Positions 1 to 64,000 of a stretch of 64,000 nt of DNA are shown here, one piece after another. Source of the DNA: Blastocatellia bacterium. Lineage in GTDB: Bacteria; Acidobacteriota; Blastocatellia; UBA7656. The stretch is taken from contig CAVXWP010000001.1 in assembly GCA_963765495.1 (NCBI GenBank), forward strand, positions 512,001 to 576,000. The letters are read 5' to 3'. Each line of letters begins with the position of its first letter. The first letter of the stretch is position 1. The notes beneath the pieces were generated by a model. That model was given only the letters and a program-made list of their open reading frames with translations. It ran no database searches and was not told the origin of the DNA. The translations under genes were made by a program, and so were the position numbers.

Positions 1-5
1 ATTCC

Positions 6-3000
6 CTAACTCGATTTCGGTTTCTTTCTCTTGTAAGAAAACTCCGGCGTAGTCTGCCCGGTCTTGGGCACCACGACGATTACATTTACAAATTTGCCCT
101 CGGGGACACGCTTATTCATCTTCTTATCATTGCTGCTGATTCGCTTGCAGATGTTTGTGGATGAATCGCATTTCTCGTTAAAGACGAGTTTTTTCATCTT
201 CTGACCATCTACATAAATGTTGGTCTGGTTCATGCGGAAGTTTCTGCCGAATACCTGAAGCTGGCCTTTCTTTCCGCCTTCGGGGTCGAAATCAACCTCT
301 GTGATTATCGGCAGCGGCCACACTTCGAATTTACCGGCGGAAGTGACGGTGGCGGAATTGCCCGCGCCGTCGTAAAGCGTTATCCGCACTTTGCCTTTTG
401 TCGTGTCGAGTGGCGCAGGCACCTGCCAGTCATAGCTCTGCTGCTCGCCGCTGCTCGGCGCTATGAGCGAGATTATCCGCTGGAAGGTCGTGCCGTTGTC
501 GGTCGAAAGCTCTATGACTCGCTGCACAACGCCCACGTTGTCATTTTCGGTCCACTTGATGGTTGCGACCGTACCGCCGCCGAGCACAGTGTCTGTGTTT
601 GGCGAAAGCAGCAACACATCCGGCGGGGAAGTGTCGGGTGGGCCGTTGACTATCTCGAACGGATTTGCGGACACAGACGAGACAGGCAGATTGACACCAT
701 CAAGCGCCGTGACCTTTATCCTTCCGAAAGGCGTTGGGAAGGATGGTATCTTCCAATCGAAGGTGCGCGCGGTTCCGTTGAGCACGGCTATGGTGTTATA
801 GGTCACACCGTTGTCGGAGGAGAACTCTACGCGCTGGCTTTGAATCTCTTTATCGTCGGATGCATCCCAGAGGATGCGGACAAGATCGCCCACCATAAGT
901 CGTTCCCCGCCCTGTGGATAAGAGAGTTTGACCGTCGGCGGATCATCCGTGCTTCCGCCGCCGCCGCCGCCGTCTCCACCACCATCGTCCTGCGGCTGCG
1001 CGTTATAGGCGACAAGCGCGAAATCCTGATCGGTCGCATCTCCATTGCCGGGCACTCCGTCGCCCGCGATGGTTGCGGCCACTACGTGGATTGTAAATTC
1101 GCCTGTGACGCCTTCGGGCAGCCAGACCGATTCCACGTTGTTCAATTTATCCGCTACGCCGGATTCAACCGATATCGTTCCCGCGAAATTGTTTCCCAGG
1201 TAGGTCTTTCCGCCGATTTCCACGCGGAGGTCGAGGTCGTTTACAACAGGGTTTCCGGCGGGCGAGCCGGGCGCATCCGACCAGGCCAGCGTAACGCGGA
1301 AAGGTTTTGTCGGGTCGGCGACAAAACCGCTCAGGGTAAACTCTTCGCCGGTAGCCTTGAGCATCTGGTCCTCATCCACCGACATTCGGCTCACGCCGTC
1401 AAGCGCGCGGCCTATATTCAAGAGTCCCCACCCCTGGCTATTGCCCGGCAGGTTGTCGCCGGCAAGCGTGCCCGTCAGGTAATCGGTAGAGTTGGTCAGA
1501 AATGCCTTGATCATCGCCGGGCTCGCGGGTCGGCTGGTAGTCTCTTGAAAGTACTGTCGGATGAGAGCCGCCGCTCCGGCAACTGCCGGGGCCGAGTGGC
1601 TCGTACCTGATGACCAGGTGTAAAGCGACTGGCCCGGAGGGAAATCTTTTGGTCCGCAGACACCCCCGGCATTGAAGGCGGGGTCCTGAGATTGCGCGCC
1701 CTGAATATGCGTGCCGGGCGCTACGATTTCGGGTTTTACGCGCCCGTCGGTAGCCGGGCCGCCGGAGGAAAAACTTATTACCGAATTTACGTCACTGGCT
1801 CCCGACGATGGAATCTGGCATCCGTCGGTGGCCGTGGGTCTGAAGTTCTGGCTCGCGCCCACGGTGATTACGTTCTTGGCCGTTCCCGGCGACGAGAGAT
1901 GTCCGTTTGGTCCCTGATTGCCCGAAGAAAATACTATGGTCATCTCCTGATTGCCCGAGACTGACGAGCGCGCGTCTCTCACAAGCACGTCGTAAAGCTG
2001 GCTGTCGAGCGAGTATGCATTATTGGCGGCTCCCCAGCTATTGCTCGAAATGCGAGCGCCGTTGCGGTACATCCCGTCTACCATCGAGGCGAGGCTCGGA
2101 TTGGTATAAGACGGAGCGAATATCTTTGTGGAGCCAAGCTTGACGAACGGGTGGATTCCAAGCCCGTAGCTGTATCCCACCGAATCAACATAAGGGAAGG
2201 CTGTGCCCGTATTGTAGCCGCCTATGATCGAGGCGTTGATTGTTCCGTGGCCGGTCGTATCATTTATGGGCGAATCGCTTTCCTCGCTGCCTTCCACGTA
2301 TCGGGCATAGACTACGCGAGCTACGCCCGCGACATTCAGGAAATCCGGGTGCAGCACCTCGGGGTCGAGCACGCCTCTATCCATTCCGCTGTCGGAAACG
2401 TCTACGATAAAATCCGGCGTCGAGGCCAGCCCTTTTGATTGCAGCCACGCGAGATACCCGGGCGGGTCGAGCACATTGCCGGAATGTTTTCCGGCGACTA
2501 TCAGCCCCTGTCTTTCGTCGTGCAGTACGGGCGCGTGCCACTCTTCGATCCAGACAACATCGCTTCCGCGCGCTATCTGCGCAAGCTCGGATGTGCGCAC
2601 GTTCATCCGCACGTTTCTGTATTTGAGAACATCGACAGGCTCGCCCACGACCCGTCCTGAAAGCGTTCTCACGGCAAGGTTTTGCATCTGTGTATCGGGC
2701 TGAAGGTCCTTCACGAGTTGAACCGTGACGGTGATCTCCCTGTCGGAGTCGAGGGAAATTTCAGGCGCGATCTTATAGGCGGGTTTGTAAGCGCCCGACC
2801 ATTGAACGAATCCCCCATTGGCAACCGCGAGGCGGTTGATACGATTCAGGTTGCTCTCGCTTGCGCGAACGAGAAAGGCGTTATTGGGAATATAATTGAT
2901 GATTTCAGCGGCTTCGGCCAACTGGTCGATCCACTCGCGTTTGGCCGGACCTACCATCTGAACGAGGTAGAGCTGTTCAACGGCCGGGTCGGGCCTGGCA

Positions 3001-3389
3001 AGCGCGTTTACGGTTGGAAGCTCGCCTTCGGTAGTATCAAAGGCCCCGGCTCTCAGGAAAATAACATTCATATCGTCGCGCACTGCCGACCCCGCGGCCG
3101 AGGCTACGCTGAGCATTTCGGCGGCCTGTCCCGGCGCGTCGAGCAATGCAAAAGCCCCGTAATCGGCAATGACCGAGCCTCCCTCAGCCAGTAAACGGTC
3201 GCGCAGTTGTTGCTCCCCGGCATAAACGATGACCTTATGAGCTGATGTTTTACTGCGATAAAATGAATTGAACTGCGGCTGCGGGTTTGCGCGCGGCGCG
3301 GAATCTGATCGAGCGGGAAGATTGCCCGCCGACACGAGCGCAAGAACGAATACTGAGACGCAAAGAATATGTAGCTTGAATCGAGACAT
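6..3389 (-). CDS. Secreted S8 (subtilisin-like) serine protease with C-terminal Ig-like/IPT domains
   Basis: Signal peptide; catalytic triad motifs DVSDSG, GHGT and SGTSHSAPAVAG; oxyanion-hole SSGN; Gly linker then two Ig-like repeats and a Lys-rich IPT-like tail. Confidence 0.9.
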   Translation of the reverse strand: MSRFKLHILCVSVFVLALVSAGNLPARSDSAPRANPQPQFNSFYRSKTSAHKVIVYAGEQQLRDRLLAEGGSVIADYGAFALLDAPGQAAEMLSVASAAGSAVRDDMNVIFLRAGAFDTTEGELPTVNALARPDPAVEQLYLVQMVGPAKREWIDQLAEAAEIINYIPNNAFLVRASESNLNRINRLAVANGGFVQWSGAYKPAYKIAPEISLDSDREITVTVQLVKDLQPDTQMQNLAVRTLSGRVVGEPVDVLKYRNVRMNVRTSELAQIARGSDVVWIEEWHAPVLHDERQGLIVAGKHSGNVLDPPGYLAWLQSKGLASTPDFIVDVSDSGMDRGVLDPEVLHPDFLNVAGVARVVYARYVEGSEESDSPINDTTGHGTINASIIGGYNTGTAFPYVDSVGYSYGLGIHPFVKLGSTKIFAPSYTNPSLASMVDGMYRNGARISSNSWGAANNAYSLDSQLYDVLVRDARSSVSGNQEMTIVFSSGNQGPNGHLSSPGTAKNVITVGASQNFRPTATDGCQIPSSGASDVNSVISFSSGGPATDGRVKPEIVAPGTHIQGAQSQDPAFNAGGVCGPKDFPPGQSLYTWSSGTSHSAPAVAGAAALIRQYFQETTSRPASPAMIKAFLTNSTDYLTGTLAGDNLPGNSQGWGLLNIGRALDGVSRMSVDEDQMLKATGEEFTLSGFVADPTKPFRVTLAWSDAPGSPAGNPVVNDLDLRVEIGGKTYLGNNFAGTISVESGVADKLNNVESVWLPEGVTGEFTIHVVAATIAGDGVPGNGDATDQDFALVAYNAQPQDDGGGDGGGGGGSTDDPPTVKLSYPQGGERLMVGDLVRILWDASDDKEIQSQRVEFSSDNGVTYNTIAVLNGTARTFDWKIPSFPTPFGRIKVTALDGVNLPVSSVSANPFEIVNGPPDTSPPDVLLLSPNTDTVLGGGTVATIKWTENDNVGVVQRVIELSTDNGTTFQRIISLIAPSSGEQQSYDWQVPAPLDTTKGKVRITLYDGAGNSATVTSAGKFEVWPLPIITEVDFDPEGGKKGQLQVFGRNFRMNQTNIYVDGQKMKKLVFNEKCDSSTNICKRISSNDKKMNKRVPEGKFVNVIVVVPKTGQTTPEFSYKRKKPKSS

Positions 3390-3570
3390 TTGACACCTGC
3401 CTGGGTTATGCAGACACGTTTCTTAACCAGTCCGGCACAGGCCGACCATTAAAAGCGACCATTAAAAGAGTGATCAAAAGATTTGTTCATTCAACCAGAC
3501 TTACGTGTTTGCATGTGGGGGAAAATCAACGAAGGGGCAAACAAATAAACAACTTGCCAACTTGTGTGCG

Positions 3571-3599
3571 ATGGTAAGATAAGGCCCTCCGAGTGTCAA
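3571..3599 (-). promoter_or_regulatory. Sigma70-type promoter for the S8 protease
   Basis: Minus strand TTGACA-17 nt-TACCAT. Confidence 0.55.
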
Positions 3600-3798
3600 C
3601 ACTTTTATCAGCCAAAAAACCAAACTTGTGCGCCCTGGCCGGTTGAGTTAGTTTCTTGGCGGCCTTTTTGTAGTTGGCGGTCCCGTTTTTTTCTCAATCA
3701 AATTTGAGGAGTTATGCGCATTCGCCTGATTGCTGTCTGAGCGCCCCTATGCGCCACGGGTTTATTGTGGCTGCCCGGATGGCCCGAGATGGCCTGAG

Positions 3799-3884
3799 AT
3801 GTGCTTCGCACACGGCGGGCGATGACTGTCATCGCGCTGACGACGGATTCGGGCAGGGACAAGCCCGCGCTGTGCGAAGCACAT
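3799..3884. repeat. REP-like long hairpin
   Basis: Perfect 14-bp inverted repeat ATGTGCTTCGCACA / TGTGCGAAGCACAT, extended by GCGGGC/GCCCGC, with an inner GCGATGAC/GTCATCGC hairpin. Confidence 0.6.
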
Positions 3885-4048
3885 TATGCGCCAATCGCCC
3901 CTACATCTTATCCGACTTTGCAACAGCCCTGCATATCTATCGCGTTCCATTGAAAAGTATTGAGGACAGATGCTACGCTATCAACCTGCGATGGCCCCGT
4001 GCGATCCCGAGACCATCCCTTTTAATCGGTTGGAGGCAAGAACTACTA

Positions 4049-6478
4049 GTGGGAGCCGATTACGCCGGAAGCAAGGCGAGAATATACTGCGGGGTCTTTC
4101 TCATCAGTCTCTCCATTTTAATGCTTGAGCTGGTGCTGACTCGTATATTCTCCGTAACGATGTATTACCATTTCGCCTTCATGGCAATCTCGATAGCCTT
4201 ATTTGGGTCAGGTGCAAGCGGTGTATATGTTTATCTGAAATCAAGACGCTTCACCCAGGACCGCGCGCTCAAAGACATGGCCGTGTGCTCTATGGGGATG
4301 TCGGTCTCCATACTGATTGCCCTCGTTGTTTTGCTCAATGTGAGTGTAGGGCTTGTTCCCTCATTTCGCAGCTATCTGACGCTGACGGCTCTTTATCTGG
4401 TCTCGGCCGGACCGTTCTTTTTCGGCGGCATAATCATATCGCTTTCGATGAAGCATCTGGCGGCCACATCGGGGAAGCTCTATTTTTTCGATTTGATCGG
4501 CGCAAGCCTCGGGTGCCTGATGGTGATTCCGGCGCTGAACTGGCTTGGCGGGCCGGGGGCCATGATGGCAGTAGCGATCATTGCCGCGTCAAGCGCCCTT
4601 GCCTTTTCGTGGAAGATAGAGGACGGGCGCAAACTCACGCGCCTGGCCCTCGTGCTTGCGACGGCGGTTATAGCGCTTGCGGCCTTTAATCAGAGATTCA
4701 ATATCCTGGCCGTCAGATGGGCAAAGGGGCTGCCTGAAAAGCCTTCTATTTTCGCAAAGTGGAATTCATTTTCACGCGTGACCGTCTCAGGCGACCTGAG
4801 CGATGTAAAGCCGTTGTGGGTAACTATAGATTCCGACGCGGCCACGCCCATCCTCCATTACAGCAACAATGCCGACGCGATGGATTACGTAGAGCGAGCC
4901 GTTTCGGCGCTCGCTTATCAGATAAAGCCTGCGCCCCGTGTGCTGATCATAGGTCCGGGCGGCGGGCGCGAGGTTGTGACCGCGCTTGAATCAGGGAGCC
5001 GGGATGTTACGGGTGTCGAGGTCAATGGAATCATTGTCCAGGACGTGATGCAGCAGGAGCCCTATAGAAGTTTTTCCGGCAATCTTTACAACCGGCCGGA
5101 AGTCAAAGCCGTGGTGGACGAAGGCCGCAGCTACATACGCGCAAGCAGCGAGCGTTACGACATAATTCAAGCCTCGCTCATAGATACGTGGGCCGCCAAT
5201 GCGGCGGGCGCGTTTGCGCTGACGGAAAACAACCTCTACACGGTCGAAGCCTTCAAGCAGTACATGGATCACCTGAATGATGACGGCATTCTGACCATGA
5301 CGCGATGGCTGCTCGACCCTCCGCAGCAGGAGCTTCGGCTGGTCAGCCTCGCCCGCGAGTTGATGGCCCGCGAGGGCGTGCCAAATCCTGAACGCCACCT
5401 CGCCATATTCAAAGCGCCGGGGCGCGGCGAGCGCGTCGAAACCAGTTTCCTGTTTAAGAAGAGCGAGTTCACCGATGAGGAAGTGCGAACGCTTGAGGCT
5501 CACGCCGCCAGAACGGGCTGCGAAGTGATGTACACGCCCCTGACCCGACCGGCAAATGTCTTTACCGAGCTTGCGACCACTTCCGACCGGGAAGCTTTCT
5601 ATAACAAATATCCCATCAACGTGCGCCCGACTTTTGATGACAGTCCCTTCTTCTTCTATCACGTCGAGCTTGCCGACGTGCCGGAGGCATTTCGACTCAC
5701 GAACGAATCGCAGAAGACAAACATGGGCGTATTCGTGCTGTTCAGCCTGTTGATTATAACCTTGATGCTTGTGGCGGCATTCATACTCGGCCCTCTCATT
5801 CTATCGAAAGGGCGTTTGATTACCGATTCTCCGGCATCTACCCTGACCCGGTTGCTTTACTTCGGATTTCTGGGGCTGGGATTCATCATCATCGAGATGG
5901 CGATGATTCAACGGTTCATACTCTTTCTGGGCCACCCCGTCTATGCGCTCGCCGTTGTGCTGTTTTCCATTCTGCTGTGGAGCGGTATGGGCAGCCTCGT
6001 GACCTCCAGGGTTTCAAACCGCAGACTTGAAACAAGCGCCGCGTGGGCGCTTGCGACCATCGCAATTCTTACTCTGATCTATGTGCAGGTGCTTCCCCTG
6101 CTGATAGACAGATTCGGCGGACAGGCATTAGGCGTTCGAATGCTTATCGCGATAGTCTTTCTGATACCGCTGGCGCTGCTGCTCGGAATGCCCATGCCTT
6201 TAGGCATAAGACTTCTCAACCAGCGAGCGCCGCATCTGATCCCGTGGGCGTGGGGCATCAACGGCGCGACTTCTGTTATGGGGTCGGTAGCCTCGGTGAT
6301 AATAGCCATGAACTGGGGTTTCAGTCGTGCGCTTGTAGTTGGCTCGCTAGCCTATCTGTGTTCGATGGTCTTGATAGCATTTCGCGCTCGCAGCGACCGG
6401 GGCCGGGCTTTCACCGAAACAGATGCTTCGGAAGCGAACTCCAGGCCGGAGCCGGTGCTGGTTCCCGCAGGCGATTGA
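4049..6478 (+). CDS. Polytopic membrane protein with central spermidine-synthase-like (class I SAM-dependent) domain
   Basis: TM helices flank VLIIGPGGG (SAM binding), VEVN, DEGRSYI and ENNLYTVEAF motifs; start moved to GTG 4049, downstream of GGAGG. Confidence 0.8.
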   Translation: MGADYAGSKARIYCGVFLISLSILMLELVLTRIFSVTMYYHFAFMAISIALFGSGASGVYVYLKSRRFTQDRALKDMAVCSMGMSVSILIALVVLLNVSVGLVPSFRSYLTLTALYLVSAGPFFFGGIIISLSMKHLAATSGKLYFFDLIGASLGCLMVIPALNWLGGPGAMMAVAIIAASSALAFSWKIEDGRKLTRLALVLATAVIALAAFNQRFNILAVRWAKGLPEKPSIFAKWNSFSRVTVSGDLSDVKPLWVTIDSDAATPILHYSNNADAMDYVERAVSALAYQIKPAPRVLIIGPGGGREVVTALESGSRDVTGVEVNGIIVQDVMQQEPYRSFSGNLYNRPEVKAVVDEGRSYIRASSERYDIIQASLIDTWAANAAGAFALTENNLYTVEAFKQYMDHLNDDGILTMTRWLLDPPQQELRLVSLARELMAREGVPNPERHLAIFKAPGRGERVETSFLFKKSEFTDEEVRTLEAHAARTGCEVMYTPLTRPANVFTELATTSDREAFYNKYPINVRPTFDDSPFFFYHVELADVPEAFRLTNESQKTNMGVFVLFSLLIITLMLVAAFILGPLILSKGRLITDSPASTLTRLLYFGFLGLGFIIIEMAMIQRFILFLGHPVYALAVVLFSILLWSGMGSLVTSRVSNRRLETSAAWALATIAILTLIYVQVLPLLIDRFGGQALGVRMLIAIVFLIPLALLLGMPMPLGIRLLNQRAPHLIPWAWGINGATSVMGSVASVIIAMNWGFSRALVVGSLAYLCSMVLIAFRARSDRGRAFTETDASEANSRPEPVLVPAGD

Positions 6479-6487
6479 TGAGGGGCT

Positions 6488-6596
6488 GATGCGTGATCCG
6501 TGATTCGTGATTAACCAGACTTGCAAGTTATCTTGAACCTGCGGCTGCCTGAAAATCACGGATCACGGATCACGCATCACGAATTACGCATCACGA
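6488..6596. repeat. Heptamer tandem-inverted-repeat element (CGTGATN...NATCACG), copy A
   Basis: gatgcgtgatccgtgattcgtgat ... atcacggatcacggatcacgcatcacg; core resembles copies at 23628, 37445 and 43921. Confidence 0.85.
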
Positions 6597-6598
6597 AA

Positions 6599-7351
6599 AT
6601 GAGCAATTTACTACGCGACACCTTTTCGACCATCTCATCTTCGGTCGAGGCCCGTCTGTTTGCAGAGTACGGCGCGGTCTTTGTTACCTCAGCCACGCCT
6701 CCGCCTGTCCTCATCTTTACCGATGCCGCGGAGGTTGAGCAGTACCAGTTATCTCTGCCGGTCAAAAGCGCCCTCCTTGGAGAGCATAAGATAGAGCTTC
6801 AATCGGAGGCGCTTGTTCGGTTGACTCAGGCCGCCGCCGAAATTGAAGCTCGGGGAGGCCGCATCACCGCCCGCGCAAGTGATTCGGGAAGGCGCTCATT
6901 TGATGAGACCACGAATCTCTGGAATCGCAATCTGACTCGCGGCCTTGAGCACTGGCAAAATCTCGGTCGAATGGATTTCAATCAGGCGCGTGAAATTCGC
7001 GAGGCCGCCCTGACAGATCAAATAGCAATTGTCCTGGACATCGAAGAAGCCAGCCAGCTTTACTTCGGCACATATTTCGACAGGACTATACTTTCATCCG
7101 TAGCCGCGCCCGGCGCTTCTCAGCACCTCTCGATGCTCGCCTTCGATGTGGCCGAGTTTCAAGATGAGCAGGTCGAAGGCGCGCTAAACCATTCGGGCTG
7201 GTTTCGAACGGTTGTGAATGACCTCCCTCATTTCACATTCCTCGGTCGCAGCGAAGATGAGCTTCCCAGTCTCGGGCTCAAACAATACACCTGCGAGTAC
7301 GGCTCGCGAAACTATCTATTCTGGATTCCTGATCTTGAGGCGCTTCGGTAG
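6599..7351 (+). CDS. M15/VanY-like D,D-peptidase-fold protein
   Basis: VAAPGASQHLSMLAFD (SxH...AxD zinc motif) and DLPH; start moved to ATG 6599 because the upstream ORF portion is repeat-derived. Confidence 0.6.
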   Translation: MSNLLRDTFSTISSSVEARLFAEYGAVFVTSATPPPVLIFTDAAEVEQYQLSLPVKSALLGEHKIELQSEALVRLTQAAAEIEARGGRITARASDSGRRSFDETTNLWNRNLTRGLEHWQNLGRMDFNQAREIREAALTDQIAIVLDIEEASQLYFGTYFDRTILSSVAAPGASQHLSMLAFDVAEFQDEQVEGALNHSGWFRTVVNDLPHFTFLGRSEDELPSLGLKQYTCEYGSRNYLFWIPDLEALR

Positions 7352-7801
7352 CGCGAGATGCACATTTATGTCTCAACCGTGTGAAAGTAATGTGCCTACA
7401 GAGCGCGAATCAAAATTCATCTCAAAAGAGAAACCACGCCTTGAGATAGTTGTTTTCCGAGCAATTACGCAAGTTAGCGTCAAAATTGAAAAAAACGCGT
7501 CGCGATTTGAGTCTGTGGCACACAGGTTGTTTAGGTAATAAGTGAGTTCGGATATAGATCTCGAACACTCACAAGCGTCCACAGTTCGCACGCTCGTTTA
7601 TTGAATAATATTATTAAAACCAGGCGTGGCGTAGCCAAAGCGTATTGTGAAAATGAGAGGGGGCTTTAAGCCTCCTCTTTTACTTTTTACGCGGCTTTCA
7701 ATTCATCGGCAATAATCTTTATCGCCTACCAATTCTTATATCTTCATTGCATAACCACGGGGCAGGTTCAGTTTAATATGGATTGGATGTAGAATAGACG
7801 A

Positions 7802-8239
7802 GTGGAGAATAGAGACTCTACAACTATAAGAGCCGGAGTAACCGACCTGGCGGTGGCGGGCAAGATTCTTATCATCGAGGACAACACCGATTCCCGCGAC
7901 ATTCTATCAAAGCTGTTGAGGATGAGCGGGTACGATGTCGTTGCGGCATCTGATGGTGAAATCGGGCTGGCACGAGCAGCGGAGTATCTGCCAAACCTGA
8001 TTGTCACCGACATCAATATGCCCAAAATGGATGGAATCGAGTTTGTCAAAAAGGTGCGGCAGGACTCGCTGATGGCTCACATCCCCATTCTTGTAGTGAC
8101 CGCGTTTGGTTCGAACGTGGCTCGCGAAGCGATCAAGGCCGGGGCCGATGCGGCAGCCGAAAAACCTTTTGACTTCGACAAATTTCTCTCTACTGTAAAC
8201 AACCTTATCACACGCGGACGCACGGCTTCCCGCAATTGA
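7802..8239 (+). CDS. Single-domain response regulator (CheY-like receiver)
   Basis: ILIIED, TDINMPKMDG, VVTA and KPF motifs; exact start uncertain. Confidence 0.9.
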   Translation: MENRDSTTIRAGVTDLAVAGKILIIEDNTDSRDILSKLLRMSGYDVVAASDGEIGLARAAEYLPNLIVTDINMPKMDGIEFVKKVRQDSLMAHIPILVVTAFGSNVAREAIKAGADAAAEKPFDFDKFLSTVNNLITRGRTASRN

Positions 8240-8255
8240 ATTGCGCCAATCCGCC

Positions 8256-8873
8256 TCACTGATTTACCCGTGAACTGATCTCCTGCACGCGCGCCAGCAT
8301 GTCATAAAATATAGGCGAGGCTCCTTTATCTCCGCGTCTGAAGCCCCCTGCGTCTGCTGTAATCTGATCGGTCGAGTTCTTGATCGTGACATAGAAATGG
8401 CTCTCTTTGGCGGACTTCATGACATCGACTACGAATCTGGGCGCCTGTTTATCAAAAAAGCGCGTGATCATAGGTTTGTCCTTGCCCACGGCCTCTTCGG
8501 TCTGAGCGAATTTCTTGGCCTCGTTCATGATGGCTTCGAAAATGAGCACATGTTGAAGCAGGTATGTGCCCGAAAGGACCAGCCCGTCCTCATTTTTCAT
8601 GAGAATGGTGAACCGTTTTGTAGACTGAGGGACGTTAGAGATGTAAAAACTCGTTCCCTCGGCGCTGACAGTCTTATCTTTGCTGTGTTTTTTGGCCTCC
8701 ATCCGCATCGTCGATATTTCGGCGGCGGACGGGTCTCTGGGCACACCCTTTTCGACCTTCGGCCTCGGCTGTTTTTGAGCAGGGTCGTATGACTTCTGGC
8801 CCAATGACGTTATTGGCGCTAAGACGATCAACAGCGCCAGGCTCAGGAATTTTTTAACCATATCAAACTTCAT
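8256..8873 (-). CDS. Hypothetical secreted protein
   Basis: Signal peptide, GAGG RBS upstream, 205 aa, no recognised motif. Confidence 0.65.
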   Translation of the reverse strand: MKFDMVKKFLSLALLIVLAPITSLGQKSYDPAQKQPRPKVEKGVPRDPSAAEISTMRMEAKKHSKDKTVSAEGTSFYISNVPQSTKRFTILMKNEDGLVLSGTYLLQHVLIFEAIMNEAKKFAQTEEAVGKDKPMITRFFDKQAPRFVVDVMKSAKESHFYVTIKNSTDQITADAGGFRRGDKGASPIFYDMLARVQEISSRVNQ

Positions 8874-9008
8874 AAACTTACCTCAGGAATTGCAACACCC
8901 TTTACTAACGCGCCGATTGGCGAAGGGTTGCATTTTCAGGCGGGCGCAAGGCGGAAAGATTTGAACCCCGATTGACTGCCCAACTGCTCATTAAAAAAAC
9001 GAAGCCGA

Positions 9009-10007
9009 TCATTTGGCTTCAAGTACCTCATTGCCCGCAGGCAATGACTCTTTCCTGCTCCCCTGCAACATATATATTATTGCGCCGGGCAGGCTCGTCA
9101 CTAAAAGTACGCCAAGCCACAGGAAGGCCAGCGCCGAAGACAACTCTGCCGGTCGGGACGAGTCCACGACAACCTGCGAGAAGAAGAATATGTAAGAGAA
9201 TTCGCGCCATCCCATCCCGTTTACAGAAACAGGCATCATGCTTATCAGGCCGATTGCCGGGATGAATACTACGTAATCCATCCAACCGTGCGTCGTGTGC
9301 ATGCCTATGGATTCAGCCGTTAGCATATTGACCACCGAGCAGCCGAATTGCACTATCAGAGACAATATCATCACGACCGCAATCAGCTTCCACTTGCCCC
9401 GGTAGGAATTGACCGACTGAAACAATCGCTCGACCTTCTGGTCGGCCTCTTTCATTTTGAACAGGGCAAGCAATTTGTGGAGCAGGTTGTAGGTAGGGCG
9501 GTAAAAGAGCGCCAGATTCGCTCCGGCGAATGCCAGACCGATCAGGACGAAGATCGGAGCCAGCAGAATCCCTTTTATCGCGGTCCCGGCAATTGCCGCA
9601 ACTACGGTGGCCATCAAAAGCAGGGCCGTCATTCCAAAATCTCTGTCGAGAAAAACCGAGGTCGTTGATCGCCCGAGTTTGCCCGTCTCTTTGTTGAGAT
9701 AATAGACGCGGAACACATCCCCGCCTATACCGGTCGGCATAAAGTTGTTGAAAAACATTCCGAGAAGGTAAAACCGCAGAAGCTTGCCGTAGCCGATTTC
9801 TATGCCGAGAGGTTGCAGCAGCAGATACCACCGATATGCGCTCAACCCCTGTATAAGGAAATATACCAGGATCGCCAGACCGAAATAGGTTATGCTGGCA
9901 TCTTGCAGGATGGTCTTCAGATGGCCAATATCAATCTTTCTGAATATGTATACGTAAAGGCCGAGGCTCACCGCGATCTTTAACGCTGTTATTGCAGTCT
10001 TCTTCAT
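9009..10007 (-). CDS. UPF0104 / lysylphosphatidylglycerol-synthase TM-domain (flippase-like) protein
   Basis: RW, FFNNFMPTGIGGD and PVSVNGMGWRE motifs; multiple TM helices; overlaps the ArnT-like gene by 4 nt. Confidence 0.85.
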   Translation of the reverse strand: MKKTAITALKIAVSLGLYVYIFRKIDIGHLKTILQDASITYFGLAILVYFLIQGLSAYRWYLLLQPLGIEIGYGKLLRFYLLGMFFNNFMPTGIGGDVFRVYYLNKETGKLGRSTTSVFLDRDFGMTALLLMATVVAAIAGTAIKGILLAPIFVLIGLAFAGANLALFYRPTYNLLHKLLALFKMKEADQKVERLFQSVNSYRGKWKLIAVVMILSLIVQFGCSVVNMLTAESIGMHTTHGWMDYVVFIPAIGLISMMPVSVNGMGWREFSYIFFFSQVVVDSSRPAELSSALAFLWLGVLLVTSLPGAIIYMLQGSRKESLPAGNEVLEAK

Positions 10008-11695
10008 TCCGAGCCTGTTTGTCTGCTCCTGTTCGATATTAGCACTACTTGAGGGGTTTCACCTCGATCAAGAAGGCCCCTCAACTTTAATCGAAAAACC
10101 GGCCTGCTTGCAAGAATTATTGTTGGAACGGAAAGCGATTGCTCGACCTCTCGATAATCTTCCTCCGTCATCAAACAGTAAACATCTTTGCCGGAAGAAA
10201 AGATGTTTTTCAGGTCTTGAAGTTCATATTCTTCGAAAACGGGTCTCCGTAGATAGAACACCATGCTCGGCGATGCGAATCTGTAATATCCAACCAGGGC
10301 ATCAGCGCCCGCCTTTTCGCCTATGATTTCCGACAGCGCCCGCGCGGGTTTGTAGCGTTCGAAATCCGGCAGCGTCCACAGCACAAAGACCCAGTTGACT
10401 GCAATTATCGGTATAATTGTCCACACGACGCATGCAAAATCCCTGCGGCGCAAAGCCGTAAAGACGGCAAAGGCCCCACCCGCAAGCGCGATGACGCCAA
10501 TAGCCGTGGCCCCGGCCAGATAGTAGTCTCTTATCAAATAGCCAAACAGATAAAGAATCGCCGCGCCGCCCATTGCTGTCAGAACGCCTATCGCAACCAT
10601 AATCCACCGGGTCAATCGAGGAGCGGGACGCCCGTCACCCGGCTCTGTAAATCGAGCCAGCAGGCAACCCACTATCGCGGCAGCCGCCGGATAGATCGGA
10701 AGGATATAGAGGTCTTCCTTGTTGCTTGAAATCGAGAAGAATATAACTATCACCGCTATCCAGATCAGGAGGAGCAACCGCGTATCCGGCCTCTTTTCAT
10801 CGACGGTTTGCTCGCGCCTTTTGAGACGAAAGCGCGCCGCAAGCCATACGGCCACAGGCAATAAGATTGACCACGGAAACATGTCGCCAAGTATGACGGG
10901 CAGATAGAAGAATAAGCTCCGGCGCGGCCCCCACACAGGCTCGGTGTAGCGCGAAAGATTGTCTTTTAGAAGAAATGTCTTGATATAGAGCCATCCGTGC
11001 TCAGAATAAACGGTCGCGTACCACGGCAGCACGATTGCCGTGACTATGACCAGTCCTGCGGGCAGCATCACACGTCTGATTCTGCTCAGATCGCCTGTAA
11101 CGGCAAGATATATAAAAAAGGCCAGGGCGGGCAGGACGACGGCTACAGGCCCTTTGGTTAAAATGCCAAACCCAACCGCCGCATACATCAATGCCAGATA
11201 AAGCCGTCTTCGATGGGGGCGGTTTTCGGCCAGAACAAAAAAGAGCAGCGCGAGACCCATGAACATGGCCAGATACACGTCAATCATTATCCGGCGTGAA
11301 AACATCAGAAAGCGCGGAGAGGCCCCAAGCGCAAGGGCCGCAAACAATCCCGCTTCGATTGAGAGCATAAGACGACCGAGCGCAAAAGCGGTCGCTATCA
11401 TGGTCAGTGCGCCAATCATTATCGCGAAACGCTCGGTCGTTTCCGAAACACCGAAGAGATGATAGAAGGCAGCTACTATCCAGTAAGAGAGCGGCGGCTT
11501 GTTGAATCGGGGCTGATAGTTGAACGTAGGGTTTATATAGTCGGAGGCTTCGATCATCTCGCGGGGGGTCTCGGCATAAAAGGCTTCGTTTGAGTCCCAG
11601 AGCGAGGACGCGCCCAGATTGACGAAATAAGGGGTCAGGGCCAGGGCCACGAGGAGGGCAAGTGCGAGCCGCCTGTCGGCAAATAAGGTCTTCAT
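10004..11695 (-). CDS. ArnT/PMT-family (GT83/GT39-like) membrane glycosyltransferase
   Basis: WDSNEAFY...REM, PRFNKPPL, LTKGP and YILPIYP motifs. Confidence 0.9.
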   Translation of the reverse strand: MKTLFADRRLALALLVALALTPYFVNLGASSLWDSNEAFYAETPREMIEASDYINPTFNYQPRFNKPPLSYWIVAAFYHLFGVSETTERFAIMIGALTMIATAFALGRLMLSIEAGLFAALALGASPRFLMFSRRIMIDVYLAMFMGLALLFFVLAENRPHRRRLYLALMYAAVGFGILTKGPVAVVLPALAFFIYLAVTGDLSRIRRVMLPAGLVIVTAIVLPWYATVYSEHGWLYIKTFLLKDNLSRYTEPVWGPRRSLFFYLPVILGDMFPWSILLPVAVWLAARFRLKRREQTVDEKRPDTRLLLLIWIAVIVIFFSISSNKEDLYILPIYPAAAAIVGCLLARFTEPGDGRPAPRLTRWIMVAIGVLTAMGGAAILYLFGYLIRDYYLAGATAIGVIALAGGAFAVFTALRRRDFACVVWTIIPIIAVNWVFVLWTLPDFERYKPARALSEIIGEKAGADALVGYYRFASPSMVFYLRRPVFEEYELQDLKNIFSSGKDVYCLMTEEDYREVEQSLSVPTIILASRPVFRLKLRGLLDRGETPQVVLISNRSRQTGSE

Positions 11696-11923
11696 CAACA
11701 AGGAAAGCTTACTATCACAGCCCGCCTTTGCCCGCAAGAGCGGCAGGACGACAATCTTCGCCGCGCGATATTCCCTGCAATATTCTCTGCAATATTCTCT
11801 ACTCGCGCTTGCCCGCTATATAGATACGGCCCGGGCTCATTACCCCGCTCTCCGATGGTCGGCAGACATATTCACCGCTCCTGTGCTAAATTTGCCTACC
11901 CGATCACACTGGAGGAAAAAACA

Positions 11924-12751
11924 ATGATCCGAATGATATTTTCATCTCTTTTTCTAATGGCAATCGCCTGTCTGTCGGCCTCGGCCCAAACTGCCGATAT
12001 CGTTAGCACGCGCGATATGAGCGACATCAACTGGATGGAGTTCAGAGACGTGGTTCCGACAAAGATAAATACCGTGATACTGCCCACAGGCACGCTTGAG
12101 CCGCACGGCGTAATCAATAACGGTGCCGACATCACCGCGCCTGTGGCGATGGCGCACAAAATGGCCCGCGAAGTAAACGCGCTTGTCGCGCCTGTCATTC
12201 CCTACGGGATCACGGGCAGCATGGATGCCTATCCGGGCGCGTTCTCGATTTCCGAATCCGCTTATCGCGCATACGTGACCGACGTGATGACGGGGCTGGC
12301 TAAGAACGGGTTTCGCAACATCGTTGTGCTGAACGGGCACGGCGGCCCGCAGACAGCCGTGCTCACACAGGTAGCGATGTCCATAGGACAGGAAAAGCGC
12401 GTGCGAACGCTCGTTATCAACTGGTGGAGTTTTGCCTCTGATGTGACGCTTTCGGTCTTTGGAGAAGACGGCGGCCACGCCGGGTGGAACGAGACAGCCG
12501 CCATTCAGGCGGTTGACCCCAGGCTTGTGCACCCGGAGAGGTATTCCGACGAACTGGCTACACCCTATCCTGCGCCCGGCACCTATACGGCATACCCTTC
12601 ACCCTCTTCAATCGGGCTGTACAAGGAGGGCCAGGGCTACCCCAAATTCGATCAAAAGAAAGCGGATGAATACTTTTCAAAAGTGACGGAGAAAGTCGCG
12701 CGTCTTATCATAGATACCCGGCGAAAGTGGGACCTGGCAGGAGTCAATTGA
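11924..12751 (+). CDS. Creatininase/creatinine amidohydrolase family protein with signal peptide
   Basis: LPTGTLEPHG, NGHGG and GHAGWNET motifs; GGAGG before ATG 11924. Confidence 0.85.
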   Translation: MIRMIFSSLFLMAIACLSASAQTADIVSTRDMSDINWMEFRDVVPTKINTVILPTGTLEPHGVINNGADITAPVAMAHKMAREVNALVAPVIPYGITGSMDAYPGAFSISESAYRAYVTDVMTGLAKNGFRNIVVLNGHGGPQTAVLTQVAMSIGQEKRVRTLVINWWSFASDVTLSVFGEDGGHAGWNETAAIQAVDPRLVHPERYSDELATPYPAPGTYTAYPSPSSIGLYKEGQGYPKFDQKKADEYFSKVTEKVARLIIDTRRKWDLAGVN

Positions 12752-12834
12752 GATTTGAGATTTGAAGCGCGAGAGCGAATTTCAGAATGCTTGAATGAGT
12801 CAGCCTTTACGTATCGAATCTCGAATCTCAAATT
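12746..12834. repeat. Heptamer inverted repeat (GATTTGA / TCGAATC-TCAAAT) between convergent genes
   Basis: aattgagatttgagatttgaa ... atcgaatctcgaatctcaaatt; contains the creatininase stop codon. Confidence 0.7.
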
Positions 12835-12841
12835 CTATCCG

Positions 12842-13945
12842 TCAGTACCAGCGCGCAGATGTTGATAATACCGTAAGATCGCGGTCAAGCGTTACGTTCA
12901 TCTGAAGCGGGAACCGCAGATCGCGCAGCAGGAGCGTGTAGCCTGCATCGGTCTCTTCTACCGTGGCTGAGGTGAAACGAGCGAAGTTCAAAAACCGGCG
13001 CGTATCGTTTGACTGGCGAAGCGCCTCCAGGAATCGAGGCTCGATCCTGGGGGCTTCGCGCCATCGGGTATTTTTTTGTATGAGGTCCACTTCGCCTGAA
13101 TAAACGAGCGTGTCTGTGACGGCGACCGACCCCCATGCGGGAGGGTAAGCGGGTACGGGCCACGCGGCCAGAGTGTAAGAGTTTTCGACCGGCGGATTTT
13201 GCCTGGCCTGTTGCAAAGCGGATTGATGCGCCAGCCACATCCCCGCGTAATAGACACCCAGAAACAGAAGCGAATAGCGCGCAAGCCTGTTGCCCGCGCG
13301 ACCCCATCCTAGCACGGACCCGGCTATGATTATCGCAAGACCGACAAACCAGACGACGCGCGCACTTACGGGAATGGCCGCCATTCCGTATTGCGGCTGG
13401 CGAAAAGCGAGCGCGACTACAAGCGACGCGGCTACGGCCAAGACAAGCCAGAATACTATTCGCAAACCGTCTTTTGCCGTCAGCCACACGACGGCTGACC
13501 CGAGTATGAGCCATATCCACGGATCGGCGACAAAGATCGTATCGCCGTAAAACCAGCGATTGCTAAAGGGCAGAAGCGGGCGCACCCCGTAGTTGTTCGT
13601 GAAATCCATGAAGAGGTGTCCAAGGCCCCCAAGCAGCGCTAACCAGAATATCCTCATGGGTCTGACCGGCCTTCGAAACAGATCGCGGCGCAAGCGGAAC
13701 CTGCGGTTTAGATATACCAGAGCGAGCGTCAATAACCCTGCCAGCAGCGCAAGACCTATAAACGAATGCGTGAATCCGCGATGATGCTCCAGATAAGAGA
13801 GCGTGTCGCTCCAGATCGCTGTCAGCGCATCTATGTCAGGAAGATTTGATGAGATAACGAGTGTCGTAGTGGCAAGCGGGGTTGCGCGTTCGAGCCCGGC
13901 CTTTGCCAGACCAAGCCCGAGAAGTGTGTGGCTGAGGTTTTCCAT
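12842..13945 (-). CDS. Membrane-bound metal-dependent hydrolase (YdjM-like)
   Basis: MENLSH, NLPDID, HHRGFTHS and HLFMD..N.YG motifs. Confidence 0.85.
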   Translation of the reverse strand: MENLSHTLLGLGLAKAGLERATPLATTTLVISSNLPDIDALTAIWSDTLSYLEHHRGFTHSFIGLALLAGLLTLALVYLNRRFRLRRDLFRRPVRPMRIFWLALLGGLGHLFMDFTNNYGVRPLLPFSNRWFYGDTIFVADPWIWLILGSAVVWLTAKDGLRIVFWLVLAVAASLVVALAFRQPQYGMAAIPVSARVVWFVGLAIIIAGSVLGWGRAGNRLARYSLLFLGVYYAGMWLAHQSALQQARQNPPVENSYTLAAWPVPAYPPAWGSVAVTDTLVYSGEVDLIQKNTRWREAPRIEPRFLEALRQSNDTRRFLNFARFTSATVEETDAGYTLLLRDLRFPLQMNVTLDRDLTVLSTSARWY

Positions 13946-14029
13946 CTGAGATTGGCTGGCCTACCATAAGATGAAAGAGCGGTCGGTGACGGTGTTATAC
14001 GTTACCGACCGCCAGCCTTTGCCGGATGA

Positions 14030-14821
14030 CTAACGAATACCTGATATCGTTCCGGAATCGGGCGGGGGCAGGTCTTTGACCCGTTCAGGCGCGACGACTG
14101 CGAGCCGCTTCTCGGCTTCTCCGCCCTGGCCCGTTGCGCGCTCGGCCTTTGCCGCCTCGAAATAGGCGTCTCCGGCCTTTTGCTTGTCTCCCGCCCTTTC
14201 ATAGGCGAGTCCCAAACCTCGCTGAACACCCGCGTTCGGGACATTTGTGGATGTGAGCAATTTTTCGTAGAGCGGTATAGCCTTATCGGTTTCGCCTGCC
14301 GCCGCGTAGCTTTCGGCGAGCGCCATACGCGCCAGATCCGATGTCGGCTGGCTTTCGTCTTTTATAGCCTGCTCAAGCAACTGTCTGCCACGGTCGCGGT
14401 CCAGATGAAGATATGAGACTCCCGCGTAATAGCGCCCGATTGTGCCGTAAAAGCTTGGATAGTTTTTAGACAACGCCTCAAACGCATCGGCTGACTCCTG
14501 CCATTTCGTCTTTTCGTCGGTGTAGGTCTTTCCCGTTTGAGGGGTGCTGTCGGTCGTCGTCGAATCGAGGACAGGCGCTTTGTACTTATCGAATGCCTCG
14601 GCGAAGGCCGTAGCCGCTTTCGAATCTCTGTATTCGAAAAAATAATACCCGGCCGTGTAGAGCACGACCAGCCCGGCTATAACGCCGACGGCGATAACTA
14701 CGGGCCGACCTCTTTCCTGAAGCCAATCCTGTGTCTTCTCATAGAAGCGGATCATCGGGTCGTTTCTGAAACGCATCTCTTTGACCGAGATCCGGTTTTT
14801 TTTCCTGCTCATCTTTGCCAA
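14030..14821 (-). CDS. Single-TM TPR protein (YfgM-like)
   Basis: Basic N-terminus, one TM helix, TPR-like helices. Confidence 0.7.
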   Translation of the reverse strand: MAKMSRKKNRISVKEMRFRNDPMIRFYEKTQDWLQERGRPVVIAVGVIAGLVVLYTAGYYFFEYRDSKAATAFAEAFDKYKAPVLDSTTTDSTPQTGKTYTDEKTKWQESADAFEALSKNYPSFYGTIGRYYAGVSYLHLDRDRGRQLLEQAIKDESQPTSDLARMALAESYAAAGETDKAIPLYEKLLTSTNVPNAGVQRGLGLAYERAGDKQKAGDAYFEAAKAERATGQGGEAEKRLAVVAPERVKDLPPPDSGTISGIR

Positions 14822-15238
14822 AACTCTAAATCCTCCCGGATGCCTGACCGGGCGCGCCTCGGAACTTTTCCGAACGGACTTTTGAATCGCGCGCCATACG
14901 GCCGACTGCCCTGACTGGTAAAGTAAACGACAACATAACGGCCGCAGGCCGAAATTGTCAAGATTGGCGCGCCGGCAGATATGAGTGGGGGTCTATATGG
15001 CAGGGGTATTTAGTTTCCTAAAACGTAGCATAGGAAAGTTGAAATAGACCGGGACGGACGCGGATGCGATTGATTTTCGCGGTCTATTTCTATTCCCTGA
15101 TCTTTATTTTGAAGAAAACTGGATACTTCAAAATCGAAGCTCGTCGTTGTCAACGCTTGCGCTTGTTCTGTCTTCAGGCGGCATGGTATAAATCTCGAAT
15201 TACATTTGCTTGAAAAACGATGTCTTACACGATTATAG

Positions 15239-16567
15239 ATGCTAAATCTCATCATTACTAAACTAATCATCAGGCCGATCGTTTCAATCTTTGCGTTTGC
15301 GCAGGGAGCAGCCTCTGCGCTGTGGACCTTTCCATCCGTTTTGGGCTCGGCGATCTTGATAGCCTGGGGGGCGGAAGCGGCTCAATTTCTGGTCTCGCAA
15401 GGGCTGGCGCTCGCAATACTTGCGTGGTTGCAGACGCTGCCGGAATTTGCGGTCGAGGCCGTGATAGCCTGGCAGGCGGGAGAGGTGGCCCGCACAAGCA
15501 CGGACCCCTATCAGGTGCAGCACGCAACGGCGCTGATGACGGCCAATTTCACCGGGAGTCTCAGGTTGCTGGTCGGACTGGGCTGGCCTATGATCTATGC
15601 GACCGCGGCCACGTTTTATCGCAGGAAGCACAAGAAGAGGCTCGGCGCGATCACGCTCGAACCCGAGCACTCGGTCGAGATAGTCTTTCTGCTCATCTCG
15701 ATCTTCTATTTTACAATCGTCTGGTTCAAGGGCACGCTCAACTGGGTTGATACGGTTTTGTTGAGCATAATCTATTTCGTCTATCTCTATTTTTTGAACA
15801 AGATTCCGCCGCAGAGCGAAGAGAAGATGGAAGACCTGGACCGGATTCCGCGATACATACTCCAGCAGAAGCGGGCCATGCGCAACGCGATCATCGGAGG
15901 GCTGTTTGCCGGGGGCGGGTTGATACTCTACTTTACGGCGCACCCGTTTCTGGAGAGCCTCAAATCGATTGCCGTGGGGCTTGGGATTTCCACGTTCGTT
16001 TTCATTCAATGGGTCGCGCCTTTTTTGTCCGAATTTCCAGAGAAAGTCTCGGCATTCAACTGGGCGCGCCGCATCGTCACAGCGCCCATGGCGTTGATGA
16101 ACATGGTCAGCTCGAATATAAATCAGTGGACAATGCTTGTGGCCATGCTGCCCATCGCATACGCGCTGGCGCTGGGCGGATTCGGCACTATAGTTTTCGA
16201 TCATCATCAGAAGGTTGAAATACTTTTGACCATAGGTCAGTCGCTGCTTGGCGCGCTTTTGCTTGCAAACATGCGATTTGCCTGGTGGGAGGCCGCGTTA
16301 CTTTTCGCGTTATGGCTTATTCAGTTTGTGCTATCGGGGTTTGAAAGACCGCTCGACCCGTCTGTGCCTTCCAACAGCCTTGCCGTTTACGTCGCGGGCC
16401 TCGTTTCGGTAGGGGCCACCGAAATAGAGTTGCTCGCTCAGCGCGGGAAGGAAATCATAACCGGCCTCTATTTTCTGTGGACCGCCATCATTATCGCGCT
16501 GGCCTTCAAGCGCAGGGGCTTCGAAGCGCTGACTACTTTCCCTCGCTTGATGCGCGAGCACTGGTAA
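15239..16567 (+). CDS. Ca2+/cation antiporter (CaCA/Na-Ca exchanger family)
   Basis: Alpha-repeat motifs QTLPEFAVE...ANFTGS and SEFPEK...SSNINQWT; about 10 TM helices. Confidence 0.8.
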   Translation: MLNLIITKLIIRPIVSIFAFAQGAASALWTFPSVLGSAILIAWGAEAAQFLVSQGLALAILAWLQTLPEFAVEAVIAWQAGEVARTSTDPYQVQHATALMTANFTGSLRLLVGLGWPMIYATAATFYRRKHKKRLGAITLEPEHSVEIVFLLISIFYFTIVWFKGTLNWVDTVLLSIIYFVYLYFLNKIPPQSEEKMEDLDRIPRYILQQKRAMRNAIIGGLFAGGGLILYFTAHPFLESLKSIAVGLGISTFVFIQWVAPFLSEFPEKVSAFNWARRIVTAPMALMNMVSSNINQWTMLVAMLPIAYALALGGFGTIVFDHHQKVEILLTIGQSLLGALLLANMRFAWWEAALLFALWLIQFVLSGFERPLDPSVPSNSLAVYVAGLVSVGATEIELLAQRGKEIITGLYFLWTAIIIALAFKRRGFEALTTFPRLMREHW

Positions 16568-16601
16568 CAACAGTCGCCTGCTTTATCGGAGGCTTGCATC
16601 T

Positions 16602-17081
16602 ATGACGATAAAGACTTTACTTGTGCCGACCGATTTCAGCGAAAACGCCCGGAGGGCTTTCGAGCAGGCATACTCTCTGGCCTGCCAGCTTGGCGCAAAG
16701 CTCTATGTGCTGCACGTTCAGGATGAAAGCAATCTGAGAACGGCGATCAAAGAGGGGCTTTTCGATCCCGGTTCCACGGATGAAGGTCTGAGAGAAGCCG
16801 TCGAGCAACTGACCGAGCAGAGGTTTTCGGAGATGCTGGCCGGTATAGACCAGACTCAAATCGAAATAGAGCATCTGTCGCGTCGGGGCGATTCGAGAAT
16901 CGCTATCATTGACTTCGCCGTCGAGGTCAGCGCCGATCTGATTGTGATAGGCATGCGCGGGGCCGGTGTTATAGAAAAGCTCAAGAGCGCCCTTATGGGT
17001 TCGATAGCCGAATGCGTCCTCAGACGCGCGCCCTGTCCTGTTCTCGTCGTCCGCCTCGACCACAAATCCGCCGACGGGTAA
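16602..17081 (+). CDS. Universal stress protein
   Basis: LLVPTDFS, DLIVIG, MGSIAE.VLRRAPCPVLVV. Confidence 0.93.
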   Translation: MTIKTLLVPTDFSENARRAFEQAYSLACQLGAKLYVLHVQDESNLRTAIKEGLFDPGSTDEGLREAVEQLTEQRFSEMLAGIDQTQIEIEHLSRRGDSRIAIIDFAVEVSADLIVIGMRGAGVIEKLKSALMGSIAECVLRRAPCPVLVVRLDHKSADG

Positions 17082-17138
17082 ATATTCTCAGAATTGAGAA
17101 CCTTACACATCGGCGGATGATCGGGCTCAGTGGAGCGA

Positions 17139-18497
17139 TTACTCCAGGATTCTGAATTTGGAAATAGACCACTTGCTGCGGTTGCCGCGATTGTCTGTAG
17201 CGGTAACGCGAACATAACGCGCACGCACAGGGGTGAAAGTGGCCCGCGAGCGGGTGTTGCCTCCCTCGCCTTCAAAGACTGCCTGCCAGCGATTGCCGTC
17301 CTCGCTTACCTCGATCTTATAACGACCCGGAAACTCCCTATCGTTTGGCGCATGCACCTGCACAAGCTTTGAAATAGTGTAGCTTCCACCCAGATCGAGT
17401 ATGACCCAGTTGCCAATGTAGTTATTGGTGTTTGTTGAGGCATACGTACTCTGATTGCCGTCAATTGAAGCGGTCAGGTTGGAAAAGCCGTTGCCTCGTA
17501 TCCGGCGAATCTCGCGCTCAAGCCGCTTGTCGTCTTCGTCGCGGTCGGTTACGTCGTTGTCCCGGTTTGTGCGAAGCTCTGCGATAGACCACCAGTGAGT
17601 CCGGTCCTGATTCCTTGTCGCCGTGATGCGAATGTAGCGAGTCGTTATCTCGTTGAACTGAGCCTCGCTTCGACCTGACGTGCCACGCCCGCTCCAGACC
17701 TGACGGAACTGGCTTTCGTCTTTGCGCCGGCTGGCTTCTATCTTATACTCCGCCGGGAAATCGTCGGGCCACTGACCGTGAACCTGCACGACGCGCGATA
17801 TGTCATACTCGCCGCCCAGATCGTAAAGCACCGACATGCCCGAGTAATTAGCGGTGCCGCTTGTGGCTCGTGTCTCCTGATTTTTGTCGAGCGCCTTGTC
17901 AATATCTTTAAGATCGCCCGTCACACGCGCAGGTCCGGGCCGCTCGGGTGTGCGGTCATCTCCCCGATCCTGAGCGGGTATATCGCGGGGATTCTTCGCG
18001 GCGGGATCGATTGCGAGTTGTACCTCGGCTACGGACCACTCGTTGTTGCCGCCCCCCGTTTTTGTAGCGGTGACGCGAAGAAAACGCGCTCGAATTGCCG
18101 GAAACAAGGCGCTGCTCGTGCCGCGCTCGCCCGGGCCTTCCCACGCCCACATCCAGGGTCCGCTTGTGGAGTTTGCCACTTCGACCTTGTAGCGGCCCGG
18201 ATAAAACGTAGGCCATCGTCCCCCTACCTGATAAACCCCTATGATGTTTTGCTGCGCTCCCGCATCGAGCGTGTAGCTCATGCCTGTGTAGTCGGCTTTG
18301 CCCGAAGTAGCGCGAGTCTCCAGCCGTCCGTCATATATCTTCCCGATATCGAGCAGGTCGCCCGTCACAGAGGCCGGATCAACCTTGCGAGCCTGTATGG
18401 TTAGATCGGGCTTCTGTTGGGCGAAGGCTCCGGCCGAGGTCATTAAAACTGCCAGGAGCGCGGTTGCCATCGAAACTGCGACTGATTTTAGCTTCAT
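17139..18497 (-). CDS. Secreted protein with three discoidin (F5/8 type C, CBM32-like) domains
   Basis: Signal peptide from ATG 18497; three repeats of DLGG.Y.I...FPG.YKIE.S...W...G.G...ARY.RVTAT...WSI.E. Confidence 0.8.
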   Translation of the reverse strand: MKLKSVAVSMATALLAVLMTSAGAFAQQKPDLTIQARKVDPASVTGDLLDIGKIYDGRLETRATSGKADYTGMSYTLDAGAQQNIIGVYQVGGRWPTFYPGRYKVEVANSTSGPWMWAWEGPGERGTSSALFPAIRARFLRVTATKTGGGNNEWSVAEVQLAIDPAAKNPRDIPAQDRGDDRTPERPGPARVTGDLKDIDKALDKNQETRATSGTANYSGMSVLYDLGGEYDISRVVQVHGQWPDDFPAEYKIEASRRKDESQFRQVWSGRGTSGRSEAQFNEITTRYIRITATRNQDRTHWWSIAELRTNRDNDVTDRDEDDKRLEREIRRIRGNGFSNLTASIDGNQSTYASTNTNNYIGNWVILDLGGSYTISKLVQVHAPNDREFPGRYKIEVSEDGNRWQAVFEGEGGNTRSRATFTPVRARYVRVTATDNRGNRSKWSISKFRILE

Positions 18498-18728
18498 CTC
18501 GCTTCTCTTTCCTCTCTCTCTTAAAAATGCTTTAATGCGATGGTGTTGAATGGGCGCGCGTTGCTCAGATCGAAAGATGAGCGCCCGGAAAGTCAGGCAA
18601 AAGCTCGTTTCAGTAGCGGGATAATCGTCCGCGTCCAAAAGATGTTAGCACGCCCTCAGAGGGGCTGACAATGACTCGACGGCGCGTCGAAAAGCATGCC
18701 GTCGAGTGGTGCTTCGTCATTTATGGTG

Positions 18729-18737
18729 TGCTATAAT
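18729..18737 (+). promoter_or_regulatory. Extended -10 promoter of rnpB
   Basis: TGcTATAAT, 14 nt before the predicted 5' end of the RNA. Confidence 0.7.
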
Positions 18738-18751
18738 CCCATCGGTTCTTT

Positions 18752-19250
18752 GGAGTGGGTTGGACGGTCGCTGGCTCTTCTTTGATTTCAAATTGAAATT
18801 TCAGATTTGAGATATACAGGAGGGCGAGAGGAAAGTCCGAACACCGCAGGGCGGCGAACTGGCTAACGGCCAGGCGGGGCGACCCGACGACAAGTGCAAC
18901 AGAGAATAGACCAGCCGATGGTCTCACACGACGCCTTGAGCGCCGCTGTGGGAAACAGGTGATGGGTGAAACGGTGAGGTAAGAGCTCATCAGCACGCGT
19001 GGCGACACTGCGTGGCTAGGCAAACTCTTCGCGGTGCAAGACCAAATAGGGAGACGTCACGAGGGCTGCCCGCCCGATGCGTATTTCATTTGAAATTCGC
19101 AACAGTCTCCGGGTAGGTCGCTTGAGCGAGCGGAGCAATCCGCCGCCTAGATGAATGACCGTCACTGGCCAGGAGAGCGAAATCAGAGGGCTTCGGCCCG
19201 CCTGACCGCCGCCTGTAGCGAGGACAAAATTCGGCTTACAGACCCACTCC
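18752..19250 (+). ncRNA. rnpB: RNase P RNA (bacterial type A), unusually long (~499 nt)
   Basis: P1 GGAGTGGGT/ACCCACTCC; GAGGAAAGTCCG; AGTGCAACAGAG; GGTGAAACGG; GGCAAACTC..GGTGCAAG; CTAGATGAATG; ACAAAATTCGGCTTAC. Confidence 0.96.
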
Positions 19251-19329
19251 GATAGCCGGAAAATGGATGGCGGCTCCTGAGCCGAATCGCCATTCAACCT
19301 TAAAAATTGTGGTTCGTGGGGAGTGTGCG

Positions 19330-20049
19330 GTGGAAAGAAACAAATACCTGTTCGGTCTATTAGGACTCATCTTTGGAATTACCCTTGGTTTTTTCGGAAC
19401 TCGATACATCAATCAGAGTGCGGCAGGCACGACCCCCGGCACTCAGGCTACGGGGGCGATGGGCGCTGGCGGACAGGGCGGACAGGGCGGACAGGGGCAG
19501 GAAGCCCAAATGGCTTCGGTCCGCGATACGATAGAGAAGGCCAAGAAAAACCCTGACGATTTCGACGCGCAACTCGGCGCGGCAAAAACCTATTTCCAGA
19601 TCGGAAGAACTACCGAAGCAATCGAGTACCTTGAGAAGGCGTACAAAATCCAGCCCGATAACATAAACGTCACTGCCAATCTGGGAATCCTTCACTCCGA
19701 AGAGAAGAATTATCCCGAGGCCGAAAAATGGTTCCGTCGCGCGCTTGAGCTTGACCCCCAAGAGGACGAGCTATACGTGGAACTGGGAGCTACGTTTATT
19801 CAGCGAAAACCGCCGGAACCCGATAAAGCCATTGAAGAGATAGACCGGGCGCTCAAGATAAAGCCTAAAAACGGTCACGCGCTCGGGCATCTTATAGAGG
19901 CATATATTTTGAAGAAGGACGCTCAGATGGCCGAAAACACGCTGAATCGTTTGAAAGAGGCCGAGCCGAATAACGACAGGATTTCGATTTACCAGAATCT
20001 AGTGTCGGACCTCAAGGCCGGTAAGGCTGTGACTCTTCCCGAGGAATGA
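19330..20049 (+). CDS. Membrane-anchored TPR protein
   Basis: N-terminal TM helix, Gly/Gln linker, several TPRs; start moved to GTG 19330 after GGGGAG. Confidence 0.8.
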   Translation: MERNKYLFGLLGLIFGITLGFFGTRYINQSAAGTTPGTQATGAMGAGGQGGQGGQGQEAQMASVRDTIEKAKKNPDDFDAQLGAAKTYFQIGRTTEAIEYLEKAYKIQPDNINVTANLGILHSEEKNYPEAEKWFRRALELDPQEDELYVELGATFIQRKPPEPDKAIEEIDRALKIKPKNGHALGHLIEAYILKKDAQMAENTLNRLKEAEPNNDRISIYQNLVSDLKAGKAVTLPEE

Positions 20050-20064
20050 TTAGAGTAGGTTGTA

Positions 20065-20325
20065 ATGTCTCTTATAAGGCTAATAATTTATAGCATCCTT
20101 GCGTATCTGATCTTACGCTTCATCCGGCGACTTCTGGGCGGATTTACTCCTTCTCCTTCGTCTGCGCACAGGTCGGGAAATTTTTCTTCCCGCACCCCTC
20201 GCTCTTCGCCAACTGTACGGTGCGATAATTGCGGGATGTATGTAGCTCAAAATACAGCACTTCTGATCGGCGACGCAGGTTTTTGCTCAAAGAAATGCGC
20301 TGAGAACAGAGCCCAAAAAGCTTAA
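20065..20325 (+). CDS. Small membrane protein with C-terminal Zn-binding motif (PP0621-like)
   Basis: TM helix followed by CDNCG.YV...FCSKKC. Confidence 0.7.
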   Translation: MSLIRLIIYSILAYLILRFIRRLLGGFTPSPSSAHRSGNFSSRTPRSSPTVRCDNCGMYVAQNTALLIGDAGFCSKKCAENRAQKA

Positions 20326-20583
20326 CGATATAATAAGAAAAACTATCCCCGTAATGGTTTCTTGCATCGTTTCTATTACTTTTTCCGTCCTTAAAAATTG
20401 GAGGAAGAGAAAATCTTGCACTGAGATTTTCTTGGGGAGCGTGGCCGCTTCAACAAAACAGTGCCAGTCACAGCAGTATATGTTCCAATTATTCTCAGTT
20501 TGAGGATAGTCCCCCTGATTTTTGGTGCATGGGTGATCTGGCTTCTGTAGAGCTTTATAATTTATATTAGTAAGGAAGCAATA

Positions 20584-21612
20584 ATGAAGATACGTAATGC
20601 ATTGAATTATCTGACCGGCAAGGGAGGCTCTGATCGGGGATCGGAGCCGGGTCCGGGTGCCGGGCATGTCTGTCCTGAAGAAATAGAGATCCTCAATTAC
20701 ATCGAAAATAGAGTAACAGAGGATACGAGTGCGAAGCTTGAACGCCATTTCGCGCAATGCGACAATTGCCGCGAGTTGCTGGTTTTGTATGTTCAGCTAA
20801 GGGACGAGCTAGCCGCCGGTAATGATGCGGCCGGGATGCCTCCTGTGACCGATAGCGAGGTCGAACAGCAGACTGCTCACGTTCTGGCTATGATCAAGGA
20901 AGACGAATGGAGGCGTCGTCAGACCGCAGCCGACAGGCCGCAACGCAGGTCGCTGAGCGGTATCTTTGTCACTTATACTCAACTCGGGGTTTTTGCCGTT
21001 ATATGCGCGATAGCGATTAGCGTTGTGTATCTTATTACAAAGTCGCCCGCGCCTGATACGGCGGCAATGCAGGCGCTCGCGTCGGCTATTGAGAAAGACA
21101 GACGCATAGAGCCTCGCATATCGGGCGATTTCTCGCATTCGAATTATTCACAGACCAGGGGCGAGGAACGCAAATATGAAGTCCAGTTTGATCGCGCCCT
21201 TAACAAGCTAAAAGATGCCGAGCAAGAATCGGCATCGCCGAAAGAGCGGATGGCGCTTGCTCGGGTATATCTGGCGCGCAACGATGGCAAGGACACGGAA
21301 GATGCCTTGAAAATATTGCGCGGTCTTGTCGATAAAGGCGAGCGCTCGCCCGAATTGTTCAACGACCTGGGCGTTGCGCTTTACGTGCAGGGGAAATATA
21401 AGGAAGCCGTGATCGAATTCAACAAAGCGCTTGAGATGTCGCCCGATTTTGATCAGGCAATATTTAACAAGGCGCTGGCCGAAACCGAAGCCGGATCGTC
21501 GGAAGAGGCCATGCAAGACTGGTCACATTTTCTGAGAGTAGCTAAAGACCCGCAGTGGAAGGCCGAAGCCCAAGGCCGCCTGAGCGCGCTTGAAAAATCC
21601 ATGAACCGATGA
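20584..21612 (+). CDS. zf-HC2 (ZAS anti-sigma-like) domain + TM + TPR protein
   Basis: HFAQCDNC (HxxxCxxC), one TM helix, C-terminal TPRs (NDLGVA, AIFNKALA). Confidence 0.75.
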   Translation: MKIRNALNYLTGKGGSDRGSEPGPGAGHVCPEEIEILNYIENRVTEDTSAKLERHFAQCDNCRELLVLYVQLRDELAAGNDAAGMPPVTDSEVEQQTAHVLAMIKEDEWRRRQTAADRPQRRSLSGIFVTYTQLGVFAVICAIAISVVYLITKSPAPDTAAMQALASAIEKDRRIEPRISGDFSHSNYSQTRGEERKYEVQFDRALNKLKDAEQESASPKERMALARVYLARNDGKDTEDALKILRGLVDKGERSPELFNDLGVALYVQGKYKEAVIEFNKALEMSPDFDQAIFNKALAETEAGSSEEAMQDWSHFLRVAKDPQWKAEAQGRLSALEKSMNR

Positions 21613-21732
21613 TGCCCCTTAAAACTTATCTTGCGAAAAGCCCCCTTCGCCTCACCTTAATGCGCCGATAGGTTCTCCTTATCAAATCACCCGAACCGAG
21701 CTAACAGGGCAAGCCATTCTGCGCGGGGGGCT

Positions 21733-23484
21733 TTACTTGAGCCACGCGTCGTCTATAACCGTGTCTACGGTGACGGGTATGCTGCTGATGAATTCGCGCG
21801 CTGCCGCAGTCATTTCGCGTTCCAGGATGGTTACGCATTCTTCGGCTTCGGCTTCGGCTACCTCGACCACTATTTCATCGTGTATGCAGTTGACTATCTG
21901 GGCGTCGAGCGGTTTGATTGCCTCGTAAAGAAGCGCGAGCGCGCGTTTGACAATATCGGCGCTGCTGCCCTGAATGGGCGCGTTCTTGCCGAGTCGCTGT
22001 GTAGCCGCCACCTGTGAGCGTTCGTTCTGATCGAATTCGAAATATATCAAACGGCCTGAACGCGTGCGGCTCTTGCGATCGCGAACGGCTCGCCCGGCTG
22101 CCTCGCGCAGCCACGCGGCAACCCCGCTATAGGCCGCGAAGTACTTTCGTATCAATTGCTCGGCCTGCTCCGCCGAACAGTCAATACGCGCCGCCAGCCC
22201 TTGCGCGCCCAGCCCGTACATTATTCCGTAATTAAGTTGTTTGGCCGCCGCGCGCTGGTCTTTCGATACACTCTCAAGCGGAATCGCAAACATCTGGCTG
22301 GCAGTAACGCAATGCAAATCTTCGCCCGACATAAGTGCTTTCACAAGAGCCGTATCCTGAGACCAGTCGGCCAGTATTCGCAACTCTATTTGAGAGTAAT
22401 CGGCAATCGCAAGCTTGCGGCCCGAAGGGGCGTGAAAGCACCCGCGGTATTCGGGAGTGTTTGGCACCTGTTGAAGGTTGGGATTCGAGCAACTCATCCT
22501 GCCGCCGGTCGCTCCAATCTGGCGGAAGTCCGCGTGGATGCGCCCCGTTTCCGGGTGAATGTGTTCGAGCATCGGAAGCCCGTAGCTGCTCAAGGATTTC
22601 TGCACGCTTCGGTATTCGAGCAGTTTTGCAATCGCCGGATGCTCTTTGGCGAGCGGCTGAAGCTGCCAGTTTCGCGTGCCTTCGACCTTGATGCCTATGC
22701 GCGAGAGCGCTTCTACTATTTGCGCGGGGCTGTCGAGGTTGATGTCCGGGTCGCCGAACAGAGTGAGTTGCGGCACCCCGGCCGCAAGCTCGCTCTTAAG
22801 ATCGGATGAAAGGATTTCGTGCGCTCGCTCGACATCGCCCACGAGCCGCCGCCAGCAATCTTTATCAATCGCCATCCCGGCAAGCTCCATAGCCGATAGC
22901 GGCAACACGCAGTCGAATTCAAGTTTAGCCGCCTCCATCAGGTCGTGCTCTTCAAGCTCTTCGATGAGCGACTCTCGCAGAGGCAACATCAAGGCAGCGT
23001 CCTTGGCCGCATACTCGTATTGTATTTCGGCAAGCTCACCTGACCAGTCGCTCGCCTGCATAGCCTTATCCACAGGCTGATTTAAAAAGCGCTCGGACAC
23101 CGCAGCAAGGGCGTGTCCGCCTTCGCTGCGGCCTCCGCCGATCAACTGGCTTGCAAGCATCGTGTCGAATATCCCTCGCACTTCAATATCGAAGTGATGC
23201 ATCAGCATCTTCAAATCGAATTTCGCATTGTGCAGAATCTTTGTTATGCGGGCCGCTGTCATCAGCTCGCGTAGTCCCGCGTGATCGAATGCTGAAAGCC
23301 GAAACAGGTCTATGACAAAGTTTCGCTCAGGCGTAGATATTTGCGCCAGCCGCACACGACTCGTGAGCGGGTCAAGCCCGGTTGTTTCCGTATCCAACCC
23401 TATGGCTGAATAATTTGCTATGTGTATAACGGCTTCTTCCAGAGCCGTCTCAGTGGTGACCAACGTGAAAGGTGTTTTACTCAC
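21733..23484 (-). CDS. polA: Family A DNA polymerase with 3'-5' exonuclease, lacking the 5' nuclease domain
   Basis: ExoI GLDTETTG, ExoII HNAKFD, ExoIII YAAKD; motif A ADYSQIELR, motif B R..AK.LNYGIMYG, motif C IHDE. Confidence 0.9.
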   Translation of the reverse strand: MSKTPFTLVTTETALEEAVIHIANYSAIGLDTETTGLDPLTSRVRLAQISTPERNFVIDLFRLSAFDHAGLRELMTAARITKILHNAKFDLKMLMHHFDIEVRGIFDTMLASQLIGGGRSEGGHALAAVSERFLNQPVDKAMQASDWSGELAEIQYEYAAKDAALMLPLRESLIEELEEHDLMEAAKLEFDCVLPLSAMELAGMAIDKDCWRRLVGDVERAHEILSSDLKSELAAGVPQLTLFGDPDINLDSPAQIVEALSRIGIKVEGTRNWQLQPLAKEHPAIAKLLEYRSVQKSLSSYGLPMLEHIHPETGRIHADFRQIGATGGRMSCSNPNLQQVPNTPEYRGCFHAPSGRKLAIADYSQIELRILADWSQDTALVKALMSGEDLHCVTASQMFAIPLESVSKDQRAAAKQLNYGIMYGLGAQGLAARIDCSAEQAEQLIRKYFAAYSGVAAWLREAAGRAVRDRKSRTRSGRLIYFEFDQNERSQVAATQRLGKNAPIQGSSADIVKRALALLYEAIKPLDAQIVNCIHDEIVVEVAEAEAEECVTILEREMTAAAREFISSIPVTVDTVIDDAWLK

Positions 23485-23627
23485 TCGTAGCGCTTTCTTT
23501 TCCTGTCAATTTCAAGCAAACCAGCGTGATCAAAAATTCTCGCACCAAGACAGGGGACAATCAAGGTAATGATCGGCCGAAAGCGACTGTATGATCAGGA
23601 CAACGGCAACAGACCACGGGTGGAACG

Positions 23628-23717
23628 GATGCGTGATCCGTGATTCGTGACCTTTAGGGAACCCGTTTGTAAATGACAAGTTAAAGCCTGCCAAATCACG
23701 GATCACGCATCACGAAT
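23628..23717. repeat. Heptamer tandem-inverted-repeat element, copy B
   Basis: gatgcgtgatccgtgattcgtga ... atcacggatcacgcatcacgaat; supplies the last codons and stop of the MscS gene. Confidence 0.85.
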
Positions 23718-25034
23718 CAATTCAGCAGGTTTAACGCGTTTCTGAAAGCCTTTTCTCGCCCTCTCGATTGTATCGCTTCGCAACTCGCGCTCATACTGCA
23801 CGTCAAACACATAGGCCGTCACAACGAGCTTTGTGACAGGCTCGTTTCTGTATTCCTCGTCCACCTGCACTTCAATTGGCTTGTTGATGTAAACATAAGG
23901 CGAGATGGCTACCGCCTCGTAGGCTATTCTCTTGCCTTCTTCGATATCGATATCAGCAGGCAAGAGCAATTCCGTAGTGACCTGGCTTTCAATCGCGCCC
24001 GAATTTGAATTGGAGACAGGCGAGCGCGCCACATCGGAGTTGGGAATCGCAACTACGGACCCGTCCGGCGACAACAGGTGAAAAGCCCTCAGACCTATTC
24101 GCAGCACTTCGCCCTGATGGTTGCCGATCTTTATCCGGTCGCCGATTTGAAAGGGTCTTTCAAGCAGAATTACCATCCCGCTTATGATGTCTCTGAGCAG
24201 TTGTTGTGAGCTAAAGATCAAAGCCACCGCTGCCAGAACAAGCAGGACAACGATGGCCGCCGCCGAATTGGCAAAGATGCCGACGACCGCCGTTATTGCC
24301 AGAAACCACCATCCAAAACTTACAAACGGGATGGCTCTGCGCAGCCATAACGTCTGATCTTTTCTGCGCCCGGCTATTCGATTCAAGACAAGCACGAGCG
24401 CCTTGTGCACAAGGTAAAAGAATCCAAGAGTGAGCAGAGCTAAGATAATTGCCCTGAACGAGAATGACCCTGTAAGCTTTTCAATCTCTTCGACGATCTT
24501 TTTTTGAATCCCTTCGACTTCTCCGTCTTTCGGCTCGGGCCGGGCAACCGTCGGTTGCGTTTGCGGCTCGGGCTCAAGTGCAGGCGGCTCGGCCGGTTGT
24601 GTTTGAGTTTGAGGCTGCGCGGCAGGTGGCTCTGGTTGTTGAGTCTCGGCAGGACTTTCATTAGCAGGACGTTCATCAGCAGGATTTTCACTCCGAGGCT
24701 GACTGCTCTCTTCTTGCGGCCTTTCGGGCGCGGGGCTTATTGTCTGCTGCGGCACAGGCGGGGGAGGCTCTGCCGGAGCCTGCTTTTGAACTGTGGGCGC
24801 GGGTTTTTGGGGCGCGGGTTTTTGGGGCGCGGGTTTTTGGGGCGCGCTTTGTTCGGGCTGTTTCGGTGTTTGTTTTTCGACCTGCTCGGGTAGGGGAGGT
24901 TCAGGTCCTGGTTTTTCCTGTTTTTGCTGATGGCCAATGCGGGCCGCCATGCTTTTCCCAAAGCAGGTCGACCCTGCCAGGCAAATCATACCCAGAAGTA
25001 AAAGGGATAAAATGTGTCTGAAAACTCTGGTCAT
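23703..25034 (-). CDS. MscS-family mechanosensitive channel with signal peptide and Pro/Gln/Glu-rich N-terminal extension
   Basis: RDIISG...ERPFQIGDRIKIG...G.V.RIGLR...IPNS motif; TGATG overlap with the upstream gene. Confidence 0.88.
   Translation of the reverse strand: MTRVFRHILSLLLLGMICLAGSTCFGKSMAARIGHQQKQEKPGPEPPLPEQVEKQTPKQPEQSAPQKPAPQKPAPQKPAPTVQKQAPAEPPPPVPQQTISPAPERPQEESSQPRSENPADERPANESPAETQQPEPPAAQPQTQTQPAEPPALEPEPQTQPTVARPEPKDGEVEGIQKKIVEEIEKLTGSFSFRAIILALLTLGFFYLVHKALVLVLNRIAGRRKDQTLWLRRAIPFVSFGWWFLAITAVVGIFANSAAAIVVLLVLAAVALIFSSQQLLRDIISGMVILLERPFQIGDRIKIGNHQGEVLRIGLRAFHLLSPDGSVVAIPNSDVARSPVSNSNSGAIESQVTTELLLPADIDIEEGKRIAYEAVAISPYVYINKPIEVQVDEEYRNEPVTKLVVTAYVFDVQYERELRSDTIERARKGFQKRVKPAELIRDA
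24795..24846. repeat. 15-bp coding tandem repeat (3.5 copies, PQKPA)
   Basis: (gggcgcgggtttttg)x3 + gggcgcg inside the MscS N-terminus. Confidence 0.9.
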
Positions 25035-28000
25035 CAATGTAACATGTTCCGGGTTCGCAGTTCTTTTGCTAGAGGAATATAAATAACACGGTTTACGGCA
25101 AACTGCTCCTGGCCGTCATCGCGGATTTCTTTGACCAGCAAATTTATGTTAGTCAGGTATGTCAGGGTCGAAAGGCTCGATGTTCGGTCGGTCCCAAAGA
25201 CATCGGCATGCTCGCCCGCCGTCAGGCTCCCGTGCTGGATTATCATGCTCAGGGTCAGTAGTTTTTTAACGTGCATGTCTGAGAGGAAATCGAATCTCAA
25301 TCGTTCGAGCGGTTTGATTATAAGCTCGTTCCCCTGGACGTCTGCGATGGACTTCAGCCAGTAAAAAATGGCCGCCAGAGAGTTTCCCTCGGTCGCCCTG
25401 CTCAGGTCTTCAAAGTATTCTCTTCTTATCATCTCCTGCTGTTTGTCGGCTGAAGCCTTGCGATACTTTTTCTTTTGCTCGATAACCTCGTCGGGCAGAA
25501 ATCTCAAATCGAATCCGCTGACCTTGTGCCGCGAAAGAATGACCTCTTCGAGTTGCGCGGGCGTCAGGTTTTCCGTGTTGACCACGAAAGTGAAATGATC
25601 CGAGATGTGAAGTACTTCATCCAGATAGAGCCAGCCGAATTTCCTCATCGAGATCACCCACAGCACCTGATGGCTCGTGGCGGCGACGAGCAGCAACAGT
25701 TTTCTCATCCCTTCGAATCCGCCAAGCGCGCGGAGGTAAAGTTGATGCGCGTCTTCGAGCACGACGACGGTTCGCTGCGCCATCTCGCCGAGCCGCTCGT
25801 GTATTTCATCAAAACTCTCAGCGCCTGTTATGCCCAGAATCGCCGCAAGCTCCGCAACCATTTCCCGCTCGCTCACGACCGTGGATTTGAACTCTTTTCT
25901 GTAAACCGGATAATCGCCCAGCACATGTTTGATCAGCGAATTTATAAAACTGGTCTTTCCGCTTCCAAGCTCGCCGATTACCGCCACGGCGCAATGCATG
26001 CCCTGTTGCCACCTCTTGCGGGCAGTCTCGACCATCTGCAATTCCTGCTCGCGAGCCACGAGAAAATCGCCCGCCTCGAGCGGGGCTATGTCAAACAAAC
26101 GCTGATAGATGAACGGCAGGTTTTTGATTACGCCTTTATCCAGCCTCGCCTGATCGTAGATGGCAAGAATTTCCGAGGGCGTGAATTGTTGAAGCCCCAG
26201 ACTGCTTTTAAGGTCTTTGACTACCTCCTGGCTGATCGGTCTGTATCTGGCGACAATCGCCCCGGAGTTTCTTCCCATCCATTCAAATAATTGCGTTACG
26301 AGGCGCGAAGCTCGGGCCAGAAATTGCCTCTGCTTCAGCCGCACCTGAATGTCGAATGAGGTGCGTTTCAAGACCAGAGTCTCGAAATCTCTCATCCGCT
26401 CGTCCACCTGCGCGATTATCTTTTCATATACCTGATTCTTTAACTGGATTATTCTTTCCAGAGTCGATTCCATCCTGTTTATCGCCCGCTCGATGCCGCC
26501 AAGCGACAACTCTTTCAAACGCGCGGTATCTTCCTCGCCATACTCACCCGGCGTAAGATTGTCGAGTACTTCCAGACAGGTCTTGAGGTTGAAGTTGACT
26601 ATCCTGTAACCGTCGGTCACCGCGCGGATCGTTTCATCCACCTGCTCGAACATGATGCGGTTGACATTGGCCAGATCGCGCGCGATTTCCGTCTCAAGGT
26701 AAGAGCGTGTGATCTCTTGCATAGGCACGATCTTCAAATCCACTCGGGGCGGAGCGAGGCCGTCGGTTCTGTTTAATGCAAGTTCTTTTTCATCGAGCAC
26801 AAGACAATTGACCGGCGCTTGGTCGGCAAGCGTTGAAAATCTCTTGAGCATCACTTCGATCAGCGCATTCAATTCCCGGCTTTCGCGCACGCGAGTCAGA
26901 TTCTCAAGCGTGCCGTTTTGCACGAAGGCAGTGAGGGCTTCGTGTTGACTTGCGATCTCGGTTTTCAAAGTGGCGATGGAGTGATTCGAGTCGAAGACCC
27001 GGACGAGTTGCTGGCGGCTCCCTTCGCATTGAGCTTTCGTAGCGCGAATCCCGGTCACAAGCTTTTCGTCAATGCTTTCAAGCACGTCATAGACTATCTC
27101 ATCAACCGTCCGACTGACGTTATCCATCAGGATCACGACTTCGATGTGTTTTGCATAAGCGCCTGCCGAGCCTGTTTGATAGTTCTGCCAGATGTCGAAT
27201 GATTGGGCTATGAGCTTGCGCGCCTTCTCTCTTGCTTCGTACACCTTCGAGAAGCGAAACCTGCGCGAAGGTAATTCGAAGGTTCCGGCTGTTTCCAGGT
27301 CTTTCAAAAAGGCTGAATAAGCGACCGAGAACGCCAGTCTCATCTGTCGCCTGATGTCGGCGCTATAATTATCGAGGTCATCCGATACTGCGCGGAAATC
27401 CGCGTCCAGATTGCGGCAGACCTCTTCAAGGCTCCGAGCCGCCTCAGATTCGCTTACCGCTCCCGTTTCGAGCGCGTTTATTTGCGATTCGTATTTTTCG
27501 TCAATCTTTTTGTAAAGCGCCTGACTCCGTTCGAGGGCAAACAACGGCTCCGCGCCCAGGAGGTTTGCCGTTTTCGGCAATTCGGGCAGCAGAAGTCCCG
27601 CGAAATAATATCTGGCCAGTCGCCTGAATTGAATGGTTCGCCTCAAATCAGACCGCGCACCGAACACCCTGCGGATCATCTTGTATCCTCGTTTTAGCCG
27701 CTTGCGCGATCTGACATAAAACGAATCGCCCTCGGCGCTCAGAAGCCTTTCCGGCTCCTGAACGACTGAAATAGTTCCTTCGCTCGCTTCCGAAAGAGCG
27801 TCGAGCGCGGCAAGCAGTTCAGCGAATCCTGTCTTCGGGTTTTCGGCGCTGACTTCGGTCGTTTGCCGATAAATCTCTTTCGACAGCACTCGGGAAAAGA
27901 TGATCCGGCTCTCTCGAAAAACATCTATCATCCTTCTCGGTTCGTTGACGGACAGGGCTTCTTTCCTGAGCGCTGAGACGGCCTTTAAGCATTCCTCTCG

Positions 28001-29569
28001 CGTAGCGGATATAAAGCTCTGCCAGTTTGCGGTCTGCGGATCGAGGGTCGTTTGCTCGAAATTGCGTTGCAAACCCAGCAGCCCTTCGCGCAGCCCGAGT
28101 GCCGCCCTGTTCAATTCATCCGATGCAAAGCGAGGCAGGTGGAAACGCGCTTCATCAGACGGCGAAACACTTATAATCGGCTCATCGCCTGTGATATCGC
28201 TTGTGAAATTGACTGTGATATCGCTTACGGCAGGGATTATGACAGCCTCATCGCCCGTGGCGGCGGATTCGTCGATCCTGTCGCGCTGTTCTCTGGTTTC
28301 GCCTGCGCGCGCAAGAGCCAGTTTGAAGGCGACGGGGCCGAGCATGAGGTTAAAGCCTATGGTTCCGAGTACGATGGTCTTTATCTCTGACCCGATGCCC
28401 GGCAGATTGCGTTCGACTATGATGGCGAGTCCAAGCACAACGCCCGCCTGCGAGATAAAACTCAGCCACGCGTTCTGCTCTATTTTTGGCGGCTCGCCCG
28501 CAATCTTTACGGCCAGTCGCGTGCCCGCGAAAATCGCGATTACGCGCACGACGACAAGCGCCAGAGCGATGAGCGCCACCTGCCTGAGCGCGTTCAGGTC
28601 CAACCCCGCACCGGCTATCGAAAAGAAGACTACATAGACCGGCAGAGAGACCTCCTCTACCGGGTGGATAAACTCATCACCAAAACGCGAGAGGTTCTGG
28701 ACCACGAATCCGGCGGCGATGAACATCAAAAGCGCTTCGAGATGAAATCGCGTGGCGGCAGTCGTAGCCACAAAGATCAGGGCTACGATAAAGAGCCACA
28801 TCTCTGCGTGTACGAATCGGATGTAGGCGATGATGATGCCGCCAAGCAAGACGCCCGCAAGGATTGAAAGCAGCAATTCTTCGCCTACGTTTAAGAGTAT
28901 ATGCGGGTCAAATGTCGCGCCTTCGGTCGAAAACAGACTCGCAAGCGACATGGCAATCGCAAGCAGTATGACCATCACCACATCTTTAGCCACCGCCGCG
29001 CCCAGCGTGATGTCGCTCAACCTGCCCTTTGATTCGGTCTCGTTTATGACGGCGATGGTCGCCGCCGGGGAAGTGCCTACGGCAAGCACGCCGAAAATCA
29101 TCCCCACAGAGAGAGTAAGCGGAACGCTTGCGCCTCCGAGAAAAGGTATAAATGAACGTATGGCAAAGACGGTCCCCGAAACGGCGATCAGGATCAGCAA
29201 TCCTTTTATCAGCACGATGAGCGAGAGGCTTTTCGCCACCGCTTTTAGCCCGCTCATCTTCATCTCTGCCCCCGCCGTGAGCGCGATAAGCCCTATTGCA
29301 AGGCTGTTGATGAGCGTCAGGTCTTCGACTACTTTTACCGAAAAAAGGTCTATGACGTAAGGGCCGAACATCACGCCCGTGATGATATAGCCTGTGATCT
29401 TTGGCAGACTGATAGAGTTTGTGATCTCTCCGAAGGTATAGGCGGCGAGCAGAACAAATCCAAGCGTAGCGAGCGATTTCGGATGCAGAGGCGTATCGAC
29501 CTCGACCTGCAGGAATTGCAGGGCGTACATCAACAGAAAGAGCAATCCTATTATGAGGACTCGTCGCAT
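25034..29569 (-). CDS. Cation/proton antiporter fused to a long helical region, a P-loop NTPase and a winged-helix-like C-terminus (1511 aa)
   Basis: N-terminal ~425 aa CPA (LPKITGYI..G...GP, TSPAAT, KD, FFSIAGA.L, SQAGV.LGLA); Walker A GELGSGKT; Walker B VVVLEDAH. Confidence 0.85.
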   Translation of the reverse strand: MRRVLIIGLLFLLMYALQFLQVEVDTPLHPKSLATLGFVLLAAYTFGEITNSISLPKITGYIITGVMFGPYVIDLFSVKVVEDLTLINSLAIGLIALTAGAEMKMSGLKAVAKSLSLIVLIKGLLILIAVSGTVFAIRSFIPFLGGASVPLTLSVGMIFGVLAVGTSPAATIAVINETESKGRLSDITLGAAVAKDVVMVILLAIAMSLASLFSTEGATFDPHILLNVGEELLLSILAGVLLGGIIIAYIRFVHAEMWLFIVALIFVATTAATRFHLEALLMFIAAGFVVQNLSRFGDEFIHPVEEVSLPVYVVFFSIAGAGLDLNALRQVALIALALVVVRVIAIFAGTRLAVKIAGEPPKIEQNAWLSFISQAGVVLGLAIIVERNLPGIGSEIKTIVLGTIGFNLMLGPVAFKLALARAGETREQRDRIDESAATGDEAVIIPAVSDITVNFTSDITGDEPIISVSPSDEARFHLPRFASDELNRAALGLREGLLGLQRNFEQTTLDPQTANWQSFISATREECLKAVSALRKEALSVNEPRRMIDVFRESRIIFSRVLSKEIYRQTTEVSAENPKTGFAELLAALDALSEASEGTISVVQEPERLLSAEGDSFYVRSRKRLKRGYKMIRRVFGARSDLRRTIQFRRLARYYFAGLLLPELPKTANLLGAEPLFALERSQALYKKIDEKYESQINALETGAVSESEAARSLEEVCRNLDADFRAVSDDLDNYSADIRRQMRLAFSVAYSAFLKDLETAGTFELPSRRFRFSKVYEAREKARKLIAQSFDIWQNYQTGSAGAYAKHIEVVILMDNVSRTVDEIVYDVLESIDEKLVTGIRATKAQCEGSRQQLVRVFDSNHSIATLKTEIASQHEALTAFVQNGTLENLTRVRESRELNALIEVMLKRFSTLADQAPVNCLVLDEKELALNRTDGLAPPRVDLKIVPMQEITRSYLETEIARDLANVNRIMFEQVDETIRAVTDGYRIVNFNLKTCLEVLDNLTPGEYGEEDTARLKELSLGGIERAINRMESTLERIIQLKNQVYEKIIAQVDERMRDFETLVLKRTSFDIQVRLKQRQFLARASRLVTQLFEWMGRNSGAIVARYRPISQEVVKDLKSSLGLQQFTPSEILAIYDQARLDKGVIKNLPFIYQRLFDIAPLEAGDFLVAREQELQMVETARKRWQQGMHCAVAVIGELGSGKTSFINSLIKHVLGDYPVYRKEFKSTVVSEREMVAELAAILGITGAESFDEIHERLGEMAQRTVVVLEDAHQLYLRALGGFEGMRKLLLLVAATSHQVLWVISMRKFGWLYLDEVLHISDHFTFVVNTENLTPAQLEEVILSRHKVSGFDLRFLPDEVIEQKKKYRKASADKQQEMIRREYFEDLSRATEGNSLAAIFYWLKSIADVQGNELIIKPLERLRFDFLSDMHVKKLLTLSMIIQHGSLTAGEHADVFGTDRTSSLSTLTYLTNINLLVKEIRDDGQEQFAVNRVIYIPLAKELRTRNMLH

Positions 29570-29588
29570 ACTTTTTTCTTAGAGGCGA

Positions 29589-30836
29589 TCACGCCGCCTT
29601 GATCTCTTCGGCGTCAACGAGCAGAGATTTCGTCAGCCGGGGGCTTAAAAATTCGTTTATGATGACCGAAACGAGCACCGCGCTTACCACCAGATTTGTG
29701 AACTGATTCTGATATACCTGCTGATAGTTGACCGTCATGGCGACGGCTACGCCGCCCTGCGATAAAAGCCCCAGACCTGTGTGACGTGCAAGCCTGTCGG
29801 GATGTTCCGATGTGGCATAGGCTATCGAGCCGCCGATATATTTGCCCAGATAACGCAGCAGGAAATATCCGGCGATAAGCCCCGCGTTTACGTACCATCG
29901 TCTGCCGTAAGGCACCTGCCAGGCCGCGCCTGCAAATACCAGCAACACGACGTAGAAAGGCTTTTCGATTGAGTGAAGAACCTCCAATAGCTGGTTTCTG
30001 ATCCTGGATGTGTTGGCAAGCATAATGCCGAGCACAAAATTGATGAACAGGGGCGACAGGTTCAGGTAATAGGCCGCGCCGCTTGAAAAGACCACGATGC
30101 CGATCAATGCGAGCAGCAGCTTTTGCCTGCTCTGTTCGCGGCCCAGAAAAAGATAAAAGAGCGAGCCCAGAAGGATGCCGAAAGTTATATTGACTGCCAC
30201 CCATTCGGTTCTGGTCAAAGGCCTTATGCCGCTGGTCTCTCCTATGTGAAAAATGCAGAAGACGAACCCGAACAGTATAATACCCAGTAACTCGTCAAAC
30301 CTGACGGCAAACTGCAACAGGTCCGAGATGTTGCCGCTTGCGTTGTAATGATTCTTCACGACTCTAATAGCAGTCGGGGCCGATACGGCTCCCGTAGCTC
30401 CCATAACCACCGCGCTTGAAAAGACCGCAAAGATCCTTTCCTGTCCGCTCAGACTGCCTGAGAGTAAGTACCACAGGACCAGAGCAAAGGCTCCGCCAAG
30501 CAAGAGGAATGTGACGAGCGATTCGGTTAGGGCTACGCGGTAGAATTCCATGTTGATGCGGCCCATCTCTCGAAAGCGAACCTGCAAGCCCACGAGAAGT
30601 CCTATCGAACCTATAGCCAGGCTCATGATCGGGCCTAGCTGACCGACGACTTCGCGCGTCATCACGCCCGTGACATACGGCCCGACCAGCACGCCCAGGA
30701 TTATGTATTCGATACCTGATGTGAAAAAGAGACGGCTTTGGAGTTTACCGATCAAGAAATGGGCGCTCAGATACCCGACGGCCAGGATAGTTATGAATTG
30801 AATTATTGTAATAATAGCCATGATCTTTGATACCAT
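29589..30836 (-). CDS. Cation/proton antiporter (CPA-like) membrane subunit
   Basis: YIILGVLVGP, SAPTA, FDE, LLVFAGA and LLSQGGVA motifs; about 12 TM helices. Confidence 0.8.
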   Translation of the reverse strand: MVSKIMAIITIIQFITILAVGYLSAHFLIGKLQSRLFFTSGIEYIILGVLVGPYVTGVMTREVVGQLGPIMSLAIGSIGLLVGLQVRFREMGRINMEFYRVALTESLVTFLLLGGAFALVLWYLLSGSLSGQERIFAVFSSAVVMGATGAVSAPTAIRVVKNHYNASGNISDLLQFAVRFDELLGIILFGFVFCIFHIGETSGIRPLTRTEWVAVNITFGILLGSLFYLFLGREQSRQKLLLALIGIVVFSSGAAYYLNLSPLFINFVLGIMLANTSRIRNQLLEVLHSIEKPFYVVLLVFAGAAWQVPYGRRWYVNAGLIAGYFLLRYLGKYIGGSIAYATSEHPDRLARHTGLGLLSQGGVAVAMTVNYQQVYQNQFTNLVVSAVLVSVIINEFLSPRLTKSLLVDAEEIKAA

Positions 30837-30913
30837 GAAAGATGGCTGTCAGCCGCCGAGAAGCGCGCGCTTATCAGTGATTGCATTCTGTCAGCGACCA
30901 GCCGAGAGCGTCA

Positions 30914-31073
30914 AGTAAGCAGTAGGCAGTAGACAGTAGGCAGTTATTTTGAAGCCATGACTTGATCCGCGAAAATCCGCCTGATCCGCGTCATCCGTGG
31001 CCTATTTCAACTTTTCTAATCATGTACTTGGATAGAAAGCGATAATTGTCCTTAAAAAACTGCCTACTGCCCA
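30914..31073. repeat. Heptamer inverted repeat (AGTAGGC/GCCTACT) enclosing ATCCGCG-type 9/10-mer repeats
   Basis: agtaagcagtaggcagtagacagtaggcagt ... atccgcgaaaatccgcctgatccgcgtcatccgtg ... actgcctactgccca. Confidence 0.75.
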
Positions 31074-31114
31074 TCCCGCTTTTCGCACGCCCCGGTTTTC
31101 GTTAACATACGGAC

Positions 31115-32662
31115 ATGGATCGGGGTAAATTTGAAAGCATAAGAGAGTTGCTTGAATCAAGAACGGCCTGCTCGCCGGATAAAGAGTTTCTCTTTTCCGA
31201 AAGCGACGGGCGCGTATTCACCTATTCCCAGTTTGATTGCGAGGTCAATCGCGCTGCGAATCTGCTCGCCTTCGCGGGCGTCACGAAAGGCGAACGCGTT
31301 AGCCTTCTTCTCACAAATTGCGTCGAATACCTGATCTTTTATTTCGCGTGCTTCAAGATAGGCGCGTGGGCCGGACCCGTAAACGCATTGCTTACGCCGC
31401 GCGAGATTGAATACATCATAAACAATTGCGAGGCAATGGTCGCCGTAACTCAATCAGACCTCTACGCCAAACTTGCCGAAGCCAGTACGCCATCGCTCAA
31501 GCGAATCATAATTACAGGCGATGGACAATCAAAGGCAGATGATTCACCGTTCATCATTGCGGATTCGACGTTCACAGACGATAGCGCGCCGCCTGTCTTC
31601 CAAATCTCAACCGATGACGAAGCTTTGATAATCTATACCTCTGGGACTACGGGCAAGCCCAAAGGCGTATTGCTCACGCACGGCAATATGCTTACAAACG
31701 CGGAAGAGATCGCCCGATGGCTGGCTTTGACAGAAGCCGACCGGTCGCTGATGATAATGCCGTTATTCCACGTGAACGCGCTTATGACGACAGCGATGGC
31801 CGCGCTGTGGGCGAGCGCAAGCGTAGTGCTCGCCCACAGGTTCAGCGCCTCTCGCCACTGGGAGATGATTTCTCGCTACGGCGTGACCTATTTCGGCTCG
31901 GTCGCAACGATGCTCTCCTTGCTCAATCACAATTACACGGACGGCATACCGCAGGGGCTGGACACCTCCGGTCTCAGATTCGCGCTCTGCGGGTCCGCGC
32001 CCGTTCCGGTCGAGATACTTAGACAGTTCGAATCGCTTTTTGCCTGTCCGGTAGTCGAGGGCTACGGGCTGTCGGAATCAACCTGCCGCTCGACCTTCAA
32101 CCCGCCGGACGAGCGACGGCGACCCGGCTCGGTCGGCCTCCCCATAGGCAACGAGATCAGAGTGTTCGACGACAACGATCAGGAGCTTCCCGTCGGACAG
32201 GTCGGAGAGATTGTCCTGCGCGGGGCGAACTTGATGAAAGGCTATTACCTGAACGACGAGGCCACGAGCGAGGCGTTTCGCTCGGGCTGGTTTCACACGG
32301 GCGACCTCGGTTATGCGGATGAGGACGGCTTTTTCTACATCGTAGACCGCAAGAGCGATATGATAATTCGCGGGGGCGAAAACATCTATCCGCGAGAGAT
32401 TGACGAAGCGCTTTATCAGCATCCGAAGATCAAAGACGCGGCGACCATCGGCATAAGCGATCCCGTTTATGGCGAAGAGGTGAAATCCTTTATCGTGTTA
32501 AAGGCAGGCGAGCAGGCATCCGAACAAGAGATCATAGAGTTTTGCCGCAAACGGCTGGCCGACTTTAAATGCCCAAAGACCGTAGAATTTCTCGAAGACA
32601 TTCCAAAGGGCCCCACGGGCAAACTGCTCAAGCGAGAACTGGCTGACAGGAAAAAGGGCTAG
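31115..32662 (+). CDS. AMP-forming acyl-CoA synthetase (long-chain fatty acid--CoA ligase family)
   Basis: IYTSGTTGKPKG, EGYGLSE, FHTGDLG and PKGPTGK motifs. Confidence 0.93.
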   Translation: MDRGKFESIRELLESRTACSPDKEFLFSESDGRVFTYSQFDCEVNRAANLLAFAGVTKGERVSLLLTNCVEYLIFYFACFKIGAWAGPVNALLTPREIEYIINNCEAMVAVTQSDLYAKLAEASTPSLKRIIITGDGQSKADDSPFIIADSTFTDDSAPPVFQISTDDEALIIYTSGTTGKPKGVLLTHGNMLTNAEEIARWLALTEADRSLMIMPLFHVNALMTTAMAALWASASVVLAHRFSASRHWEMISRYGVTYFGSVATMLSLLNHNYTDGIPQGLDTSGLRFALCGSAPVPVEILRQFESLFACPVVEGYGLSESTCRSTFNPPDERRRPGSVGLPIGNEIRVFDDNDQELPVGQVGEIVLRGANLMKGYYLNDEATSEAFRSGWFHTGDLGYADEDGFFYIVDRKSDMIIRGGENIYPREIDEALYQHPKIKDAATIGISDPVYGEEVKSFIVLKAGEQASEQEIIEFCRKRLADFKCPKTVEFLEDIPKGPTGKLLKRELADRKKG

Positions 32663-32717
32663 ACAAGATAAAATATGAATCTTGTTGAATCCAATCTAAT
32701 CCTGATAATCCTGTCTA
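32660..32717. repeat. Nonamer-type inverted repeat between convergent genes
   Basis: TAGACAAGAT ... aatcctgataATCCTGTCTA; its two ends are the stop codons of both flanking genes. Confidence 0.6.
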
Positions 32718-32945
32718 CTGTTTCGCCTGAATCCAGAGCAGGTGACCTACCCATATGGCCGCGCTCACGCAGAGGATAAAGATCGTAACGCAGGCCAGGA
32801 ACTGGCCTACCCGTATGCTCTTTGAGCCGACCAGTTGCGGATTCCTCGCTTCGGCCCAGAGTATGGAATGAACTACAAAATAGGTCAGCACGTACCAGAC
32901 GAAAGCGCCCGCAAACAGGCCTGTGATAGCGGCGATAAAATACAT
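32715..32945 (-). CDS. Small two-TM membrane protein
   Basis: 76 aa, two hydrophobic helices, GAGGG RBS. Confidence 0.6.
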   Translation of the reverse strand: MYFIAAITGLFAGAFVWYVLTYFVVHSILWAEARNPQLVGSKSIRVGQFLACVTIFILCVSAAIWVGHLLWIQAKQ

Positions 32946-32992
32946 CGAATACCCTCAAATAGGTCAAAAATTCAGACAGCGCCTCGCTTTTG

Positions 32993-33502
32993 TTAAAGCT
33001 TCGAGAGCAGGCGCAACTGTTTAGGCATAAAGAACCAGACAAGACTGCCTCGGAGCGCGGGCACCGTTTCCTTCACATTTATGCAGCAGACGCCGCCCTT
33101 TTTGACCTGTAAAGAGAGGCCCGTGTTGCCGTGCGCGATCCTTGAAATCAACTCGCCCAGATCAGGCTGATGGCCGACCAGGGCGATGGATTCGGCGTTC
33201 TTGTGCTTTTTGATTTCGGAAAACAACTCTTCCGCCGACGCGCCCGGCTTGAGGTTGTCGGTTCGGTGGATTTGCTTTTTATCTACTCCCAGCGCTTCGG
33301 CTATTATCTCTGCCGTTTCGTTTGCGCGGGCGAGCGGGCTGGTCAGGATAATATCGAATTCGATGCCGAGTTTGCGAAGCCCCTTTGCCGAGGCGCGCAT
33401 CCGGTCGCGCCCGTCGGAGGTGAGCACTCGCTTTTCATCTCTGAAGTCATTCTTCTTTCCGAGCGGCTGGGCAATCCCATGCCGTATCATGTACAGATTC
33501 AT
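32993..33502 (-). CDS. sixA: Phosphohistidine phosphatase SixA
   Basis: LYMIRHG, ILTSPLARA.ETA and LVGHQP motifs; start moved to ATG 33502 after GGGAG. Confidence 0.9.
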   Translation of the reverse strand: MNLYMIRHGIAQPLGKKNDFRDEKRVLTSDGRDRMRASAKGLRKLGIEFDIILTSPLARANETAEIIAEALGVDKKQIHRTDNLKPGASAEELFSEIKKHKNAESIALVGHQPDLGELISRIAHGNTGLSLQVKKGGVCCINVKETVPALRGSLVWFFMPKQLRLLSKL

Positions 33503-33554
33503 CGAAAAACTCCCCCCGCGCAAGAATCCCTCATTATAGCGATAGCCTGCTCTA

Positions 33555-35172
33555 CCAGCAATTCTCGGTAAGGCTGTAAATGAAGAAAACAAGCCAAGAG
33601 GTGGATTGAGTTTTTGCGCTTTGCTATCCTTTGGCCTATGCGACCTCTTAAGAGCCTCACTCTGGATGCTATTATTTCCCGCTTCTCTCATGCCTTCTCT
33701 GCCTCTCCTGATTACAGAGATGCCGGTAAAGTCAACTACCCCTTGCGCGACTGTCTGATGAGCGGCTTCGCGATGATGTTTTTCCAACATAAGAGCCTGC
33801 TTGAGTTTCAGCGCAGGATGAAACAAAGACGCGGGCGGTCTAATCTTGAGACTATCTTCTGTGTTAAAGATATTCCTTCTGACTCTCAGATGAGAGAGGT
33901 TTTAGACTCCGCTCCGACGCAAGATTTGCGTCGGCTTTTGCCGAGGCTGTTTGAGGATGTCAGACGAGCGGGTTGGGCAACCGATTTCAAGACCTTCATC
34001 CCTACTGGCCAAAACCAGGGCGACTACTACACGCTTATGCTTGATGGGACCGAGTACTTTCATTCTACAAACATAGAGTGCCCGTCGTGTTTGACAAAGA
34101 CTGACAAGAGTGGGCAGATACATTACTCACACTGTGTAGTGGCCGCGACTTTGGTTCGGGCCTCCTCGCATAGAGTTCTTCCACTCGATGTAGAAGAGGT
34201 TCAAAACACTGACGGACAACAAAAACAAGACTGCGAGTTGAATGCCGGTAAGCGACTCATAGAGCGGTTGCGTCGTGAGCACCCGCAAATGGAGATGATC
34301 GTTGGAGGCGATGATCTTTATTCACACGAGCCTTTTGTAGAACTACTTCAAAGCAAGCGAATCCATTACGTGTTGGTAGCAAAACCTGATTCTCACACAG
34401 AACTCTTTGAAAGGGTGGAAGAGTTGGCTCGTTTGCCTCAGTGTGAGCAAGGGGAGTGGGAAGAAGGGCCAGCCTGCAAGCGAAGGTACTTTCAATACCG
34501 TGTCGTGCGAAGTGTGCCCCTGTCATCATCTCGCAAAGTAAGGGTGATGTTCGTAGAAGTGTGGGAGAGAGACAAACAAGGAAGATTACTCTACCACAAC
34601 TCTTGGATAACAGATTTGGAAGTAGACATTGAGAACCTGACGGTGATAGTAGCGATAGGACGGTCGAGATGGAAGATCGAAAATGAGCACTTCAACGTGG
34701 CAAAGAATCACGGTTATGAGATGGAGCATAACTTTGGGCATGGGAAGAAGAATCTATCTATGGTCTTTTACTTGTTGAACCTGCTGGCATTTGTAGTGCA
34801 CAAGATAATAGAGAAGGGAGACCATCTGTATCAGAAATGTCGAGCGATGGAGACGCTGAAAGAATTGTGGAATGGGTTGAGGACCATCATGAAGACATTC
34901 CTGGTGGAGAGTTGGAAAGAAATGCTTATGATGTATATAGGAGAAGAAGAAGGCGATCCGTAAGCAGGAAAGGCTCAGGCCGGGGCCAAAGAGAAGCGGT
35001 CAGGAAAGCAAAAAGAGAAGATAGAAATGAGAAGAAGGGGAGGCAAACAAAGACAGAACGAGAAGAAGGGAAAGCAGGATGGTGGAAAGGAGAAGTTGTA
35101 TCCAAGTGGTCAATATCTCCACCTGCAACTCTGAGAGGCATTTTCATTGCCACTCTCACCAAGAATTCCTGG
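33555..35172 (+). mobile_element. Insertion sequence (~1.6 kb) with DDE transposase and imperfect terminal inverted repeats
   Basis: Left end CCAGCAATTCTCGGTAAG vs right end (revcomp) CCAGGAATTCTTGGTGAG, 15/18 identical; flanks ctcta/ctcaa; AT-richer than neighbouring genes. Confidence 0.85.
33638..34963 (+). CDS. DDE transposase (IS4-like/ISNCY-type)
   Basis: LDGT (D1), GDDLY (D2), GRSRWKIENE (RWxIE signature), CPSC motif. Confidence 0.88.
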   Translation: MRPLKSLTLDAIISRFSHAFSASPDYRDAGKVNYPLRDCLMSGFAMMFFQHKSLLEFQRRMKQRRGRSNLETIFCVKDIPSDSQMREVLDSAPTQDLRRLLPRLFEDVRRAGWATDFKTFIPTGQNQGDYYTLMLDGTEYFHSTNIECPSCLTKTDKSGQIHYSHCVVAATLVRASSHRVLPLDVEEVQNTDGQQKQDCELNAGKRLIERLRREHPQMEMIVGGDDLYSHEPFVELLQSKRIHYVLVAKPDSHTELFERVEELARLPQCEQGEWEEGPACKRRYFQYRVVRSVPLSSSRKVRVMFVEVWERDKQGRLLYHNSWITDLEVDIENLTVIVAIGRSRWKIENEHFNVAKNHGYEMEHNFGHGKKNLSMVFYLLNLLAFVVHKIIEKGDHLYQKCRAMETLKELWNGLRTIMKTFLVESWKEMLMMYIGEEEGDP

Positions 35173-35179
35173 CTCAAAG

Positions 35180-35209
35180 TTGACATAATGGCGCGCACTC
35201 TTCTAGCAT
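35180..35209 (+). promoter_or_regulatory. Sigma70-type promoter of the MFS gene, just outside the IS right end
   Basis: TTGACA-18 nt-TAGCAT. Confidence 0.55.
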
Positions 35210-35221
35210 CGCTAAAAGCGA

Positions 35222-36478
35222 ATGGCTACGGCAAAAACCGATCAGGCTCAAACGAACGCGCAAGAAAACCCGTCACCGCGCGCGGGCGTGGTGATGGCTA
35301 TTTTATTGCTGATATTTTTTCTCGGCACAAGCGATAACCAGATGATCTCGCCGTTGCTTCCGCGAATCGCCGGAGAGTTCGGTCTGGAAGTCGGGCGGGT
35401 AGGAGAGATGATGGGACCGGCCTATGCGCTCGCAGCCGCATCGGCCGCGCTTTTGATCGGCCCCATCTCAGACAGATTCGGGCGGCGCAGGTTTCTGCTT
35501 TACGCCTCCCTCCTCTTCGGCTTTTCGCTCCTGTTGGTCTCTTTAATTCGAAACATTAACCTGCTGGTCGGGTTGAGGATGCTTACGGGGCTTGCCGCCG
35601 GAGTCTTTTCCACCTGCTCGATTGCTTATGTCGGAGATTTTTTCCCTTATGAACGACGCGGCGTAGCCATGAGCGTAGTGCAGGCCGGATATTTTCTCGC
35701 GCTTGTGCTTGGAGTTCCGGTGGCCGCGCTGCTGGCTCAATGGCAGGGCTGGCGTACGAGTTTCGCCTCTTTCGGCCTGCTTTCCTTTTTGGCGTTTTTG
35801 CTTGTGGCGCTGCTTTTGCCCGATGACAGGCATCAATTGAGCGATGCGGATGTCTCGACCCGTGTGGCTCGCCGGTTCGATAACATCAGAACCTCTTTCG
35901 AGGGCCGGGACCGCCGGGCTGCCATCGCGGCGGCCTTTTGCGTGTCGGGCGGGTTTGTGGGATTCCTCTTTTATCTTGGTTCGTGGCTCGCTACAAACTT
36001 CGGTCTGAAGACGGGACAGGTCGGGCTGTTTTTTATAGCCGTAGGGATAGCGGCGCTCATCGGCGCGCTCGTCGCCGGTCCCGTAGCCGACAGATTCGGC
36101 AAGCGGGGGCTTTCGGTGATCAGTTCGCTTGCGCTTGCCGTTTCGCTTATTTTGATACCGCGATTCGGATGGGGCATTTTATTGTTCGCGGGATTTCTTA
36201 TCGCGAGTCTCGCCTTCGCCTTTCGGCAGGGGCCGTTGCAGGCTCTGGCCACCGAACTTGTCCCGCGCCGCGCTCGCGGCTCGTTTGTTGCCGTCCGAAA
36301 CACCGCTTCTCAAACAGGCATAGCCGTTGCGACCGCCGTGAGCGGTCAGCTTTATGACCGCTTCGGATATGAGGCGGTGGGAATTTTCAGCGCCGTAGTC
36401 ACTATTGCCGCCGCTGTTTTCATTTATTTGATAGGAGAGCCGCAGACCGATGCGGCGAGGGGTGATCACCGATCATGA
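35222..36478 (+). CDS. MFS transporter
   Basis: GPISDRFGRR and GPVADRFGKR motif A; 12 TM helices. Confidence 0.92.
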   Translation: MATAKTDQAQTNAQENPSPRAGVVMAILLLIFFLGTSDNQMISPLLPRIAGEFGLEVGRVGEMMGPAYALAAASAALLIGPISDRFGRRRFLLYASLLFGFSLLLVSLIRNINLLVGLRMLTGLAAGVFSTCSIAYVGDFFPYERRGVAMSVVQAGYFLALVLGVPVAALLAQWQGWRTSFASFGLLSFLAFLLVALLLPDDRHQLSDADVSTRVARRFDNIRTSFEGRDRRAAIAAAFCVSGGFVGFLFYLGSWLATNFGLKTGQVGLFFIAVGIAALIGALVAGPVADRFGKRGLSVISSLALAVSLILIPRFGWGILLFAGFLIASLAFAFRQGPLQALATELVPRRARGSFVAVRNTASQTGIAVATAVSGQLYDRFGYEAVGIFSAVVTIAAAVFIYLIGEPQTDAARGDHRS

Positions 36479-37443
36479 ACGCTACAACTGTACCCGATGT
36501 TGAAAAACCGCGCCCGCGCCGATGGTGGCGTATATTAAAACGCGTGCTGATAGGTCTTGTCATACTGGTTCTGATTCTGGTCTTTGGAGTCTTTCCCTAT
36601 CTGCTCGCCCGGCTCGTGACGGGCGCAAGCACGCGACCTATGGACCGGCGAGAAACCTCGACGCCCGCAGATTACGAAGTCCAGTACAAGGACGTTGAGT
36701 TTCAGACTCTGGACGGCGTAAAGATAAGCGGATGGCTGATTCCGGCGCGACCGGGACACGCGACGATCATCTATTCGCACGGTCTGTTTCGCTCGCGTCG
36801 GGAATTGTTGCCGCGAGCGATGGATATCTGTCGGCTCGGGTACGGAGCCCTGCTTTATGATTCGCGCAATCACGGCGAAAGCGGTCCGGCTCGCGTGACG
36901 CTCGGCTACAATGAAAGGCTCGATGCCGAAGCAGCGGTCAAATATCTGCAAGAACAGGTGGGAACAAAAGACCCCATAGTGCTTTTCGGAATCTCGATGG
37001 GCGCGGCAACGGCTCTGCTTGCCGCTGCCGAAACGCCCGAAGTGGCGGCGGTCATATCAGACAGTTCGTTCCTCTCTTTCAGAGACACAACCGATCATCA
37101 CATGAAGCTCTTTCTGCACCTGCCGAGTTTCCCCGTAGCCAATGAGGTAAGGTATTACATCGAAAAAAGAGCCCATTTCGACGGTGATAAACTCAACCCG
37201 CTCGAAGCCGTAAAACAGATGGGCAAGCGCCCCATACTGTTTATCGCCGGAGCAAACGACAAGCGGATGCCGCCCGAAATAGCCGAGACGCTTCGCAATG
37301 CGTCCGAAACCCCTGCAAGCGATCTGTTGATCGTTGATGGAGAAGGGTCCGAAATACACGGACATGCCTATCAGGCAAACCCACGGCTCTACATCGTCAG
37401 CGTAGCCAAATTTCTCCACGCCACGGTGGACGCAAATCAGTAA
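36475..37443 (+). CDS. Membrane-anchored alpha/beta hydrolase
   Basis: HG, D.RNHGES, GISMG nucleophile elbow, D and H downstream; ATGA overlap with the MFS gene. Confidence 0.88.
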   Translation: MNATTVPDVEKPRPRRWWRILKRVLIGLVILVLILVFGVFPYLLARLVTGASTRPMDRRETSTPADYEVQYKDVEFQTLDGVKISGWLIPARPGHATIIYSHGLFRSRRELLPRAMDICRLGYGALLYDSRNHGESGPARVTLGYNERLDAEAAVKYLQEQVGTKDPIVLFGISMGAATALLAAAETPEVAAVISDSSFLSFRDTTDHHMKLFLHLPSFPVANEVRYYIEKRAHFDGDKLNPLEAVKQMGKRPILFIAGANDKRMPPEIAETLRNASETPASDLLIVDGEGSEIHGHAYQANPRLYIVSVAKFLHATVDANQ

Positions 37444-37444
37444 T

Positions 37445-37515
37445 GATGCGTGACGCGTGAATTTCAGGCAGATGAGTGTTAACAGCTTAATTTCTTGACT
37501 CACGTATCACGCATC
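37445..37515. repeat. Heptamer tandem-inverted-repeat element, copy C
   Basis: gatgcgtgacgcgtga ... tcacgtatcacgcatc; reverse complement shares ctgcctgaaa with copy A. Confidence 0.8.
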
Positions 37516-37661
37516 GCAGATGCCGTATACAATTCTTAAACTTGAACGCCCGGCTGTCACTGTGCGTTTTGTTTGAACCGCCGCCTCGTGGTAAACTGCG
37601 GTGGCAGGCGTTCTCAGCCACACACTGCCCCAATCTAGTTGCCTCTGTTAGGGAGGTGTTA

Positions 37662-38423
37662 ATGTCCGGGTTTGATATTCAAGCATTACTGCGATTCCAG
37701 CCGGCGCGTTATTATTGCGTCAAATGTCTGGCTCTTACCTGTGAGATAGCCACATCCGGCCCGGGCGTGGGCCGTACCCGCGACGGACGAGTAGAGTGCT
37801 CTGTATGTAAAGTCGAATATACTCCAACCTCGTCCTACTCGGCCTCCGACGTGGCCTCGTATCTGTCGGATATGAGCTACCACATAAGAACGGCAGAGAT
37901 ACTGAAGCAGGCTCAATTGCTTGCGGCCATAGCAAAAAACGCCCGGCGGCGCGATCCGAAATACCCGCCTCTGCGTTGTCTGCTGGAAGCCTTTTCGCGG
38001 GCGGAGAGCTTTATTCATTTCACCACGGCCAGCATAAGCCGGGTGCTGGTCGGAGCCTTGAAACTCACCGCGCAACGCATTCCCGTGCGCGGGGTAGTCA
38101 CAAATATCGACGCTTCGCTTCTGACCGAGTTGATGGATTATCGCGAGGAGGCTCCGGGGCTTTCGGTAAAAGTCCATTCGCCCGATGCGGACGAGACAAA
38201 AAGACTTCACCCGAACCTGATCGTGATCGACGGGCTTCTGGCCTTCAAGGGCCCTGCCAACCTTACGATGAGCGAATGGCGCAGAGCAGCACTGAAAACG
38301 GATCTTGAAGTTGTAGTGACCGATGTGGAAGAGATCATAGATCTCCATAACCTCTACTTCTCGCCCTTATGGAAGGGGATGAGCATGATCGGCGATACCA
38401 TAACTATGGATTTTCCGCATTGA
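37662..38423 (+). CDS. Zn-ribbon + phospholipase D-like domain protein (degenerate HKD)
   Basis: CVKC...CSVC; RLHPNLIVIDG..AFKGPANLT resembles HxKxxxxD...GSANxT; GGGAGG before ATG 37662. Confidence 0.65.
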   Translation: MSGFDIQALLRFQPARYYCVKCLALTCEIATSGPGVGRTRDGRVECSVCKVEYTPTSSYSASDVASYLSDMSYHIRTAEILKQAQLLAAIAKNARRRDPKYPPLRCLLEAFSRAESFIHFTTASISRVLVGALKLTAQRIPVRGVVTNIDASLLTELMDYREEAPGLSVKVHSPDADETKRLHPNLIVIDGLLAFKGPANLTMSEWRRAALKTDLEVVVTDVEEIIDLHNLYFSPLWKGMSMIGDTITMDFPH

Positions 38424-38464
38424 GTGCGTTTGCTCATTCACAACCGCTTGATTAAGATAGGAAG

Positions 38465-41356
38465 ATGCAAGACGACCCCCTCTTTGATGATTCGATAATA
38501 GATGTCAATCCACGAAAGCGCAAAATCTGGGTTTACATTTTACTGGTCCTGGTGGCCGCAAGCTTTCTGTTCGGCTCCGAGCTTATCGGCATCTATATAG
38601 ACGCGCTGTGGTTTTCCTCTCTCGGCTACAGCGATGTCTACTGGTACAAGTTTCGTCTGGGCGGGCTGCTTTTTGCCGCCTTCCTCGTACTGACTTTCCT
38701 GATTATGCGGCTGCCTTTTCTGGCCTTGAACCGCGTTCTGCCGCAATTGACCGAGCGTCCGCGATTGCGTCTGACATCGGTCGAAGACCTCAAGGAGATA
38801 AACTTTTTACCGCTCATCTACCGCCCCGGTGTGTGGCTGCTGTCGCTTGCCGTAGCGGTGCTTTCGGCCTTGAGCATGAGCCAGGCATGGCCTGCCTTTG
38901 CACTCTATTTAAACGGAGCCCCGGCCGGGGTGAGCGATCCCGTCTTTAACCGCGACGTGAGTTTTTACCTGTTCAAATTGCCGGTCTTTGAGATGCTCGC
39001 CGGATGGGTGTTGACCCTCGCCTTTATACTCTTTCTGGTCTTTACGGCGGCGGCCGGTTACGTCTGGTACATGGAAAAAGTCCAGGGTTTTGCGACCGCA
39101 GACACGCGCCGCCGCGCGACTTTAGCCATCAGCGTCGCCGGAAGTTTTCTCGCGCTTGCGTTTGCCCTTACAACATACTTTGATCGCTATGATCTTCTAA
39201 GCAGTCAGAACGATCTCTTCACCGGAATAAACTACACCGATGCAAATGTGCGGCTGCCCGCGCTGAATGTGATGGTAGTGGCGCTGATTCTGGTAGCGAT
39301 AGCGCTCGTTGTAAACGCAATCGTATTGAAGCGACCGCGCGTGATCGCGTGGGCCGCAGCCTTTGTCGTAGCCGTGTGGCTTGTTGGGATCGTAGCCATC
39401 CCGCAGGCAGTTCATTCATTTTCAGTCAAGCCAAACGAACTGGCTAAAGAGACGCCTTACATCCAAAACAACATAGAGATGACCCGGCGGGCTTTCGCCA
39501 TCGACCGCTTTCAGGAGACGCCTTTTCAGCCCGCGCCCACGCTTACGCCCGATCAGATTCGGGCCAATCAGTCTACGATTGACAATATAAGGCTGTGGGA
39601 CCCGGACGCCTTGAAATCGACCTTCAGCCAGATTCAGGAGATACGCACCTATTACGAATTCAAAGTTCCAGACATCGACCGTTACCTGATGAACGGGAAA
39701 CTGAGACAGGTGATGCTTGCGGCGCGCGAGATGAACGTAGAGCAGTTGCCGCCGCAATCCAAGAACTGGATAAATCAGCATCTGGTTTATACGCACGGTT
39801 ACGGCGTGGCGATGAGCACCGTAAACGAATTCACGCCCGAAGGACTGCCGCACCTCGTGTTAAAGAACATGCCGGTCGAAAGCGATGTGCCTGAAATCAA
39901 GGTCACGCAGCCTGAAATCTATTTCGGCGAATCGACAAACCTGCACGTCTATGTAAACACAAAACCGCAAGGCAGCACTCCTCAACCCGAATTCAATTAC
40001 CCGGCGTCGGATGAAGAGGCTTCCTACAGCATGTATCAGGGCAAGGCGGGGATACCCGTAGGGGGAGTCTTTCGCCAGTCGGCGCTGGCCTTTTATCTCG
40101 GAGACAATACCAAGCTTCTGTTTTCCGACTATATCACCCCGGAAAGCCGCGTCATCCTCCATCGCAACGTGAGCGAACGTGTCAGCAAGCTCGCGCCGTT
40201 TCTGATGTTTGAGTCCGACCCTTACATCGTCATCAACGGCGAGGGAAAACTCTATTGGATTATAGACGCCTTCACCTACTCGGATCGCTATCCGTACTCG
40301 ACCGGCTATCGCACAGGAGGGCTTGGCGTCAACTATATTCGCAACTCGGTCAAAGCGGTCGTTGATGCCTATAACGGCGATGTGACTTTTTACGTCTTCG
40401 AGCCCGATGACCCCATTATCAAGTCGTATGAAAACATATTTCCGGGGCTGTTTCACCCGCGCAGCGAAATGCCGGAAGACTTGCAGACGCATATAAGATA
40501 CCCCGATCTGCTCGCGGATGTGCAGGCCCGCGTCTATGCGCTCTATCAGATGCGAAACCCGCAGACCTTCTATAATCGCGAAGACCTGTGGGCGATTCCG
40601 GCTCTTGAAACTCAGCCAAACACAGAGCCTGTCCCAATGCAGCCTTATTACGTGCTGATGCAGTTGCCCAGGGAGGAAGAAGAACTCGAATTCGTCTCCA
40701 TCCTGCCCTTTACGCCCGCGGGCAAAGACAGAAACAACATGATCGGATGGATGGCCGCCCGCTCAAACCCGGAATATTATGGTCAGACTTTGATATTCAG
40801 CTTTCCGAAAAACCTGACCGTGGCAGGCCCGGCGCAGATAAAGGCGCGCGTAAATCAGGACGCGCAATTGTCGGGACAGATCACGCTCTGGAACCAGCAA
40901 GGCTCGCGCGTGCTGCGGGGCAATCTTCAGGTGATTCCCGTGGCCGACTCGCTGCTCTATATAGAGCCGTTTTACCTGCAAGCTGAGAACTCTCCCCTGC
41001 CCGAGCTGCGGCAGGTAGCCGTGGCCACGCAGGACCGTCTCGCCACAGGAAAGACGTTTGACGAGGCCTTGAGGTCGTTGTTCACAGAGCTGTCGGCGCA
41101 GACCCCGGCTCAGGTTGCGCAAGCAGCCGAGCAGCCAAAGCCCACACCCTCGGGGCAGCCCGCCCCGCCTGCCGGGAAGCAGGTTTCCCCGCCACCCGCG
41201 GCAACTGACGCGGCACGGCTCGCCGCTCAGGCTCAACAACTGCTCGCCGATTATGAGCGCCTGACCGCCGAGGGCCGTCACCGTGAAGCGGGCGAAAAAC
41301 TGGATCAGTTGAAGCAAACCCTTGCCGAGATGAATCGAAACCGGGGAGGCGGATAG
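38465..41356 (+). CDS. UPF0182 family membrane protein
   Basis: DALWF, DPVFNRDVSFYLF, NIRLWD, HLVYTHGYG and NYIRNSVKAVVDAY motifs. Confidence 0.93.
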   Translation: MQDDPLFDDSIIDVNPRKRKIWVYILLVLVAASFLFGSELIGIYIDALWFSSLGYSDVYWYKFRLGGLLFAAFLVLTFLIMRLPFLALNRVLPQLTERPRLRLTSVEDLKEINFLPLIYRPGVWLLSLAVAVLSALSMSQAWPAFALYLNGAPAGVSDPVFNRDVSFYLFKLPVFEMLAGWVLTLAFILFLVFTAAAGYVWYMEKVQGFATADTRRRATLAISVAGSFLALAFALTTYFDRYDLLSSQNDLFTGINYTDANVRLPALNVMVVALILVAIALVVNAIVLKRPRVIAWAAAFVVAVWLVGIVAIPQAVHSFSVKPNELAKETPYIQNNIEMTRRAFAIDRFQETPFQPAPTLTPDQIRANQSTIDNIRLWDPDALKSTFSQIQEIRTYYEFKVPDIDRYLMNGKLRQVMLAAREMNVEQLPPQSKNWINQHLVYTHGYGVAMSTVNEFTPEGLPHLVLKNMPVESDVPEIKVTQPEIYFGESTNLHVYVNTKPQGSTPQPEFNYPASDEEASYSMYQGKAGIPVGGVFRQSALAFYLGDNTKLLFSDYITPESRVILHRNVSERVSKLAPFLMFESDPYIVINGEGKLYWIIDAFTYSDRYPYSTGYRTGGLGVNYIRNSVKAVVDAYNGDVTFYVFEPDDPIIKSYENIFPGLFHPRSEMPEDLQTHIRYPDLLADVQARVYALYQMRNPQTFYNREDLWAIPALETQPNTEPVPMQPYYVLMQLPREEEELEFVSILPFTPAGKDRNNMIGWMAARSNPEYYGQTLIFSFPKNLTVAGPAQIKARVNQDAQLSGQITLWNQQGSRVLRGNLQVIPVADSLLYIEPFYLQAENSPLPELRQVAVATQDRLATGKTFDEALRSLFTELSAQTPAQVAQAAEQPKPTPSGQPAPPAGKQVSPPPAATDAARLAAQAQQLLADYERLTAEGRHREAGEKLDQLKQTLAEMNRNRGGG

Positions 41357-41469
41357 CGCACGAGTCCCGGCAAACATGTGCGATTTTGCAAATGGCGACG
41401 GGGCTATTTCGGCTTTGGTGTATAATGTCGGGTCAAGCTCCGACCGAGGCAGATGACCGGAGCGGTTGC

Positions 41470-41498
41470 TTGACACTCATCAGTGCATAAATTAAGAT
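41470..41498 (+). promoter_or_regulatory. Sigma70-type promoter of the RodZ-like gene
   Basis: TTGACA-17 nt-TAAGAT. Confidence 0.65.
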
Positions 41499-41561
41499 GA
41501 AGAACGGTTTAATACTTCATTTTATTCACATTTCAAGGGGAGGGGAGATAGATCGGCTAAT

Positions 41562-42413
41562 ATGCCGACACTGGGCGAAGAACTGAGACGTAGGCGCGAA
41601 GAGCGCTCAATTCCGCTTGCCGATATCTCGGAAGCAACCAAGATAGGTACTCGCTTCCTGAAGGCTATCGAGGCGGATAACTATTCGACCCTGCCCGGCG
41701 GTATATTTACTCGATCTTTCATCCGCGCTTATGCCAAAGCCGTAGGCATGAACGAAGATGAAGCCGTAGGACTCTACCAGCAACAGATCACAGGCCCGAG
41801 CACAGATGAGGTATCGCAATCTCCAACTTCCGCTGAAAAAACAGGAAAGCCGGAAAAAACAGAGAAGCCCGAGCCGCGCCGCGCCGAGCCGGTCGTTTTT
41901 CGCTCCGCGTCCACTCGCACAAGCTGGCCCACGATTATCATCGCCGCCGGGATAATCCTCTTTATCGCCATCATAGTCATCGCGCTGGTCAAAAACCTGA
42001 ACAAGGCAAGCAGAGAAAGCGCGGCCTCGAACCCGCCTGCGGTTCAAAGAAATGAGGCGCAGACTCCAGCGCCTACGCCAGAGCCCACGCCTGATCAGAC
42101 CGCCTCGACCGAGCCTGCCGCAGCGTCACAGGTGCCTGCAGGCGAGCCTTTTGTGATAAGCCTGGAAGCTATGGGAAGCGATTGCTGGGTTCGCTATCAG
42201 GTCGATGAACGCAAGCCGAATACTCTGACCGTCAGGCCGGGCATGGCTCTCGATCTTCCACCGGCTGAAAATCAGGTAAAGCTGAACCTCGGCAACACGA
42301 CCGCGCTGAAGTTCAAGATAAATAATCGCGAAGCCAAATTCCCGCCCGACACGCCGAATTTCAAAGCCGTGGTGGTCATATCCCGCGACAACATCCAGGC
42401 ATTCCTCCAGTGA
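41562..42413 (+). CDS. rodZ: RodZ-like cytoskeletal protein (HTH + TM + DUF4115-like)
   Basis: LGEELRRRRE...TKIGTRFLKAIE...LPGGIF.RSFIRAYA; TM helix; C-terminal W...D...LGN. Confidence 0.85.
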   Translation: MPTLGEELRRRREERSIPLADISEATKIGTRFLKAIEADNYSTLPGGIFTRSFIRAYAKAVGMNEDEAVGLYQQQITGPSTDEVSQSPTSAEKTGKPEKTEKPEPRRAEPVVFRSASTRTSWPTIIIAAGIILFIAIIVIALVKNLNKASRESAASNPPAVQRNEAQTPAPTPEPTPDQTASTEPAAASQVPAGEPFVISLEAMGSDCWVRYQVDERKPNTLTVRPGMALDLPPAENQVKLNLGNTTALKFKINNREAKFPPDTPNFKAVVVISRDNIQAFLQ

Positions 42414-42441
42414 AGCCCGAGGCTTTTAATAGTTCAGCATT

Positions 42442-42509
42442 GCCACAGAGGCACCGCAGGCACAGAGAAAAGATTATAAATAGCTCTGTGCCTGCGGTGC
42501 CTCTGTGGC
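42442..42509. repeat. Nonamer-based perfect 26-bp inverted repeat
   Basis: GCCACAGAGGCACCGCAGGCACAGAG / CTCTGTGCCTGCGGTGCCTCTGTGGC. Confidence 0.9.
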
Positions 42510-42644
42510 GAGTTTCTCTCCTTTCTTAACAGATGCCCGGGTTTGCCTGTATTGCGCCTCGCCCATCGCTGATGTAGTATCGAACCTGCGAGCGCGAAAG
42601 AACCGTTGCCTTCGCTCAAATCACTTACCGAGAGGATCAGGAAA

Positions 42645-43928
42645 ATGACTACTGCGATGAACAAATCGCTTGCCGAAGCTGACCCGGAAATAGCCCGCGC
42701 CATAGCCGATGAAGAGCGGCGACTTGCCTATAACCTCGAGATGATCGCCAGTGAAAATTTCGTCTCGGAGGCCGTGCTCGAAGCCCTCGGGTCGGTGCTG
42801 ACAAACAAGTATGCAGAAGGCTATCCGGGCAAACGCTACTACGGCGGCTGCGAGTTTGTTGACGTGGCGGAGAACATCGCTCGCGACCGGGCCAAACAGA
42901 TATTTGGTTGCGAGCACGTAAATGTGCAGCCGCATTCGGGCTCGCAGGCGAATATGGCCGTCTATCTGGCGGCGCTCGATTACGGCGACACCATCCTTGG
43001 CATGAACCTCGCGCACGGCGGCCACCTCACTCACGGGCATCCTCTCAACTTCTCGGGCCGCAGCTACAAGATAGTGCCCTACGGGGTCACGGCAGATACC
43101 GAAGAGATAGATTACGACGAGCTTGAGCGTCTGGCCCACGAACATAAACCTAAGCTGATACTGTGCGGCGCATCGGCTTACTCGCGCATAATCGATTTCG
43201 AGCGCATAGGCCGTATTGCCCGCGACGTCGGCGCTTATTCGATGGCCGACATCGCTCACATCGCCGGACTCGTGGCCGCAGGGCTCCATCCAAGCCCGAT
43301 CCCGCACATGGATTTCGTCACCACGACCACGCACAAGACCTTGCGCGGCCCGCGAGCAGGAATGGTGATGTGCCGCGAACAGTTTCAAAAAGAGATAGAC
43401 CGCGCTGTCTTCCCAACCATTCAAGGCGGCCCGCTGATGCACGTCATAGCAGCGAAGGCCGTTTGCTTCAAAGAGGCTCTGGAAGCCGATTTCAAGCAGT
43501 ATCAACAGCAGGTGATAGCAAATGCCCGCGTGCTTGCCGAAGAGCTTCAAAACGCGGGGTTCCGCGTCGTCTCCGGCGGAACCGACAACCACCTGATGCT
43601 CGTTAACGTTTTCGTGCGAGGGCTGACCGGGGCTCAGGCAGAACGTGCGCTCGAACGAGCAGCCATAACCGTAAACAAAAACGCTATTCCTTTCGACACC
43701 CAGCCGCCGATGAAAGCATCCGGCATCCGCATAGGCACACCGGCGCTTACGACTCGCGGGATGAAGGAAGAAGAGATGCGACAGATTGCCGGGTGGATCA
43801 GCGAAACGCTCGGCGATCACGAAAACGAAACGGTGCAGGAAAGCATTCGCGGTAAGGTGAAAGAGTTGTGCGAACGTTTCCCGATTTACGAGCAGCGACT
43901 TATGCGCAGCCGCGCGCAATATTCGTGA
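42645..43928 (+). CDS. glyA: Serine hydroxymethyltransferase
   Basis: [34 protein letters not shown] (PLP lysine). Confidence 0.98.
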
Positions 43929-44013
43929 TCCGTGATCCGTGATTTACCAGACTTGCCAGTTGTAATTGACAGGCAGGCTCGCTTAAAGTCACGCATCACA
44001 AATCACTTATCAC
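43921..44013. repeat. Heptamer tandem-inverted-repeat element, copy D
   Basis: attcgtgatccgtgatccgtgat ... tcacgcatcacaaatcac; core accagacttg shared with copy A; contains the glyA stop. Confidence 0.85.
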
Positions 44014-44020
44014 TTTTTAT

Positions 44021-45970
44021 ATGGAAGAAGTATTCGGTCCCGGCGGGTTGATTGCTCGCTATCATCCAAACTACGAATACAGACCCGGCCAGGTCGAGAT
44101 GGCCGAGGCCGTGTGTGATACCCTCACACACGGCGGCATAGCTCTGATCGAAGCGGGCACGGGCACGGGCAAGACGCTCGCCTATCTGATACCGGCGCTT
44201 GCCACAGGCCATCGCGTGATCGTGGCTACGGCGACCAAAAATTTACAGGAACAGCTTTACAAAAAAGACATCCCCTTTCTGCAAAAGATCATCCCGCGAA
44301 AATTCAAGGCTATCTGCATGAAGGGCAGGTCGAATTACGTATGCCTGCACAAGCTGAAGAAGGCCGACGAGATGCCCATACTTCAAGGGCTTGAGGATGT
44401 GGATTATTTCGACGAGATTCGGCGATGGGCGGCAGAGACCGAAACCGGCGACCGCGCGGAGCTTACGGAACTGCCCGAGAACCTCTCGTTCTGGCCTCAA
44501 ATAGACGCGAGGGCTGAAAGCTGCCTGGGCCAAAAATGCCCCGAATTTGATTCCTGTTTCGTAACACGCATGCGCCGTGAAGCGATGGAATCCGACGTAG
44601 TCATAGTCAATCATCATCTCTTCTTTGCCGATCTCGCGCTTCGAGGCGGCGACTACGGCGCGGTGCTGCCCGATTACTCGACCGTCATCTTTGATGAAGC
44701 CCACGAACTTGAAGACGTTGCCGCATCTTATTTCGGGGCGAGCGTATCCAACTACCGCGTAAACGATCTCATTCAGGATACACAAAAGCTCGCAATAACC
44801 GAGCCTGACCGGGCAAGCGATCTGACAAAAGCTCTTGCGCGTCTGGCCCAGCGAAGCGACGGGTTCTGGCTCTCGTTTCGCGGCGACATCTCAGGGCGAA
44901 ACATGCCCGATGTCCGTGACACGATCAGCGAAAACCATTTCGTACGCCAGGACCGCGAAGGCAATTACACGCCTACGGCGGCAGGCGAAGCATACATCGG
45001 ACTGTCGCAGGCGCTCGACCGATTGATCGCTGCCCTGGGCGTGGTCAAAGACCCGCCGCCCGAACTGGACAACCTTTTGCGACGAGCCGAGACCTTGAAA
45101 TTCGAGCTTGAATTTATAGTCACGCACGAAGACCCGAGCTTTGTTTACTGGTATGAGAAGCGAGGGCGCGGCGTATTTGTACACGCCACTCCGATTGACG
45201 TGTCGGGGATTCTGGAAGAGAAGCTTTTTTCAAACGTGCAGAGCGCCGTGCTGACTTCGGCCACTATGACAGCGGGCGGCAGCTTCGATTTTATAAAGAC
45301 CCGCCTCGGCATTCGCGAAGGGCAGGCGCTTGTTGTCGAATCGCATTTCGATTTCGAAAATCAAGCCGTCCTTTACCTGCCCCAGCGCATGCCCGACCCG
45401 CGCAGCCGCGAGTTCCTGGAGGCTTCGGTCGAAGAGATAGTGCAAATACTTGAAGTCACACACGGACGCGCGTTTGTGCTCTTTACGAGCGTATCTTCCA
45501 TGCGCCAGACATACGAACAGGTGCGCGGCCTCGTCGAATATCCCATATTCATTCAGGGACAGGGATCAAAGATCGGTTTGCTCGAACGATTCCGCAGGAC
45601 CGAAGGCGCTGTGCTGTTTGCGACTTCTTCATTCTGGCAGGGCGTAGACGTGCAGGGCGAAGCTCTCTCTTGCGTGATAATTTCAAAGCTTCCGTTTGCG
45701 GTCCCGTCCGACCCGGTCGTTGCGGCGCGGCAGAAATATATCGATAATCAGGGCGGCAACTCTTTTTTTGAATACTCAGTGCCGGAAGCGATAATAACCT
45801 TGAAGCAGGGGCTTGGCCGGTTGATTCGCTCCGCGACTGATCGCGGTGTGCTTTCGATTTTAGACCCCCGGCTCAAGACTAAAGCTTACGGCTCTATGTT
45901 TCTGGCGAGCCTCCCGCCGTGCCGCGTGATTCGAAGGATAGAAGAAGCCGCCGCGATTTTTGAAGAATAA
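44021..45970 (+). CDS. dinG: ATP-dependent DNA helicase, DinG/YoaA family
   Basis: EAGTGTGKT, KGRSNYVC (Fe-S Cys), DEAH, FWQGVDV and KQGLGRLIR motifs. Confidence 0.93.
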   Translation: MEEVFGPGGLIARYHPNYEYRPGQVEMAEAVCDTLTHGGIALIEAGTGTGKTLAYLIPALATGHRVIVATATKNLQEQLYKKDIPFLQKIIPRKFKAICMKGRSNYVCLHKLKKADEMPILQGLEDVDYFDEIRRWAAETETGDRAELTELPENLSFWPQIDARAESCLGQKCPEFDSCFVTRMRREAMESDVVIVNHHLFFADLALRGGDYGAVLPDYSTVIFDEAHELEDVAASYFGASVSNYRVNDLIQDTQKLAITEPDRASDLTKALARLAQRSDGFWLSFRGDISGRNMPDVRDTISENHFVRQDREGNYTPTAAGEAYIGLSQALDRLIAALGVVKDPPPELDNLLRRAETLKFELEFIVTHEDPSFVYWYEKRGRGVFVHATPIDVSGILEEKLFSNVQSAVLTSATMTAGGSFDFIKTRLGIREGQALVVESHFDFENQAVLYLPQRMPDPRSREFLEASVEEIVQILEVTHGRAFVLFTSVSSMRQTYEQVRGLVEYPIFIQGQGSKIGLLERFRRTEGAVLFATSSFWQGVDVQGEALSCVIISKLPFAVPSDPVVAARQKYIDNQGGNSFFEYSVPEAIITLKQGLGRLIRSATDRGVLSILDPRLKTKAYGSMFLASLPPCRVIRRIEEAAAIFEE

Positions 45971-45996
45971 TAATTGAATAACCGAGGTGTTCACCT

Positions 45997-47703
45997 ATGG
46001 ACCTGAAGTCGCTTACTCGCGCAGATGTTCGAGACATCGCCGACAGCCTCCAGATTTTCCAGCGGGGCGAACAGTATCACGCAACGGGGGCCGTATACCA
46101 AATGCGGGTCTCGCCCGGCGAAATCACCGCCAGAGTGCGCGGCAATTACGGCAGCTACACTACAACTATCCTCGACGATTCAGGCTTTCTTGAGACCGAT
46201 TGCGATTGTCCTTATGACGGGGACGTGTGCAAGCATATAGTCGCCGTCCTGCTCAATTATCTCGAAGGAGGCGAGCAAGCCGTAGAACCTGCCGGACGGG
46301 AAGTCCCCGAGGCGCTCAAACAGACGCTCGCGGCGATGACGCACGAGCAGTTGCTCGACCTGATATTAAATCTTGCCGGCGAACGCAGCGATTTTCGCCG
46401 TGTGCTGCTTGCCAATGTAAATGTATCTTCCGAGATCATCGGCCAGATGCCGGAAGATCCCGAACAGGTTAAAAACCTCAAACGGCAGATCACAGATTTC
46501 TTTAACGAGGTGCAAAATCGCTCTCTCTATGACGACGGCTATTATTACCAGGAATATGATGAAGGTGAAAAATACCCTGAACTTGAACCGATCTTCGAGA
46601 CGGCGCGTATGCTAAATCCCGCAGACCAGATAGAAGTGTTCTGGCACGTCTTGACCTCGGCCAACAGCATGTTTGAAGAGTATCCGATAGGGACCGATCA
46701 GATCGAAGAAGCCATAGGCTTATATGCCGAGGCCGCCCGCGAACTGAACCTCCCGGAAGAGGGCAAACACCCCTTTCTCGATTCGCTTGTGAGCGTGCTC
46801 GGTTGGGAAATGGCTGAATACGGCAACATCATAGAAGCATTGAAAGGATCGCTTGATGCGATTTGCAAAGACCGGGAAGATTACATCTATTTGATAGGCA
46901 GGCTCCAGAAGAGCGATCACCTACAGGCCCCGGATTGGATAGCCCATTACTATCTGGCGATGGGAGATGAAGAGAATTACCTGCGAGTGCGGCAGAAAAA
47001 TCTTGAGACCGAAAGCCAGTATGTCGAACTGGCCGATTACTGGGAGAGCAAAGGAGAGCACCACAAATACATCGCCACTCTCGAAGAGTGGGTAGAGAAT
47101 CTTTACTCGACCAGAGGCGATGCTGAATTCAGATTTTATGGGTACGCAACAAGGGGCGAATTTGGCAGCGCGCTCAACAGACTTGCCGATCACTACAACC
47201 GCGTGCGAGACGACGATAATCTATGTCGCGTGTTGATGGCCGTAGCCGAGTTCTACCGATTCCCTATGGATTTGTACAGGCAGATAAAAGAGGTCTCTCG
47301 AAGGACGGGGAGATGGGAAGAGGCGCGGTCCGCGCTTATCGAGATAGCCAAGCGCGACACCGAAACCCTTGCAAAGATATATCTGTACGAAGAAGACTGG
47401 GAAGCGGCGCTTCAACTGGCGAACCAGAAGGGGATTTATGAGCCGGTGCGGATACTGGTCGCCGACGGCGTGAAAGAGCATTATCCGAAAGAGGCTATAG
47501 AGATTTATCAAAAACTGGTTCAGGACAACATAGACCGGCAAAGCCGCAAGCACTATAAAACGGCCGCGCACTATGCAGACAAGATCAAGAATATTTACCT
47601 GTCTATCCTGAATGATGAAGAAGGGTGGCAGCGTTACGTGACTCAGGTTCGCAATCGCTATCCTCGCCATACGGCTCTTCAGGACGAATTCCGGCGTCTG
47701 TAA
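45997..47703 (+). CDS. SWIM zinc-finger protein with helical-repeat C-terminus
   Basis: ARVRG.Y...CDCPY...CKHIVAV (CxC...CxH). Confidence 0.85.
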   Translation: MDLKSLTRADVRDIADSLQIFQRGEQYHATGAVYQMRVSPGEITARVRGNYGSYTTTILDDSGFLETDCDCPYDGDVCKHIVAVLLNYLEGGEQAVEPAGREVPEALKQTLAAMTHEQLLDLILNLAGERSDFRRVLLANVNVSSEIIGQMPEDPEQVKNLKRQITDFFNEVQNRSLYDDGYYYQEYDEGEKYPELEPIFETARMLNPADQIEVFWHVLTSANSMFEEYPIGTDQIEEAIGLYAEAARELNLPEEGKHPFLDSLVSVLGWEMAEYGNIIEALKGSLDAICKDREDYIYLIGRLQKSDHLQAPDWIAHYYLAMGDEENYLRVRQKNLETESQYVELADYWESKGEHHKYIATLEEWVENLYSTRGDAEFRFYGYATRGEFGSALNRLADHYNRVRDDDNLCRVLMAVAEFYRFPMDLYRQIKEVSRRTGRWEEARSALIEIAKRDTETLAKIYLYEEDWEAALQLANQKGIYEPVRILVADGVKEHYPKEAIEIYQKLVQDNIDRQSRKHYKTAAHYADKIKNIYLSILNDEEGWQRYVTQVRNRYPRHTALQDEFRRL

Positions 47704-47724
47704 AAACGTAAGAGTTCAACACTA

Positions 47725-47774
47725 GCCACAGAGAAAGTATCTTTAAAATCTCTGTGCCTCTGTGGCTCTGTGGC
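47725..47774. repeat. Nonamer-based inverted repeat (CTCTGTGNC family)
   Basis: gccacagaga ... tctctgtgcctctgtggctctgtggc, same family as 42442. Confidence 0.75.
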
Positions 47775-47793
47775 AAATTTTTCACGTCAAGAC

Positions 47794-48990
47794 TCAAGCC
47801 TTGATGGGCCATTTATTATCCGTAAACTGAAGACACAATCGCACAAGGCTGTCTTTGCCCACATACCGATTACGCACACACGCAAGCCCCCTGAATTTAC
47901 CGGCAGTCGAAGTAATTCTCACCCAGTCGAATGCGCCCGGGGCTGCCTTCAGGCAGATGCGAGCACCGCTCAAACTGACATTTTCCGTGACGGCCTGCGT
48001 GTGCTTTACAAGCTTCATCTCTTCATCGAGAAATTCCACTTCAACCGTTTCGGTCAACTCAAAGCGCGGTTCTCGTCTTCGCTCGACGCCGCCCCATTTA
48101 GGAGATCGGAAAGTAGCCCAGGGTTTATCGAGATACCCGGCCGGAGGATGCTCGCCCAGGAATTCAAGCCCTACTACTCTCGCGCCGTCTACAGACGGTT
48201 CTATTCGGCGCACTATCGCGTACACATTATAAGCCGATTCGGAGTGCCCGTGTTTTCTGAGCTTCACCGGCATAGGCATGACCACGTGCAGCACCGAGCC
48301 GTGCCGTACGCGCTCGCGCAAGCGGACGGCAATTCCCATCCAGCTGACATCTATCGTCTTGGTCATCTCTTTCCACTTGCCGTCTTTGCGGTTGTGGCCT
48401 ACGAGGAGCGCCGGTATCGCGAGCTTGAGTCGCTCACACCGTCTGCGATTGGGCGCGGTCTCAGAAGACGCCTTTGTGAAGATGGGGGTTCCGTTTTGCG
48501 GGCTGTTGAGGCTTAAGTCTTCAAGCGCCGCCGAGGGCAGTATGTTTGCGCGGTCACCCGATTTCGGCAGTGGGAGGAAAGGCTCGCTCGCTTCGAGCGA
48601 CGGCAAACTGATCGGGATGGGAGTGTATGAGCGGCGAAGCAGGGATTTGTCGTATTCGATCCTTCGGCGGTGATTGGTGAGAACGGCGAAGGCCTCCGAG
48701 ACCTTGCCGAAAGCCTGATCTATCTTTACAAGCATCTCATCGGGCACGGCGGCTCTGACTTTGTAGTATGAAGGATGAAGCACCATCACCGTGTTCTGGT
48801 ATGCGAGAATAACATCTTCATTTGTAGCCGTGCGCTCAAGGCCAAGAGCCTGGTAATGCGTCGAAGCGTGTTCAACGCGCTCAAGCAGGTATTCGATCTC
48901 AAGATAATAAGAGCTTATCAGTTTTCCTGTATTTCCCTGCATAGGAATCTGCCTTCGGCCGGTTTGTAGTGGTCCGCTTAAATCGCTCAT
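47794..48990 (-). CDS. J-domain-like + tandem PilZ domain protein
   Basis: HYQALGL...AY...HPS...V.EAF.VL...R.EYD; RRRCER + DVSWMG; RRREPR + NVSLSG. Confidence 0.8.
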   Translation of the reverse strand: MSDLSGPLQTGRRQIPMQGNTGKLISSYYLEIEYLLERVEHASTHYQALGLERTATNEDVILAYQNTVMVLHPSYYKVRAAVPDEMLVKIDQAFGKVSEAFAVLTNHRRRIEYDKSLLRRSYTPIPISLPSLEASEPFLPLPKSGDRANILPSAALEDLSLNSPQNGTPIFTKASSETAPNRRRCERLKLAIPALLVGHNRKDGKWKEMTKTIDVSWMGIAVRLRERVRHGSVLHVVMPMPVKLRKHGHSESAYNVYAIVRRIEPSVDGARVVGLEFLGEHPPAGYLDKPWATFRSPKWGGVERRREPRFELTETVEVEFLDEEMKLVKHTQAVTENVSLSGARICLKAAPGAFDWVRITSTAGKFRGLACVRNRYVGKDSLVRLCLQFTDNKWPIKA

Positions 48991-49299
48991 GAGCGCCTCG
49001 AAAAATCTAATGATGTGCAGGATATTTTTTTGGGGGTAGCCGCAAGCTTCTAAAGAATGTTTCCATTATGGATGAGTTCACACATTTGTCAACGGTGTTA
49101 TTAGAGCGATGGTGTTCGCCCTTCCCCACCCGGGTAAGCTAATCTTCAAGCAGGGCCAAAAAGCCTTTCTACGCGCTCAAAAAAATTTTCCGGTGAGTGG
49201 ATTGAAGTCTTATTCTGATCGGTTTTTCATTCTTTTCTCGCCTTGTATAATGACAGGGAATTTAAGGTCGAAATTAACGCCCGCGCAAAAGAGGTGACT

Positions 49300-49746
49300 A
49301 TGAAAAAGTTTGCATCCACTATGATTATTCTTTTCGGATTGGTCGCATTACCCTCATTTCCATCCCATCAGTTTTCTGCTCTCGGTCAAAAAATCGTGAC
49401 GGCGGCTCAGGTAAACGGCACCTGGCGCAACAAGCACGGAGAGTTTAAGATCTGGGCCCTGGGGCATCAGAAATTGAAGGTAGAGTTTTCCGGCACATAC
49501 GAATACAAGACTTCGGCCGGGCTTATGGCCAATGTCGGGACGGGCAGCGGCATTGCGCTCATCGAATACGACACGGCAAAGTTCAAGCCTGAGGATTCGG
49601 ATGATGAATGCGAAATCACAATGAAATTTACGGGCGGCAATCTGGTTGTAACACAGGAAGGCGGCTGCGGTTTTGGGCATAACGTTGTCGCAGATGGAAC
49701 ATACAAAAAGGTCAGCAGCAGCAAACCTAAATTCGGCGAATTCTAA
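49300..49746 (+). CDS. Hypothetical secreted beta-rich protein
   Basis: GAGG RBS, signal peptide, Cys pair (CEITM...CGFG). Confidence 0.65.
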   Translation: MKKFASTMIILFGLVALPSFPSHQFSALGQKIVTAAQVNGTWRNKHGEFKIWALGHQKLKVEFSGTYEYKTSAGLMANVGTGSGIALIEYDTAKFKPEDSDDECEITMKFTGGNLVVTQEGGCGFGHNVVADGTYKKVSSSKPKFGEF

Positions 49747-49775
49747 GAGGGCGAATATGTGATAGGATTCTGTAT

Positions 49776-50630
49776 ATGAGTAAGACAACCATAGCCTGCA
49801 TTCAGATGAATCTGGAGATTGGCCAGGTAGAGGCAAATCGCGAAAAGATTGTTGAACATATAAGGACTGCCGCGCACAATTCGGCCGAACTGATAATCTT
49901 TCCCGAATGCGCTATAACCGGCTATTGCTTTGACTCGCTCGAAGAGGCTGCCCCGTTTGCCGAGCCTCTTGACGGTCCTTCTTCGAAAGTGTTAGCCGGG
50001 ATTTGCCGCGACCAGAATGTTTATGCCGTCGTCGGGTTTATTGAAAAAGGCGCGACCGGGTTTTACAACGCGGCCATGCTGGTTGGTCCCGACGGGCTGA
50101 TAGGCGGTTATCGCAAAGTGCATCTGCCTTACCTCGGAGTGGACCGATTTCTTACGCCGGGCAACAGACCGTTTGCCGTCTTTGACCTTCCATTTGGCAG
50201 GGTGGGAATAAACATCTGCTATGACGCGAGTTTCCCGGAAGCCGCGCGGGCGCTCAAACTGCTCGGGGCTGAGTTGATAATTCTGCCTACGAACTGGCCC
50301 GAAGGCGCGTGGCGCACTGCTGAATTCGTCGTCAACACGCGGGCGCAGGAAAATCACGTAAATTTTGTTGCCGTCAATCGTGTAGGTGTTGAGCGCGGCT
50401 GGCGCTTTATCGGCAGGTCTAAGGTAATAGACTACAACGGCGACACGGTTGTGGAAGCCCGAACAGATGAAGAAACGGTCATCCTGACGCAGGTTGATCT
50501 GCCGCAAGCCAACATCAACCGTATAATCAATGTAGCCGGTTCATATGAAATAGACCGGCTGGCGGATCGAAGACCGGAATTTTATGAAACATTGGTTCGA
50601 AAGGCTCTCAAACCGCACAAAGCGGGCTAG
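49776..50630 (+). CDS. Carbon-nitrogen hydrolase (nitrilase family)
   Basis: FPE, YRKVHL and ICYD catalytic triad motifs. Confidence 0.92.
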   Translation: MSKTTIACIQMNLEIGQVEANREKIVEHIRTAAHNSAELIIFPECAITGYCFDSLEEAAPFAEPLDGPSSKVLAGICRDQNVYAVVGFIEKGATGFYNAAMLVGPDGLIGGYRKVHLPYLGVDRFLTPGNRPFAVFDLPFGRVGINICYDASFPEAARALKLLGAELIILPTNWPEGAWRTAEFVVNTRAQENHVNFVAVNRVGVERGWRFIGRSKVIDYNGDTVVEARTDEETVILTQVDLPQANINRIINVAGSYEIDRLADRRPEFYETLVRKALKPHKAG

Positions 50631-50662
50631 TTATATAGCAGGGTGATGAATCGCCCTTCAAG

Positions 50663-50708
50663 ACCCTGATCCGGTATGTTATTAGCGGGGGCTAAACCGG
50701 ATCAGGGT
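50663..50708. terminator. Hairpin between convergent genes (likely terminator)
   Basis: Perfect 13-bp stem ACCCTGATCCGGT/ACCGGATCAGGGT followed by TTT. Confidence 0.65.
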
Positions 50709-50732
50709 TTTACAAGACAATAATCCTTTTTA

Positions 50733-50879
50733 TCAATTGTGCGGCTCTATATCGGCTTTGACATTTCTCACTTTTCCGCAGTCATAGCAGATCATTACAA
50801 TTTCGCTCATATCGTCGGCAATCTTGTGAGGAACGCCCCAATAATGCTTGTGGTTGGTTAAAATTTGCCAGATAGACAT
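50733..50879 (-). CDS. Small (48 aa) putative metal-binding protein
   Basis: GAGGA RBS; HKHYWG...ICYDCG. Confidence 0.6.
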   Translation of the reverse strand: MSIWQILTNHKHYWGVPHKIADDMSEIVMICYDCGKVRNVKADIEPHN

Positions 50880-51158
50880 AATATCCTCGCTTATCTTGTT
50901 CTTTTCTTTTTCAATTTTCTCTACGAACCGGCTGTCCATTTCCGATTCGCACACTACTAAATTGCAAAATCCATGCCGTTTATTCCCCTCCGCGCCCTTT
51001 CAACCTAAACTCAGACAGCCAAGCATTTTAGGTCAGATATGTTTTGGTGGGTCTGTTTTCGGAGCGTATTTTATTGCTGCAATGGCGTATACAAAGAGAA
51101 CGCCGCGAATAATTCGTTTCTCCGTTCGACGCCCGCTCGCTTATAATATCGGTATTCG

Positions 51159-51848
51159 ATGCGCATACTCGTTGTAGAAGATGAACAGAAGATGGCCGCT
51201 TTTATCGAGCGCGGGCTTGAAGAAGAGGGTGCAGCCGTAGACGTAGCCTCGGACGGCGAAGAGGGGTTGTTTCAGGCCGCAAGCGGCAACTATGATCTGG
51301 TCATACTCGACATTACGCTGCCGCGCATGGATGGCCTGGAGGTCTGCCGCAGGCTCAGAAAAGAACACATATCGACGCCGATTCTGCTGCTTACGGCGAC
51401 TGATTCGGTAGAGATGAAGGTGAAAGGGCTCGATAGCGGCGCTGACGATTACCTCACAAAGCCGTTTGCCTTCGCCGAACTTCTTGCCCGCATCCGCGCG
51501 CTTCGCCGCAGGGACCGCACCGAAGTCAACATGAAATTGCAGGTGAGCGACCTGATGCTCGACCCGCTCACGCGCCGCGTCTCACGCGCAGGCAAGCCTA
51601 TAGAACTCACATCGAAAGAGTTCGCGTTGCTGGAATGCTTCATGCGCCACCCGGATCAGGTGCTTTCGCGCACGTTGCTTGCAGAAAAGGTCTGGAACGA
51701 ATCTTTCGATGCCTTTACAAACGTCATCGATGTTTATGTCAATTATCTTCGCAATAAGATAGACCGCAATTTCTCGCCCAGGCTTCTGCACACGGTGCGC
51801 GGAGCTGGGTACGTTTTGAGAGTGCCGGAATCGGATGAAGTGATTTGA
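51159..51848 (+). CDS. OmpR-family response regulator (CusR/CzcR-like), no adjacent kinase
   Basis: ILVVED, LDITLP, GADDYLTKPF, NVIDVYV.YLR.K and HTVRGAGY motifs. Confidence 0.93.
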   Translation: MRILVVEDEQKMAAFIERGLEEEGAAVDVASDGEEGLFQAASGNYDLVILDITLPRMDGLEVCRRLRKEHISTPILLLTATDSVEMKVKGLDSGADDYLTKPFAFAELLARIRALRRRDRTEVNMKLQVSDLMLDPLTRRVSRAGKPIELTSKEFALLECFMRHPDQVLSRTLLAEKVWNESFDAFTNVIDVYVNYLRNKIDRNFSPRLLHTVRGAGYVLRVPESDEVI

Positions 51849-51937
51849 GCGGGGATCAGAGGCCAGAAGTCGGGCGCACCCATTGCCGGGCATCGCTATT
51901 ACATTGGATGTAAGTTTGTTGGTCGTTTATACGGCAA

Positions 51938-51977
51938 CGCTCATCTGAGATTTGCGATTTGAAATCTCAGATGAGCG
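51938..51977. terminator. 16-bp perfect hairpin built from the GATTTGA heptamer, between convergent genes
   Basis: CGCTCATCTGAGATTT / AAATCTCAGATGAGCG. Confidence 0.7.
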
Positions 51978-52012
51978 CGTATGAGAGAAATTAATTTCCC
52001 GCGTAATCAATC

Positions 52013-54700
52013 TCAATCGTCATTCCCGGCGAGGTTGCCGGTTACCCGTGGTTCAACCGCGTTTGATCGCACATCGCCGGGGTTGACTACGCGCACCTGG
52101 AAACTGCCCATACCGTCGATCTTTTTCGCTCCGATGCTTACGGTCAGGCGATCATCCCTGACCTTGACGGGCGTGCTTTGCCTGACGACCGCGCCATCCT
52201 TGACGAACTCTACTATGGCCTGTTTACGGAAGTTTACGCCCTCAATTCGCAGATTCACCTGCGACTCATTTCCCGCGATTGGCTTGATCAGCACGTTATT
52301 GATCTGAGGGCCGACCACCTCAAGCGGTTCTTCGGCTGACGGCACGCCGTCGGCATCTTTGTTGGGATTGACCACCATGAATTTCAGGGTGCCCGGCTGG
52401 GCAAGTAACTGGCCGAGTTCGTCACCCTTGAGCGAAACGACTATTTGATTCTTCTGCCCGTGAAAGCGCACGCGCTTCTTGTCTACGCGAAAAGCCCCGA
52501 CGTTATCCTTGCCCACATAGACGCGCAGGTGTTTCTGGAAGTTCTCTCCGCGAATGTTCACTTTTGCTTCGGAGATACCGGCAAGCACCCGTCCCGGAGT
52601 GACCTCGGTTATTGCCGGCGCGAGGGCGTCGATCTCCATAGGTTCTGAGACGCTGCCGTCGGGGTTGCGAACGACAAACTTTAACTTTCCGGCATCGCGC
52701 GCAAACCGGCCGGGCACGGTCAGTTTCAAGTTCGTATCTGTTGCGTGGCCTATACGGTCGGTTTCAACCGCTATGTCGTTGATCTCTACCTGAGCGCCTT
52801 CGCGGAAGTTTTCGCCTTTTATCCGCATGCGAAAGCTTCCCGCTCCTGCAATCACTTTATCCTCCACAGGCTCAAGCGCGGTTATGCGAGGGCCGTAGAT
52901 GACGAGCGGCTTCTCATTTGAAATGAGGCTCTCCACCGCGAGGTCTTTGACCTGAACGGTAAGCGTTCGGACCCGGCGCGCCTGATTCGCAGGCACTTCG
53001 GCCCGCAACTCGGTGTCGCTCGCGCGCTCGGTGTTGAGAGGCTGATCGCCGACAAATATTGTAGAGCTTGAGCGGAAGTTGCTGCCCGTGACCTTTAAGG
53101 TAAAGGCAGGTGAAGGGCCAGCCACCTCTTCCGGCTTGATCTTATCTATAGTTGGAGCAGTAGCCATCAACACGGTCAGCGGAGCGACCTGTGAAAGCAA
53201 ACCGTCAGGTGATTTCACCTGAACGCTTATGAAGCCGGGAAAATCGAAAAGCTCCTTGTTCAGTTTGGCCTCAAGCCCCTTTCGAACCTGATTGGAGGGC
53301 ACATCCTGGCCGTTGATGACCAGAGTCCCGCCTTCGAGATTTTCGCCCTTTACGAGCACTTTGATGCCTTTCAACCGGCCCTGCTCCACCGTATTGGGCT
53401 TGAGCAACGAAATCACAGGCACCTGAACAGGCGGGGCGGGGTCTTCCTCTTCTTCGCTTACGAGATCGAAATTCACAATGACGACTTCATCGCCGCCTGA
53501 CGAAGAGCGCATAACGGCAAGCGTCCGAGATTCCTTGTTCAGGGCGATGCGGCGAAGCTCGCTTCCGATGTTCTGCGGCGCTTCAAGTTCGCCCGTATCC
53601 GCGTTAAAGGCAAACAACCAGCCGGTGGCCGAGCCTACAAAGGCCGAAGAGCCGTCTTCATCGAATTCGACATTGTTTGCGCGAGAAAAAGTTATATCGC
53701 TTGGCGGCGTGAATTCGGCTTGAATGGCCAGCGCGCCCCCCCGGCTGATAATAGTAGTGACGCCGTTCGATCTGTTATTTGCGGGCCGACTGATAGAGAC
53801 GACCCCGATTATCTCACCGCCTTCGGGGCGCGAGGCCACGCTGATCCTTTGAGGCGCGATGACGCCTATACTCGCAAACTGAGCGCCGCTTTTCGAATCA
53901 ATCGCTATAAGCTGATCGCCGGTCGCGGCAGCAATATATATCGAGCGTCCGCTTGCGCTAAAGACCGGGTTATTAGACTCTTCGAATCGAGCGTCAGACG
54001 GAGTAAAGCTTGCCGAGGAGCTTAACATCCCTTCATCGTCTACCCTGAATATCGAGAGGTGATTTGCCGCCGCGCTCACGATTGCGATTATACGCTTGCC
54101 GCCCTGATCATAAAGAGCCGTCTCCGACGGACGACCGAGAAGCGGCAGTTCAGAGGTAATCTGTCCGGTCTCTATATCGAAACAATAAAGCGCAGGTTCA
54201 TCGAAGCTGGAAGCGATCAGGCAGAATTTGCCGTCGCTTGTAAGTATCGCACGCGTGGAGGGAGTGATGTGCGCGGCTGGCGGCAGCATAAGCAGCGAAT
54301 GCAGGTTGAGCCGGCGGGCGCTTGTCGCGTCAATTATGCTGATTGAAGCCGGGGAACCCTGATCGGGATCGTTTGCCGCCGGGACGGCGATCAAGCGGCG
54401 GTCGCCGAGTTCCACCATCGATAAAGGCCCGATGTTTGTGCCTACGACCATTGACGAGATGAGTTTGCCAGTCTTGAGGCTGAATGAGATGATCGCGCCT
54501 CCCGTCACCGACGAGACGTATCCCACCTTGCCGCCCGAAGCGATCAAAGGCTCGGCCTGCTCGTCGAGTATCGCGTAAGACGGGAGCGTGAGGCTGCGGG
54601 CATCGCGAATCTGCTTATGATTGCTGCTGCCCTGCGCGATGGTAAGGCTGAAGACCATCACGCAAGTTATCAGAGTCGTCAATTTTCTGTTAGGCTTCAA
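52013..54700 (-). CDS. Secreted beta-propeller protein with about five IPT/TIG-like domains
   Basis: Signal peptide; propeller-like blades; repeated P.I....P......V.G.NF motifs. Confidence 0.75.
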   Translation of the reverse strand: MKPNRKLTTLITCVMVFSLTIAQGSSNHKQIRDARSLTLPSYAILDEQAEPLIASGGKVGYVSSVTGGAIISFSLKTGKLISSMVVGTNIGPLSMVELGDRRLIAVPAANDPDQGSPASISIIDATSARRLNLHSLLMLPPAAHITPSTRAILTSDGKFCLIASSFDEPALYCFDIETGQITSELPLLGRPSETALYDQGGKRIIAIVSAAANHLSIFRVDDEGMLSSSASFTPSDARFEESNNPVFSASGRSIYIAAATGDQLIAIDSKSGAQFASIGVIAPQRISVASRPEGGEIIGVVSISRPANNRSNGVTTIISRGGALAIQAEFTPPSDITFSRANNVEFDEDGSSAFVGSATGWLFAFNADTGELEAPQNIGSELRRIALNKESRTLAVMRSSSGGDEVVIVNFDLVSEEEEDPAPPVQVPVISLLKPNTVEQGRLKGIKVLVKGENLEGGTLVINGQDVPSNQVRKGLEAKLNKELFDFPGFISVQVKSPDGLLSQVAPLTVLMATAPTIDKIKPEEVAGPSPAFTLKVTGSNFRSSSTIFVGDQPLNTERASDTELRAEVPANQARRVRTLTVQVKDLAVESLISNEKPLVIYGPRITALEPVEDKVIAGAGSFRMRIKGENFREGAQVEINDIAVETDRIGHATDTNLKLTVPGRFARDAGKLKFVVRNPDGSVSEPMEIDALAPAITEVTPGRVLAGISEAKVNIRGENFQKHLRVYVGKDNVGAFRVDKKRVRFHGQKNQIVVSLKGDELGQLLAQPGTLKFMVVNPNKDADGVPSAEEPLEVVGPQINNVLIKPIAGNESQVNLRIEGVNFRKQAIVEFVKDGAVVRQSTPVKVRDDRLTVSIGAKKIDGMGSFQVRVVNPGDVRSNAVEPRVTGNLAGNDD

Positions 54701-54807
54701 CTGCTATGTCTCCCAAACTCAATATTAAATCTAAATAATACCACGCGCTAAGGTGGGGCGGCGCGTCTTGCTGGCAATCTTATTCTTTTCGCAACATCAG
54801 ATCAAGT

Positions 54808-54910
54808 GATTTTAGATTTTGGATTTTAGATTTTGGATTATGATGAACCATTCCCACCACAGCAGAACCCGGTTTCCGAAATCTAAAATCCAAAATCCAA
54901 AATCTAAAAT
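54808..54910. repeat. Heptamer tandem inverted repeat (GATTTTR / AATCYAA)
   Basis: gattttagattttggattttagattttggatt ... aatctaaaatccaaaatccaaaatctaaaat. Confidence 0.85.
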
Positions 54911-54989
54911 TACAGGCTCTGGTTTTCAACTCAACGCTCATGGCAAAATAGTAGTTCCAGAACTTTGACCCGATTCAGGAGGTAAAGGA

Positions 54990-55427
54990 ATGAGATTTAT
55001 AAACCGCATCTGGCTTTCGGCCCTCATCGCCGTGCTTTTGTGCGGAGCTTTTGCTCTGGCAGGCACGTCCCCGGGGCAGGATGATACCGATAAGGTCGAA
55101 CGCATTTCCGTTGATGAACTCATATTGATGATGGCCAAAAAAAAGCCCGTGACTATCATTGATTCTCGCGTCCTCGACAGTTACGACACAAAGATCAAGG
55201 GGGCGCTGCAAATACCCGTCACTGAAACCGAGGCGCGTCTGAAAGAGATTCCTCGCGACCGCGAGATAGTTACGTACTGTGCCTGACATAACGAAGCTAC
55301 AAGCGCCCGTGCGGCGCAGATACTCCTAGACAACGGCTTTAAGAAGGTACGCGCACTCAAAGGCGGATGGAATGCCTGGGTTCAGGCTGCCGGACAGATA
55401 GAAGATAAGGAAGAGCCTAAACACTGA
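54990..55427 (+). CDS. Exported rhodanese-domain protein, probable selenoprotein (145 aa, UGA at 55284-55286 read as Sec)
   Basis: Frame continues past TGA as YCA(U)HNEATSARAAQILLDNGFKKVRALKGGWNAW..., completing the rhodanese fold; hairpin 16 nt downstream of the TGA. Confidence 0.82.
55287..55319 (+). promoter_or_regulatory. Candidate bacterial SECIS element
   Basis: GCGCC-CGTGC-GGCGC stem-loop (55303-55317) with a GU-containing loop, immediately 3' of the in-frame UGA. Confidence 0.65.
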
Positions 55428-55488
55428 TCACCTTACCGGCTTATCTCGCCGGTAAGCGATGAGCCGGTAAACAGGAAAAACCAGAAAG

Positions 55489-55863
55489 ATGATAATAACA
55501 AACCGCGACCGCGCGCGTGTGATCGCTACCCGTCACGGATCGGAAATTCGCCCGCTGATAGATCGCACGACGAGCGCCATAACTCAGTGCAGCCTTGCCG
55601 AAGAGATTCTTCCGCCGGGCTCGACGGTTACGCCTCATCACCACAACGAGCTTGAAGAGGTTTATTACATCCTCTCAGGCCGGGGGATGATGACGGTAGG
55701 CGACGAATGCCGCGAAGTCGGCTCGGGCGATGCCGTCTATGTTCCGCGAAACCATCGGCACACGCTCGAAAATACGGGCGACGAACCCATCAGATTAATC
55801 CTGGTCTGCGGCCCGGCCTTCTTTTATGAAGATGAAATACTGGAAAGTGATGCGCTCACGTGA
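55489..55863 (+). CDS. Cupin domain protein
   Basis: PHHH...EEVYYILSG.G and GDAVYVP...RH...N motifs. Confidence 0.88.
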   Translation: MIITNRDRARVIATRHGSEIRPLIDRTTSAITQCSLAEEILPPGSTVTPHHHNELEEVYYILSGRGMMTVGDECREVGSGDAVYVPRNHRHTLENTGDEPIRLILVCGPAFFYEDEILESDALT

Positions 55864-55875
55864 GCGCACCACGCA

Positions 55876-57246
55876 TCATCCTTTGAATTCGCTCACGAGC
55901 GCCTGTACGGTCGATTTGGCATCGCCGAAAAGCATTCGAGTGTTGTTGTAGTAAAACAGAGGGTTTTCAATTCCTGCGAAACCCGAAGCCATAGAACGCT
56001 TCAAAACAAAAACGGTCCTGGCCTGATCTACGTTTATGATCGGCATGCCGTAGATCGGGCTTGATTCGTCTTCGCGGGACGCCGGATTCACTACGTCGTT
56101 TGCGCCGATGACTATCGCAACATCTACGGCCGCCATCATGCGATTGGCCGATTCCATCTCTATTAACTGCTCATAAGGCACGTCGGCTTCGGCCAGCAAC
56201 ACGTTCATGTGCCCGGGCATGCGCCCGGCCACCGGGTGTATAGCGTAGTGGACTTCCGCGCCGTTTGCTTCCAGCAATTCTCCGAGTTCGCGCACTACGT
56301 GTTGGGCCTGCGCCACCGCCATGCCGTAACCGGGAACGAAAAGGACCGAGCGCGCGGCTTCGAGGATGAAATAGGCATTTTCAGGCGACAGAGGTTTGAC
56401 TTCACCCGCAGCCTCTTTGCTCGCCTTGACCGTCACGGCTCCGAAACCTCCAAACAAGACGTTTGTAATAGAGCGATTCATCGCCTTGCACATTATGTTT
56501 GTGAGTATCAAACCGCTCGCGCCCACCAGACACCCTGCCACGATCAGCACGTTGTTGAGGATGACGAATCCGGCGGCCGAAGCCGCAAGCCCCGAATAGC
56601 TGTTCAGAAGAGAGATGACGACCGGCATATCCGCGCCGCCTATCGGTATCACGGCCATAATGCCTAAAACCAGCGACAACGCGATGGCCGCAAGAAAGAT
56701 CGTGTACGAGCCTTGGGGCCAGAGCGTAAACAGCACGCCGAAAAGCGCGATGAGAACCAGCAGCAGGGCGTTTACGATTTGCTGGCCTCGAAACAGCACG
56801 GGCTTCCCCGTGATCTTTTCCGCAAGCTTGGCGTATGCGACTACGCTACCGCTAAAAGTGACTCCGCCTATCAGTATCGTCAGGTATATCGAGATGATGG
56901 TAAAGGTAGGGCTGTCCGGGTGCATGTGATATTCGGCCCAGCCCACGACGAGGCTTGCAAGCCCGCCAAAACCGTTGAAGAGGCCGACCATCTCAGGCAT
57001 CGCGGTCATCCGTACGGCATACGCGGCATACGCGCCTATGATCGAGCCCGCGACAAGGCCGATTATGATCCATTGAAACGCCAGCCCTTTCATCACCAAG
57101 GTGGCGACGATGGCTATCAGCATACCTATTGCCGAAATTATATTGCCGCGCCGCGCGGTTGTCTGAGAGCCAAGTTCTTTCAGACCGATGATAAAGAGGA
57201 TTGCGGCGATGACATAGCCGAGATTGATAAGTTCGTTGAGGTCCAT
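55876..57246 (-). CDS. pntB: NAD(P) transhydrogenase subunit beta
   Basis: IGGADMPVVISLLNSYSG, PGYGMAVAQAQ, HPVAGRMPGHMNVLLAEA. Confidence 0.97.
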   Translation of the reverse strand: MDLNELINLGYVIAAILFIIGLKELGSQTTARRGNIISAIGMLIAIVATLVMKGLAFQWIIIGLVAGSIIGAYAAYAVRMTAMPEMVGLFNGFGGLASLVVGWAEYHMHPDSPTFTIISIYLTILIGGVTFSGSVVAYAKLAEKITGKPVLFRGQQIVNALLLVLIALFGVLFTLWPQGSYTIFLAAIALSLVLGIMAVIPIGGADMPVVISLLNSYSGLAASAAGFVILNNVLIVAGCLVGASGLILTNIMCKAMNRSITNVLFGGFGAVTVKASKEAAGEVKPLSPENAYFILEAARSVLFVPGYGMAVAQAQHVVRELGELLEANGAEVHYAIHPVAGRMPGHMNVLLAEADVPYEQLIEMESANRMMAAVDVAIVIGANDVVNPASREDESSPIYGMPIINVDQARTVFVLKRSMASGFAGIENPLFYYNNTRMLFGDAKSTVQALVSEFKG

Positions 57247-57530
57247 TATTTCTTGAACTCTTCCTTCTTTTTGAACATCGCAAGCATTCGATCAGTGACC
57301 AGATACCCGCCTACGACATTGATGGTCGCGCTTACGACGGCCAGCGTCCCGAGTATGATCGTCAGCGTGTCGTTTTCGGTTCCGGCGGCGATCAGCGCGC
57401 CTACGATGGTGATGCCCGAAATGGCGTTCGAGCCCGACATCAACGGGGTATGAAGCTGCGAAGGAACTTTCGAGATCAACTCGAAGCCAAGAAAGATTGA
57501 CAGAATGAATATGAAAAGAAGAAGCGTCAT
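57246..57530 (-). CDS. pntA: NAD(P) transhydrogenase subunit alpha, part 2
   Basis: LHTPLMSGSNAISG, NVVGGY.VTDRML. Confidence 0.95.
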   Translation of the reverse strand: MTLLLFIFILSIFLGFELISKVPSQLHTPLMSGSNAISGITIVGALIAAGTENDTLTIILGTLAVVSATINVVGGYLVTDRMLAMFKKKEEFKK

Positions 57531-57536
57531 TACCTG

Positions 57537-58670
57537 TTACCTCATAAGGTTTTTCACGACCTCGTTATAGACCTGGCCGTTATATGTTATAAGACAGCTT
57601 TTCAGGATGTCGTCATCGAGATCGAGGAGAAGGCTGCCGGACTGCTTATCCCAGAAATGCTCTATAAAATTGCCCAGGTTGCTCGAATACATCTGGCTTG
57701 CGTGAACCGGGACCTGTCGCGACGGGTTGCCGAGCCCTATCACCCGAACATCGTTTATGACTATCTCCTGCCCGATCTTCGAGCACTCGACATTGCCCCC
57801 GGTTTCGACCGCGAGATCCACGACCACGCTGCCGGGGTTCATGCCCTTTATCATATCCGTGGTCAGTATGACGGGGGCTTTTCGGCCAAAGACCTGCGCG
57901 GCGGTAATCACCACGTCTGAGAGCGCGCACTGACGGGCCACCGCCTCACGCTGTCTTTGCAACTGTTCAGGCGTCAACTCTCTGGCATAGCCCTGCTCGG
58001 TCTTTCCCGTCTCTCCAAGATCAATCTTGATAAATTTCGCGCCGAGCGATTTTATCTGTTCTTCCACTTCCGGGCGAACATCAAATGCATCGACGCGCGC
58101 GCCCAGCCGCTTTGCAGTCGCTATGGCCTGAAGCCCGGCCACGCCCGCGCCTATGACAAAGACCCTCGTGGGAGAGATCGTCCCGGCAGGCGTCATCATC
58201 ATCGGGAAGATGCGGCTGAGGCGTTCGGCGGCCACTATGACCCCGACGTAGCCTGCGAGATTCGCCTGCGAACTGAGCGCGTCCATTTTCTGAGCTATGG
58301 TCGAGCGGGGGATCATTTCAAGACTGACGGCGCTGACATTGGCTCGCGCCAGTTCGGCAACCTTGTTGAGGTTATTGAATGGATCGAGATAGCTGATATG
58401 AATGCAGCCCGGTTTCATCAACTGTATCTCTTCAAGTAGCGGGCTGTTGAACCTGAGAACCACGTCGGCTAAAGCCAGCGAATCGGCGCGATTTACGATG
58501 ATTGCCGCCCCGACCTCTGAGTATTCATCGTCAGCGATGCTGATTGATGAGCCAAGCCCTGATTCTATTTCAACCTCCGCGCCGAGCTTTACGAGCTTAC
58601 CGGCAGTTTCGGGAATGACGGGTACGCGGCTCTCGCCGGGGGCCGCCTCTTTTGGAATGAAAATCCGCAT
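57537..58670 (-). CDS. pntA: NAD(P) transhydrogenase subunit alpha, part 1 (dI)
   Basis: PKE...GE.RV, AQKMDALSSQ, FPMMMTPAG, GAGVAGLQAI; start moved to ATG 58670. Confidence 0.95.
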   Translation of the reverse strand: MRIFIPKEAAPGESRVPVIPETAGKLVKLGAEVEIESGLGSSISIADDEYSEVGAAIIVNRADSLALADVVLRFNSPLLEEIQLMKPGCIHISYLDPFNNLNKVAELARANVSAVSLEMIPRSTIAQKMDALSSQANLAGYVGVIVAAERLSRIFPMMMTPAGTISPTRVFVIGAGVAGLQAIATAKRLGARVDAFDVRPEVEEQIKSLGAKFIKIDLGETGKTEQGYARELTPEQLQRQREAVARQCALSDVVITAAQVFGRKAPVILTTDMIKGMNPGSVVVDLAVETGGNVECSKIGQEIVINDVRVIGLGNPSRQVPVHASQMYSSNLGNFIEHFWDKQSGSLLLDLDDDILKSCLITYNGQVYNEVVKNLMR

Positions 58671-58917
58671 AGCAACTCCAGAACAACAATTCCTTATGAC
58701 AAGACTCGGCCTATTCCTGGCCACGGGGCCGGGGAATGAATCAAGCTCGCCTTTCTTTCATCCGTTTATCGAGGACCACAAGGGATGGCAAGCAACCCGG
58801 CTTCTAACTAAAGATGAAATATATCATCGCCGCCCCGTATTTGACAGCGCCTCACCTGAACCAGAATACAAAAGCCGGGGGCGTGCCGCGCAAACGCAGG
58901 TTTGATAATTTCCGCTG

Positions 58918-59370
58918 TCAGGACCCGCCTGCTAAATCGGGCGGCACATAATGAATGTATGTGTTGAGCATGCGAATCTCTTCGGCCTTTTCGTCAGCGT
59001 CCCGAGCGAGCAGATCGCGCAATGAAACCAGGCCCAGCAGTTTATTGTTTTCAAGGATAGGCAGATGACGACACCGGGCCTTTTGCATCTTGCGTATGCC
59101 CTCTTCGTAGGTCTCGTCGGGCGCGGCAAAGGTCAGATCGCTCGACATAAGTTCGCCGACCCGGACGCTTGCAGGGTCGTGCCCTGCGGCTACGACTCGC
59201 TTTAGCAGATCGCGCTCGGAAAACAATCCGACCACGCGCTCGTCTTCAACTACCATTACCGCGCCTATATTGCGATCCGTCATGTAGACTGCCGCGTCAT
59301 GTGCAGTGAAATCAGCAGTTATGGTGTAAAGCTCGCTGTGTTCTTTTACTATCGAACCGAGTGTCTTCAT
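58918..59370 (-). CDS. Tandem CBS-domain protein
   Basis: IGAVMV...GLFSERD...M...RHLPI...GLVSLRD. Confidence 0.9.
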   Translation of the reverse strand: MKTLGSIVKEHSELYTITADFTAHDAAVYMTDRNIGAVMVVEDERVVGLFSERDLLKRVVAAGHDPASVRVGELMSSDLTFAAPDETYEEGIRKMQKARCRHLPILENNKLLGLVSLRDLLARDADEKAEEIRMLNTYIHYVPPDLAGGS

Positions 59371-59527
59371 AAGCCACCCCTTCCGCCCTCAATCGGGGCC
59401 GAGAGTTTTACTCATCAGAGCAAACAAACAACTGAGGTTCTTATAACAAGCGTATGAACGTATTAATGCTGGATAAGTTGAGTCTAACCGGGCAATCAAT
59501 TCGCTGTCAAGAATCGCCCCTTTCCGA

Positions 59528-59695
59528 GGATTCACAAGATTCCGAAGGATCGGCAAGATTTGAAGAAAATCTTTTTGAATCTGAGGAGGGTCAGGCAATT
59601 CCCCGCAGCTTGCTGCGGCTCCATTTCCTCCCCTCTTGCGCGATACCTCGCAGCTTGCTGCGAGGAGCTTCATTCCTCGAAAATCCTGTGAATCC
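59528..59695. repeat. Nonamer-type inverted repeat enclosing a palindromic miniature element
   Basis: GGATTCACAAGATT (59528) vs AATCCTGTGAATCC (ends 59695), 13/14 complementary. Confidence 0.65.
59576..59674 (+). mobile_element. Non-autonomous IS200/IS605-like palindromic miniature element (PATE-like)
   Basis: Two sister hairpins, CCGCAGCTTGCTGCGG (59603-59618) and CCTCGCAGCTTGCTGCGAGG (59646-59665), ending in AGCTTCATT; no ORF. Confidence 0.6.
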
Positions 59696-59734
59696 TGTCT
59701 ACGTATTTCTCGGCGAATGATTTAGAATCCCTGT

Positions 59735-60493
59735 GTGAACAAAGACCAGATCAGGGAATTGCTCGATGATGCGCGAGCGGGCCGCATAGACCTCGACGAA
59801 GCCGCCGACAAACTGGCCCGTCTGCCTTATGAAGACCTCTCGTTTGCGCGTGTTGACCATCATCGCGAATTGCGAGTAGGTTTCCCGGAAGTCATACTCG
59901 GTCAGGGAAAGTCGCTCGAACAGATACTGGCAATCGCCCGAAGCATTCTCGGCAACAGTTCGAACCTGCTTATCTCTCGAACCACCGAAGAAGTCTTCAG
60001 GCACATAAAAGAGATCGCCCCCGACGCCCAATATCACAATGAAGCGCGCATGGTTTCGGTGCTGCGCGACAGTCGAGAGAGGGGCGAAGGCATTATCGCG
60101 GTCATATCGGCAGGAACATCAGACATCCCCGTTGCAGAAGAGGCTGCCATCACCGCAACCGCTATGGGAAATCGCGTGGCCCGCATTTACGATGTAGGTG
60201 TAGCAGGCATTCACCGTCTGTTTGGCTCGCGCGCAGATTTCGAATCGGCTCGCGTAATAATCGTAGTGGCCGGGATGGAGGGGGCTCTGCCTTCGGTCGT
60301 GGGCGGGCTTGTGCCTGTGCCCGTGATAGCCGTGCCTACGAGCATAGGCTATGGCGCTTCCTTCAACGGGCTGGCCGCGCTTTTAGGGATGCTGAACTCC
60401 TGCGCTTCGAACGTCACGGTGGTCAACATAGACAACGGTTTCGGCGCGGGCTTTGTCGCAAGCCTTATCAACCGCCGGAGAGACGCGCCTTAA
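59735..60493 (+). CDS. larB: Nickel-pincer cofactor biosynthesis protein LarB
   Basis: [56 protein letters not shown]. Confidence 0.93.
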
Positions 60494-60920
60494 CCATCTC
60501 GCTCATCGTCTTGCCGTCTACGGTCTTGCCCTCAAGCCTTGCGCGGGCAGACTTCATTACTGCGCCCATGTCTTTCATCGAAGACGCGCCCGTCTCCGCG
60601 ATGGCTTCATCAATCGCGTTCGACAGGTCCTGTTCAGAGGCAGCGGCGGGGAGATATGTCTCGATTATTTGCCCCTCTCGCTCTTCTTTTTCGGCAAGCT
60701 CGATTCTTCCCGCCGCGCGGTATTGCTCCGAGGCGTCGCGCCTCTGCTTGAGCAGAGTGTTTAAGACGCGCGCGGCTTCCGTGTCGTCCACTCCGCCCGG
60801 AAGTTCCGTCTCGCGCAGTTTGAGCGCGGTCTTTACCATACGCAACGCGCTCAGGCGCTCGGCCTCTTTTGCCTTCATCGCCTGGACGAGGTCGCTGTTG
60901 ATCTGTTCTACAATTGACAT
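60468..60920 (-). CDS. GatB/YqeY domain protein
   Basis: AMKAK...LR.VK...KQRRDA.EQY..AGR.ELAEKE..E...YLP...KDMGAVM; start moved to ATG 60920. Confidence 0.9.
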
Positions 60921-60936
60921 ATTTATTCCTGTTTTA

Positions 60937-61479
60937 TTAGGTTTTTGTTTTAGCGCCAAGACAACGTTTCTTTTCGGCTTTAGCTCCTCTTTCGAGCCAC
61001 GAAATACATTCCTCATCAGTTTTATCAGGGTTTACCCATACAATAGCCCTTAACTCACCAATGCTTGTTGCCGCCATCCCAAAAAGATTACGCACTATCT
61101 CATCCAGAGAAACTATAACTCGATCTGTTGCCATTGCAGCTTCTATTAGGAGCATGTCTTTTAACATCGCCTTGCGGCTTTTATCATCAAAAGCCACTCG
61201 CTCAATTTTATTGTGCAATACTTCGTTCGAAGAAACAGTAACACTAACCAGCTTCTTTCGTGCAAACATCGAGACTCGCCATTGCATGGCAAATTTTGAT
61301 TGATGTCTTTTCCACTCTTTGCTGATGTCTTCTGTTAGTACAACACGATGGCAGATCTTTAGAGTGGCTTGTAAAAAATCTCGGCAGTGTTTTGATGTGG
61401 GATGAACGGCCTTCTCACCTCCTGAAGAGTGAATGACCGAAGCATCTATCACAAGACATCTGGAAGACTTTACAGGCAT
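60937..61479 (-). CDS. Hypothetical protein, PIN-like fold suspected
   Basis: LVIDASV at the N-terminus and KD.LLIEAA...IVSLD; AT-rich; 1-nt gap after the ATPase gene. Confidence 0.55.
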   Translation of the reverse strand: MPVKSSRCLVIDASVIHSSGGEKAVHPTSKHCRDFLQATLKICHRVVLTEDISKEWKRHQSKFAMQWRVSMFARKKLVSVTVSSNEVLHNKIERVAFDDKSRKAMLKDMLLIEAAMATDRVIVSLDEIVRNLFGMAATSIGELRAIVWVNPDKTDEECISWLERGAKAEKKRCLGAKTKT

Positions 61480-61480
61480 A

Positions 61481-62836
61481 TCAATTTATTATCTGTTGTG
61501 CTTCGGCTGCGTCAAGATACCGGCTTTCTGCGCTGAGGATCACTTCTCCAAAATCTTCGGGCCAATTTCCAAAAGCTCCGGCTTCGTTCAGGTCGGCGCT
61601 ATTGATTTGCGTGCTCCCGTCATTATTTCGTTCAAACCAGTGAAGCTTAACCAGATCAGGAGAGATGTTATTTTCGGCCACCAGTGTTTGAATCCCTAAG
61701 AGAAGCAGATTGCTGTGTGTTTCTATGACTACCTGTACGCCACGATTTGCGGCATCGGCCAGAATCTGGGCCATCGCTGATTGAGCGCGTGGATGAAGAT
61801 GCGTTTCCGGTTCTTCTATGTAAACCAGTTGTCCCGGCTCGGCCGCTATGAGCGCCACAAGTACAGGCAGGGTTTGCGAAACCCCAAATCCTACATCTGT
61901 GATACTGACTAAATCGTGAGCGCCGCCCCTGGAACCGTGCGGCAATCTTCCTACCTGCAATTCAACCTGCGTATCGTTGATCGGTTTCGCAACGATCTTC
62001 CAGGTTAATCCAAGTCTTTCCAAATCCTTGCTTAATTTCGAAAGCTTTTCTTCACTTTTTTCCGCCTGCCATTGGGCGATTATGCTTGCGGTATATTCCT
62101 GAAATGTGCCGGGGAATATCGGCCCAACGGCGGTTACGGGATAAGCTCTTTCGGGGTTGCCTCTGAGCGCCGGAAGATAAACCAGACTTCTAATATGGGG
62201 CTCTATTTCGAGACGTGGTTTAACCCCAGCAAATGCTGAAAGAGCGAGGTTATCTTCCTTCCACGTCAATACAGGCGATAAGAAAAAGCGATCACGTTTA
62301 ACCTTCCACGTAGGTTTAGATCTCGCGTCTTTATTAAAAACTCCATAAGAACCTTTATGATTGAAAGGAATAACGGACATTATTTCTTTATGTGTCATGC
62401 CAGGCCGCAATATCACTTGTTCATTATTTCTTGCAAAAACCGTTTGCTCAACCTCAAAACCCTTGCCGAGTTGCTTCTTGAAATATGTCGTAAGTGTGCT
62501 ATCAGGCTCTACCCCTATTCCGATATTAAATGTATCTTCACACTCTTTCTTACCGATGCGCGAGAGCACCTGATCGGCAGAGGTGAATTTTACATTAGGG
62601 CCATCAAGCAACAACGCGCCCGGATCATAACTGGATTCCAGTGTTTGCTTGAGCAAAAGTAGAGGCTGCATGATGCTGGACTTGCCTGAGCTATTGGCTC
62701 CCGCGAGTATAGTCAAGGGCCTGACTTCGATGGATTGCTCCCGACTTATGGACTTAAAACCGCAAACACTTAATCGAGTGATCCCTTGCTCTATCTGCTC
62801 AGATTTTGATTTGTTCGAGTTTCTTTTTTTACTCAT
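61481..62836 (-). CDS. ABC-type (AAA_15/AAA_21-like) ATPase with DUF3696-like C-terminus
   Basis: GFKS, Walker A GANSSGKS, signature-like VGFGVSQ, Walker B/D-loop IEEPETHLHP, H-loop IETHS, C-terminal GAFGNWPEDF. Confidence 0.85.
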   Translation of the reverse strand: MSKKRNSNKSKSEQIEQGITRLSVCGFKSISREQSIEVRPLTILAGANSSGKSSIMQPLLLLKQTLESSYDPGALLLDGPNVKFTSADQVLSRIGKKECEDTFNIGIGVEPDSTLTTYFKKQLGKGFEVEQTVFARNNEQVILRPGMTHKEIMSVIPFNHKGSYGVFNKDARSKPTWKVKRDRFFLSPVLTWKEDNLALSAFAGVKPRLEIEPHIRSLVYLPALRGNPERAYPVTAVGPIFPGTFQEYTASIIAQWQAEKSEEKLSKLSKDLERLGLTWKIVAKPINDTQVELQVGRLPHGSRGGAHDLVSITDVGFGVSQTLPVLVALIAAEPGQLVYIEEPETHLHPRAQSAMAQILADAANRGVQVVIETHSNLLLLGIQTLVAENNISPDLVKLHWFERNNDGSTQINSADLNEAGAFGNWPEDFGEVILSAESRYLDAAEAQQIIN

Positions 62837-62923
62837 CTCAATTTCTCCCTCGAATAATCAAAGTCTTGCATACCTTCTCTATTTTGCCAAATCAGCCCGA
62901 AATACCTGCCTCAAATCCCTCTG

Positions 62924-64000
62924 CTATCTGCGACCGGAAATCTTATCCCGGCCCGGCTTCTTCCCGTTTCCCTCTTCGTGTTCCAGCTTGTGAAAGTCGA
63001 GCATCACATCGGTCTGTGCGCGCAGGTCGCGCTCCAGACGATTCAGAGCCACCCTCACAACATCGCGGTGATGCACGCGGCGGCGGCTTGGAATGTTGCT
63101 CACTTGTAACCATATCTTGTGGATCAGATTCACATCCTCTTCGGTCAGGTGCGGCGCGTGAGCCCCAAGCGATACATCCTGCTCCTGCCCGTCGGGCGAT
63201 ATGATTCTCAATCGGGCCTGGCGGCGGGGCTTCTCGCCGAGCGCCTCCCACGAGCGCCCGAGTTCGCGCGCCTGTTCCTGTGCGGTCATCTTTGACGACA
63301 GCCCGGCGACGACCTCTGCCGAATCCAATCGGAGCGCCGTCTGCGCAACCGCGTCGGGCAAGCTGGTCGCCGGCACGATTACAAGTTCTACCGGCTTGCC
63401 GTGACGCTCGGCCATGCTGACTACCTGAGTGAATAACCTTTGCTCATATTCGGTGAAGAGATTTTCGTCATACAGGTCGCGCTCGCCGCTGCCGGGTCCG
63501 GTCAAGATACGCGTAGTCATAACCACTATATCCTGCTCTTCGGTATTGGTGCGTTCGAGCACGAATGCCAGATGCGCGAGCGTGTTGTAATCTCGCACGG
63601 CCACAAGCACGTTGCCCGGACGCGCGCTGACCGAGGCTTGATCAATAGTCTCGCGGTGCTGCAATTGAAACTGGTCGAGCATCGCAAGCGTCATGTCCTG
63701 TTTTCGCCGATTGATCCGCTCAGAGATCGTAAAGAGCACAAAGAATGTAACCGTAAAGGCGACGCCCGCGATTGTCGCCACCTGTTTGGTCAGCAGGTTG
63801 ATAAAGGCGGTCGAAAGCAGAATACACCCGACCGTGATGACCCCGGCGGGAATCTCTATGCGGCCCAGGCGAAAGTTCAGCGGCACGCGCCATTCGCGGT
63901 CTCCGGGCATCTTGTAGCGGAGGACGAAAGTGGCTATCGCGTTAAAGGTAAAGCTCCAGACTACGCCGAACGCGTAAGCCTCGCCGAGGATGAATATGTC
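62924..64000 (-). CDS. APC-family amino acid permease with USP-like cytoplasmic C-terminus (5' end outside the window)
   Basis: Frame open to the window edge (LGEAYAFGVVWSF...), TM helices, then VLVAVRD USP-like region. Confidence 0.75.
   Translation of the reverse strand, partial: DIFILGEAYAFGVVWSFTFNAIATFVLRYKMPGDREWRVPLNFRLGRIEIPAGVITVGCILLSTAFINLLTKQVATIAGVAFTVTFFVLFTISERINRRKQDMTLAMLDQFQLQHRETIDQASVSARPGNVLVAVRDYNTLAHLAFVLERTNTEEQDIVVMTTRILTGPGSGERDLYDENLFTEYEQRLFTQVVSMAERHGKPVELVIVPATSLPDAVAQTALRLDSAEVVAGLSSKMTAQEQARELGRSWEALGEKPRRQARLRIISPDGQEQDVSLGAHAPHLTEEDVNLIHKIWLQVSNIPSRRRVHHRDVVRVALNRLERDLRAQTDVMLDFHKLEHEEGNGKKPGRDKISGRR

Follow-up and report, generated by a model that had tools for sequence, protein, structure and literature searches.

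An MscS-family channel paired with an Orc1/Cdc6-like ATPase, fused in one clade to a CPA-like membrane domain: a candidate module of ion and turgor balance

Bacterial mechanosensitive channels are the textbook case of direct gating by membrane tension, and the MscS family includes E. coli MscS/YggB, MscK and the bCNG forms with a cyclic-nucleotide domain. We know of no auxiliary subunits in the textbook channels. To our knowledge, the regulators of MscS are tension, K+, crowding and fused ligand domains, a separate ATPase not being among them, and literature searches at the level of titles and abstract openings agree, returning no description of an ATPase partner of MscS or of an AAA+-fused CPA protein. 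Canonical CPA proteins carry ion-site residues in the form of T-D in TM4, N-D or D-D in TM5 and a basic residue in TM10/11. Among them, KefC/KefB and other CPA2 exchangers are gated through a C-terminal KTN/RCK domain, with KefF/KefG as companions. Two groups of NTPases are also relevant here, namely the Orc1/Cdc6 initiators with their archaeal ATPase relatives (2qen, 2fna), and the STAND NTPases (Avs, bNACHT, NB-ARC), which join a P-loop and a winged helix to C-terminal sensor repeats (TPR, WD40, LRR). We herein describe a bacterial locus that shares features with each of these. Its ATPase-linked MscS module points to an undescribed way of controlling ion and turgor balance.

The window, that is, the whole stretch of 64,000 nucleotides analysed (Blastocatellia bacterium, assembly GCA_963765495.1, contig CAVXWP010000001.1, positions 512,001 to 576,000), holds the three genes of Table 1 between genes for a DNA polymerase A and an AMP-binding enzyme. 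An earlier note, made from the DNA letters, had described three co-oriented genes with a 19-nt gap and a TGATG overlap, encoding a stand-alone CPA-type subunit, an antiporter–NTPase fusion and an MscS channel. The gap and the overlap are both present in the sequence letters, and the ORFs of 415, 1511 and 444 aa all lie on the reverse strand, so that gene order and translational coupling at the locus are plain from the computation. The MscS gene may start either at TTG (25037) or at ATG (25034), and the start of P0002 is ambiguous by 13 codons, the public gene call of the same protein (P0004) being 1498 aa long. P0002 runs from a CPA-like domain through a helical arm of about 670 aa to an Orc1/Cdc6-like AAA+ core and a winged helix.

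Table 1. Positions of the genes and their parts within the window
Feature	Position	Strand	Basis
P0001, stand-alone CPA-like membrane protein, 415 aa	29589..30836	(-)	ORF list
Intergenic gap tcgcctctaagaaaaaagt, 19 nt, from P0001 stop to P0002 ATG	29570..29588	(-)	sequence letters
P0002, fusion gene, 1511 aa	25034..29569	(-)	ORF list
P0002 CPA-like membrane domain, residues ~1-425	28295..29569	(-)	TIGR00932, 4czb alignment
P0002 linker, residues ~426-483, low-confidence, probably flexible	28121..28294	(-)	structure model
P0002 helical arm, residues ~484-1150	26120..28120	(-)	structure models
P0002 Orc1/Cdc6-like AAA+ core, lid and winged helix, residues 1151-1511	25037..26119	(-)	Foldseek, profile matches
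Walker A GELGSGKT, P0002 residues 1199-1206	25952..25975	(-)	motif position
Walker B VVVLED, P0002 residues 1268-1273	25751..25768	(-)	motif position
P0002/MscS gene stop/start overlap TGATG	25034..25037	(-)	sequence letters
P0003, MscS-family channel gene, 444 aa	23703..25037	(-)	ORF list
P0003 N-terminal hydrophobic leader and Pro/Gln-rich low-complexity extension, residues 1-~189	24471..25037	(-)	translation
P0003 MscS core, residues 190-444: TM helices, beta-domain, C-terminal alpha-beta domain	23706..24470	(-)	PF00924, NCBIfam, A6 alignment

The conserved part of this locus is the pair formed by the ATPase and the channel. A gene-neighbourhood survey, which the earlier note had proposed, kept 80 loci from 149 relatives, 79 of them with room to show the downstream gene; in 76 of these 79 an MscS-homologous region follows the ATPase directly on the same strand. 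When 949 neighbouring ORFs were clustered, just two families emerged as conserved, the NTPase at 79 loci and MscS at 77, the next reaching at most 9 loci. The two also co-occur: in a sample of 201 genomes of the phylum, 6 have the NTPase (E <= 1e-20) and 7 have the partner-type MscS (E <= 1e-50). These are the same genomes, since in the seventh (G209) the partner-type MscS directly follows an NTPase that is divergent (E 1.3e-20). At the non-adjacent locus of G032, one partner-type MscS is kept elsewhere in the genome. The window's genome possesses a second, unfused ATPase–MscS pair, and its nine MscS-family matches divide in the same manner: the two that adjoin the NTPase genes stand out at E 8e-138 and 1e-108, while the other seven paralogues match the partner-type profile at E 3e-23 or above. 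Near-obligate adjacency and co-occurrence thus make the conserved core a two-gene module of ATPase and MscS and not a trio. The NTPase–MscS linkage of the earlier note is borne out, and its CPA part is missing from most relatives. The module is sparse, at about 3% of the sampled phylum genomes (6–7 of 201), and sits in variable contexts; the NTPase family is widespread, with 1932 clusters (E <= 1e-30) in a library of 1.84 billion proteins.

Most of the ATPase relatives are about 920–940 aa long and have no CPA at all, so the CPA domain is a lineage-specific addition. Fused forms of about 1480–1510 aa are found in Acidobacteriota and KSB1, and the computation confines the fusion to this one clade, which has SH-like support of 95 in a tree whose groups mostly track taxonomy. 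Four of its loci (L024, L025, L027, L028) have a P0001-like gene upstream of the fused gene. The earlier note had itself named a chance fusion or an assembly artefact as an outcome fatal to its reading, and the fused forms of these lineages contradict it. Some observations do look like breakage: the fused gene is present as two ORFs (763 + 736/744 aa) in L024 and L025, and is split over two contigs in the nearest relative, G001. However, 15 independent homologues of 1482–1509 aa carry the Pfam Na_H_Exchanger domain (PF00999), intact fused ORFs of 1490 and 1497 aa occur in L027, on a 5.1-Mb chromosome, and in L028, and the window's own fused ORF lies on a 1.3-Mb contig. Together with the adjacency in nearly every locus, these make it highly improbable that the genes are mere neighbours and the fusion an artefact of assembly or annotation. 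A 1464-aa ORF of G127 counts as a divergent member by its matches to the A4 and A6 profiles only; neither it nor its neighbours gave a Pfam match at 1e-3.

The channel partner is a member of the MscS family, as had been claimed for it. In P0003 the MscS beta-domain (PF00924) is recognised at E 1.2e-19 (70.6 bits, cut-off 20.2), the beta-domain follows a pore helix, part of the C-terminal domain is recognisable, and the core of about 255 aa has the size of a small MscS. NCBIfam MscS models align to residues 196–388 with scores under their equivalog cut-offs. Models of the C-terminal alpha-beta domain (PF21082) and of TM2/3 (PF21088) are unlisted for P0003 and for the partners in L014, L016, L017 and L021, the region being conserved in alignment A6; tandem canonical MscS paralogues match both, and the scanned partner-type proteins match PF00924 only. 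Unlike other members of the family, the P0003 subtype occurs only together with the AAA+ protein. N-terminal extensions like that of P0003 are seen in alignment A6 solely in the fused-clade partners of L023, L024, L026 and L028.

The ATPase end of P0002 carries the P-loop and winged helix that had been read from the letters, with VVVLEDAH at residues 1268–1275. Among 40 aligned relatives, Walker A G..GSGKTS is kept in all, E1272 of Walker B is E in 39 with E or D as the following residue in 37, and R1347-H1348 is invariant (40/40). The closest solved fold by Foldseek is Orc1/Cdc6 2qby_A (E 1.1e-7), which covers the AAA+ core, lid and winged helix, and 2v1u, 1fnn, 2qen and 2fna are also matched; the Orc1/Cdc6 and 2qen/2fna matches span E 1e-7 to 2e-5, with TM-scores of 0.40–0.50 (normalised to target length) and identities of 13–15%. 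Profile searches added an ORC4 match over the Walker A region (E 1.4e-5) and a MarR-like winged helix (1s3j, E 7e-4) at profile positions 277–334. Since both Walker motifs are intact and core, lid and winged helix are all present, the region is an AAA+ unit of Orc1/Cdc6-like type. Unlike the initiators, P0002 is bacterial, carries an N-terminal helical arm (570–670 aa across the family) and here also a membrane domain, is linked to a channel gene, and has a winged helix predicted to bind protein. Judged from domain content and gene linkage, the membrane fusion and the MscS linkage argue against origin binding or replication initiation by P0002.

A likeness to STAND NTPases had also been proposed, and it holds in part. 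P-loop and winged helix are shared, as is the design of an NTPase combined with a membrane effector. P0002 scores 29.6 bits against AAA_16, under the cut-off of 32.6 (relatives reach 35–42 bits), and its AAA_22 match is under the cut-off as well; nSTAND1 (PF20703) is matched by one relative at E 6.4e-7 and precomputed for several homologues, and NB-ARC chains are among the Foldseek matches (8bv0, E 1.3e-5). On the other hand, the nearer relatives are Orc1/Cdc6-type AAA+ proteins, the context is chromosomal and not one of defence, and C-terminal sensor repeats (TPR, WD40, LRR) were not found in P0002, which ends about 65 residues past the winged-helix motif. Of the 150 representatives listed, nearly every one has the NTPase stretch at its C-terminus; the few that do not are truncated inside it.

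Between the membrane domain and the ATPase lies the helical arm, for which the earlier estimate of about 700 aa of helical sequence agrees well with the models: helices reaching 87 residues, accompanied by small beta elements, at a mean pLDDT of 83–87 (86.6, with pTM 0.74, for one model). Residues 431–473 (model residues 1–43) have pLDDT below 50, and the helices begin at residue 484. The arm alone gave no Foldseek match to solved structures at E <= 1e-3. VIA-align proposals of a designed bundle (Z 15) or a BAR, flagellin or dynamin-stalk fold (Z about 10) were discarded as generic, being at chance level for helical models. What the arm does is a guess, because it has no recognisable relative.

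Both membrane proteins belong to the CPA fold. P0001 matches PF00999 at E 2.3e-13 (50.2 bits, cut-off 26.2), in line with its earlier description as a stand-alone CPA-type subunit, and the PDB sequence search gave no match for it. The second, divergent CPA domain claimed for P0002 is CPA-like weakly when P0002 is taken alone: the Pfam search found no PF00999 at E <= 0.1, TIGR00932 (CPA2) matches the N-terminus at E 2e-8 with 34.1 bits against a cut-off of 238.3, and PDB sequence searches yielded MjNhaP1 (4czb, E 3e-4) and nothing besides. The assignment comes from its relatives and 4czb: an orthologue piece in L022, 78% identical to the P0002 N-terminus, matches PF00999 at E 3e-22, and 15 of 30 non-self homologues carry a precomputed PF00999.

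The canonical CPA1/CPA2 ion-site residues are lacking in both proteins. MjNhaP1 T131-D132 and N160-D161 align with T166-S167 and K195-D196 of P0002, and the resulting TSP (T166-S167-P168) and KD motifs, in place of TDP and ND, are found in 17 of 17 alignable fused sequences. P0001 has AVSAP for the TDP motif and RFD for ND, its type showing AVSAP with FD or LN in the motif alignment, and the arginine of GLRG is Q in both P0001-type and fused proteins; canonical exchanger neighbours retain TDP, ND and R. Antiport by both CPA-like proteins is doubtful because these residues are absent, and, going by the motifs, the CPA-like domains may be devoid of transport activity. P0002 resembles KefC/KefB in combining a CPA-fold membrane domain with a large cytoplasmic nucleotide-binding extension, and sources name its homologues 'Kef-type K+ transport system membrane component KefB'. 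It differs in having the arm of about 670 aa and AAA+/winged helix where KefC has KTN, no TrkA_N being found by Pfam, in its TIGR00932 score, far under the cut-off, and in TSP and KD instead of the canonical acidic pair.

Structure prediction suggests how ATPase and channel may meet. In a 1:1 model of one ATPase and one MscS chain, the AAA+/winged-helix part docks against the outer helices of the cytoplasmic domain of MscS, and the predicted contact is made by lid, winged helix and C-terminal tail with two helices of the C-terminal alpha-beta domain. The ipSAE is 0.75 (runs 0.72, 0.75, 0.75) versus 0.00 for the best control, at least 93% of contacts recur between the runs, and the partner has a pLDDT of 75 or more. 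In calibration, 116 of 157 solved complexes and 2 of 215 mismatched pairs reached the ipSAE mark; these counts are only a rough guide here because own alignments were used. Conservation at the interface does not exceed that of the remaining residues (mean 0.49 vs 0.48 in A4, 0.62 vs 0.62 in A6), with some near-invariant positions (R1280, 39/40; MscS E374, 35/38; P380, 37/38; D412, 36/38), and this check neither favours nor opposes the model. With the adjacency, the model backs the earlier suggestion of an NTPase coupled to the MscS channel.

Two alternatives give the pair a different job. If the protein were a DNA-binding regulator, its AAA+ and winged helix would control transcription of the downstream mscS and other stress genes without touching the channel, which is what the closest solved folds, DNA-binding initiators, and the MarR-type likeness of the C-terminal domain would fit. 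We regard this as improbable, in view of the fusion to a membrane domain in one clade, the placing of winged helix and tail at the predicted MscS interface, and a distinct MscS subtype found strictly alongside the ATPase, linked or not, a tie that a simple regulator–target relation would not call for. An assembly, quality-control or localisation factor for this MscS subtype, with or without the CPA module, seems fairly unlikely as an account in place of gating. Many AAA+ proteins remodel complexes, the long arm could be a scaffold by its modelled shape, and adjacency and docking apply equally to such a role, but Orc1/Cdc6-type AAA+ proteins are nucleotide switches and not unfoldases.

We consider it evenly balanced whether the pair serves turgor and ion homeostasis as an MscS valve under nucleotide control, with a tether to an exchanger-like module. 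ATPase modules would surround the heptameric MscS cage, docked on its outer face, and their nucleotide state would set when the valve can open or inactivate, so that solute release would depend both on membrane tension and on the energy or ionic state of the cell. Where the fusion is present, the arm would link the same channel to a CPA module of exchanger-like or ion-sensing character, probably a heterodimer of the P0002 domain with P0001, and cation/proton handling would be coordinated with bulk solute release during osmotic transitions. Rather doubtful is a bolder version, in which as many as seven ATPase modules encircle the cage as a collar and ATP binding or hydrolysis opens or locks the channel independently of tension, the collar being wired through the arm to a CPA-derived ion sensor or exchanger and metering the release of K+ and solutes as soil goes through wet and dry cycles.

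Genomic context fits the turgor and ion homeostasis that the earlier note had offered as one of two readings. Recurrent neighbours include further MscS, Na+/H+ exchangers, TrkA/TrkH, Usp and trehalose enzymes; by clusters named by Pfam from one representative each, tandem Usp is found at 9 loci, a CitMHS+TrkA_C transporter at 8, a canonical Na+/H+ exchanger at 6, and GT20/OtsA-like and alpha-amylase/CBM48/DUF3459 proteins at 5 each. TrkA and TrkH lie within the operon in L027 and L028. The commonest Pfam families among 140 flanking ORFs are MscS (11) and Na_H_Exchanger (4), so the osmotic theme is recurrent but thin, at no more than 11 of 140 per family. The other reading, an anti-phage or abortive-infection device in which a STAND-like NTPase opens MscS (and CPA in fused forms) and collapses ion gradients, is unlikely. 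An NTPase with a membrane effector recalls known defence systems, the general AAA_16 matches and the nSTAND1 relatives agree with it, and so would a self-contained two-gene unit with sparse, patchy distribution and variable neighbourhoods, although that fits accessory as well as conflict systems. However, PADLOC-DB 2.0.0, with defence models up to 2023, matched neither the three proteins nor the paralogue at E <= 0.001, and the sole row at the 0.01 limit is mad8 (E 0.0044) on P0002. The 140 flanking ORFs matched 24 PADLOC models at E <= 1e-10, each single-member and generic: 19 are E1-E2 variants and the others RmuC, subtilase and GlgB-like models. A tblastn search found no copy in 72,556 plasmids and 50,697 phage records, and the DNA polymerase A and AMP-binding enzyme genes flanking the locus in the window, the ion and osmotic neighbours, the lack of sensor repeats after the winged helix and tree groups that largely follow taxonomy also speak against defence.

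The combined antiporter–NTPase–channel interpretation of the earlier note therefore survives in its fusion, its MscS linkage, a predicted contact and an ion-related context; the trio is not the conserved unit, the NTPase is closer to Orc1/Cdc6 than to STAND proteins, and the defence alternative found no support. Its statement that no characterised example is known agrees with the searches, within the titles and abstract openings they covered. If the nucleotide-controlled valve is real, a new layer would be added to turgor regulation, and thousands of proteins now labelled 'ATP-binding' or 'hypothetical' in soil phyla, Acidobacteriota and Gemmatimonadota among them, would gain a function as members of an ATPase family that is genetically locked to one MscS subtype and repeatedly fused or linked to ion transporters. 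The idea is directly testable because cultured carriers exist, among them Tunturiibacter psychrotolerans, T. gelidiferens and Paludibaculum fermentans.

The three ORFs are arranged as an earlier note on this DNA described them: all are co-oriented, and the sequence reads 19 nt between the stop of P0001 (the stand-alone CPA-like protein) and the ATG of P0002 (the CPA-like/helical-arm/AAA+ fusion), with the P0002 stop and the start of the MscS gene (P0003) overlapping in TGATG. A public gene call of the same protein, P0004, has 1498 aa and begins 13 codons after the ATG that is provisionally taken as the P0002 start here. The GC content is 0.51–0.56 over the region and the composition is unremarkable. 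A promoter-like site lies upstream of P0001, such sites being no commoner than in shuffled sequence (8 found versus a mean of 4.7, sd 2.2). The sole mobile-element-like feature noticed nearby is an ORF about 3 kb from the operon with a weak match to a DDE_Tnp_1-associated domain (E = 4e-6, below cut-off).

Coordinates of features in the window and at related loci (L, loci in other contigs or genomes)
Sequence	Feature	Coordinates	Strand	Remark
Window	Family-A DNA polymerase	21736-23484	minus	flanking gene
Window	P0003 (MscS)	23703-25037	minus	444-aa ORF
Window	P0002	25034-29569	minus	1511-aa ORF
Window	P0001	29589-30836	minus	415-aa ORF
Window	Promoter-like site	30914-30885		
Window	AMP-binding enzyme	31115-32659	plus	flanking gene, divergent
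Window	DDE_Tnp_1-like ORF	33614-34960	plus	449-aa ORF
L017 (G000 contig 9)	Unfused ATPase, then MscS	6420-10220	minus	941 aa, then 298 aa
L103 (G127:C1)	Divergent NTPase, then MscS	6544-11818	minus	NTPase frame 1464-1583 aa
L014	Two small ORFs upstream of ATPase	3545-4492		109 and 173 aa
L016	Two small ORFs upstream of ATPase	3762-4660		105 and 172 aa
L024	CPA-ATPase gene as two ORFs	4696-9224		763 + 736/744 aa (L024/L025)
L025	CPA-ATPase gene as two ORFs	4666-9215		763 + 736/744 aa (L024/L025)
L025	ORF outside flanking tally	4666-6954		
L057	ORF outside flanking tally	7566-10490		
L097	ORF outside flanking tally	3225-6215		

We conclude with high confidence that the locus contains a conserved ATPase–MscS module to which CPA-type domains were added in this lineage. 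A protein search with the C-terminal 512 residues of P0002 returned 31 proteins; 15 of these, from Acidobacteriota/Blastocatellia and KSB1, are 1482–1509 aa long and carry a precomputed PF00999 domain, and the remainder are forms of about 1050 and 930 aa without it. The NTPase profile, run against 1.84 billion representatives, matched 4412 clusters at E ≤ 1e-3, 1932 of them at E ≤ 1e-30, with 920–940 aa as the commonest length. Nearly all of the 150 representatives listed have the NTPase stretch at their C-terminus, the few exceptions being cut off inside it. Source names are only ‘ATP-binding protein’, ‘hypothetical protein’ or ‘AAA ATPase domain’, apart from one listed protein labelled ‘two-component sensor histidine kinase’. 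In a distant relative, P0034 (864 aa, E = 2e-13), several hydrophobic, TM-like segments replace the helical arm, so that P0034 could represent a form of the ATPase embedded in the membrane.

A search of a species-genome collection gave 149 relatives. The 80 loci retained belong to Acidobacteriota (among them the isolates Tunturiibacter psychrotolerans and T. gelidiferens), Gemmatimonadota, UBP9 and KSB1, and a few lie on contigs labelled Burkholderiales or Bacteroidota. The association of NTPase and MscS genes envisaged in the earlier note proved general: with profiles built from the sequences of this analysis, a same-strand MscS-homologous region begins directly downstream in 76 of the 79 loci with room for one. 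L042 and L097 have no adjoining MscS, L078 is ambiguous and L098 stops at a contig edge; nine loci have a second MscS in tandem. When 949 picked ORFs were clustered, conservation was confined to the NTPase (79 loci) and MscS (77 loci), and no further family occurred in more than nine loci. The window’s own genome holds, on contig 9, an unfused NTPase copy with its own MscS gene directly after it; this MscS is of the partner type, and an HxlR-type regulator gene lies just upstream of the pair on the same strand. At L103, a divergent NTPase (A4 profile, E = 1.5e-37) is directly followed by a partner-type MscS (E = 8.5e-70), and neither ORF has a Pfam match at 1e-3, the N-terminal ~1100 aa of the NTPase included. 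The small ORFs upstream of the ATPase at L014 and L016 are similar in size and have no Pfam match.

The MscS proteins adjoining the NTPase form a separate subtype. Nine MscS-family matches were found in the window’s genome; two are strong (E = 8e-138 and 1e-108), and precisely these two lie beside NTPase genes, the other seven standing at E = 3e-23 or weaker. In an evenly drawn phylum sample of 201 genomes, the NTPase (E ≤ 1e-20) was found in six and the partner MscS (E ≤ 1e-50) in the same genomes and a seventh, G209; there too the MscS is immediately preceded by an NTPase, a divergent one (E = 1.3e-20, in a 908-aa frame). Neither gene was found without the other in this sample; no statistic is attached to this co-occurrence because related genomes are not independent. 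The pair is sparse, at about 3% of the sampled genomes. G032, the genome of L042, has one partner-type MscS on another contig.

The CPA fusion, by comparison, is an addition to this pair and not its core. In a FastTree of 81 NTPase domains the window protein falls in a seven-row clade (SH-like support 95), of which five rows are CPA-fused (window, L024, L025, L027 and L028), one (L026) is a copy of that gene truncated at a contig end, and one (L023), of 1051 aa, has no CPA in its vicinity. A CPA domain is lacking in the other 73 tree rows, of about 930 aa. The fusion is therefore genuine and of an age that lets it occur across phyla. The artefact that the earlier note had allowed for is extremely improbable; the trio which it proposed is not the conserved core. 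The trio itself holds at five of six checkable loci: a P0001-like gene directly precedes the fused gene in the window, L024 and L025, and at L027 and L028 trkA and trkH stand between the two inside the operon; the exception is the nearest relative, G001, where a MacB-like gene lies upstream instead. A long N-terminal low-complexity MscS extension occurs only in partners of the fused clade. At L024 and L025, two MAG contigs from close relatives (tip branch lengths 0.04 and 0.08), the fused gene is divided at the same place with a gap of 24–27 nt; a genuine split, a frameshift common to both or a programmed event could account for this. L025, L099, L077 and L078, labelled Heliomicrobium, Patescibacteria group or Actinomycetota, nest within Acidobacteriota clades of the ATPase tree; the probable cause is wrong binning or labelling of MAG contigs, not gene transfer. 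In a protein atlas, the unfused ATPase scores 0.91 with a cluster of 1159-aa proteins, 11% of whose members carry PF03522 (SLC12), a weak lead to further fusions of the NTPase module, with cation-chloride cotransporters.

P0001 has the Na_H_Exchanger fold (PF00999, E = 2.3e-13). The N-terminus of P0002 is a weaker CPA-like domain (TIGR00932 at E = 2e-8, far under its cut-off; MjNhaP1, 4czb, at E = 3e-4), and PF00999 matches P0002 orthologues. When P0002 is aligned to MjNhaP1, T166-S167-P168 and K195-D196 stand opposite the ion-site residues T131-D132-P133 and N160-D161 of the exchanger. In a MAFFT alignment, all 17 fused sequences that could be aligned (P0028 could not) carry TSP and KD, P0001-type proteins have AVSAP with FD or LN, and the GLRG arginine is glutamine in both groups; TDP, ND and R are retained in two canonical exchangers encoded near related loci. 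These changes are conserved departures, not decay; the CPA-like domains may or may not transport, and might have a sensor role.

An AlphaFold model of P0002 residues 431–1511 (28-row alignment, pLDDT 83.1, pTM 0.53) opens with a disordered linker (431–473), followed by some 670 residues made up of very long helices and small beta elements, in agreement with the helical stretch of some 700 aa noticed before. Modelled alone (480–1150), this arm reached pLDDT 86.6 and pTM 0.74, and structure comparison gave it no specific solved relative. After a second flexible stretch (~1108–1132) comes a compact alpha/beta domain, for which Foldseek matched Orc1/Cdc6 initiators (2qby_A, E = 1.1e-7; 2v1u; 1fnn), ORC subunits and the archaeal ATPases 2qen and 2fna, with NB-ARC and RuvB weaker. 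These matches identify the C-terminal part as an AAA+ core joined to a lid and a winged helix. At the sequence level, a 40-sequence profile matched the ORC4 Walker A region (E = 1.4e-5) and, for the winged-helix-like end, the MarR-type winged helix 1s3j (E = 7e-4). A DNA-binding regulator is nonetheless very unlikely in our estimate. The P-loop (G..GSGKTS) and R1347-H1348 are kept in 40 of 40 relatives, the Walker B glutamate and T1298 in 39, and E or D follows that glutamate in 37. P0003 belongs to the MscS family (PF00924, E = 1.2e-19), its channel core preceded by a hydrophobic leader and a Pro/Gln-rich extension of about 170 aa.

The multimer check suggested earlier was favourable for a pair of fragments, P0002 1101–1511 (AAA+/winged helix, 40-row alignment) and P0003 190–444 (MscS core, 38-row). 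Runs gave ipSAE 0.72, 0.75 and 0.75 against 0.00 for the best of three controls, with at least 93% of contacts in common and partner pLDDT of at least 75; 116 of 157 solved complexes attain the ipSAE mark, as do 2 of 215 mismatched pairs, counts that hold only roughly here because custom alignments were used. We know of no solved MscS–AAA+ complex, which makes it unlikely that the predictor scored well by reproducing a structure already solved. The predicted interface involves R1280-F1285 (eight residues past Walker B), 1315–1319, winged-helix 1434–1459 and C-terminal 1507–1511 on the ATPase side, and on the MscS side 371–385 and 411–433, the two helices of the C-terminal alpha-beta domain. 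In the solved E. coli MscS heptamer these helices face outward, and several ATPase copies could therefore surround one cage. Mean conservation at the interface is no higher than elsewhere, R1280 of the ATPase and E374, P380, D412 and R426 being near-invariant.

On this model, the ATPase would dock on the cytoplasmic cage of the channel, and its nucleotide state would control solute release through MscS; that the pair acts in this way in turgor and ion homeostasis we conclude with moderate confidence. The predicted contact could also be that of an assembly factor, which we consider unlikely. The locus would work somewhat like KTN-gated Kef or Trk systems, in which an ion pathway is under the control of a cytoplasmic regulator that binds nucleotides; by membership tests the locus falls outside KefC-type CPA2 proteins, canonical antiporters and also STAND NTPases, to which the earlier note had likened it. 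Its remark that it knew of no characterised example agrees with our literature searches, in whose listings and abstract openings no description of this locus type was found.

A defence effector, the other role raised for the locus, is quite unlikely. At E ≤ 1e-10, 24 PADLOC models matched among 140 flanking ORFs, each by a single member and 19 of them as E1-E2 variants; P0001, P0002 and P0003 had no match at E ≤ 0.001, the only row at the 0.01 limit being mad8 (P0002, E = 0.0044), and plasmid and phage sequence searches found no copy. This set comprised 140 of 147 ORFs directly flanking the pair, four above 1000 aa and three tabulated ORFs being left out; among its Pfam families MscS again heads the count with 11, ahead of Na_H_Exchanger (4), CitMHS (3), TrkA_C (3) and TrkH (2). 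Counted by locus from ORF clustering, with one representative per cluster named by Pfam, the recurrent neighbours are tandem Usp (9 loci), a CitMHS + TrkA_C transporter and an ABC ATPase (8 each), a canonical Na+/H+ exchanger and a TPR protein (6 each), and GT20 (OtsA-like) and a trehalose-pathway-like alpha-amylase/CBM48/DUF3459 protein (5 each). Ion and osmotic handling is the theme of this neighbourhood, if a thin one.

Follow-up and report, generated by a model that had tools for sequence, protein, structure and literature searches.

Does the open reading frame that begins at ATG 54990 of the window (the whole 64,000-nt stretch of Blastocatellia bacterium DNA analyzed here) end at its first in-frame TGA, or is this TGA a selenocysteine (Sec) codon inside a longer gene? 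In the list of open reading frames, the frame from this ATG stops at TGA 55284-55286, after ...EIVTYCA, and yields 98 aa. Beyond that codon, 46 further codons follow in frame (HNEATSARAAQILLDNGFKKVRALKGGWNAW...) up to a second TGA at 55425-55427. When the first TGA is read as U, the gene occupies positions 54990..55427 of the + strand (145 codons plus the stop) and encodes a protein of 145 residues, P0001, which is stored with C replacing U. A Shine-Dalgarno sequence, AGGAGG (54977..54982, + strand), was read from the sequence 7 nt 5' of the ATG, and a purine-rich box in the same position is common to the five closest loci that were aligned. The triplet C-A-U at 55278..55286 (+ strand) is made up of Cys97 (TGT), Ala98 (GCC) and Sec99 (TGA). 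We consider it highly probable that the gene encodes an intact, exported, single-domain rhodanese of 145 residues, that UGA 55284-55286 is decoded as Sec by way of a hairpin at 55303-55317, and that the protein belongs to the CxU form of rhodanese selenoproteins.

A preliminary description of this DNA had argued that standard pipelines would truncate such a gene, and the databases bear this out. The gene's own record, P0002, is a 98-aa stub. It was among the 88 proteins that a protein search retained at E ≤ 0.001 from 144 candidates, and 55 of the 87 other proteins likewise stop at YC[A/T/S], 29 have YC[A/T/S]C, and 3 have W at the column of Sec99. Judged by its sequence, the gene is very probably a genuine selenoprotein gene, intact and mis-annotated. 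The practical value of the finding is one of annotation, since the gene and these 55 database relatives are stored as stubs.

The residues on either side of the UGA read as parts of one rhodanese. The Pfam Rhodanese profile (PF00581) matched residues 40-132 at 2.3e-16 (60.5 bits against a cut-off of 22.2), and both this alignment and that to the NCBIfam model NF041203 span the two sides of the UGA. The earlier proposal that the frame runs on past the TGA, through the 46 codons to 55425-55427, to make a 145-aa rhodanese was thus upheld. A profile of 24 family members matched 42 distinct solved sequences at E ≤ 0.001, nearly all of them named rhodanese or sulfurtransferase proteins or domains. 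An AlphaFold model computed on the same family alignment had a mean pLDDT of 85.8 and a pTM of 0.73, with residues 1-30 of low confidence and forming a lone helix at 7-18. Foldseek returned 149 matches to this model at E ≤ 0.001, all to rhodanese domains, the best being 3tp9_A (2.8e-08).

Cys97 is invariant in alignment A1 and is aligned, in the HMM alignment, to the catalytic Cys of 6pfz. A gap in the latter alignment makes the active-site loop of the family two residues longer than the loop of 6pfz. Because Cys97 corresponds to the catalytic Cys and the loop is longer by two residues, Sec99 is placed at +2 within an enlarged active-site loop. The chain past the UGA supplies helix 103-114, strand 120-123 and the invariant pair G125-G126, which constitute the C-terminal half of the rhodanese fold. 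The Cdc25/Acr2 active site carries the motif C-X5-R. In the window protein, the sixth position past C97 is A103, followed by T104, and the nearest Arg is R107; with no Arg at +6 from C97, an identity as a Cdc25/Acr2 phosphatase or arsenate reductase was rejected.

Among species-representative genomes, 555 relatives were confirmed; codons were tallied in the best 80 of these 555 loci. At the Sec99 column, TGA was found in 33 of the 80 loci, TGC in 31 and TGT in 16, and no TGG, Arg or other codon occurred there. That homologs would carry either Cys or TGA in this column, as first suggested, is what these loci display. In all 33 of these TGA loci, the coding frame 3' of the TGA is conserved at the protein level.

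The core hairpin of a bacterial SECIS (bSECIS) element lies at 55303..55317 on the + strand and consists of a 5-bp stem (GCGCC/GGCGC) and a 5-nt loop (CGUGC), with a minimum free energy (MFE) of -9.4 kcal/mol. The stem starts 16 nt past the UGA and the apical loop 21 nt past it, and loop positions 2-3 are G-U. In the available text of PMC13188914, the bSECIS criteria comprise an apical loop of 3-9 nt, an upper stem of 4-16 bp, a UGA-to-loop distance of 16-37 nt, a G at loop position 1 or 2, with G or U as the usual next base, and an MFE of ≤ -7.5 kcal/mol. The window hairpin falls within every one of these values as they stand in that text, which substantiates the SECIS-like GCGCC-CGUGC-GGCGC hairpin that had been noted 16 nt past the UGA at first inspection.

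The hairpin was then compared between Sec and Cys forms. A complete in-register 5-bp stem (offset +19 to +33) is present in 30 of the 34 Sec forms, the window counted, and in 1 of the 47 Cys forms; the remaining 4 Sec forms keep 4 bp of it. The hairpin is contained in the codons for S-A-R-A-A, and conservation at the third positions of these five codons is 85-100% among Sec forms and 36-45% among Cys forms. The local 30-nt MFE was -9.68 kcal/mol in Sec forms versus -7.69 kcal/mol in Cys forms (Mann-Whitney p = 0.003). In alignment A2 (34 sequences), 97.5% of the cells are paired in register, as opposed to 21-61% with the pairing partner shifted by 1-3 columns. One stem pair has undergone 5 double-sided changes (from CG to UA three times, to AU once and to GU once), and the observed covariation score was reached by 0 of 500 shuffles. 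This covariation is thin, with 3 of the 5 stem pairs invariant and an identical 15-mer in 23 of the 34 hairpins, and part of the conservation signal may reflect shared ancestry. From Acidobacteriota to Syntrophales, the hairpin sequence is nearly identical. Since the TGA and the hairpin recur together, in register, in 33 other species-level genomes, their combination is above chance. The contrast between Sec and Cys forms serves as a clean natural control and could help to widen the NF041203 model.

Total fold stability was dropped as evidence for Sec, because it was near that of shuffles and did not split Sec from Cys forms; the register-specific test was used instead. Stretches of 62 and 44 nt past the UGA fold no more stably than their shuffles (z = -0.21 and z = -0.44, respectively), and for the 19-nt hairpin alone z was -1.95, with 13 of 200 shuffles folding equally well. 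Over the 60 nt past the codon, the MFE was even slightly stronger in the Cys forms (-17.3 kcal/mol), which are GC-richer, than in the Sec forms (-15.0 kcal/mol).

The UGA could still act mainly as a real stop, in which case a 98-residue polypeptide would be the chief product and Sec insertion would be minor or selenium-dependent, making the locus a selenium-gated switch instead of a constitutive selenoprotein. Sec insertion in bacteria competes with release factor 2, and no stop codon is used more often in the window than TGA, which ends 23 of the 45 stop-to-stop frames with 250 codons or more. The shortness of the hairpin, at 5 bp and -9.4 kcal/mol, points the same way. However, a 98-residue product would be without helix 103-114, strand 120-123 and G125-G126 and could hardly fold, and the 46 codons past the UGA are clearly conserved as protein in all 33 other TGA loci. 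We consider a predominant stop quite improbable and favor readthrough of the UGA as Sec.

Decoding of the UGA as Sec presupposes selA, selB, selC and selD elsewhere in the genome, as the preliminary description had pointed out, and all of these were found above curated or gathering cut-offs. The genome, which is 97.9% complete and comprises 7.3 Mb on 17 contigs, encodes a tRNA-Sec (71.1 bits against a cut-off of 47) to which ARAGORN assigned the anticodon tca (UCA), as well as selB (374 bits against 242), selA (566 bits against 268) and selD (386 bits against 125). Among sampled genomes, selA scored over its cut-off in 5 of 5 with a Sec form and in 3 of 5 with a Cys form; the two Cys-form genomes without selA are Gammaproteobacteria MAGs and possibly incomplete. 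Outside the window, a second sequence matched the tRNA-Sec model (G000:C1:652371-652451, - strand) at 47.6 bits against the cut-off of 47, and it may be an ordinary long-arm tRNA.

A tree of 81 rhodanese domains (IQ-TREE, 105 columns) left many forks without resolution. It placed the window protein in a clade of four, together with L026, L027 and L028, which come from Blastocatellia, Chloracidobacterium and an Acidobacteria MAG; all four are Sec forms, and the clade has a support of 100/92. Over the whole tree, the Sec/Cys label changes 3 times (bootstrap range 2-4), as opposed to about 26 times with shuffled labels. Because the supported clade is entirely Sec and the label changes are few, Sec is ancestral to the window clade and not a recent lesion.

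These results bear on the reading of the gene as a pseudogene, in which a codon once for Cys would have mutated to TGA or been misread as such in sequencing. TGC and TGT are each one substitution away from TGA, 47 of the 80 best loci are Cys forms, and gene callers record only a truncated form of the gene (P0002). Yet 33 independent genomes of species level have TGA at this column, and all of them retain an intact frame past it and the conserved hairpin; synonymous positions are frozen in the hairpin alone, a pattern that a pseudogene would not keep. The recurrent TGA, the hairpin, the all-Sec clade and the complete Sec machinery effectively refute a nonsense mutation or sequencing error, and we give this reading almost no credence.

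Translation of the TGA as Trp or another standard residue, through an alternative code or general suppression, is just as hard to credit: W is recorded at the column in three database relatives, but TGG was found there in 0 of the 80 best loci, TGA terminates 23 of the 45 long window frames and the window gene itself (55425-55427), which excludes a code with TGA as Trp, and selA, selB and selD are free of internal stops. An alternative genetic code was rejected on the count of long frames in the window. A non-Cys residue in this column had been named beforehand as a sign against Sec. None occurs in the 80 best DNA loci; the W of the three database proteins is such a residue. Each of the latter is closest to a locus with a verified TGA (P0011 to L028 with 68% identity, P0025 to L048 with 80% and P0033 to L053 with 83%), and for this reason the three W entries probably represent TGA codons that a metagenome gene caller read with table 4. 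Sec remains our reading of the codon.

The CxU form of rhodanese selenoproteins is already listed in the literature. In the available text of PMC13188914 and PMC9312934, it is credited to Zhang & Gladyshev 2005, Bioinformatics, and goes by the names rhodanese-like selenoprotein 'form 3' and 'COG0607 form 2'. As CxU rhodanese selenoproteins have been catalogued since 2005, the window gene is an annotation correction and no discovery. A literature search on NF041203/LYCAU and CxU rhodanese yielded catalogues and reviews, and no experimental selenium incorporation was found by it. The window protein has what defines the CxU form, namely, a rhodanese domain and C97-A98-U99, with C97 aligned with the catalytic Cys.

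Its best NCBIfam match is NF041203 (rhodanese_LYCAU, 'rhodanese-related (seleno)protein'), which it matches with 100.3 bits against a cut-off of 115 when U is read as C; the alignment runs over residues 30-140 and profile positions 14-126 of 126. The same model is the best match for all 30 relatives scanned, of which 23 were drawn from the 33 Sec forms and 7 from the 47 Cys forms. Their scores form a continuous range of 70-136 bits; 6 of the 23 Sec forms reach the cut-off, and none of the 7 Cys forms does. Because the window protein scores below the cut-off and the scores are continuous, we filed it under the wider CxU form of the literature and not under the NF041203 equivalog. The NCBI model would, for the same shortfall in score, not rescue the annotation.

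Like other members of the CxU form and NF041203, the window protein has a single rhodanese domain with Sec two residues past the catalytic Cys, Cys homologs at the same column and a SECIS hairpin directly 3'. It differs from them in its motif, T-Y-C-A-U-H as opposed to the L-Y-C-A-U of the model name, and in lying under the 115-bit cut-off, as do 17 of the 23 scanned Sec-form relatives. Its host differs too, being Acidobacteria-like, and its nearest relatives among the best 80 of 555 are from Blastocatellia and Chloracidobacterium MAGs. The window protein is a divergent new member of the CxU form, from an Acidobacteria-like genome.

Other rhodaneses share parts of this arrangement. GlpE and PspE (1gmx and 2jtq) have the same fold, with the catalytic Cys past the central beta-strand, and PspE is periplasmic. 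Unlike them, the window protein has a loop longer by two residues (measured against 6pfz) and Sec or Cys at +2. An identity as GlpE or PspE was rejected, given scores of 35 versus 102 bits for GlpE and 29.2 versus 102 bits for PspE and a loop that is too long. The rhodanese domains of persulfide reductases and CoADR-RHD proteins (6pfz, 3nta/3ntd, 3icr and 8a56) are among the closest solved relatives; 6pfz was matched by the profile at 6.1e-19, and these domains are close by fold as well. They have the rhodanese Cys in common with the window protein, and theirs handles persulfide intermediates. In these enzymes, the domain is joined to a flavoprotein disulfide reductase that serves as electron source, whereas the window domain is stand-alone, predicted to be exported and equipped with a second chalcogen of its own at +2.

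According to the available text of PMC13188914, further rhodanese selenoprotein forms are UxxS, UxxG and TsoB, the last with UxxxxU. They have the rhodanese fold and Sec in or near the active-site loop, as does the window protein. In them, Sec lies elsewhere in the loop or replaces the catalytic Cys, whereas the window protein keeps the Cys and has Sec at +2.

The N-terminus had been described as a signal peptide, and heuristic inspection agrees. After two basic residues come a hydrophobic stretch of 18 residues and A-L-A|G, so that a signal peptide for the Sec translocon is predicted, by heuristic only, at residues 1-24 (54990..55061, + strand), with a putative cleavage site after A-L-A. An N-terminus was scored as signal-like when it had a hydrophobic 11-mer with a Kyte-Doolittle mean of at least 1.8 and one or more K/R among residues 1-12. 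The window protein has an 11-mer with a mean of 2.76 and 2 K/R within its first 12 residues, and by this simple rule 82 of the 88 family proteins have a signal-like N-terminus. We infer that the window protein is exported, which would add an exported selenoprotein to soil Acidobacteria-like genomes.

How might the protein be made, and what might it do? The hairpin at 55303-55317 would recruit SelB with Sec-tRNA(Sec), which would insert Sec at UGA 55284-55286; SelB-dependent decoding at the hairpin follows from the sequence evidence combined with the established E. coli model. The same nucleotides double as the code for S-A-R-A-A, the start of the helix past the active-site loop. After export, Cys97 would take up sulfane sulfur or form a mixed disulfide, and Sec99 would act as the resolving nucleophile, giving an intramolecular Cys97-Sec99 selenenylsulfide. 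The Cys97/Sec99 pair may make the protein a periplasmic catalyst of persulfide, polysulfide or thiol redox reactions and not a plain thiosulfate:cyanide sulfurtransferase. This reading of the catalytic role, drawn only from the position of the motif and from the structural neighbors (6pfz, 3nta and 8a56), is tentative, and we judge it plausible but somewhat short of likely.

A broader suggestion is that the CxU/CxC loop marks a class of exported rhodaneses with a mechanism of its own, in which the Cys persulfide would be resolved by the +2 Sec or Cys with release of sulfide. Such proteins would be stand-alone periplasmic reductases of sulfane sulfur (persulfide or polysulfide) or redox relays, with the Sec form traveling as one module. 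Going by sequence comparisons, we regard this suggestion as speculative and rather unlikely. If it were true, soil Acidobacteria would harbor a strained selenenylsulfide that is recycled by some envelope reductant. The near identity, across phyla, of the SECIS in the S-A-R-A-A codons would then mean that the Sec form has spread, or has been held, as a fixed protein-plus-RNA module.

We examined 94 flanking ORFs, from the window and the 33 other Sec-form loci, and found among them no partner general to the family. The gene neighborhood was accordingly rejected as a guide to the pathway, as it is not conserved across the family. In the window, a Cupin_2 gene (55489-55863, + strand, 124 aa) starts 62 nt past the selenoprotein stop. 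The order rhodanese-then-Cupin_2 is found in the window, L028, L029 and L031 and is absent from the other 30 Sec-form loci; the two genes may form a small operon in this clade, as their arrangement suggests. Elsewhere, purK lies upstream in 7 Pyrinomonadaceae-type loci, VWA_2 lies downstream in 7 loci, Pterin-4a dehydratase is found upstream in 4 loci, and Redoxin/AhpC-TSA is near the gene in 2 Syntrophales loci.

Just 5' of the gene, at 54793-54926, 7-nt units (GATTTTA/GATTTTG) and their reverse complements make up two arrays, which together form a 47-nt inverted repeat that is 83% complementary, with arms 40 nt apart. The L026, L029 and L031 orthologs have short-unit tandem arrays of different sequence in the same upstream place. 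An Rfam scan of 54700-55500 gave no match at the gathering score; sub-threshold matches were to plant and animal microRNA models, fell on the long upstream inverted repeat only, and were taken as generic hairpin artefacts. At 54939-54951, about 40 nt 5' of the ATG, is CATGGCA[A/G]AATG, the only block conserved in the six closest loci. TGGCA is part of the consensus of the sigma-54 -24 element. The block includes this TGGCA, and only in L029 is it accompanied by a convincing, correctly spaced -12 GC. From its conservation and position, the block may be a promoter or an operator.

Several of the more distant relatives differ from the window protein in architecture. In proteins of about 320 residues from Pseudomonadota and Thermoanaerobaculia, the rhodanese domain is C-terminal (L067, L070, L078-L080, L084, L085, L089-L092, L096, L097, L099 and L102-L105). 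The DedA family model is matched by the N-terminal region of L067, the only one for which this was confirmed. L102 and L105, as read-through frames, are Sec forms of this long-N-terminus architecture. Read from the sequences, their stem is unlike the one in the stand-alone forms and, with a bulged U, surrounds a CGUGU loop.

Many Pyrinomonadaceae-type Sec forms (L035, L043, L046, L050, L052, L053 and others) carry a low-complexity C-terminal tail of 60-100 residues, rich in Pro, Thr, Ala and Lys and with a basic K/R cluster at its end; no such tail is present in the window protein. Two family paralogs were found in one MAG in the case of L029 (Sec) and L072 (Cys) and in that of L043 and L100 (both Sec).

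A second rhodanese gene with an in-frame TGA is present in the same genome, outside the window, at L025:1489-1866 (= G000:C6, around 158229-158546). It has C-A-S-P-S-U-H-A-S, with U a putative Sec, and a GC-rich hairpin 3' of the TGA. Its product lacks a signal-like N-terminus and has a His/Lys-rich tail. Its NCBIfam scores lie far under the cut-offs, at 55.4 against 805 for TsoB and 51.7 against 115 for NF041203. In its sequence, this candidate resembles the 'UxxS' rhodanese form of PMC13188914.
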